From NCBI RefSeq assembly GCF_001306055.1, contig NZ_LGHJ01000023.1, forward strand, positions 1 to 32,000: 32,000 bases of DNA, written 5' to 3'. Source of the DNA: Bellilinea caldifistulae. Lineage in GTDB: Bacteria; Chloroflexota; Anaerolineae; Anaerolineales; Anaerolineaceae. A model generated the notes under the pieces. It did no database searches, was not told where the DNA came from, and saw only the letters and a program-made list of their open reading frames with translations. Made by a program: the position numbers and the translations under genes. The number at the start of each line of letters is the position of its first letter. The stretch's first letter is position 1. Shown here piece after piece: positions 1-32,000 of this stretch.

Positions 1-37
1 TGGAGGTGAAGAGGTCAAATCAAGATACACAGCCCCT

Positions 38-1855
38 TTATTTTAGGGTGGATACCCCATCGGGTGCGGCTTTTCCACCCCTCAAACAGCCTGCTCGGCG
101 TATTACGCTTGATTTTTCAACTCTCTCAATACCGGTAACTTTACGCCATTGCCCGTGAATTCCATCTTCAGTGACCCCAAAGAAGTAGCGATAGCCCTGA
201 GGCGTGCGAAGTATAAGATCAAACCGGGTGATATTTCCTTGCTTATGCTTTCGTAATAAGCCATAATCCCCAAGCCATTTAATTCTGGTGGGTTCAAAGG
301 ACTTGACGGTTTCGGTATAGCGATCAATGGCGTAATGCCAGAGTTTACGGGCCGAAGCCCGGGTCACATTTTTGACCACATTGCCGTTGCGAAGGTCGCG
401 CATGGTAAAGTATTGTTTCCCCTGCCGTTCTTCGGGGGGTAAAACCTCCACGCCGGTGCGGGGCTCCACACCTAAATCGTCACGGATTCCTTCGGACGGC
501 TGAACGGAGTCGAATGGGTTGATCTCGCTGGGTGCAGGCAAAATAGCAATTTTATTGCGTAGCACCAGACTGACAATTTCATCTCTTACAGCTAAGCCGG
601 TTTCGGCTTCATCGCGAATGTAGATTTTATTGTCATCCACAGCATAGGGGGGTTCTTCACCGCGCGGGATTAATATCCGAATAATCTTTTTCCCTTTATA
701 GTCCAGGGCATCAATTGTGCAATGCAAAGGTGGACTGATCCGGTTATTGATTTCTTTTTCGAGGGTATGGATACTTTGTTCAACATCTTGAATTCCGGCA
801 GGAGGTTTCTTAGAATCGGAACTGATCCCGATATAAAGTGTCCCGCCGTTGGTATTTGCAAAAGCACAAACATCCGCCAGAATGGCGTACAACTTGCCAC
901 CCCGAACGGTCATGCTTTCATGAAAATCCTGAATGATGTTCGGGCCTTCTTCCTGAGCGTTTTGAACAAAATCAAACCCGGCAGCTTCTTCTTTGTGTTG
1001 ATGGGGGCGCGTGCGGGAGAAATCGTTGCTTTTGAAGAGTTCTAAGAGGGCTTCAAAAGTACATTCTGGTAAGAGGACATCGGTGGCTCTTTCGCCTACC
1101 CCAAAATTTTTCTTCCGGGTTGGGTCGGAAGTAAGACGGTGGGCGTCTGACCCCTGAATACAGTGCATCCGACGCGGATATTCCGGCTTTGTTCCATTGA
1201 AGAAAGCTGCAGTTGTGCGAGGTCCTTTTTGTTCCAGATCGGTTACTTCAAGTGCATGGAGATGGGGGTCTTGTGTAAACGCAATTTTGGTTTGTCCGCC
1301 AAAATTGAAGCCGCGCATGGCTACACCATTGCTGGAATTGGCGTGAGCCGCAATCACGAGGCCGCCATTTTCATTGACCACTCGATAAACGGTTAGAACA
1401 TCCTCCGTTGCACCAACGGTTTGAGAGCCTTCGTCAATCTGATCAGGCGGGATGTTAAGACTCAGAAGGAGATGTTCCAGTTCTCGAATTGATTTTTCTG
1501 GAGGGAAGATACAAAGGATATGAAAACCGAATGTGGCTGTAAATTCAAAGCCCGGTAACACCTGTATTTTTGAATGTAAACGACGGTATTCCTCTAATCG
1601 TTGTTTTTCGGCAGGCAGAAGCCTCCCCAGTTTATCGAGAAATTCAAGGGAGTGAATCTCCTCCATCATTTTTCGGTAGCCAGCAACCGTATTATGATCG
1701 GTAATCGCGATCATATCCAACCCGCGGGCTTCTGCCTTTTGTAAGATGTCCAAGAAAGTTACTTCGGGTTGTTGATAATCGCTCGAAGCGGGGGTATGAA
1801 TGTGAAGATCAATGGTATACCATTGCGAATTTGTGAGGGATTGTTTTTTGGCCAA
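38..1855 (-). CDS. PHP-domain phosphoesterase fused to an AlbA_2/Schlafen-like putative DNA-binding domain, plus an unassigned C-terminal region of about 150 aa
   Basis: 605-aa ORF. The N-terminus carries PHP metal-binding motifs [28 protein letters not shown] and QGSDAHR. The central region has the AlbA_2-type signature [19 protein letters not shown]. It starts 26 nt downstream of the receiver gene on the same strand. Confidence 0.7.
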
Positions 1856-1881
1856 ACATTTTCTCCTGTTTGGGAATAAAT

Positions 1882-2241
1882 TTAAGAATGCAATTTGAGT
1901 TTCTGAATCAAGTCTGTTGGCATGTAGGGCTTGAGTAAAAATTCATCCGCCCCAGCCATCAGACATTCTTGTTTTTTATCTTCGCCAGATGTCATAATCA
2001 CTCGGAATTTTTTTTGTTCCGGTGCGCCATGACGGATTTGTCGCAATATGGTCAGGCCATCCGTGCTTTTGAGATTTACATCCATCAAAATGACGTCAGG
2101 ATCGGAATTTTGGATTTGTGAGACCAGATCCACGGGATCATTGAGTTCCAAAACATTTACCTGAAAATTCTCAATTTCAAGTAATGTTTTCAGTAAAGAA
2201 CGCATCGAGAGATCGTCTTCAATGATTAATACCTTCGTCAT
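1882..2241 (-). CDS. single-domain CheY-like response regulator receiver
   Basis: 119 aa with no output domain. It has the acidic N-terminus IIEDD, phospho-acceptor context VILMDVNLKSTDG, and the conserved Lys in LLKPY. It starts 22 nt downstream of the lon stop. Confidence 0.9.
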   Translation of the reverse strand: MTKVLIIEDDLSMRSLLKTLLEIENFQVNVLELNDPVDLVSQIQNSDPDVILMDVNLKSTDGLTILRQIRHGAPEQKKFRVIMTSGEDKKQECLMAGADEFLLKPYMPTDLIQKLKLHS

Positions 2242-2263
2242 AAATCCGTCTTTCTACCCAATT

Positions 2264-4822
2264 TCAAACTTGGGCGGGCTGCTCAACTTTTTGTTCCAGA
2301 GCATGTTCTAAAACCTCATCAACTCTTTCGACGAGGATAAATTGGATGGCGTTGTGCACTTCTTCGGGTAAGTCCTCTAAATCGGCCTCATTGCCTTTGG
2401 GCAAGATGACAGTTTTCAAGCCAGCACGATGAGCAGCAAGTACTTTTTCTTTTATGCCCCCAACCGGTAAAACCTGCCCGCGAAGGGTAATTTCACCCGT
2501 CATGCCCACGTCTGATCGTACCAGCCTGCCAGTAAGCAATGACACGAGAGCAGTTGCCATCGTAACTCCGGCCGATGGGCCATCCTTGGGTTGAGCGCCG
2601 GCTGGAATATGAAGGTGAATGTCGGATTTTTCGAAGATATTTGGATCAATACCGAGTTGAGCGGCGCGGGAACGCACATAAGAGAGGGCTGCCTGTGCCG
2701 ATTCCTGCATGACTTTACCTACCGAACCGGTCGTGATGAAACCTTTACTCCCCGGCATAATGGTGGCCTCAATAAATAATACATCACCACCGACCGGAGT
2801 CCATGCCAGACCAGTAGCCACACCGGGGATTTCGGTTCGGCGTTGAATTTCCTCAGTGCCCAGATACTTGGGTCTGCCTAAAAATTCCCGAATGGTGTTT
2901 TCATCAACGACCTGACGGGTGATTTTGCCCTCGGTGATTTTTGTGGCTACTTTACGACAGATTGATCCAATTTCCCGTTCGAGGTTACGTACACCAGCTT
3001 CCCGCGTGTAATGGCGGATGATGGTCGTCAATGCTTTGGGCGTGAACTCAATTTCATCTTGCCGGAGGCTATTTTCCTTCAATTGGCGAGGGATCAGGTA
3101 TCGCTTTGCGATTTCGAATTTTTCGCTGTCGGTATAACCTGAGAGTTGGATGATCTCCATGCGGTCCAGCAAAGGACCGGGAATGGTTTCCATCTGGTTG
3201 GCGGTGGTGATGAACATCACCTGTGAGAGATCAAAGGCGACTTCAATATAGTTATCTCGAAATTCCTGATTCTGTTCGGGGTCTAATACTTCCAATAAGG
3301 CCGAAGCCGGATCGCCCCGAAAGTCAAAACTGAGTTTATCAATCTCGTCCAGCATAAAAACGGGATTGCGAGTTTCGACCCTGCGTAAAGCCTGAATGAT
3401 TCTCCCGGGCATTGCCCCAATATAAGTGCGGCGGTGTCCGCGAATTTCCGCTTCGTCTCGAACGCCGCCCAATGAAATCCGAACGAATTTCCGTCCCATT
3501 GCACGGCTGATGGACTGCCCTAATGAGGTTTTGCCAACGCCGGGAGGTCCAATAAAACACAAGATCACCCCCTCACGTTGGCGGCGGATTACGTCCGGGG
3601 TAGTTTCCTGAGCAAATTCAGCCGCACGGTCCAGTCTTAATTTTCGTATAGCCAGGTACTCAAGGATTCTTTCCTTGATGTCCTCCAAACCATAGTGGTC
3701 TTGATCCAGGACTTCTCTGGCGTGGGCAATATCAAGATTGTCCGGTGTCGTTTTTGACCACGGCAACGAAACTAACCAATCCAAAAATGTGCGTATCACG
3801 CCATATTCTGCTGCAGCGGTCGGTAAACGGGAGAGGCGGTCGAGCTCGCGTTGGGCCAGTTTGCGGGCTTCTTCAGACATGCCGGATTCCTCGATCTTCT
3901 TGCGGAATTCTTCTACATCGGCAGCCTGTTCATCAGTTTCGCCCAATTCACGCTGGATGGCTTTTAATTGTTCTCGTAAAAAGTACTCACGCTGGACTTT
4001 GTCAATTTCGGAGCGCGCTTCTTTCTGAATTTTCTGACTTAACTCCAAAACTTCGCTTTCGCGTGTCAGTAGAGTTACCAGCTTATGAAGCTTATCGGTA
4101 ATTGAATCCAGTTCAAGAATTTCCTGCGCATCTTCGATATCCATCCGCTGGAGATTGGCAATCGTATAAACGGTTTGGAGAGGATCGGTAATGGAAGTAA
4201 CAGTTGCCACCAGCTCACGCGGCATGGAAGGAATCATTTCCGCAATATGCGCAAATTGATCGCGAACATTGCGAGCCAAGGCCTCCACTTCTAAGCCGGT
4301 TTCCTGTTTTTCGGGGATCACCTCGATGCGGGCTTTGAGATAGGGTTCTGTTGCCACAAATTCGATGATGCGAAAACGGAATAAACCCTGAACCAGTAAT
4401 CGAATTGTGCCGTCCGGGGCTCTGAACATTCGGTGAATTAATCCAGCGGTGCCCACCTTGTAAAGATGTTCGGGGTCGGGGCTTTCAATTTCAGGGTGTT
4501 TTGATGCAACCAACCCCATAAAACGGTCGCCGGTAACCACATCATCCACCAGACGAATGGAGCGTGGTTGTCCAATCGTCAAAGGAACCCCGGTTTGGGG
4601 GTAAACCACCAATCCTCTTAATGGGAGGATTGGCAAAATTTCTGGTAATTTGACGATTTCTTCGGGTTGATTACTTTCGGGTTGTGTAGCGATCGGTTCT
4701 TCAATGAAAATTTCTTCTTCCCCTTCGTCCGAACTAAGAAAGACCTCTTCGTAGCCTTCCTCTTCGGCGTCAAATTGAAAATAAAATTGATTAAAGTCAA
4801 TGTTCCATCTTGATGCTGGCAT
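2264..4822 (-). CDS. lon: ATP-dependent Lon protease (LonA type) with an acidic N-terminal extension
   Basis: 852 aa. It has the Lon N-domain start [14 protein letters not shown], Walker [10 protein letters not shown], and the catalytic Ser motif PKDGPSAG with a downstream Lys in [10 protein letters not shown]. Confidence 0.95.
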
Positions 4823-4831
4823 ACCGCTCGC

Positions 4832-5263
4832 TTATTCCTTGATGATGTGAATTTGTTTAGGGCGGGCTTTGGGAATTTCTATTCGTAATAATCCCTGATC
4901 GTAGATGGCTTCGATTTGCGAATCATCCACGGGAATGTTGATATGTAATTCCACATTGAATTCACCGTAGGGTATTTCCATCTGGTGAATGGCACGAGGT
5001 GACTGGTAATTGAAACGACGAATGCCTTGAACAACCAGAGTGCCCTGATGGAGCAGGATGGTCAAATCTTCTTCTTTGATCCCGGCAATTTCCATAAGGA
5101 CGATGATTTTATCTTCAGTTTCGTAAATATCAGTGGCGGGTTGCCACTGGTGGGGATGATTATTATTCCAGTTTTTTAGATGTTTCCCCAAGGCGGGTGT
5201 GGCTTCTTCCAAACCTGTAAAACTGGCATGAGACTTTCTGGACTTGAAATAGATGGTCACCAT
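4832..5263 (-). CDS. Hsp20/alpha-crystallin family small heat-shock protein
   Basis: It has an alpha-crystallin domain (WQPATDIYETEDKIIVLMEIAGI ... GLLRIEIPK). I place the start at the internal ATG at 5263 (MVTIYF...), which is preceded by GGAGG. The track ORF extends to 5287 with no SD, so the start is uncertain by 24 nt. Confidence 0.85.
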   Translation of the reverse strand: MVTIYFKSRKSHASFTGLEEATPALGKHLKNWNNNHPHQWQPATDIYETEDKIIVLMEIAGIKEEDLTILLHQGTLVVQGIRRFNYQSPRAIHQMEIPYGEFNVELHINIPVDDSQIEAIYDQGLLRIEIPKARPKQIHIIKE

Positions 5264-5290
5264 CGTACCTCCACTAAAATAAAACAATGA

Positions 5291-5815
5291 CTACAATGCC
5301 TGCTTTGCGGCTTGTATAACAGCATCGTAATCCGGTTCTGCCCCGATGGTTGGCATGTAAGCGGCATAGGTGATCCGATTATTGCGGTCAACGACAAAAA
5401 CAGCCCTTCTGAGTATCCTCAGCTCTTTGAGTAAAACACCATATTTTTTACCAAAGTCAACATCCATGTGATCGGACAGGACCATAACCTGATCAATACC
5501 AGCGGCACCGCACCACCGTTTTTGAGTATATGGAAGGTCTGTACTGATTACCAGGATGGCAATATCCTTACTAAGATTGGCTGCATCCTCATTAAATCGT
5601 CTGGTTTCGCGATCACATACTGCAGTTTCCAAAGATGGAACAGAAGCAATAATTCGTACCTTCCCGGCCGTTGTGCTCAATCCGGACACGGTGGACCAAT
5701 CTTGTGCCTGAACGGTAAATTCCGGTGCCAAATCACCTGCTTTCAGGTCAGAACCAACGACTGTAACGTCTTTCCCTGCAAATGTGATTACACCGTTTCT
5801 TTCAAGGTAAGTCAT
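5291..5815 (-). CDS. tpx: thiol peroxidase (atypical 2-Cys peroxiredoxin, Tpx)
   Basis: 174 aa. The peroxidatic Cys context is SVPSLETAVCDRE and the second Cys is in KRWCGA. A GGAG SD lies about 8 nt upstream of the ATG. Confidence 0.9.
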   Translation of the reverse strand: MTYLERNGVITFAGKDVTVVGSDLKAGDLAPEFTVQAQDWSTVSGLSTTAGKVRIIASVPSLETAVCDRETRRFNEDAANLSKDIAILVISTDLPYTQKRWCGAAGIDQVMVLSDHMDVDFGKKYGVLLKELRILRRAVFVVDRNNRITYAAYMPTIGAEPDYDAVIQAAKQAL

Positions 5816-5840
5816 ACGCCAACTCCTTTGGTAAATTGAG

Positions 5841-5913
5841 CGCCCCTGGTGAGACTCGAACTCACAACCAACGGATTAGAAGTCCGGTGCTCTGTCCATT
5901 GAGCTACAGGGGC
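5841..5913 (-). tRNA. tRNA-Arg (anticodon TCT)
   Basis: The reverse complement reads GCCCCTG-TA-GCTC-AATGGAC-AGAGC-A-CCGGA-CTTCTAA-TCCGT-TGGTT-GTGAG-TTCGAGT-CTCAC-CAGGGGC-G. This gives a 7-bp acceptor stem, D arm, anticodon loop CT-TCT-AA and a T-arm with TTCGAGT. CCA is not encoded. The gene lies 25 nt upstream of tpx on the same strand. Confidence 0.9.
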
Positions 5914-5950
5914 AGTTCATGGATCAGGAACGATGGGCGAGCACCCATAA

Positions 5951-5980
5951 ATTATCATGATGTAAATTGATCAAATTCAA
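5951..5980 (-). promoter_or_regulatory. candidate sigma70-type promoter for tRNA-Arg and the downstream array
   Basis: On the minus strand, TTGAAT (5980-5975) is followed by an 18-nt spacer and GATAAT (5956-5951), about 38 nt upstream of the tRNA 5' end. This is a pattern match only. Confidence 0.25.
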
Positions 5981-6031
5981 TTATAGCACAGCCAGCATGA
6001 ACCTTTATCAGGTTGTATCTAATTCAATCAC

Positions 6032-6469
6032 TTATCCCCTTTGAAAAGGACGAATTCCTTGATAGACCGTTGTACCGGAGAATGTTTGTAAGATCTTATC
6101 GGCTGGCCTACCGATGATTTCTGCGAGTTCAACGGGAGTCAGCGGGGTATTTCCGTTGGAGAGGAAAACCCGAAAAACTGCATTGACCAGCGAGGTGTTT
6201 TGAGATAAAAATCCGGGTAATTTTGCACAATGTACCATCAAGGTATGCTGGAGACCATCCACCCGAGTGACTTCAGCGGTTTGAGGGTTGACCCAATCAA
6301 TCCAGGTCTCCTGACCCAGGCTTTCGAAAAAACTCTGGTGTTCAGGGCATAAAAAACTCAGCAAGAAAACCCGCCAATTTTGGTCATGGCTTTTCCACCA
6401 TTCAAAATCTATGTGAAAAGGGGTTTGCAGGGTTGGTTTAATGAGACTGAAGCGGCTGGAAATGCTCAT
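6032..6469 (-). CDS. hypothetical protein (no motif recognised)
   Basis: 145-aa ORF that begins 4 nt after the stop of the upstream 528-aa ORF on the same strand. No competing long ORF is present. Confidence 0.6.
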   Translation of the reverse strand: MSISSRFSLIKPTLQTPFHIDFEWWKSHDQNWRVFLLSFLCPEHQSFFESLGQETWIDWVNPQTAEVTRVDGLQHTLMVHCAKLPGFLSQNTSLVNAVFRVFLSNGNTPLTPVELAEIIGRPADKILQTFSGTTVYQGIRPFQRG

Positions 6470-6473
6470 TTTT

Positions 6474-8060
6474 TCAGACCTCTAAGTCTTGGTCGCTTAG
6501 TCGGTAGTACAAATCACCGAGATGAAGAACATTAGGTTGATTAGCCAGGATGGAGACCAATACACCGGGCGGGCAGCGCCGTACCAGATTAACGGCCGCG
6601 TAAAGTTCCTGCGCATGCACATGTCCCTGAGGGGATAATTTAACCATTTCTCGCATCATGCTGAGGATGGTTTTTTCGAGTGATGTTTTATAGCGAGTGC
6701 CGGTTTCCCATACTTGATCGAGGGCTGCCACGTCGGGAATGGCAATTGCCATTCGCTCGTCATATTCATTCCCAATCTGTTGTTTGAGCATGGTCAACAC
6801 CACACCGCCATCGGTGCCTACAAGAACGGTTCGCAACCATTCTTTGGTTGATTTTTTCTTGAGTGCTTTAATGATCACTTTGCCCGGTTCTTTACCTTGC
6901 TTAACCACGAATAAAGAACCCGGAATTAATTCTTTTTCTTCAATCCATTCCCTTAAGCCAAAAACATAGCGGCCTGGTCGCACTACCCAGCCAGGAAATT
7001 CTTTGCCAGTCTCTTCATCCACAAAGAGGAAGCGCACCCGTGGGGCTTCATACGCTGTTGGGAAAAGGCGGGCAATGCTTCTGGAGAGAGGAATTGTACC
7101 AGCCCGCCAATGTGGAAAAATTAAACTGACCTCAATTTCTTCGGCTTTCTTTGGTAAATCCCCTTCTGGTTCGAGTTCATCGAATACCAGTCGATTCAGG
7201 GCTTCGATTTCCGACCTGGCTACACTGGTGTCTACTGAGACGGGTTGGTAGCGGAGATAGAGGGGGGTGTTTTGCACTCCCTCCGGTTCCAGCCGTCGCA
7301 AAAACCAAAGGGTCTTGCCAGCAGGACCGACCTCGTCAAAGCGGTTATCCTCCTGCAATGCCAGATTCATCGAGAATTCGGTCAGTTTGCGATTGACATC
7401 GGTAGGCAGTTCGATTTGATCTAAAATCACCTCAGTAGGCAGCGGACCGCCGCCAGACATCTCCAACAATGCTTCGGCCAGGTTGAGATGCCCAACGCTG
7501 ACATCTACCAAAAGAGAACGCGGAAACCACGCTCCAGCAATTTGAACGAGATCCGCAACGGTTTCAAAAGTTTGGGTAAGTAAATCGGCAATCTGATCGC
7601 TGTATTTTTCTAAGATCAAATCGGGATTGAGCGCCGGTTCGTTAATTTCGCTTTGGATGGACTGATTTAGAATATGATCTGGTAATGAGGCGGCAAACTC
7701 TCTAATACTACCATCTTCCATCTCAACTTTAATGACTTCAAAAGCAGGCAAATCTGGGTTGAATCCAGGTCGTACCGAGAGTACCTTCCCCTTTACCCAA
7801 TTTAAGGCGGGAAATTGAAGGTGTTCGCCCGGTTGGTAGGTTTTTTGGGGTTGATAAATTTCACCCCGTGCAGATTGGAGCTCCAACAGGCGCTCTGTCT
7901 CGCGGCGAATGCGTTCTCGAATTAAAACTTCTGCTAATTCTTTTGCCGTGAGTGGTGTTTCAATTTCCAGAAGATGGTTGTAAAGAAATTCGAGATCTTC
8001 TTCTTGAATTTCAAACTTTTCCCAATACTTTTCTTGCAGGTTTTCGATCTGAACTGGCAT
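6474..8060 (-). CDS. hypothetical protein (no motif recognised)
   Basis: 528-aa ORF that fills the interval between the M23 peptidase gene and the 145-aa ORF. Only short alternative-frame ORFs overlap it. Confidence 0.7.
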   Translation of the reverse strand: MPVQIENLQEKYWEKFEIQEEDLEFLYNHLLEIETPLTAKELAEVLIRERIRRETERLLELQSARGEIYQPQKTYQPGEHLQFPALNWVKGKVLSVRPGFNPDLPAFEVIKVEMEDGSIREFAASLPDHILNQSIQSEINEPALNPDLILEKYSDQIADLLTQTFETVADLVQIAGAWFPRSLLVDVSVGHLNLAEALLEMSGGGPLPTEVILDQIELPTDVNRKLTEFSMNLALQEDNRFDEVGPAGKTLWFLRRLEPEGVQNTPLYLRYQPVSVDTSVARSEIEALNRLVFDELEPEGDLPKKAEEIEVSLIFPHWRAGTIPLSRSIARLFPTAYEAPRVRFLFVDEETGKEFPGWVVRPGRYVFGLREWIEEKELIPGSLFVVKQGKEPGKVIIKALKKKSTKEWLRTVLVGTDGGVVLTMLKQQIGNEYDERMAIAIPDVAALDQVWETGTRYKTSLEKTILSMMREMVKLSPQGHVHAQELYAAVNLVRRCPPGVLVSILANQPNVLHLGDLYYRLSDQDLEV

Positions 8061-8139
8061 GTTCCTGTTGCTCGATGGATTAAAATATGCGCTTCATTAC
8101 AGTGTTATTATACCCTGATAATGATAAATGTTGACAATT

Positions 8140-9534
8140 TTATGGGTACACCTTTTCCAGCCAATCCAGCGGTTCTACCTGAACGCCGTTTGCCCATACT
8201 TCCCAGTGAAGATGGGGGCCGGTAGCCCGTCCTGTTCCTCCAATTTCGCCGATGATCTGGCCGGTTTCAACAAAATCGCCGACATTCACCTTGGGGGCGC
8301 TCTGATGCCAGAAACCGCTATAAACCCCCCAACCATGATCAATAATCGTCGAAATTCCTCGTACAGTCAATTCACCGACGTAAACAACCACGCCGGGTGC
8401 CGGTGAGTAAATATTTAAATTATTGGCGCAGACGCCATAATCCACACCGGTGTGAAAGTAGATGTAGCCACTGTTATTGTAAGAGCGGCGGCTGCCAAAC
8501 CACGAACGAATACACGGTTCATCTACCGGCACCCGGAATTTTTCCGTCCAGTAGCGTTGTGGGGTGGCTGTTTTGGTCACAGTTCGGATCAGTTCATCTT
8601 CGGGTTGAGTGATGGCCGGATCCAAAGTGGAAGGATCGACCGTGAGAGGGACATCTTGCGGATAATATCCCGGTTCCAGTAAAATGGGTTGTTCTATCTC
8701 AAAACTCATTTGCGCATCGTCCTGGGCTTTGAGGGTTAACAGGGCCAGGCCAGGTTGTGCCATGGCGTGTATTCCTTGAATAGCCACATATTGATTTTCT
8801 TGTTCCTTGAAAAATGATAATGGAACATTATTCAACGAGCCAGAAAGATTGAGGGGCTTTGAGGTGTAAACTCTCACCACATGGGTTTTGCCCTGTCGCA
8901 GAGGTAGAGGTGTGATTTCGATGTTTTTTAACCAGGGCGAGCCAAATAATCCACTCTCATCTCCTGAAATGTCGCTGAAAATCAATTCCTGGCTAAGAAA
9001 GCGGGCAGTACTTTCTTTTTGATTGTAGATGACCAGTTTCCATGGGTTGGACAAAAATTGGGCTGCGGTTTCAAGAGCAGATTCTCCCTCGCCAAGCGCT
9101 TTCAAGGGTTTGATCCTTGCGGATGGATTTTTTTCAGGCAAGATCAGCGTTGACCCTACGTAAATTTGGGCGGGGCTGGTTAATTGATTCAATCGAATGA
9201 TGGTGTCTTCATCTACTTCATATTGGCGGCTGATGGTTCGCAGATTGGCTCCCAGCGGGGCAATGCTGAGGGTTAATGTGCCGGAAACGCCTTCGAATCC
9301 GGGAATTTTCAGGGATGTGCCTACTGGAAGCAAATCGGGGTTGGAAATCTGATTGACAGCAATCAAATCTTGAGGAGAAATTCCAAACCGCAATGCAATA
9401 GAATTGATCGTGTCGCCAGCCTGAACGATGTAAACCGGCAAATCATTTGAAGACTGGGCGGCAACCTTCATAAAGGGTGTGAATACAACAGCAAGGATAA
9501 CAATAATACGAATTAATTGAAGAGTTTTAACCAT
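8140..9534 (-). CDS. secreted or membrane-anchored LysM-domain M23 family metallopeptidase
   Basis: It has an N-terminal hydrophobic segment (IIVILAVVFTPFMKVAA) and two LysM-like repeats (YIVQAGDTINSIALRFG..., RTISRQYEVDEDTIIRLNQL...). The C-terminal M23 motifs are HTGVDYG and GPHLHWEVW. Confidence 0.9.
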   Translation of the reverse strand: MVKTLQLIRIIVILAVVFTPFMKVAAQSSNDLPVYIVQAGDTINSIALRFGISPQDLIAVNQISNPDLLPVGTSLKIPGFEGVSGTLTLSIAPLGANLRTISRQYEVDEDTIIRLNQLTSPAQIYVGSTLILPEKNPSARIKPLKALGEGESALETAAQFLSNPWKLVIYNQKESTARFLSQELIFSDISGDESGLFGSPWLKNIEITPLPLRQGKTHVVRVYTSKPLNLSGSLNNVPLSFFKEQENQYVAIQGIHAMAQPGLALLTLKAQDDAQMSFEIEQPILLEPGYYPQDVPLTVDPSTLDPAITQPEDELIRTVTKTATPQRYWTEKFRVPVDEPCIRSWFGSRRSYNNSGYIYFHTGVDYGVCANNLNIYSPAPGVVVYVGELTVRGISTIIDHGWGVYSGFWHQSAPKVNVGDFVETGQIIGEIGGTGRATGPHLHWEVWANGVQVEPLDWLEKVYP

Positions 9535-9898
9535 GAAGTAATTTTACCCGATCACCGGCTTTGAAGTCGAGAAGGCGGTTGGGGTGGGTTTCCAAAACAT
9601 AACGGGCTGGCTGAACCGGGGCATGATAAGCAGCCCAGGGACGGGCTAACCGGGTATCCACAACTTCTAAATTCGAATTAATCCAGATGGCTGCGATGGG
9701 AAAGCGCATGAAAAACATGTGGATGGCTGTGGTGACAACCCCATCTGAATTTTCGTCAATCAGGATGCCTTCATGTTCCCCTACAGACTTTTGAAACATC
9801 AAACCGCGCAACTTTGCCCAAAAAGAATCACAAAGACGGGCTTTTATGGGAGGTGTTTCTGTGCGATTCAAGTTTTGAACGATAACCCAGCGGGCCAT
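9527..9898 (-). CDS. DUF192 domain protein
   Basis: 123 aa with DUF192-like blocks RGLMFQKS, IHMFFMRFPIAAIWINSNLEVVD and ARYVLETHPN...FKAGDRV. Its 3' end overlaps the M23 gene start by 8 nt. Confidence 0.75.
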   Translation of the reverse strand: MARWVIVQNLNRTETPPIKARLCDSFWAKLRGLMFQKSVGEHEGILIDENSDGVVTTAIHMFFMRFPIAAIWINSNLEVVDTRLARPWAAYHAPVQPARYVLETHPNRLLDFKAGDRVKLLHG

Positions 9899-9907
9899 TG
9901 AAGTGAT

Positions 9908-10309
9908 TTATCGGTCCTTGCTTTCGGCCTTTGAAAGTACTTTTTCGATGCTTTCCAGTAATTCCTGAGGTCGAAATGGCTTGCTGATGTAATCATCTAC
10001 GTGTGCGATGTGCAAACCAAGTACTCGGTCAATCGCCTGTGCTTTGGCAGTAATGACAATGACGGGGATGTTTTTGGTTTTTTCATCGGACTTGAGATTT
10101 TGGTAAACCTCCCAGCCATCCATATCCGGCATCATTAAGTCCAGCAAAATCAAATTGGGCGGTTCCTGCCTAACCATTTCCAGGCCAATCTTCCCCCCTT
10201 GCGCCCCTTGCACAGTGTAGCCGCGCCGGCTTAAAATCATTGATACCAGGTCAATCATTTCCTGATCGTCTTCGATATAAATGACCGTGCGGTTGAGACT
10301 TGAATTCAT
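9908..10309 (-). CDS. single-domain CheY-like response regulator receiver
   Basis: 133 aa with IYIEDD, LILLDLMMPDMDG and ISKPF, and no output domain. Confidence 0.9.
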   Translation of the reverse strand: MNSSLNRTVIYIEDDQEMIDLVSMILSRRGYTVQGAQGGKIGLEMVRQEPPNLILLDLMMPDMDGWEVYQNLKSDEKTKNIPVIVITAKAQAIDRVLGLHIAHVDDYISKPFRPQELLESIEKVLSKAESKDR

Positions 10310-10373
10310 ATTATTGCTGAAGGATTTCCCTGATCATTCATCGTGAGCGAATTTATTATTCCGCCCTATATTT

Positions 10374-10402
10374 AGTTTACCACAGCCATGGAAGAATTCC
10401 AA
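10374..10402 (-). promoter_or_regulatory. candidate promoter for the receiver/DUF192/M23 array
   Basis: On the minus strand, TTGGAA (10402-10397) is followed by a 17-nt spacer and TAAACT (10379-10374). This is a pattern match only. Confidence 0.25.
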
Positions 10403-10479
10403 ATTAAAAAGATTAGAAATTGTACAAAACTTCATACTTCAAGAATTTTCAATCCTTTTACGTTCGGTCATCATTTTGC

Positions 10480-10508
10480 TTGCCATAGAAGGGATAATTC
10501 GCTATACT
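10480..10508 (+). promoter_or_regulatory. candidate promoter for the NarL/LuxR-type regulator
   Basis: TTGCCA (10480-10485) is followed by a 17-nt spacer and TATACT (10503-10508). GGAGG at 10516-10520 and the ATG at 10526 follow. Confidence 0.35.
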
Positions 10509-10525
10509 TTCGCGTGGAGGCAATT

Positions 10526-11179
10526 ATGAGCAAACAACGCATCGTACTGGTTGATGATCACGAAGTTGTGCGCCTTGGGTTGAAAGCCTTACTGGAACAT
10601 CATCCCCAATTTGAAGTAGTGGGGGAAGCGGGAACAGCAAAAGAAGCCTTAGAGAAAGTGGCTCAACTTCGACCGGATGTTGTGCTGCTGGATATTCGTT
10701 TGCCGGGGGCATCGGGAATTGAAGCCTGTGAAGAAATTACCCAAAAGTATCCCGATACCAAAGTGATTATGCTGACCTCCTACGCTGAGGATGAAATGCT
10801 CTTTTCTGCAATTCGAGCGGGTGCCTCCGGTTATGTTTTGAAGCAAATTGGTGGTGAGGATTTGATCCGGGCAATTGAAGCCGTTGGTCGTGGTGAAGCA
10901 CTACTGGATCCGGCTGTGACTCAGCGGGTTTTTCAAGAAGTGCGGCGGGCGGTAAAAGAAGAGGAAGCCTCTGCCTTTGCCAACCTGAGCCAGCAGGAAA
11001 AGCATGTTCTACTGCTGGTTTCGGAGGGGAAGACCAATCGAGAAATTGCAAAGGTGCTGTTTTTAGGAGAAGGCACCGTGAGAAACTACGTTAGCAGCAT
11101 CCTCTCAAAGTTGGGTGTCAGCAATCGAGCAGAGGCGGCTGCCTACGCGGTTGAACACAACTTAAAAGAATATCTATAA
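10526..11179 (+). CDS. NarL/FixJ (LuxR-HTH) family response regulator
   Basis: I use the internal ATG at 10526 ([15 protein letters not shown]), which is preceded by GGAGG. The track ORF start at 10388 adds 46 non-homologous residues. The receiver has [13 protein letters not shown] and the C-terminal LuxR HTH is [45 protein letters not shown]. Confidence 0.9.
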
Positions 11180-12010
11180 TTCCTCCCAGACCTGTTTCAT
11201 ATACAGGGCGTCTTCTTCCAAAACAGGACTTTCGCATAGAATTCTGCCCGAGCAGTTCATTTCCTTAAGGGCCAGAAATAACTCTCTCAAGGCAAAATCG
11301 GATTCACGCAGAGGAAGGTGATTTTTTTCTCCTTTAGCGCCGTATTCAATTCCTGAAAGGTGAATATGCAGTTTTTGGAGGGATTCGGCTCCTAAAGCGT
11401 TTTGGTAATCTTTGAGTACCTGCAGCCACTCTTGACGACTATTCATCGAGCCGTCACCGGCACGTGCGTGAAGGTGAGCAAAATCCAGGCAAGGCTGTAC
11501 GTGTTCCACCTGTTGGCTCATTATTAATGTGTCTTCTAAGGAACCCAACATAGCGGATTTGCCCATCGTTTCTGGGCGTAAAATTACATGGATATTATTG
11601 GCTTCAAGTTCACTCACACAACCCGCAAGGCGTTGAATTGCCTTCTCTCTGACTTCATGGGGCGGGTGATTAAAATAAGAACCGGGGTGAAACACGATAT
11701 CCGTTGCGCCGGCTAAAAAGCCGTAATAAGCTGCATCCATTAATCGTTGACGAGATTTTGGCCATTCCTCATCATCTGCGTTCAAGTTGATGAAGTAGGG
11801 GGCGTGAACGCTGATGGCGACGTCCAATTGGGCAGCGGTTGCCTGAATCTGCCGGCAAGTATCCTCTGAAACCCTGACGGATTGAACCCACCCCAATTCA
11901 AGAGCAGATAGACCCAGGGTGTGGATCTGCTGAACAGCTCCAACACTCCCCCCTGGCTTTTTGGGGGTTGAAACGGGTGAACCAACTGTACCGAAGCGAA
12001 ATTGTGACAT
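11174..12010 (-). CDS. endonuclease IV-like TIM-barrel protein (AP endonuclease family 2)
   Basis: 278 aa with Endo IV-like metal-site blocks [28 protein letters not shown] and HIHLS. Its 3' end overlaps the convergent regulator gene by 6 nt. Confidence 0.65.
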
Positions 12011-12028
12011 TTTTTCTCCTGCTGTGGC

Positions 12029-12424
12029 TCATGGATTCAGGTTGAATTTAAAGAATAAGTAGAGGAGGTGGGGTGTAAAAATAGCAATACCCAACAGCAC
12101 CGCAATAAAGGATGCAAATAAAACCGCCGCGGCAGCGGTATCTTTGGCTATTTTGGCAAGTGGGTGATACTGTTGGGTTACCAGATCAACCAGAGCTTCG
12201 AGTGCGGTATTGATGATCTCGGTTATCCATACCAATCCAATTGCGATAACGATAATTGCCCATTCTAAATTGCTCAATCTCAGGAGAAGACCAAAGATGA
12301 CCACAAGGATGGTCATCGCCAGATGAATGCGGGCGTTGTACTGAGTCTGCAGCACAAATTTCAGACCCTGAAAGGCGTGTTTGAAGGCTGGTCGCCGTCC
12401 GACGAAAAATCGCAGCATGGTCAT
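12029..12424 (-). CDS. dgkA: diacylglycerol/undecaprenol kinase family membrane protein
   Basis: I place the start at the ATG at 12424 (MTMLRFF...), which forms an ATGA overlap with the ybeY stop. It has three hydrophobic segments and the DgkA block ITEIINTALEALVD. The track ORF start at 12484 would overlap ybeY by 64 nt. Confidence 0.85.
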   Translation of the reverse strand: MTMLRFFVGRRPAFKHAFQGLKFVLQTQYNARIHLAMTILVVIFGLLLRLSNLEWAIIVIAIGLVWITEIINTALEALVDLVTQQYHPLAKIAKDTAAAAVLFASFIAVLLGIAIFTPHLLYLFFKFNLNP

Positions 12425-12879
12425 TCGGGAAGTTGATTGATGTGAATTCCCAGATTGGTGAGAATCTCGGCTTGTTTTTCCCACATGAGCGCTTTTCGCT
12501 CCTCAACGTCATGGTCGTAACCCAGAAGATGTAAGAGACCATGTACAACCAGAAGGCTGATTTCATTTTCCAAGGGATGACCGGCTGTCTTTGCTTGCTC
12601 CCTTGCCCGAGGAACGGAAATAACAACATCCCCGATATAAGTCGTCTGCTCATCCGGGTCAAATTCGTCCGCAGGGAAGGAAAGGACATCTGTGGGGGCA
12701 TCAATTCCCAGATGCTGAGAATTGAGTTCGCGGAGGGTCTCATCATCTGTTAAAACAATGGTGGTTTCCACCTCATTTTCGGCCTGCGATTGGGCTAAAA
12801 CTGCCCGGCCGACTTGTGAGACTAAATCTTCTGAAATTTCGTTTTCAAATAGAGGTTCGATTTGAATATTAATGATCAT
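12421..12879 (-). CDS. ybeY: rRNA maturation endoribonuclease YbeY
   Basis: 152 aa with the zinc-binding signature HGLLHLLGYDH. Confidence 0.92.
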   Translation of the reverse strand: MIINIQIEPLFENEISEDLVSQVGRAVLAQSQAENEVETTIVLTDDETLRELNSQHLGIDAPTDVLSFPADEFDPDEQTTYIGDVVISVPRAREQAKTAGHPLENEISLLVVHGLLHLLGYDHDVEERKALMWEKQAEILTNLGIHINQLPE

Positions 12880-15043
12880 CGTTGCTTTTTAGGGGCTCAG
12901 TAGGTTGGTTAATGGAGGACTCGACCGATGCTGTTTCTTTTTCGGCAGTACCAGCCTGTTGAGGAGTTTTAATTTCTGGATACTTAATGCGTGGATGATA
13001 AGTGTTTCGCAAGGTGTTCACGAATGACTCGGTAATCAGACTGAGATCACGCAGGGTCAGATTGGTGTTATCCAGTTGTCCTTCCTTCTGACAATATTCA
13101 ATCACACTTCGGATGATTTTCCGAAGTTCTTCGTCGTCTTTGGGTAATTCAGCCCGGGCACGGGCTTCGACACCATCGGCCAGCATTAAGATTGCAGTTT
13201 CTTTCGATTGAGGCGGGGGACCGGGGTAACGGAATTTAGCAATATCCACCCTGGATGGATCTCCGCCGGCGGCTTTAAGTGCCTGAGAGTACTGATAACG
13301 GGTGATCAATGTTCCGTGATGCTCGAGGATAAAATCTTGAATCCGGCGAGGAAGACGGTATTTTTGAGCCAGCGCAACGCCATCGGTAATGTGCCGAATG
13401 ATGATTTGAGCGGCTTCTTCGGGGTCCAAATCATCATGGGAGTCAATCTTGTTTCCGATTTGATTTTCAATAAAAAACGAAGGGTTTAATGATTTACCAA
13501 TGTCATGATATATTGCGCCGGCGCGGGTCAGTAGTGCATCAGCGCCGATGGCTTCGGCAGCCTGCTCTGCTAAATTGGAAACCTGAAGAGAATGCTGATA
13601 GGAGCCCGGCATCGTTCGTAAAATATGCTGCAATAAGGGATGATCAGGGCGTAGAAGATCCATCAATTGGAGGGCTGTTGTAATCCCCAATAATTGAGCG
13701 AAAAGGAACTGGAACAGGAGTGTGAGGCTTGCGGATGCCAAACCATTGAGAAATGCTGCTCCGCTTAGCGTAGCAATTCCGAGCAAGTCAGTGATTGTAT
13801 CTGGTAGCCGATAAGCCAGAATAATAGCGGTGCCGCTCAACCCAATGGCAACACCAGCCCAAAAATAATTAGCAATGCGACGCCCTCGACCCATCACCAG
13901 CACTCCGATCATGCTGGTCAAGATGTAATACAAGGTCAGATCAAGGCTATTGGGTAAGCCATAAGCTGCCAGAATGGAAAGAATCATTGGAAAGATCAAG
14001 CCGGCTTCGAGACTAAAGAGGCTGGCCAGCGATAGGGCAAATGCCGGTATGGGGTAGATATAGGGAAGTACGGTGCGGTTAGGGATGACAATTTTGGCGC
14101 CGTATAAAAATATCAGAAAGGTGATGGAAAGCAGCAACAAGCCTTTCAGGTTCTCAACCAGCGGCATTTTACGGCGGTTGAAGTAAAGACCGGTGAAAAC
14201 AGTAATCAGTCCGATCAGGGAAAAGGCTGCGAGTAAATTTTCCTGTTGACTTCGTGGTTGAATGAGGTTGTAAGCGGTGAGTGCTTCCCACGCCAGTGGT
14301 GTGATGATTTGTCCGCGGCGGATGATCGTTTCTCCGGCGAGATAGGTTTTAACGATAGGCTCAACTTTGCGGGCTTCTTCTTCTCGCGCCCGTTCGGTCA
14401 GCTCTGCACTGTACAGGCTATTGGGTACAACAAATGGAGTTACCAGCTCCGCAACGATTTTCGCCTGATCCTCCGGCAAGGAAAAACTGATCAAGGTCGG
14501 GATGCTGCGACGGGCATCTTCTACCTGGTCTTCGCGGATTGTCCGCCGCATGACCTGCTCCAAAACCGAGAGGGATTCTTGTTGGATGGTTTGCCAGCGG
14601 GAGTCGCTTAATTCTAAAATGGCTTCGGCTGTTTCAGGAGAAATTTGAATATCCTGTATTGCGGAAAGGTCAGCAAATTTTTGTTCGGGGGTTGCGAAAG
14701 TATCAAAACGGATGTTGGTGATGAAATTCAGGGTTACTCTCAATTTTTCAATCTGCCGGCGGGCTATCGCAGGATCGGCGGGAAGGTAGACAGGGGCAAC
14801 CCGATTGCGTGCATCCTGACGAGCTTGGTCGGTCAGTACCTGACTGACGTAGGAAAGATCATAAGGGGCTTGAATATCTTGAGAGGCAACATCACCAATT
14901 TGTAAAGGGGCAATGGGCTGGCGAATGGCAATTGGCAGCACCATTGCTCCCCAAGAGAGAATACTGGTGAGGATAAGTAAAACTAATCGAAAGAGATTTC
15001 GATTAATCCGCCTGGCAAAAATCCAGCCCCGGTTATTGTTCAT
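12869..15043 (-). CDS. 7TM-HD membrane phosphohydrolase (PgpH/YqfF-like, predicted cyclic-di-AMP phosphodiesterase family)
   Basis: 724 aa. It has an N-terminal extracytoplasmic region, a multi-TM block (approximately aa 270-470) and a C-terminal HD domain (HSLQVSNLAE, IYHDIGK, LEHHGT). The conserved order yqfF-ybeY-dgkA matches Bacillus. Confidence 0.85.
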   Translation of the reverse strand: MNNNRGWIFARRINRNLFRLVLLILTSILSWGAMVLPIAIRQPIAPLQIGDVASQDIQAPYDLSYVSQVLTDQARQDARNRVAPVYLPADPAIARRQIEKLRVTLNFITNIRFDTFATPEQKFADLSAIQDIQISPETAEAILELSDSRWQTIQQESLSVLEQVMRRTIREDQVEDARRSIPTLISFSLPEDQAKIVAELVTPFVVPNSLYSAELTERAREEEARKVEPIVKTYLAGETIIRRGQIITPLAWEALTAYNLIQPRSQQENLLAAFSLIGLITVFTGLYFNRRKMPLVENLKGLLLLSITFLIFLYGAKIVIPNRTVLPYIYPIPAFALSLASLFSLEAGLIFPMILSILAAYGLPNSLDLTLYYILTSMIGVLVMGRGRRIANYFWAGVAIGLSGTAIILAYRLPDTITDLLGIATLSGAAFLNGLASASLTLLFQFLFAQLLGITTALQLMDLLRPDHPLLQHILRTMPGSYQHSLQVSNLAEQAAEAIGADALLTRAGAIYHDIGKSLNPSFFIENQIGNKIDSHDDLDPEEAAQIIIRHITDGVALAQKYRLPRRIQDFILEHHGTLITRYQYSQALKAAGGDPSRVDIAKFRYPGPPPQSKETAILMLADGVEARARAELPKDDEELRKIIRSVIEYCQKEGQLDNTNLTLRDLSLITESFVNTLRNTYHPRIKYPEIKTPQQAGTAEKETASVESSINQPTEPLKSNDDH

Positions 15044-15049
15044 TGTCTT

Positions 15050-15496
15050 TTATTGAGATAACAATTCCCTTACCAGCCTGCTAACCTGATCGCCGGCTGC
15101 GCGTCCCTGTACTTTTGGCATGAGAATTTTCATTACCTTGCCTGTATCGGCGGGACTTTTAGCCTGAGTTTCTTCAATTGCGGTTTTGATAAGTTCTCTT
15201 AGCTCGGCTTCGTCTAATTGTTTGGGTAAAAACTCTTCCAGAATTTTGATTTCTGCAAGGGTCATTTCCTTGAGGTCGTCGCGGTGTGCCTGTTCAGCGC
15301 CTTCCAGCGCCTCTTTACGGATTTTTACTTCTTTTTGAATAATTCCCAAAACACCGGAATCATCCAGAGCCGAGCCTTTGTCAATTTCGGCATTCTTGAT
15401 ACTGGCGATGATCAACCGTAGTGTGCGTTTGCGTGTTTCATCACCAGACCGCATGGCTTCTTTAAGGGATGTCTCGATTTGATTTTTCAACTCCAT
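15050..15496 (-). CDS. GatB/YqeY domain protein
   Basis: 148 aa with a YqeY-like N-terminus (LKEAMRSGDETRKRTLRLIIASIKNAEIDKG). Confidence 0.85.
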   Translation of the reverse strand: MELKNQIETSLKEAMRSGDETRKRTLRLIIASIKNAEIDKGSALDDSGVLGIIQKEVKIRKEALEGAEQAHRDDLKEMTLAEIKILEEFLPKQLDEAELRELIKTAIEETQAKSPADTGKVMKILMPKVQGRAAGDQVSRLVRELLSQ

Positions 15497-15515
15497 CTCT
15501 TTTCCTCAATTCGGT

Positions 15516-16127
15516 TCAAGGTGAATTGGACACGGTGATGTAATCTTTGATCTTTTCAAATATGGCCGATCCAATTCCAGGTACATTTTGAATTTCTTCA
15601 ATTGTAACAAATCTGCCGTTTTTTTGCCGATATGCGATGATTTCACGGGCTTTGGCTATGCCAATTCCGGGAAGATTTTCCAATTCTTGTTGAGTTGCCA
15701 AATTCAGATCAACGATGCCGGGTGTGTTTTCGTTTGCATGGACTGAGGATAGGGTTGGGGTCAGGCTGGTGATAGATAAAACCTCGCCCTTTGTCGGAAT
15801 AACCAATTTTTGCCCATCATTCAAGCGAGCCGCAAGGTTGATTTGATCGACATCCGCCAGAGCGGTCAGTCCTCCGGCAGCCTGAAGGGCATCTTCTACC
15901 CGGCTGCCAACTGGAAGGTGATAGACCCCCGCTTGGCGTACCTCTCCGATGACATGCACGGCAATGTTAGAGGGGGTAGGTGTGGGTAAAATTATAATGG
16001 GCGCACTTTCAGATGGCGCTGAGATCAGTAGAATTAATCCGGCAGCCAGCAATCCGATCAGAATCCCGAAAACGATCGAGTAAATTGTTTTTCCCATGTG
16101 GTTACTGCCATTTCCTGAATTCTTCAA
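15516..16127 (-). CDS. comEA: ComEA-like DNA-binding protein (TM anchor, SLBB, tandem helix-hairpin-helix)
   Basis: It has the TM segment IYSIVFGILIGLLAAGLILLI. The C-terminal HhH pair is LNLATQQELENLPGIGIAKAREII ... IQNVPGIGSAIFEKI. An alternative start at M11 (16097) is possible. Confidence 0.85.
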   Translation of the reverse strand: MKNSGNGSNHMGKTIYSIVFGILIGLLAAGLILLISAPSESAPIIILPTPTPSNIAVHVIGEVRQAGVYHLPVGSRVEDALQAAGGLTALADVDQINLAARLNDGQKLVIPTKGEVLSITSLTPTLSSVHANENTPGIVDLNLATQQELENLPGIGIAKAREIIAYRQKNGRFVTIEEIQNVPGIGSAIFEKIKDYITVSNSP

Positions 16128-16206
16128 TATCAGTATAATGAGGTTCGGTAAGTGGTCAAGCAGTTTTCGGTTGATTTTCTAGAATCCCGGTGTGGGGAGG
16201 GAAATG

Positions 16207-16626
16207 ATGAAAATTTACACGCAGGAAATTGAAATTGATACTCGGGGGAACACAGATATCATTGATGTGACTGGTAAGGTGGAAGAAATTATCAAAGAAG
16301 CCGAAGTTACTGTGGGAATTTGTTTAATTTTTACACCTTCCAGCACCAGTGGTGTCACAACTATTGAATACGAGCCGGGTTGTTTACAAGACTTAAAAAG
16401 GGTATTTGAACGCATCGCTCCCTCCGGTGAACATTATGCCCATAATGCCCGCTGGGGCGATGGAAACGGTCACAGTCACATCCGGGCTGCACTGCTCGGA
16501 GCGTCTGTGACCATCCCAGTTCAAAATCATCAATTGATGCTGGGGACGTGGCAGCAAATCATTCTGGTGGATTTTGATATCCGCCCACGCCGGAGACGGT
16601 TAAAGGTTCAGGTTTTGGGAGAATAA
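16207..16626 (+). CDS. YjbQ/UPF0047 family protein (secondary thiamine-phosphate synthase family)
   Basis: It has conserved blocks GICLIFTPSSTSGVTTIEYE and HSHIRAALLGASVTIPV. I place the start at the ATG at 16207, 6 nt after GGAGG. The track ORF begins at a GTG at 16192. Confidence 0.85.
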   Translation: MKIYTQEIEIDTRGNTDIIDVTGKVEEIIKEAEVTVGICLIFTPSSTSGVTTIEYEPGCLQDLKRVFERIAPSGEHYAHNARWGDGNGHSHIRAALLGASVTIPVQNHQLMLGTWQQIILVDFDIRPRRRRLKVQVLGE

Positions 16627-17518
16627 TCTTCTCCTGTAAACTCTTCTCCAATTCAAGCATGGCATTGAACGAGGCAATACTGACTTCCAGCATCGCAGAG
16701 TCCGGTTCTCGTGTCGTCAGCGATTGAAGCGCCAGGTTGGGGCGGATCATCCATCGAATTAATGGATGATCCAGATGGTTTGCGGTGAAACGAATGTATT
16801 CGTAAGCCAGCATGGCTAAAACAGGAATAAGCAGCACTCTGGAAAGCAACAATAATCCAAATGGCAGGTTGCCTACCAGCGAGAAGACCAGAACCGAGAG
16901 GATGATCAAAGTCAAGAGGAAAGAAGTTCCGCAACGGGGGTGCTCCAGTGGGTATTGCTTGACCGTTTCGGGTGTCAGCTCGGCTCCGGCTTCAAAGGCA
17001 TTGATAGTTTTATGCTCAGCTCCGTGATAGGCAAAAACCCGCTGGATATCCGGAATACGACCGATCCCCCAAATGTAGAGAATGACACCTCCCAACCGGA
17101 GAACGCCCTCGATTAAGTTCATGGCAAGAGATGAAATACCCGTCAGGTTTTGAATTGCTTTACCAATCGCAGCCGGTGTCAGAAAAAATAAACCAATTGC
17201 GATTGCCAGAGAGGCGGCAAGGGTAAGGTACAAAGAAATGCCTTCAATTTTTTCTTCTTCACCACCCTGCAAGTTTGCCGAGCGGGTCAGGTAGCGAGTC
17301 CCCAATCCCAAAGCATCCCAGAGAAGAATCAATCCGCGAAAGAAGGGTACTTTGCTCAATGAGGATTGATAAATTCCCTTCAACTCCTCGGTTTCAATGA
17401 TGATCTGACCATCGGGGGAACGCATGGCTGCCGCCAATGCATATTTTCCGCGCATGAGAACCCCTTCAATGAGGGCCTGTCCTCCATAGGATGGTAGTTT
17501 TAATTTATCTGTGCTCAT
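16559..17518 (-). CDS. DUF1385 (YqhQ-like) membrane protein
   Basis: 319 aa with the DUF1385 hallmark AYHGAEHKTINAFE and several TM segments. Its 3' tail overlaps the convergent yjbQ by 68 nt. Confidence 0.85.
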   Translation of the reverse strand: MSTDKLKLPSYGGQALIEGVLMRGKYALAAAMRSPDGQIIIETEELKGIYQSSLSKVPFFRGLILLWDALGLGTRYLTRSANLQGGEEEKIEGISLYLTLAASLAIAIGLFFLTPAAIGKAIQNLTGISSLAMNLIEGVLRLGGVILYIWGIGRIPDIQRVFAYHGAEHKTINAFEAGAELTPETVKQYPLEHPRCGTSFLLTLIILSVLVFSLVGNLPFGLLLLSRVLLIPVLAMLAYEYIRFTANHLDHPLIRWMIRPNLALQSLTTREPDSAMLEVSIASFNAMLELEKSLQEKIILPKPEPLTVSGVGGYQNPPE

Positions 17519-17536
17519 ACGCGATCCGATTCTGGG

Positions 17537-18925
17537 TTATCCCTGTTCACCATAATTGTAAAAGAAATGGACCAAAGTTTGAATCCCCTTGTACCAGGTG
17601 GGGAGGTGTAATTTTTCGTTTGGGCCATGAATGTTATCGTCCGACAAACCAAAACCGGTCAACACCGATTCGACTCCCAATATACGCTGCATATTACCAA
17701 CAACCGGGATACTGCCTCCTTCTCTTTTGTACACAGGAGGTTTGCCCCAAACGGAGACAAATGCATTGGCAAGTGCCTGAGTAGCCGGATGATGGATATC
17801 GGAAATTGATGCGGCTCCATAGGACATCTGGATTAATTCCCAGCGAACTGTTTTAGGGGCTTTTTCCATCAAGTATTGTTTGAGTTGGTCAAATACCGCC
17901 GCTGGGTCTTGATCCGGCACGAGGCGGGTGGAAATTTTTGCCATAGCCCACGAGGGAATGACGGTTTTTTGACCTTGACCCGTAAAACCAGAATAAAGGC
18001 CGTTCACGTCAAGCGAGGGGCGGGCTCCAACCCGTTCAACGGGCGTAAAACCTTTCTCACCATACAGGGCGGGGACGCCGGTTTGGCGTTTGTAGTATTC
18101 CTCATCCATAGGCAGTTTTGCCAGTTCGGCTCTTTCCTCCTCGGAAAGGGGGCGAACACGGTCATAAAAACCGGGTAGTGTAATTCTGCCATCCTGATCG
18201 TGCATTCCGGCGATCAACTCGGATATGACCTGGGCAGGATTGTGAACAACTCCACCAAATAAACCGGAATGAAGATCGTGTTCCGGGCCGTATACACGTA
18301 ATTCAAAGTAGGCTAAACCGCGTAATGCATATGTAATGGTGGGTAGGTCAGCTGCAATCATCCCTGAATCGGGATTAAGGGCAACATCACAAGCAAGTAA
18401 CTCTTTATGGCTTTCCATGAAGGAGTTTAAGTTTGGTGAACCAATTTCCTCTTCTCCTTCTATCATGAATTTTACGTTGACCGGCATTTTGCCGTTTTTG
18501 AGAATCGATTCAACGGCAAAAAGGGTTGCAGCTACCTGACCTTTCATATCGGATGCACCGCGCCCATACAGATTTTCACCGCGTACCGTTGCCTCAAAGG
18601 GAGGGCTTTTCCAAAGGTCATCAGGCTCGGAAGGTTGAACATCATAATGTCCGTAAATCAAAACGGTTGGCGCATTAGGCCGGTCGGCACATTGACATTC
18701 GCCGTAAACTACCGGATGACCCTCGGTGGGAATGATGGAAATCTCCCTTAAACCTAAATCCCTTAACTTGGCGGTGATCCATTCAGCAGCAGCCTGCATC
18801 TCCGCTTTCTTTTCGGGGTCGGTCGAAATAGATGGTATACGAACAAAATCTTTGAGCTGTTCTAAAAACGATTCCCGCATTGTGTTAGCATATTCGAGTG
18901 CCTTTTGGCGGTGGCTCATATCCAT
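17537..18925 (-). CDS. M20 family metallo-dipeptidase (CNDP/DUG1-like)
   Basis: 462 aa with LIYGHYDVQP, GRGASDMKG and MIEGEEEIGS metal and catalytic blocks. Confidence 0.88.
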   Translation of the reverse strand: MDMSHRQKALEYANTMRESFLEQLKDFVRIPSISTDPEKKAEMQAAAEWITAKLRDLGLREISIIPTEGHPVVYGECQCADRPNAPTVLIYGHYDVQPSEPDDLWKSPPFEATVRGENLYGRGASDMKGQVAATLFAVESILKNGKMPVNVKFMIEGEEEIGSPNLNSFMESHKELLACDVALNPDSGMIAADLPTITYALRGLAYFELRVYGPEHDLHSGLFGGVVHNPAQVISELIAGMHDQDGRITLPGFYDRVRPLSEEERAELAKLPMDEEYYKRQTGVPALYGEKGFTPVERVGARPSLDVNGLYSGFTGQGQKTVIPSWAMAKISTRLVPDQDPAAVFDQLKQYLMEKAPKTVRWELIQMSYGAASISDIHHPATQALANAFVSVWGKPPVYKREGGSIPVVGNMQRILGVESVLTGFGLSDDNIHGPNEKLHLPTWYKGIQTLVHFFYNYGEQG

Positions 18926-18983
18926 GGCTCCTGATAGAAGATGGTTTGATTATATGATAAAAGTCACAATCCAGAAAGAATTA

Positions 18984-19011
18984 TTGCTTCACGCGAAAAT
19001 TCTGCTAAAAT
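18984..19011 (+). promoter_or_regulatory. candidate promoter for the ssnA leader
   Basis: TTGCTT (18984-18989) is followed by a 16-nt spacer and TAAAAT (19006-19011). This would give a 5' UTR of about 235 nt. It is a weak pattern match. Confidence 0.2.
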
Positions 19012-19022
19012 AAAAGTGAAAA

Positions 19023-19113
19023 GGTTCGGTGGTCAGTTCAAGGAAATCTTGACTGGCGTCGGGTAATTTTGTTCAGCCCGTCGAAAAGTGCCGCCCTCCT
19101 CCTCCACCGATCC
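19023..19113 (+). ncRNA. candidate structured 5' leader element (possible riboswitch aptamer, class unknown)
   Basis: There is a long-range helix GGTTCGGTGG (19023-19032) / CCACCGATCC (19104-19113) with 9 of 10 bp paired. It encloses two hairpins: 19034-19055 (8 bp with one bulged T) and 19057-19083 (6 bp with one T-T mismatch). A C/T-rich run follows at 19091-19108. Confidence 0.3.
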
Positions 19114-19188
19114 TATGAAAAATACCGATTTAATGATCTCCCCAAAATACAACATTGCCCGGTACCTGTTCCGGTCAAAAAGTTGAAC

Positions 19189-19218
19189 AAACCGAAAGGG
19201 ATTCCTTTCGGTTTTTTT
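19189..19218 (+). terminator. intrinsic terminator-like hairpin (probable attenuator) 36 nt upstream of ssnA
   Basis: An 11-bp perfect stem AAACCGAAAGG / CCTTTCGGTTT with loop GATT runs into a T7 tract (19212-19218). No upstream plus-strand gene exists for it to terminate. Confidence 0.6.
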
Positions 19219-19253
19219 AAATTCATTCTCCCATTCCAGAGAGTGAGGTTGAT

Positions 19254-20609
19254 ATGATTATCAAAAATGGAAAGATCATAACATGGCAGAACCCCAATCA
19301 AATTCTTGAGGATATGGCTCTATTAATTCAAAATGGGGTGATCACAAAAATTGGAAAATTTGAAGATATTAAACGAGCATTTCCTGCTGAAGAAGTGGTT
19401 GATGCTGGCGGACAGTACGTGATGCCTGGTAACATTTGCGCACACACCCATTTTTATGGGGCATTTGCACGCGGAATGGCCATTCCCGGCATGCCCGCAA
19501 AAGATTTTCCGGAGATTCTGGAAAAATTATGGTGGTCGCTGGACAAATCACTCAGTTTGGAAGATGTAAGGTACTCGGCATTGGTGTGTTTGATTGATGC
19601 GGTCAAGCATGGCACAACAACTTTGATTGATCATCACGCCTCGCCGAGCGCCATCCGTGGATCGCTGGATGAGATTGCTCAAGCAGTGGCTCAGGCCGGC
19701 GTGCGGGCTTCTTTGTGTTATGAGGTAACCGACCGCGAAGGTGAGAAGGGTGCTGAAGAAGGAATTCGTGAAAATCTGCGATTTATTGATCTGATAAAAA
19801 GAAACAATCCGCTGCCGGGGAAACTGGCTGGGATGTTTGGCTTACATGCCAGTTTGACCCTTTCCGAAGACACCCTGAGAAAATGCCGCGAAGCAGTAGC
19901 AGATGATGTCGGGTTTCATATCCACGTTGCCGAAGATCCAGCCGATGAATATGATAGTTTGTATAAGTGCGGCGAAAGAGTGGTGGACAGACTTTACCGC
20001 CATGGAATACTGGGTGAACGAAGTATTGCGGTTCATGCTGTGCATGTGGATGTTCGTGAGGTGGATTTGCTGGCGCAAACCAAGACATGGGTTACTCATC
20101 AACCGCGTTCCAACATGAACAATGCAGTGGGGATGTCGCAACCGGAAGGGATGCTGCGTGCCGGTGTTAGAGTGTGTTTGGGTAATGACGGATTTTCCAA
20201 CGCGATGTGGGAGGAGTGGAAGACAGCCTACCTTGCCCACAAGTTGTGGAATCGTGATCCTCGGCGAATGCCGGCTACCACGGTGGTGGAAATGGCAGTC
20301 TATAACAACCGGGCTCTCGCAGAGCAGCAATTTAACATCGGGCCGCTTGGGGTAATTTGTGAAGGGGCACAGGCTGACCTGATCTTTGTGGACTATCATC
20401 CATTTACCGAGTTAAACGAAGGAAATCTGCCCTGGCACATTGTTTTTGGTTTTCATGAGAGCATGGTGACTTCTACCATGGTGGCAGGTGAATTCCTGAT
20501 GCGCAATCGCCAACTGCTGACACTGGATGAGGAAAAAATTACCTACGAGGCTCGCCATCTATCTTCTCAAACCTGGCAGCGGTTTCAGAACCTCTTTCAA
20601 GTATCTTGA
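19254..20609 (+). CDS. ssnA: SsnA-type amidohydrolase (putative aminohydrolase linked to selenium-associated molybdenum hydroxylase clusters)
   Basis: 451 aa. It is collinear with my recollection of E. coli SsnA, from memory and not aligned by tool. The blocks are PGNICAHTHFYGAFARGM, LWWSLDKSL, LIDHHASP, HIHVAED and THQPRSNMNNAVG. Confidence 0.8.
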   Translation: MIIKNGKIITWQNPNQILEDMALLIQNGVITKIGKFEDIKRAFPAEEVVDAGGQYVMPGNICAHTHFYGAFARGMAIPGMPAKDFPEILEKLWWSLDKSLSLEDVRYSALVCLIDAVKHGTTTLIDHHASPSAIRGSLDEIAQAVAQAGVRASLCYEVTDREGEKGAEEGIRENLRFIDLIKRNNPLPGKLAGMFGLHASLTLSEDTLRKCREAVADDVGFHIHVAEDPADEYDSLYKCGERVVDRLYRHGILGERSIAVHAVHVDVREVDLLAQTKTWVTHQPRSNMNNAVGMSQPEGMLRAGVRVCLGNDGFSNAMWEEWKTAYLAHKLWNRDPRRMPATTVVEMAVYNNRALAEQQFNIGPLGVICEGAQADLIFVDYHPFTELNEGNLPWHIVFGFHESMVTSTMVAGEFLMRNRQLLTLDEEKITYEARHLSSQTWQRFQNLFQVS

Positions 20610-20633
20610 TTACAACAGAGGAGTTAATAAGCA

Positions 20634-21311
20634 ATGTCGCCACAAAAAACATATACCATCGGAATCATTGGAGGAACGGGTAAAGAAGGCAAAGGATTGG
20701 CTTACCGTTGGGCAAAGGCGGGGCATCGCATTACAATCGGTTCGCGGCAGGAAGAGAAGGCAAAGGCAGCAGCCCAGGAAGTCATGGAATTGCTGGGCGC
20801 CGATCATCTCGTTCGCGGGGAAGCAAATGAGGTAGCTGCTCAGGAATCCGACATTCTGGTCTTGACGGTTCCATATGCTGCTCATGCTGAGATGTGCGAG
20901 CGAATGAAACCTTTTGCCCAGGGCAAAATTATCATTGATGTAACCGTGCCACTGGTACCGCCGAAGGTTACCCGCGTTCAAATGCCACCTGAAGGAAGTG
21001 CAACCCAGCAGGCGCAAAAAATTATGGGAGAAGATGTGCAGGTCGTGGCTGCATTTCAAAATATCTCGTATGAACATCTCCTCAACGACGAGGAAGTAGA
21101 ATGTGATGTTCTGGTGTGCGGCGGCAACAAAGAAGCCCGGGAGGTCGTTTTACAGCTGGTTGAAGATGCCGGTTTGGTTGGTTGGAATGCGGGTCCGGTC
21201 GAAAATGCCGTGGTTGTTGAGGGGTTAACCTCGATCCTGATTGGGTTGAATAAACAATATGGTGTGCCCTCGTCAGGTATTCGGATTACCGGCATACCCC
21301 GAAAGTCATAA
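20634..21311 (+). CDS. npdG: NADPH-dependent F420 reductase (F420:NADP+ oxidoreductase, Fno/NpdG)
   Basis: 225 aa with the N-terminal Rossmann block IGIIGGTGKEGKGLAYRWAKAGHRITIGSR typical of NpdG. A GAGGAG SD lies upstream. Confidence 0.85.
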   Translation: MSPQKTYTIGIIGGTGKEGKGLAYRWAKAGHRITIGSRQEEKAKAAAQEVMELLGADHLVRGEANEVAAQESDILVLTVPYAAHAEMCERMKPFAQGKIIIDVTVPLVPPKVTRVQMPPEGSATQQAQKIMGEDVQVVAAFQNISYEHLLNDEEVECDVLVCGGNKEAREVVLQLVEDAGLVGWNAGPVENAVVVEGLTSILIGLNKQYGVPSSGIRITGIPRKS

Positions 21312-21320
21312 GGCTATCGC

Positions 21321-22091
21321 ATGAAAAAGCTGGAGTTGACTCCGCTCGCAGGAATTCCACTTATTCAAGCTGGAGATGATCTGGCAAAAATTACATTTGA
21401 TGCTCTAAAACACGAGAATATTCCATTATTGGATGGGGATATTCTCGTATTTGCCCAAAAGATAATTTCCAAAGCCGAGGGCCGGCTGGTGTATTTACCC
21501 GAGGTACAGCCTTCCGATCAGGCTATTCAAATCGCGGCAGAGGTTGAGAAAGATGCCCGTTTTATCGAATTGGTACTGCGTGAATCGCGCCAGGTGATTC
21601 GCAAGCGGCCCGGAACAATTATTGTTGAACATCGTCATGGTTTTATTTGTGCCAATGCCGGGATTGATCATTCGAATGTGCGCGGCCCTTACGGTGACCC
21701 CGACCTGTGGGTTTTGTTGCTTCCTGAAAACCCGGATCGTTCGGCGCAGCAAATCCGATCCGAAATTGAGAAGCGGGCGGGAGTAAAAGTTGGCGTGTTG
21801 ATCATCGACTCGCATGGGCGCGCCTGGCGGTTGGGGACGGTTGGTGTGGCAATTGGTCTTGCGGGATTGCCCGGTCTGGTTGATTTGCGTGGACAAACCG
21901 ACATGTTTGGTTACCAGCTGCGGATTACTCAGGTTGCAGCAGCTGATGAACTGGCGGCAGCCGCTTCGCTGGTGATGGGTCAGGCGGATGAACGAACGCC
22001 AATCGTTCACGTCAGGGGATTTCCCTACCCCTTGCGAGAGGGCAGTTTTGCAGAATTGCCCCGGCCGATTGAATTGGATTTGTTCCGATAG
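21321..22091 (+). CDS. cofE: coenzyme F420-0:L-glutamate ligase, single-domain CofE type
   Basis: 256 aa with VFAQKIISKAEGR and HGFICANAGIDHSN blocks. It has no C-terminal nitroreductase-like domain. Confidence 0.88.
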   Translation: MKKLELTPLAGIPLIQAGDDLAKITFDALKHENIPLLDGDILVFAQKIISKAEGRLVYLPEVQPSDQAIQIAAEVEKDARFIELVLRESRQVIRKRPGTIIVEHRHGFICANAGIDHSNVRGPYGDPDLWVLLLPENPDRSAQQIRSEIEKRAGVKVGVLIIDSHGRAWRLGTVGVAIGLAGLPGLVDLRGQTDMFGYQLRITQVAAADELAAAASLVMGQADERTPIVHVRGFPYPLREGSFAELPRPIELDLFR

Positions 22092-22107
22092 GGGAGTTGT
22101 TTCCTTG

Positions 22108-23067
22108 ATGAATGTGACGGTTCTGGCAGGCGGTGTGGGTGGCGCAAAACTGGCGCATGGCTTTGCACTTTGCCAGCCGGAAATTGACCTGACGGTGATT
22201 GTCAATACCGGAGATGATTTTGACCACTTTGGCTTGAGGATTTGCCCAGATCTGGATACGGTTTGTTATACGCTGGCAGGGTTGGCTAATCCTCAAACTG
22301 GCTGGGGACGCAAAGACGAAACCTATGAAGTGCTGCGGTGTGTTGGCGAACTGGGCGGACCGACGTGGTTTCGTTTGGGGGATAAAGACCTTGCCACTCA
22401 CCTTGAGCGAACCCGTCGCCTAAGCGAGGGTCAGCGATTGAGCGATGTGGTGACCGCTTTCTGCAGCACCTGGGGGATCAAAGCACGGGTGTTGCCCATG
22501 AGCGATGATCCGGTGCGTACGATGGTGGATACCCGTGAATATGGCTGGCTTGACTTTCAAAATTATTTTGTCCGCCATGCCTGCCGACCTACTATTCAAA
22601 AGATTGCATTTGAAGGGATTGAGCAGGCATTACCGGCCGCAGGTGTTTTGGAAGCATTAGAGGACAGTGATTTGATTGTGATTGCACCTTCCAACCCTTG
22701 GGTAAGTATTCAACCCATCTTATCGGTCAATGGGATTGCCTCAATGATCCAATCCCAAAAGGCGGTTGCGGTATCACCGATTATTCAAGGGCAAACCCTC
22801 AAAGGCCCGGCTGCAAAAATGTATCGTGAAATGGGGATTGAACCTTCCCCTGTGGCAGTCGCTCAACATTACAGTACCTTGCTGTGGGGGTTGGTCATGG
22901 ATGAATTAGACCGAGGATTTGAATCAACCCTGATGTCGTCAGGTATAATGGTATTAAGTACACAAACGATCATGCAAAATGAGCAGGATCGTCTCAGTTT
23001 GGCGCGAGAAATCCTCACATTCAGCCAAGACCGCAATCCAAATCAGATGCCAAGAAGGGAGTTTTGA
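22108..23067 (+). CDS. cofD: 2-phospho-L-lactate (or analogue) transferase CofD/FbiA
   Basis: I place the start at the ATG at 22108 (MNVTVLAGGVGGAKLAHG). The track ORF start at 21988 overlaps cofE by 104 nt in non-homologous sequence. Confidence 0.88.
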   Translation: MNVTVLAGGVGGAKLAHGFALCQPEIDLTVIVNTGDDFDHFGLRICPDLDTVCYTLAGLANPQTGWGRKDETYEVLRCVGELGGPTWFRLGDKDLATHLERTRRLSEGQRLSDVVTAFCSTWGIKARVLPMSDDPVRTMVDTREYGWLDFQNYFVRHACRPTIQKIAFEGIEQALPAAGVLEALEDSDLIVIAPSNPWVSIQPILSVNGIASMIQSQKAVAVSPIIQGQTLKGPAAKMYREMGIEPSPVAVAQHYSTLLWGLVMDELDRGFESTLMSSGIMVLSTQTIMQNEQDRLSLAREILTFSQDRNPNQMPRREF

Positions 23068-23070
23068 CGA

Positions 23071-23685
23071 ATGGGCCTGTGGGCAATTGTCCCCGTGAAA
23101 CCCCTGCGTCGCGGTAAATCACGTCTTGCAAGTGTATTATCGGAAGACGAACGGGCGTTATTAAATTTTACGATGTTGAGCAGCACCTTGCGCACTTTAC
23201 AGGAGGTCGAGGAAATTGACCAGATTCTGGTGGTCAGCCGCGACCCCGCGGCTTTATCACTGGCCAGGGAATATAAAGCCAGAACGGTTCAGGAGGATGG
23301 CCAGCCAGAGTTGAACACTGCTTTGCAACGTGCAACGGTTGTTGCACAAATGTATGCTGCACAGGAAATTCTGATTTTGCCGGCTGACCTGCCGCTGCTC
23401 TCTGTGAGCGATATTCACCGAATTCTTCAGCGTGCTAAAAATCCACCGGTTGTCGTAATCTCGCCTGACCGACGTAACGATGGCACTAACGCTCTTTACA
23501 TGAATCCGGCGGGGATTATCGAATATCGCTACGGGCCGGGCTCTTTTCATCAGCATGTAGAACAGGCACGGTTGAAGGGGGTTCGGGTGGAAGTTTGTCA
23601 GCTTTCCACCTTGAGCTTGGATTTGGACTTACCCGAAGATTTGGACTTGCTAAAACAAATCGAAGCCATGCAAATTGAACCTTGA
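23071..23685 (+). CDS. cofC: F420 biosynthesis guanylyltransferase CofC/FbiD
   Basis: 204 aa with the N-terminal [16 protein letters not shown] block and ADLPLL, typical of CofC. It starts 3 nt after the cofD stop. Confidence 0.82.
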
Positions 23686-23713
23686 GAAAAATTTTTTTCA
23701 CCGGGAGGAAACC

Positions 23714-24712
23714 ATGTCCGAAAGAGTAGCGCTTTATTTGCAGGATGCCCACGATTTGCGGGACGGCCTTGAGTACGTCAAATACGCCGAAAAACGCGGT
23801 TTTGAAGCGGTTTGGCAGGCAGAGAGCCGTTTGGTGAGGGATGCGATTGTTCCCATGGCAGCATATGCAGCCGTAACGGAGCGGATTAAAGTGGGTTCAG
23901 GGGTCATCAACAACTGGACTCGCAATATCGGCCTGCTGGCTGCCACATTTTTGACTCTGGATGACCTTGCCCCGAATCGGATCATCTGTGGCATTGGGGC
24001 ATGGTGGGATCCCTTGGCAAAGAATGTGGGTATCGAGAGGCGAAAACCACTGACCGCCATGCGGGAAACGGTGATCGTTTTGCGCCGGTTATTGAATATG
24101 GAACGGGTTACCTTCCATGGTGAGTTTGTGCATGTCGAGGGGATTGAATTGGATGTGGTGCACGGTCGGCGTGAACCCAGAAATGTGCCGATCATGATTG
24201 GTGCAACCGGCGATCAAATGATGGAATTGACAGGGGAAATTGCGGATGGAGCCGTGTTGAATTACTGTGTGCCGCCCGAATATAACATTCGCGCATTGGA
24301 ATTGCTGGAAAAAGGTGCAAAGAAGTCAGGACGCACGCTGGATGACCTTGACCGACCTCAGCTGGTGGTTTGCTCGGTTGATCACGACCGCGAAAAAGCG
24401 ATTGATACCACCCGTGAATTGCTGACACAGTATCTGGCTCAACAACCACATATTGCCAAGGCTTCGGGTGTATCCCAGGATGTAGTGGCTGAGATTCAAT
24501 CCATATTGGGATGGCCGGCAACCCATGAGCAGATTCAAAAGGCAAAACATCTCGTGCCGGAAGACTTGATCCACCAAATTACCGCTTCCGGAACGCCCGA
24601 GGAAGCGCGCGCAAAAGTGGATGAGTATCGCAAATACGGCTGCACCTGCCCGATTCTTTACCCGGTGGGTGGTGATGTCAAACTCTTGATTGACACATTT
24701 GCCCAGCAATAA
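23714..24712 (+). CDS. luciferase-like monooxygenase (LLM) class, probable F420-dependent oxidoreductase
   Basis: I place the start at the ATG at 23714 (MSERVALYL...), preceded by GGGAGG. It has LLM/Mer-like features ([41 protein letters not shown]). The F420 assignment comes from family resemblance and genomic context. Confidence 0.75.
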
Positions 24713-24764
24713 TAGCGTTGTTTTCCCTCTTTTAGGTGTTTTTCCTGATCTGGAGGTTGATTCA

Positions 24765-25526
24765 ATGATCAAAGAATACTATCGCCCAAAGACGCTTTCG
24801 GAAGCGGAACAATTATTCAAAATGGGTGATAAAAAGTATGTACCCCTGGGTGGTGGTAGTTTGCTCAGCCGATCCAAAGAAGACCTGTGTGTTGTGGATT
24901 TACGGGATTTAGGGCTGAATCGGATTGAGGTAGTTGGGCAAAGAGCGGACATTGGAGCAACCGTAACTTTGCAACAACTTCTGGAATCGGAGTTTGCCCA
25001 TGCAACCCTTAAAGAGGTTATCCGAAAATCGGCAACCTTGAATCTTCGGAATCAGGTCACGCTGGGAGGTTATGTTGTTTCAGCAGATGGACGATCGCCA
25101 CTGGCAATTGCCTTAATGGCCATGGACGCAAAGTTGATCTGGCATCCTAATCAGGAGACTCAGTCCATTGGTGATTGGTTTTCATTGCGGCAACCGCGTG
25201 GGTTTTGGATCCACGCAATTCAATTGAATTTAAATCTTGTGATGGATTATGAACAAGTAGCAAGAACGCCGATGGATCAGCCGATTCTGGCCATTGCGGC
25301 TGCTCGCTGGCCTTCGGGAAGAATCAGAGTTGCTGCCGGAGGTTATGGGAGTGCCCCGTTGCTTGTTTTGGATGGCCCGGAAGACGGCGGGGTGATTGAA
25401 GCGGTCAGGAATGCTTTGAGTGCCAGTGGAGATGAATGGGCAACCGCGGAATATCGGCAAGCAGTAGGTCAAGTGTTCGTACGCCGAATCATGGATCGAA
25501 TTTCGTCAGGTCTTCAGAGTAAATGA
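24765..25526 (+). CDS. xanthine dehydrogenase family FAD-binding subunit, YgfM-like
   Basis: I place the start at the ATG at 24765 (MIKEYYRPKTLSEA), preceded by GGAGG. The FAD_binding_5-type layout has divergent motifs PLGGGSLL and LRNQVTLGGYV. The C-terminal block is AEYRQ. Confidence 0.8.
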   Translation: MIKEYYRPKTLSEAEQLFKMGDKKYVPLGGGSLLSRSKEDLCVVDLRDLGLNRIEVVGQRADIGATVTLQQLLESEFAHATLKEVIRKSATLNLRNQVTLGGYVVSADGRSPLAIALMAMDAKLIWHPNQETQSIGDWFSLRQPRGFWIHAIQLNLNLVMDYEQVARTPMDQPILAIAAARWPSGRIRVAAGGYGSAPLLVLDGPEDGGVIEAVRNALSASGDEWATAEYRQAVGQVFVRRIMDRISSGLQSK

Positions 25527-25537
25527 GGAGCCAGGCA

Positions 25538-28500
25538 ATGAAGAAAGTTTCCTTTGCTCTCAACGGAATTGTTCAACACTGGGAAGTTGCCGATGGTGAG
25601 ACTTTGTTGGCCTCCCTGCGGCGTGAAGGATATTTTGGGGTTAAATTTGGTGGATGTGAAAAGGGCGAGTGCGGTGCATGTACCGTACTGCTAGATGGGA
25701 AGCCAGTCAATTCTTGCTCTCTGTTGACTGTGCAGGTGGAAGGCTGCCATGTACAGACCATTGAAGGAATGGGAGAACATCCCGATCAGGGCTGGAAGAA
25801 GACCGCCGGATTACACCCCATTCAACAGGCGCTGGTGGAAAGCGGTGCTATCCAATGTGGATATTGTACCCCCGCCTTTGCTCTGGCCGCAAAAGCCTTG
25901 CTGGAAAAAAATCCCAATCCCAGTGAAGAGGAAGTGCGGGAAGCCATCGCTGGAATCCTCTGTCGTTGTACCGGTTACTTGAAACCTGTCCAGGCCATTC
26001 TCAAGGCGGCTTCGATTTTGCGGGGAGAAGTGGACGAGCAGGATTGGATCGAGGATACGGGTGTTCCTTTACCTGTGGATTGGCCTTCGGGAGCAGACCA
26101 ATCACCTGCGCCAGCCGGCGACTTCGGTTCACCTGAAAAATTGGTGCTTACCCGCCGTAAGGTCTTCATGCCGCGCATGTTCATTACACCTGAGGTTCGC
26201 CAAAAGACTCTTTCGCGAGTTGGAAAGCCTGAATTAAAAGTAGATGCCATCAAGCTGGTACAGGGAAAGCCTGCGTTTGCAGCGGACATGGAAAAACGCG
26301 GCATGCTGATTGCCAAAGTACTGCACAGTCCGGTGGCTCATGCCCGTATCAAGCACATTGATCTAAGTAAAGCCCGGGCATTACCGGGTGTGGCAGCGGT
26401 GCTATGTTACAAAGATATACCGCGGGTGGTTTACTCAACCGCTGGTCAGTCGGATCCGATACCCGGCCCATTAGATACTTTTTCACTGGATTCAAAGGTG
26501 CGTTTTGTGGGCGACCGGGTGGCGTTTGTTGCCGCCGAAACTGAGGAAATTGCTGAACAGGCACTCAATCTGATTGAAGTTGAATACGAACCCCTGCCGG
26601 CAATTCTGGATGCCCGTGATGCCATGAAACCCAATGCGCCGATTATCCACGACGAACCGGAATACGTCAATTTCGGAGAGTCGAATCCACAAAGAAATCT
26701 GGCAGCACAAATTCACATTGATATTGGGGACGTTGAAAAAGGATTTGAAGAAGCCGATCGAATTTATGAAGCCGAGTATGTTGTTCCAAAAGTGCAGCAA
26801 GCCCATATTGAGCCGCATGTGGTTGTAACCTACTGGGATGAGGATGATCGTCTGGTGATTCGCACCAGCACGCAGGTGCCATTCCACGTCAGGAGAATTT
26901 TGGCGCCTGTGCTGGGGCTGCCGGTAAAACGGATTCGAGTCATTAAACCACGCATTGGTGGCGGTTTTGGTGGAAAACAGGAAGTTCTGATCGAGGATGT
27001 TGCTGCTCATTTGACCATTGCTACCGGAAGACCCGTGTTGTATGAATACACCCGTGAAGAGGAGTTCATCGCTGCTCGATCCCGCCATCCCATGCGAATC
27101 CGTATGAAAACAGGCGTAAAGATGGATGGCACAATAACCGCCAATGAAATGCGGGTGCTTTCGGATACCGGTGCGTACGGCTGTCATGGTTTGACGGTCA
27201 CCGGAAATACCGGTCACAAATCTATGGCATTGTATGTCGGAGATGGCCCATATCGTAAATCCCCGAATATCCGTTTCTATGCGGATGTTGTTTATACCAA
27301 TACCCCACCGGCCGGGGCTTACCGGGGTTATGGTGTACCGCAGGGATTCTGGCCGGTTGAAAGGCACATGGAGCGGATCAGTCGAGACCTGGGGCTTGAT
27401 CCGATTGCCTTCCGGTTAAAAAATGCCATCCGCGAAGGTGAATTGCATCCTTTTAGCACGGCATGGAGTGAAGGCCGTGAACCACGCCCGGAAATTATTC
27501 AAACGGTTGGGCTGGAAGAATGTGTCCGCCAGGGAAAGGCCGTCATCGGCTGGGATCAAAAATTTGGCAATCCCGAATGGCATGTGGTGGCGGGTAAACC
27601 CTATTTACGGCGCGGGATCGGTGTTGCGCTGGTCATGCAGGGTACGGCGATTCCCTATCTGGACATGGGCGGTGCCAGTATCAAGATGAACGACGATGGA
27701 TCATTCAACCTTCTGGTTGGGGCAACCGATCTCGGCACCGGCTCGGACACGGTTCTGGCACAAATGGCGGCTGAGGTGCTGGGTGTGCCGGTGGATGATA
27801 TCATCGTCTATTCATCGGACACAGACTTCACCCCCTTCGACAAAGGGGCTTATGCCTCTTCAACGACTTACATATCCGGTGCAGCAGTCGTCAAGGCAGC
27901 TGAAGATGTTGCTGAAAAAATCAAAAAACGAGCTGCCCGAATGATAAAGGAACAGCATCCCAGTGTTCAGGTTTCGCCTGAAGATATTTTGCTCGAAGAT
28001 CGTAAAGCGATTGCCCCTGGCGGGGAATACGTCACCCTGGCTCAGGTTGCCTTGAATGCTCTGCATCACACGGATCAGGAACAGATTATGGGGATTGGTT
28101 CGTATTATTCGCCGGTTTCACCCCCGCCATTTGCGGCTCAATTTGCCGAAGTAACAGTGGATGTTGAAACCGGGCAAATTACCGTTGATCGTTTGGTGAT
28201 GGCTGTGGATTCGGGTGTCATTGTCAACCCGGTGACGGCTTCGGGTCAAATTGAGGGAGGAATGACGCAGGCGCTGGGATATGCCGTATGTGAAGAAATG
28301 GTTTATGATCAATACGGTCGGGCGCGTGAGAAGGATTTGGTGGATTATCATATCTTCCGTGCAAACGAAATGCCAAAGTTGGAAACGGTGTTTGTGCAGA
28401 CTTATGAACCTTCTCACCCGTTTGGGGTCAAGGCTGTTGCGGAAATTCCCATGGATGGGGTTGCCCCGGCGGTTGGTAATGCCGTTTTAGATGCTTGCGG

Positions 28501-28585
28501 TGCGGATGTCTTTGAAAATCCCATCACACCCGAACGTCTCTGGCGGGCTCTTAAGGAAAAACAATCTGTTGCAGATCATCATTAA
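25538..28585 (+). CDS. fused [2Fe-2S] / molybdopterin-binding subunit of an XDH-family hydroxylase (XdhD-like)
   Basis: There are two 2Fe-2S motifs (GCEKGECGACTV...SCS; CGYCTPAF...CRCTGY) and a linker of roughly 70-90 aa. The Ald_Xan_dh Mo domain follows with IGGGFGGKQE and the C-terminal catalytic-Glu context GVKAVAEIP. The start at 25538 is preceded by GAGGAG. An alternative ATG at 25523 overlaps the upstream stop. Confidence 0.9.
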   Translation: MKKVSFALNGIVQHWEVADGETLLASLRREGYFGVKFGGCEKGECGACTVLLDGKPVNSCSLLTVQVEGCHVQTIEGMGEHPDQGWKKTAGLHPIQQALVESGAIQCGYCTPAFALAAKALLEKNPNPSEEEVREAIAGILCRCTGYLKPVQAILKAASILRGEVDEQDWIEDTGVPLPVDWPSGADQSPAPAGDFGSPEKLVLTRRKVFMPRMFITPEVRQKTLSRVGKPELKVDAIKLVQGKPAFAADMEKRGMLIAKVLHSPVAHARIKHIDLSKARALPGVAAVLCYKDIPRVVYSTAGQSDPIPGPLDTFSLDSKVRFVGDRVAFVAAETEEIAEQALNLIEVEYEPLPAILDARDAMKPNAPIIHDEPEYVNFGESNPQRNLAAQIHIDIGDVEKGFEEADRIYEAEYVVPKVQQAHIEPHVVVTYWDEDDRLVIRTSTQVPFHVRRILAPVLGLPVKRIRVIKPRIGGGFGGKQEVLIEDVAAHLTIATGRPVLYEYTREEEFIAARSRHPMRIRMKTGVKMDGTITANEMRVLSDTGAYGCHGLTVTGNTGHKSMALYVGDGPYRKSPNIRFYADVVYTNTPPAGAYRGYGVPQGFWPVERHMERISRDLGLDPIAFRLKNAIREGELHPFSTAWSEGREPRPEIIQTVGLEECVRQGKAVIGWDQKFGNPEWHVVAGKPYLRRGIGVALVMQGTAIPYLDMGGASIKMNDDGSFNLLVGATDLGTGSDTVLAQMAAEVLGVPVDDIIVYSSDTDFTPFDKGAYASSTTYISGAAVVKAAEDVAEKIKKRAARMIKEQHPSVQVSPEDILLEDRKAIAPGGEYVTLAQVALNALHHTDQEQIMGIGSYYSPVSPPPFAAQFAEVTVDVETGQITVDRLVMAVDSGVIVNPVTASGQIEGGMTQALGYAVCEEMVYDQYGRAREKDLVDYHIFRANEMPKLETVFVQTYEPSHPFGVKAVAEIPMDGVAPAVGNAVLDACGADVFENPITPERLWRALKEKQSVADHH

Positions 28586-28600
28586 AATGGGTGAGGAAAA

Positions 28601-29392
28601 ATGCTGGCTATTTATCGTGAAATTGCCAAAATAATTGAGGAAGGGAATGCGGCTGCCGTATGTACGATTATTGAAACCAGCGGATCGGTGCCGCGCCACG
28701 AAGGCAGCAAAATGCTTGTTTTCCCGGATGGATCCTTCATTGGGACAGTGGGGGGCGGAGAGGTGGAAAATCGGGTGATCCAGGAGGCTCTTCAATCCTT
28801 GAAGGATGGAAAAATACGCAACCTCCGCTACAATATGGTTGATCCAGAACAAGGCGATCCGGGAGTTTGCGGTGGGACGCTGGAGGTGTACGTGGAACCA
28901 ATCTTACCCAAGCCCACTCTGGTTGTAATCGGCGGTGGACATGTCGGCAGGGCGGTTGTACATCTTGCCAAGTGGCTGGGATTCACGGTGGCTGTGAGTG
29001 ATGACCGTCCGGAGTTCTGTACCCCGGAAGCGAACCCCGGAGCGGATTTATTTTTCCCGGTGAAAATGGCGGAATTACCTCAGCACTTAAAAATCACTCC
29101 CTATACCTATCTGGTGTTGACGACCCGCGGTAGTAACATTGATGTGGAGGGTTTGGAACCACTGCTTCATACCGAGGCAGCCTACATTGGTGTGATCGGT
29201 TCAAAACGACGTTGGCTGGTAACCCGTAAAGCTTTGCTTGAAAAAGGAGTTTCTGAGGAATTACTCAATCGCGTCCATTCACCAATGGGCTTAGAATTAA
29301 ATGCAGAGACTCCGGAGGAAATTGCGGTCAGCATCATGGCAGAAATTATCATGCTACGGAACGGCGGAAGTGGAGAGAGGATGCGGATTTAG
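28601..29392 (+). CDS. xdhC: XdhC/CoxI family molybdenum-cofactor insertion accessory protein
   Basis: 263 aa with the N-terminal XdhC_CoxI block (TIIETSGSVPRHEGSKMLV) and the C-terminal Rossmann-like VVIGGGHVGRAV. Confidence 0.88.
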   Translation: MLAIYREIAKIIEEGNAAAVCTIIETSGSVPRHEGSKMLVFPDGSFIGTVGGGEVENRVIQEALQSLKDGKIRNLRYNMVDPEQGDPGVCGGTLEVYVEPILPKPTLVVIGGGHVGRAVVHLAKWLGFTVAVSDDRPEFCTPEANPGADLFFPVKMAELPQHLKITPYTYLVLTTRGSNIDVEGLEPLLHTEAAYIGVIGSKRRWLVTRKALLEKGVSEELLNRVHSPMGLELNAETPEEIAVSIMAEIIMLRNGGSGERMRI

Positions 29393-29402
29393 GAGGGCGT
29401 CC

Positions 29403-30842
29403 ATGTGGAAGAACGTTTTCAGTGCAGTATCAATTGAAGAAGTTTTAAACCTCCTCGCAGAAAAAAAGGAGAAAGCGCGGATCATTGCCGGAGCAACCGA
29501 TTTGATTTTAGAGATAGAACGGGGGGTGCGCCATGGCATTGAAACGCTGGTGGATGTTTCACGCATCCCTAATCAGGATCAAATTATTCTGGATGAAGAT
29601 GGGTGGATTCATCTTGGCCCATTAGTGACCCACAATCATTGTGTTGCTTCAAAAATGATTGTGGATCTGGCATTCCCGCTTGCACAGGCAGCCTGGGAAG
29701 TCGGTTCTCCACAAATTCGCAACCGCGGAACGATTGCCGGCAATTTGATCACTGCTTCTCCGGCTAATGACACGATTACTCCCTTGATGGCTTTGGGGGC
29801 GCGTATTACCCTCCAATCCTTGAAGGGAACTCGTACACTTCCGCTGGAAAAATTTTATCAGGGGGTTCGACGGGTGGATTTGCAGCCCGACGAGATGTTG
29901 GTGGATATTGCTTTCCCTGCCCTCAAGCCTGATGAACGGGGGATGTTTATTAAGTATGCTCTTCGCCGGGCGCAAGCGATTTCTCTGGTGAATGTTGCCG
30001 TGATTTTGACTTTTGACGGAGAGCGAGTTTCAAAAGCCAGTATCACTTTGGGGGCAGTGGCTCCTACCATTATTCACGCGCCAGAGGCGGAAGAATATTT
30101 AGTTGGTAAATCCCTCTCACCGGAAGTGATTCAACAGGCTGGGCAATTAACCATGAAAGCCGCCCGGCCTATTTCGGATGTGCGCGGCTCCGCTGAATAC
30201 CGCCGCAGGATAGTAGGGGTGATCACCCGACGATCTTTGACGGCGTTGGCTGCCCACCGAGAAAGGGAAGGGTTTCCACAGCGCCCGGTGTTGTTATGGG
30301 GAAGCGAAAATCCTCCACGAGGACATTTGGATCACTCCATTCTCCATGAAGAAGGTGTGCCTATTGAAACAACCATCAATGGTAAACCTTATTCCATTCG
30401 AGGCGGGCATCAGAAATCACTCTTGAGGTTTATCCGCGAGGATGTTGGTCTGATTGGAAGTAAAGAGGGTTGTGCCGAGGGAGAGTGCGGAGCGTGTACC
30501 GTTTTTCTGGATGGTACTGCGGTGATGAGCTGCATGGTGCCCGCTACCCGTGCGCATGGCGCGCAGATCATCACGGTTGAAGGGTTAGCCAGTGACGGAA
30601 CTCTTCATCCGGTTCAAAAGGCCTTTGTCCAGGATGGAGCTGTTCAGTGCGGTTATTGCACTCCGGGTTTCTTGATGTCGGCAGCCAAATTGCTTGAAGA
30701 GCGCCCGACACCTACTCAAGAGGAAATTCGGCAGGCAATGACCGGAAATTTGTGCCGATGTACGGGTTATTATAAAATTATTCAGGCCGTAGAGGATGCT
30801 GCTCAGTTGGCGAATAAGGGAGGAAAAAATCATGCCCAATAA
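29403..30842 (+). CDS. fused FAD-binding / [2Fe-2S] subunit of a second XDH-family hydroxylase
   Basis: I place the start at the ATG at 29403 (MWKNVF...), preceded by AGGAGG. Canonical FAD motifs are IIAGATDLILE, IRNRGTIAGNLITASPANDT and SAEYRR. The 2Fe-2S motifs GCAEGECGACTV, CGYCTPGF and CRCTGY follow. Confidence 0.88.
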   Translation: MWKNVFSAVSIEEVLNLLAEKKEKARIIAGATDLILEIERGVRHGIETLVDVSRIPNQDQIILDEDGWIHLGPLVTHNHCVASKMIVDLAFPLAQAAWEVGSPQIRNRGTIAGNLITASPANDTITPLMALGARITLQSLKGTRTLPLEKFYQGVRRVDLQPDEMLVDIAFPALKPDERGMFIKYALRRAQAISLVNVAVILTFDGERVSKASITLGAVAPTIIHAPEAEEYLVGKSLSPEVIQQAGQLTMKAARPISDVRGSAEYRRRIVGVITRRSLTALAAHREREGFPQRPVLLWGSENPPRGHLDHSILHEEGVPIETTINGKPYSIRGGHQKSLLRFIREDVGLIGSKEGCAEGECGACTVFLDGTAVMSCMVPATRAHGAQIITVEGLASDGTLHPVQKAFVQDGAVQCGYCTPGFLMSAAKLLEERPTPTQEEIRQAMTGNLCRCTGYYKIIQAVEDAAQLANKGGKNHAQ

Positions 30843-31209
30843 ATATGGAAATTTACAAGCCAAGCAACAAGAGATGATGCGCGAATCGCGCAATTATGTC
30901 CACCCGATTTGGCGGGGGGTTGGCTTCATTCTGATCATCCTGACGCCAATTTTGGGGTACTTTGGAACAATTGCCTTGCTGGAAGAGAACGCTCGCCAAA
31001 AATGGTTTGTTATCCCGGTTGATTTGCTTGCTCCGGGAGCCGATCCTCTGTTATTTGTCAAAATAGGGATGACCCTGATTTTGGCATTTCTCTTCTATTT
31101 CTTGTTTCAATTTATCAGCATGGTTTTGTTCAGGTTGTTGGGACCTTCTCGGTATGGTCCGTATGATGTACCCCCTGTCAGTTATCGTGGAAAAAAATAC
31201 CGGCGATGA
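30832..31209 (+). CDS. small predicted 2-TM membrane protein, function unknown
   Basis: 125 aa from the ATG at 30832, with GGGAGG 8 nt upstream. It overlaps the upstream gene by 11 nt. Two hydrophobic segments are present (GFILIILTPILGYFGTIALL; IGMTLILAFLFYFLFQFISMVLF) and the C-terminus is basic. Without it there would be a 389-nt non-coding gap in an otherwise tight array. Confidence 0.55.
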   Translation: MPNKYGNLQAKQQEMMRESRNYVHPIWRGVGFILIILTPILGYFGTIALLEENARQKWFVIPVDLLAPGADPLLFVKIGMTLILAFLFYFLFQFISMVLFRLLGPSRYGPYDVPPVSYRGKKYRR

Positions 31210-31231
31210 AGTGTAAAGTGGAGGTTGAACC

Positions 31232-32000
31232 ATGAGCATAGTCGGCGAGTCTGTTGTCCGGGTTGATGCGATTGGCAAAGTCACCGGAGAAACATTGTAT
31301 CCGGGAGATTTTAATTTACCCAACCAAGCTTACATGAAAATTTTATTTGCCCAGCACCCCCACGCGATCATCAAACGATTGGATACCTCGAAAGCTGAGC
31401 AATATCCGGGTGTGCTGGCTGTATTTACGGCAAAGGATGTTCCCAATAACGAGTACGGTTTAATCATGCCGGATCAACCGGTATTGTGTGGCCCTGGCTC
31501 GACAAAACCTTTTGCCGATCGAGTGAGGTTTATTGGGGATCAGGTTGCGCTGGTGATTGCCGAAACCGAACAAATTGCCGCGGAAGCCTTGAAATTGATT
31601 GAGATTGAGTATGAAGCCTTGCCGGTGATCACCGATCCACGTGAAGCCATGAAGGCAGATGCGATCCTGATGCATCCGGACAAGGGATCCAATGTGTTTG
31701 GACGTTATCGTATTCGTAAGGGAGATGTGGAAAAAGCGTTTCAACAAGCCGATGTGATTGTTGAGGGTTACTATCAAACGCCAGCGCAGGAACACGCTTA
31801 TCTCCAGCCGGAGGCGGGTTTAAGTTTTATAGATGAAGCAGGCAGAGTAACTATTATCGTTGGGGGGCAATGGACGCATGAAGATCAGGAACAAATTGCC
31901 CATGCGCTGGCTTTGCCGCTGGATCAGGTGCGGGTAATTTACCCGGCGATTGGTGGGGCCTTTGGCGGTCGAGAGGATATGTCGGTTCAGGTTGTACTGG
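31232..32000 (+). CDS. molybdopterin-binding large subunit of the second XDH-family hydroxylase (5' partial, continues beyond the window)
   Basis: This ORF is not in the supplied track because it is open-ended. My own translation from the ATG at 31232 (GGAGG at 31220-31224) gives [26 protein letters not shown]...[12 protein letters not shown]...[10 protein letters not shown]...[11 protein letters not shown]. These are typical Ald_Xan_dh_C and Mo-domain blocks. Confidence 0.88.

Follow-up and report, generated by a model that had tools for sequence, protein, structure and literature searches.

The window analyzed here, a stretch of 32,000 nucleotides from Bellilinea caldifistulae (Chloroflexota), carries an operon that on balance probably specifies the upper steps of the anaerobic, reductive degradation of uric acid (purines), in a version dependent on coenzyme F420. 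Its invariant core consists of ssnA, the F420 genes and a gene for an LLM oxidoreductase, accompanied by genes for molybdenum hydroxylases and their maturation. We infer every enzymatic step of the pathway from family assignments, as follows: (i) a conventional XDH, composed of an FAD/FeS subunit, a small membrane protein and a Mo subunit, would convert hypoxanthine or xanthine to urate; (ii) an XdhD-type enzyme with a YgfM-like FAD subunit would remove the 6-oxo group from urate, giving yanthine (2,8-dioxopurine); (iii) the Mer-like LLM would transfer a hydride from F420H2 to yanthine, replacing the Fe-S flavoprotein YgfK of E. coli, which depends on NAD(P)H, and UacX of clostridia; and (iv) SsnA would hydrolyze the reduced ring to ureidomethyl-hydantoin. 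CofC, CofD and CofE are predicted to convert the deazaflavin FO to F420, which Fno (NpdG) would recharge with NADPH, while XdhC, YqeB, YqeC-MocA and MocA would mature a cytosine-dinucleotide Mo cofactor, probably one that is selenium dependent.

Experiments have established the pathway itself and what XdhD-YgfM, YgfK/UacX and SsnA do in it (PMC12507026; PMC12990295); in E. coli, XdhD-YgfM was reported in 2025 to convert urate to yanthine, with YgfK dearomatizing the product and SsnA opening the ring (PMC12507026). The preliminary description of this DNA had cited a link of the E. coli cluster to selenate reduction, which the reductive uric acid pathway has superseded. It had also raised, as an alternative, an F420H2-dependent LLM reductase acting in the same purine pathway; this fits our data and is supported, but it is not new, as Li et al. 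2025 explicitly put forward such an enzyme, a putative yanthine reductase dependent on F420, for Chloroflexota (PMC12507026).

Gene content and layout

All 12 plus-strand ORFs previously listed were found at the positions given, with spacings of exactly 24, 9, 16, 3, 28, 52, 11, 15, 10, -11 and 22 nt, the underlying start codons being those of public gene calls too. Most of the family assignments also held: SsnA, NpdG, CofE, CofD, CofC, XdhC, the FAD-FeS fusion and the truncated Mo subunit were confirmed, while the LLM, the YgfM-like subunit and the fused FeS-Mo protein are best-match assignments that lie below the NCBIfam cut-offs. Five products score above those cut-offs: SsnA (19254..20609, plus strand, as are all operon features below), an amidohydrolase (NF005540, 527.8 bits against 444; TIGR03314, 488.5 against 455.5) with 34% identity to EcSsnA over its full length; the NADPH-dependent F420 reductase encoded by npdG/fno (20634..21311; TIGR01915, 203 bits against 149.8; PF03807); the F420-0:glutamate ligase encoded by cofE (21321..22091; TIGR01916, 278.4 bits against 180.65), which does not carry the FbiB C-terminal domain; the 2-phospho-L-lactate transferase encoded by cofD (22108..23067; TIGR01819, 311.9 bits against 257.45); and the F420-biosynthesis guanylyltransferase encoded by cofC (23071..23685; TIGR03552, 171.7 bits against 105). 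No FO synthase gene was found near the cluster.

Past the end of the window, the unit runs on through the full Mo subunit gene to genes for YqeB (TIGR03309, 298 bits against 220), a YqeC-MocA fusion (TIGR03172, 135 against 73) and a second MocA, approximately 16 genes in total. Because YqeB, YqeC-MocA and MocA follow, every gene of the E. coli array yqeB-yqeC-mocA-ygfK-ssnA-ygfM-xdhD has a counterpart except ygfK. The preliminary description was right both that ygfK-ssnA-ygfM-xdhD are contiguous in E. coli and that no YgfK-like Fe-S flavoprotein is encoded in the window, where our search for a YgfK homologue found none. Likewise, neither lower-pathway genes nor permeases were found near the cluster.

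The genes from ssnA to the Mo subunit probably form one transcription unit. As noted previously, no terminator-like hairpin separates them: positions 19254-32000 hold only weak stems of 5-7 bp, all inside coding DNA, and at chance level (18 sites in the scanned region versus 15.3 ± 4.1 in shuffles). A strong hairpin occurs only ahead of ssnA, at 19189-19214.

Divergent from the operon, on the minus strand, is a gene for an M20 family peptidase (17537..18925) that matches a dipeptidase model (NF006053, 531.9 bits against a cut-off of 441). Against the YgeY model, it scored 54.8, far under 321, and its identity to EcYgeY is 26% across 128 aa. The gene adjoins the leader or ssnA in 24 loci, which makes it a conserved neighbor of uncertain membership in the pathway.

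The LLM oxidoreductase

The product of the gene at 23714..24712 is assigned as a Mer-like, F420-class luciferase-like oxidoreductase (LLM) by its best NCBIfam matches and closest structures. Its 15 top-scoring NCBIfam matches are all F420-class LLM families, none of them above its cut-off; the Mer models score 172-176 bits against cut-offs of 348.7 and 276, while FMN-type LLM families remain below 40 bits. The nearest solved structures are those of F420-dependent Mer (E = 2e-38, ~300 residues aligned), and in a library clustered at 50% identity the nearest full-length representatives are only 41-51% identical to it. Its F420 dependence thus rests on similarity, since no curated family cut-off was passed. 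Orthologues of the LLM have a median identity of 87%, versus ~60% for neighboring proteins, at saturated synonymous sites, and purifying selection on the protein is very strong.

In the YgfK step, an electrophilic carbon of the ring takes up a hydride (two electrons), a kind of reaction that F420H2-dependent LLMs such as Mer perform on a pterin-type heterocycle. This chemistry speaks for an LLM in the role of YgfK, and the protein encoded here is a candidate F420H2-dependent yanthine (purine-ring) reductase acting in place of YgfK/UacX.

Molybdenum hydroxylase subunits

The two genes that follow would encode the urate-to-yanthine reductase, and their assignments are backed by domain architecture and reciprocal E. 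coli matches. The YgfM-like FAD-binding subunit (24765..25526; PF00941) has TIGR03312 as its best NCBIfam model, with 71.6 bits against a cut-off of 241.5, and YgfM as its top E. coli match (26% identity, E = 1e-16); its median identity among loci is 43%. The XdhD-type subunit (25538..28585), in which two [2Fe-2S] domains are fused to a molybdopterin domain, scores 722 bits with TIGR03313 (cut-off of 1102) and is 37% identical to EcXdhD across 1,015 aa. It contains the XdhD-specific insertion with a Glu equivalent to E606 of EcXdhD (SEGR versus GEGK), an insertion found neither in XdhA nor in the third XDH type. Li et al. tied this Glu of EcXdhD to urate orientation (PMC12507026), and we regard the protein as a candidate for the urate-to-yanthine step.

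The XdhC-family maturation factor encoded downstream (28601..29392; PF02625 and PF13478) corresponds to the N-terminal half of E. coli YqeB, with 38% identity to YqeB residues 1-259. The second, conventional XDH comprises a fused FAD and 2x[2Fe-2S] subunit (29403..30842; PF00941, PF03450, PF01799; TIGR02963, 322 bits) and a PucD-like Mo subunit (31232..32000, truncated at the edge of the window; TIGR03196, 231 bits for the part inside it), the full gene of which was seen in locus L085 and encodes 737 aa (TIGR03196, 612.8 bits against a cut-off of 783.65). Between them lies a gene (30832..31209) for a 125-aa protein with two hydrophobic segments, described earlier as a 2-TM protein; Pfam and NCBIfam searches gave no match to it, and it occurs in 25 loci with 29-92% identity, while an unannotated small gene occupies its position in L207 and L209.

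Leader RNA and regulation

Upstream of ssnA, a 91-nt structured leader RNA (19023..19113), a riboswitch candidate with helices P1, P2 and P3, probably sets the expression of the operon. In the structure, obtained with RNAalifold from 18 instances, the helices meet in a three-helix junction whose joining strand is conserved, and the invariant stretch reads GUCGAAAAG-YGCCRCC; an expression platform comes next. A covariance model gave 41 matches in 1.24 Mb, one per locus and always ahead of the cluster. Pairing was retained in 96.1% of cells versus 86.6% in shuffles, with none of the 500 shuffles reaching the observed value, and both sides changed at 11 of the 19 pairs. With no matching family in Rfam 15, the leader is a candidate for a new, previously undescribed riboswitch-like element. 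Approximately 12 nt upstream of it, TGCTAAAAT (19003..19011, plus strand) reads as an extended -10-like element with a putative promoter function; TGnTAAAAT precedes most of the 39 leader instances listed.

The closing helix of the leader abuts a start codon, here that of a 23-codon ORF (19115..19186), the AUG of which lies 1 nt past the 3' strand of P1 and the stop codon 2 nt before the stem of an intrinsic terminator-like hairpin (19189..19214; 11-bp stem and U run), itself 40 nt before the ssnA start codon. The hairpin is kept in close relatives and probably acts as an attenuator. The layout of the ORF is the same in L003 and L126, while the short ORF of L005, L007, L038 and L103 extends into the terminator or beyond it; conservation of the peptides is lacking. 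In other genomes, the leader stands directly ahead of XDH genes, and an AUG at this position opens a gene for an XDH FAD subunit in 18 or more other loci.

Conservation and alternative explanations

The order of ssnA, the F420 genes and the LLM gene is kept in ~50 of the 55 informative Anaerolineales loci and in Phototrophicus methaneseepsis (SsnA-Fno-CofE-FbiB-C-CofD-CofC-LLM-...-XdhC-XDH; SsnA, 515 bits against 444), so the adjacency, for which uniqueness to one genome had been named as a refutation, is not confined to Bellilinea. Where enough upstream DNA was available (n = 55), npdG, cofE and cofC were present in 53 loci and ssnA was present in 50. XDH-type genes, by comparison, are frequent but variable neighbors: among the 59 loci with enough downstream DNA, ygfM was found in 34 and xdhD in 32, so that the pair is missing from ~45%, and 20 had no XDH gene in the 5-10 kb of sequence retrieved past the LLM gene, although some of these have an XDH pair upstream of ssnA. 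Pelolinea and Phototrophicus have conventional XDH types only.

This variability bears on the mechanism preferred in the preliminary description, in which F420 and Fno provide the pyridine-nucleotide link for the hydroxylase. The underlying layout stands, namely an F420 module between ssnA and the ygfM/xdhD-type genes, an absent YgfK and a probable single transcription unit, but the link gained no support, given the loci that lack YgfM/XdhD. In its general form, with the FAD subunits of the Mo hydroxylases exchanging hydride with F420/F420H2 rather than NAD(H), Fno linking to NADP(H) and the LLM as an accessory, we consider F420 as redox partner very unlikely. F420 and XDH-family genes do share most loci and a second class-level lineage, the YgfM-like subunit is divergent enough that its donor specificity could differ from that in E. 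coli, and what donates electrons to clostridial XdhAC in the cell has yet to be established (PMC12990295); the E. coli XdhD-YgfM enzyme, however, uses NADH (PMC12507026). The core has no fixed XDH, the type of which varies, and a Mer-like LLM as the most conserved protein of the unit would be left unexplained. Furthermore, we know of no XDH-type FAD domain that reacts with F420.

It is unlikely, though less so, that the npdG-to-LLM block is a general F420 operon placed beside purine genes only by inherited order, with a housekeeping or F420-related role for the LLM that has nothing to do with SsnA and XDH, such as Mer-like C1/pterin reduction or cofactor maturation. The tightest partner of the LLM gene is indeed cofC, not ssnA (adjacent in 70 of the 73 loci and overlapping in L207-L209); in one locus (L208) the F420 and LLM genes occur where both ssnA and the XDH subunit genes are missing, and another (L052) has cofD-cofC-LLM alone. 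Many genomes carry other F420 client or maturation genes (PPOX-class oxidoreductase, FbiB C-terminal domain) inside the block, an identity of 87% is unusual in a catabolic enzyme and typical of central ones, and the lower uricolytic genes are missing from the vicinity. Yet ssnA and XDH genes flank the block, with terminators absent and gaps a few nucleotides wide; it lies behind a single leader RNA that elsewhere directly precedes XDH genes, and the order persists despite saturated synonymous sites and across two class-level lineages. Where the LLM gene is rearranged, it does not stay with cof genes only: ssnA lies directly ahead of it in L063 and L069, and L068 has LLM-ygfM-xdhD without cof genes. 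Finally, the LLM may be a partner of SsnA and the hydroxylases in N-heterocycle catabolism that takes on another substrate or step, reducing a different oxopurine or pterin-like ring, for instance, or working in parallel to a DPD-type reductase, in a scheme differing from that in E. coli. Three XDH types accompany the core, many genomes lack the yanthine-making XdhD type, and the SsnA of the window has modest identity to EcSsnA. Moreover, in L069 a DPD/YgfK-like reductase gene adjoins ssnA and the LLM is also present, which argues against a simple one-for-one replacement unless the DPD-like gene, in which the reading frame changes, is a remnant or a product of misassembly. We nevertheless judge this quite unlikely: SsnA exceeds its equivalog cut-off, the XdhD-specific insertion is conserved, and the E. 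coli scheme requires two reductions only, for both of which the operon has candidates.

Comparison with known systems

The reductive urate pathway that we favor resembles that of E. coli, whose cluster combines yqeB-yqeC-mocA-ygfK-ssnA-ygfM-xdhD with ygeW-ygeX-ygeY-hyuA-yqeA (Li et al. 2025; PMC12507026). Both share an SsnA equivalog, an XdhD-type subunit with the E606-containing insertion and, ahead of it, a short FAD subunit resembling YgfM, and both have their genes in one direction; YqeB, here as two separate proteins, YqeC and MocA have counterparts as well. Unlike the E. coli cluster, that of Bellilinea is without YgfK, nearby lower-pathway genes or permeases, has five F420-related genes, including that of the LLM, between ssnA and ygfM, and contains an inserted second XDH; its XdhD-type protein, unlike EcXdhD, retains all eight [2Fe-2S] cysteines. 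A precedent for swapping the yanthine reductase and its donor while keeping SsnA is found in Clostridia (C. difficile/C. sporogenes), which have a variant with UacX (PydA-like) and XdhAC (PMC12507026; PMC12990295). There the replacement belongs to the DPD family, uses FMN and probably takes its electrons from ferredoxin, whereas here it would be a TIM-barrel LLM using a diffusible deazaflavin, with a DPD-like gene also present in L069.

With bacterial F420 operons (fbiD/cofC, fbiA/cofD, fbiB/cofE) and Fno, the cluster shares CofC, CofD, CofE and NpdG above equivalog cut-offs, and relatives carry a stand-alone FbiB C-terminal nitroreductase; in contrast to those operons, the Bellilinea genes lie within a catabolic operon, under its leader and with no FO synthase nearby. 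Purine, xanthine and uric acid are not mentioned in a review of F420 (PMC8498797). The closest solved and curated relative of the LLM is Mer (PDB 8QQ8, 1Z69, 1F07), for which F420H2 is the hydride donor and a carbon borne by a fused N-heterocycle the acceptor; the LLM differs in scoring below the Mer cut-offs, in its host, a fermentative bacterium, and in a gene context of purine catabolism, not C1 metabolism. The leader, like the NMT1 motif (xanthine/urate riboswitch) and the purine riboswitches, would be a cis-regulatory RNA before purine-oxidation genes; its sequence and helix arrangement differ from theirs, and the resemblance would be one of function.

Extent and gene content of the operon

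The 12 plus-strand ORFs that the preliminary description had placed between 19254 and the end of the window were all recovered, with spacings exactly as listed there, and no clear internal terminator was found, the terminator-like matches within the array being weak and not more common than in shuffled sequence. On the 5' side of 19254 there are only genes of the other strand or housekeeping genes (Lon, Hsp20, redoxin, YbeY, ComEA, and an M20 peptidase). The M20 peptidase was considered as a YgeY equivalog and was ruled out by its score against the YgeY model and by comparison with E. coli. Annotation by family HMMs was upheld for one part of the array and failed for another: five ORFs exceed the equivalog cut-offs of curated models, namely, SsnA (NF005540, 527.8 bits versus 444; TIGR03314, 488.5 versus 455.5), NpdG/Fno (203 bits versus 149.8), CofE (278.4 versus 180.65), CofD (311.9 versus 257.45), and CofC (171.7 versus 105), while the YgfM-like, XdhD-type, and luciferase-like (LLM) proteins stay below theirs.

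After the XdhD-type gene come genes for XdhC, for a subunit fusing FAD and FeS parts, and for a small protein with two hydrophobic segments; the window then ends within the gene of a PucD-like Mo subunit. Beyond the window, the same contig (L085) carries the remainder of this Mo subunit (737 aa in total), YqeB (TIGR03309; 297.8 bits versus a cut-off of 220), YqeC (TIGR03172; 134.7 bits versus 73.05), to which a MocA-like transferase is fused, and another MocA-like gene, after which a convergent gene closes the operon; the MocA score falls slightly short of the cut-off (168 bits versus 186). The cluster thus contains, just past the window end, the YqeB and YqeC equivalogs of selenium-dependent Mo-hydroxylase maturation. 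The XdhC protein (28601-29392, + strand) corresponds to the N-terminal half of YqeB from E. coli. The 541-aa E. coli protein is thus represented here by two genes, this one and the gene at 14063-14872 of L085, which encodes the 269-aa TIGR03309 protein, with the three second-XDH genes lying between them.

XDH-family subunits

The YgfM-like FAD subunit has TIGR03312 as its best model, without reaching the cut-off (71.6 bits versus 241.5), and YgfM as its best E. coli match (26% identity, E = 1e-16), which it also resembles in length and position. The XdhD-type protein, in which an N-terminal 2x[2Fe-2S] part is fused to the Mo domain (Pfam order), likewise does not reach the cut-off of TIGR03313 (722.4 bits versus 1101.9), and the XdhA model NF043082 scores nearly as high on the Mo part alone (712.5 bits); the protein is about equally similar to E. 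coli XdhD (37%) and to E. coli XdhA (36% over the Mo part). It does possess the XdhD-specific insertion (AWSEGREP versus AIGEGKAP in E. coli XdhD), including the glutamate corresponding to E606. Both E. coli XdhA and a third XDH type, whose genes precede ssnA in other genomes, lack this insertion. Glu606 of E. coli XdhD has been proposed by Li et al. to orient urate (PMC12507026).

Three further observations were made on these enzymes. The window protein has all eight [2Fe-2S] cysteines (25538-26020), and the aligned N-terminal domain of E. coli XdhD (23317-26187 of L083, the E. coli xdhD region) has none, so that the electron path in the E. coli enzyme needs an explanation. The small two-hydrophobic-segment protein (30832-31209), for which there was no family match, lies between the FAD/FeS and Mo-subunit genes of the second XDH and was seen in 25 Anaerolineales loci; unannotated small genes, matched by position and each followed by a DUF6909 gene, occupy the equivalent place in a more distant clade (L207, 16665-17063; L209, 11284-11724), which may hint that this XDH is membrane associated. 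In 12 of 43 loci (L009, L010, L011, L025, and L029 among them), the stretch separating the leader RNA from ssnA contains the third XDH type, which consists of an XdhB-like FAD subunit and a fused FeS-Mo subunit without the XdhD insertion. The lineage of the window appears to have lost it, with only the position of its start codon left, as a short leader ORF.

Conservation of gene order

A scan of the genome collection with the LLM oxidoreductase, a Mer-like protein of the F420 class encoded at 23714-24712 (+ strand), returned more than 570 relatives, the best 80 of which are all from Anaerolineales, and the window proteins were mapped on these 80 loci. Where at least 6.5 kb is available upstream of the LLM gene, npdG, cofE, and cofC are present in 53 and ssnA in 50 of 55 loci of this best-80 set, and cofC directly adjoins the LLM gene in 70 of 73. 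Downstream conservation is lower: among best-80 loci with at least 5 kb on that side, ygfM was found in 34 of 59 and the XdhD type in 32 of 59, and 20 of 59 have no XDH gene downstream, several of these having a different XDH pair upstream of ssnA. In rearranged loci the LLM gene is still with purine genes, both in L063 and L069 (...cofD-cofC-...-ssnA-LLM) and in L068 (LLM-ygfM-...-xdhD), from which the cof genes are missing.

Full-length relatives from a representative library, 41 to 51% identical to the window LLM, extended the reach of the search, and the contexts of three LLM genes of a distant group (51 to 70% identical; L207 to L209) were inspected. In Phototrophicus methaneseepsis (L207), which NCBI taxonomy assigns to a different class from Bellilinea, the order is SsnA-Fno-CofE-FbiB-C-CofD-CofC-LLM-(835-aa protein)-XdhC-...-FAD/FeS-small protein-DUF6909-Mo subunit, with SsnA scoring 515 bits versus the cut-off of 444. 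The adjacency of the cof genes and ssnA in related genomes had been chosen beforehand as the test by which the linkage could be refuted, and it was found both Anaerolineales-wide and in Phototrophicus; this order is therefore old and widespread, the gene linkage is real and meaningful, and ssnA, the F420 genes, and the LLM gene form the invariant core. In the distant clade, the LLM gene is followed by one for a protein of 786 to 835 aa (L207, 11012-13519; L208, 11136-13496; L209, 5435-7903), in which Pfam finds no domain and NCBIfam gives only a weak, glycosyltransferase-like match; its gene occupies the place of ygfM-xdhD of Bellilinea.

Constraint on the LLM oxidoreductase

The best models for the LLM protein are those of Mer (176 bits versus a cut-off of 276, and 172 versus 348.7), and it falls under the cut-offs of these and of every other named F420 LLM family, being nonetheless nearer to F420-type families (58 to 176 bits) than to FMN-type families (at most 36 bits). 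In the PDB it comes closest to Mer and FGD, and its sequence similarity to Mer is enough to settle the fold. Among the best 80 of more than 570 relatives, the LLM shares a median of 87% of its residues with the window protein; XdhD reaches 74%, SsnA and the cof gene products 55 to 65%, and YgfM 43%. Taken as a range, the LLM is 84 to 98% identical across these Anaerolineales (L003 to L082) and the neighboring genes 45 to 65%, and the Phototrophicus LLM is 70% identical to that of the window, with neighboring genes at 46 to 56%. Recent horizontal transfer was considered as the source of this identity and rejected, as identity at fourfold-degenerate third positions is 0.28 to 0.31 in all genes, i.e., synonymous sites are saturated in the LLM gene just as in its neighbors. 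The high identity of the LLM consequently reflects purifying selection, and the constraint is unusually strong for a catabolic reductase.

F420 block

Between cofE and cofD, many genomes contain additional F420-related genes that are absent at that place in the window genome. A stand-alone nitroreductase corresponding to the C-terminal part of FbiB is found in the F420 block of most relatives (L008, L024, L054, L063, L069, L078, and L207 to L209), and genes for a PPOX-class F420 oxidoreductase (102 bits versus a cut-off of 79), a 2H phosphoesterase, and a pyrophosphatase-like protein are present in many as well; none of these four lies between cofE and cofD in the window genome. A crude radical-SAM motif screen for FO synthase (CofG/CofH/FbiC), applied to unassigned ORFs of at least 300 aa with CxxxCxxC within the first 200 residues, gave no candidate in 80 loci, whose neighborhoods reached up to 10 kb to either side of the LLM gene. 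Bellilinea, an isolate from methanogenic sludge, grows better in the company of methanogens, and it is conceivable that it scavenges FO.

A covarying leader RNA upstream of ssnA

Alignment of the intergenic region with its relatives revealed a strongly conserved 91-nt, three-helix leader RNA (19023-19113, + strand), preceded by a promoter-like element, TGCTAAAAT, starting at 19003 (+ strand). The RNA is closed by the helix GGAUCGG...CCGAUCC, encloses two hairpins with many compensatory changes, and carries the invariant stretch GUCGAAAAG-YGCCRCC. Standard pairs make up 96.1% of paired cells in the alignment versus 86.6% in shuffles, with the observed value reached in 0 of 500; changes on both sides were seen in 11 of 19 pairs, and sliding the partners by 1 to 3 columns lowers pairing to 23 to 57%. 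A covariance model gave one match per locus in 41 loci (36 to 89 bits) within 1.24 Mb, always before ssnA or before the extra XDH pair that precedes ssnA, and no match in Phototrophicus-type loci. A pattern scan of metagenomes for the leader core yielded 120 matches, of which about 19 are real, all in the same Anaerolineae context; most of the 120 are false positives inside ABC-transporter ATPase genes. Rfam 15, searched at permissive thresholds with the leader of the window and of three other loci, returned nothing relevant, and a literature search for a described motif found nothing.

The closing helix is separated on its 3' side by 0 to 4 nt from a start codon. This codon opens the gene of an XDH FAD subunit in at least 18 loci; the window and its relatives have a short ORF there, which is not conserved and which ends at, or runs into, a terminator. 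In the window this ORF has 23 codons (19115-19186, + strand), and the intrinsic terminator-like hairpin at which it ends (19189-19214, + strand) is the sole strong one and lies 40 nt upstream of ssnA. A start codon abutting the closing helix, together with a leader ORF ending at the terminator, suggests a translation-gating mechanism: the RNA would gate initiation, and in Bellilinea ribosomes occupying the leader ORF would keep the terminator from forming. Simple antiterminator pairing is not evident in minimum-free-energy folds of the leader. With a conserved, covarying structure in a 5' leader and an expression platform after it, the RNA has the layout of a riboswitch and is a candidate riboswitch controlling the unit, possibly of a new class.

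Discussion

The related clusters of E. coli and clostridia have been established by two 2025 studies as the reductive uric acid pathway (PMC12507026; commentary, PMC12990295), in which urate is reduced to 2,8-dioxopurine (yanthine) by XdhD-YgfM, yanthine is dearomatized by YgfK or the PydA-like UacX, the ring is opened to ureidomethyl-hydantoin by SsnA, and the remaining route to pyruvate involves HyuA, YgeW or UacY, YgeY, and YgeX (PMC12507026). Li et al. found that coupling of YgfK and SsnA is needed in vitro, and they reported that Chloroflexota lack YgfK and UacX and proposed a putative F420-dependent yanthine reductase for them (PMC12507026). The core idea has thus already been published as a bioinformatic remark, and the operon is best regarded not as a new system but as a probable F420-dependent form of a pathway that was itself described only recently, a variant to which one 2025 paper had drawn attention. 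Apart from Li et al., our literature search found no link between yanthine and F420 and no paper on F420 in Anaerolineae, and a major review of F420 does not mention purines. What is added here is (i) the full extent of the operon with its maturation genes, (ii) a quantified, deep conservation of gene order, (iii) the XdhD-specific signature, (iv) the exceptional constraint on the LLM, (v) a candidate riboswitch class, and (vi) caveats, namely, the DPD-like gene of L069, the loci without ssnA or XDH, and a lower pathway and an FO synthase that are missing from the neighborhoods.

We favor the explanation that the LLM, supplied by Fno and F420, stands in for YgfK or UacX. Yanthine would be produced by the XdhD-type enzyme from urate that the second XDH probably provides from hypoxanthine or xanthine, and with the second XDH included the sequence from hypoxanthine to reduced yanthine would be redox neutral. 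From known chemistry, the YgfK step is a two-electron hydride addition to the purine ring, which would be typical chemistry for an F420H2-dependent LLM, and Mer, the closest characterized relative, acts on a pterin-type heterocycle. It is this hydride chemistry, together with a core of ssnA, F420 genes, and LLM that mirrors the YgfK-SsnA coupling, that makes replacement of YgfK or UacX by the LLM the favored explanation. More broadly, the observations might describe a dedicated deazaflavin purine system of anaerobic Chloroflexota, which we put forward only tentatively: the LLM would represent the first reductase of a purine ring (that of yanthine) to depend on F420H2, the genes for assembling the F420 tail and recharging the cofactor would be co-transcribed with the catabolic genes, a new riboswitch class would gate translation of the first ORF, coupled in Bellilinea through the leader ORF to the terminator, and, because no FO synthase is nearby, the FO head group might come from methanogen partners.

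The preliminary description preferred F420 as the direct partner of the molybdenum hydroxylase, for which no specific support was found; its statement that YgfK is absent from the window is borne out, and neither the window nor the loci contain a homologue of a YgfK/UacX reductase, the DPD-like gene of L069 excepted. It is also conceivable, if rather improbable, that the F420 block and the LLM are linked to each other rather than to SsnA and XDH: the LLM is most tightly tied to cofC, and L208, from the distant group, has F420 genes and an LLM without ssnA or XDH subunits; in the wider set ssnA belongs to the invariant core. The tie to cofC and the content of L208 also weigh against replacement of YgfK by the LLM, as do the observations that no FO synthase candidate lies within the neighborhoods screened, that the XdhD type is not universal, that the lower pathway and permeases are missing from the neighborhoods examined (with E. 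coli queries, HyuA, YgeW, YgeX, YgeY, YqeA, XanQ, and UacT have no tblastn match in the window and about 85 loci), and that L069 has a DPD/YgfK-like gene besides the LLM. That gene (5879-8405 of L069) combines PreT-like, PreA-like, and Fer4 domains, is flanked by cofC and by an E. coli-like ssnA that directly precedes the LLM gene, and shifts its reading frame near 6466-6507. A relic of the displaced reductase, an assembly error, or true coexistence might each account for it. Two PLP-enzyme genes upstream of ssnA in Phototrophicus, considered as YgeX, are actually ThrC- and CysK-like.

The anaerobic urate pathway, worked out only in 2025, is medically relevant to gout and gut uricolysis, and its reductase step is already known to swap between lineages. 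An F420H2-dependent yanthine reductase, if confirmed, would extend the known functions of F420 to purine catabolism and provide a simple, Fe-S-free enzyme for the engineering of urate degradation. Fermentative Anaerolineae are very abundant in digesters and sediments, and confirmation would give F420 its first physiological role in them; the ligand of the leader RNA would reveal what these bacteria sense when committing to purine degradation. With YqeB, YqeC, and MocA encoded beyond the window and XdhC matching the N-terminal half of YqeB, every gene of the E. coli block yqeB-yqeC-mocA-ygfK-ssnA-ygfM-xdhD has a counterpart in Bellilinea, ygfK alone excepted.
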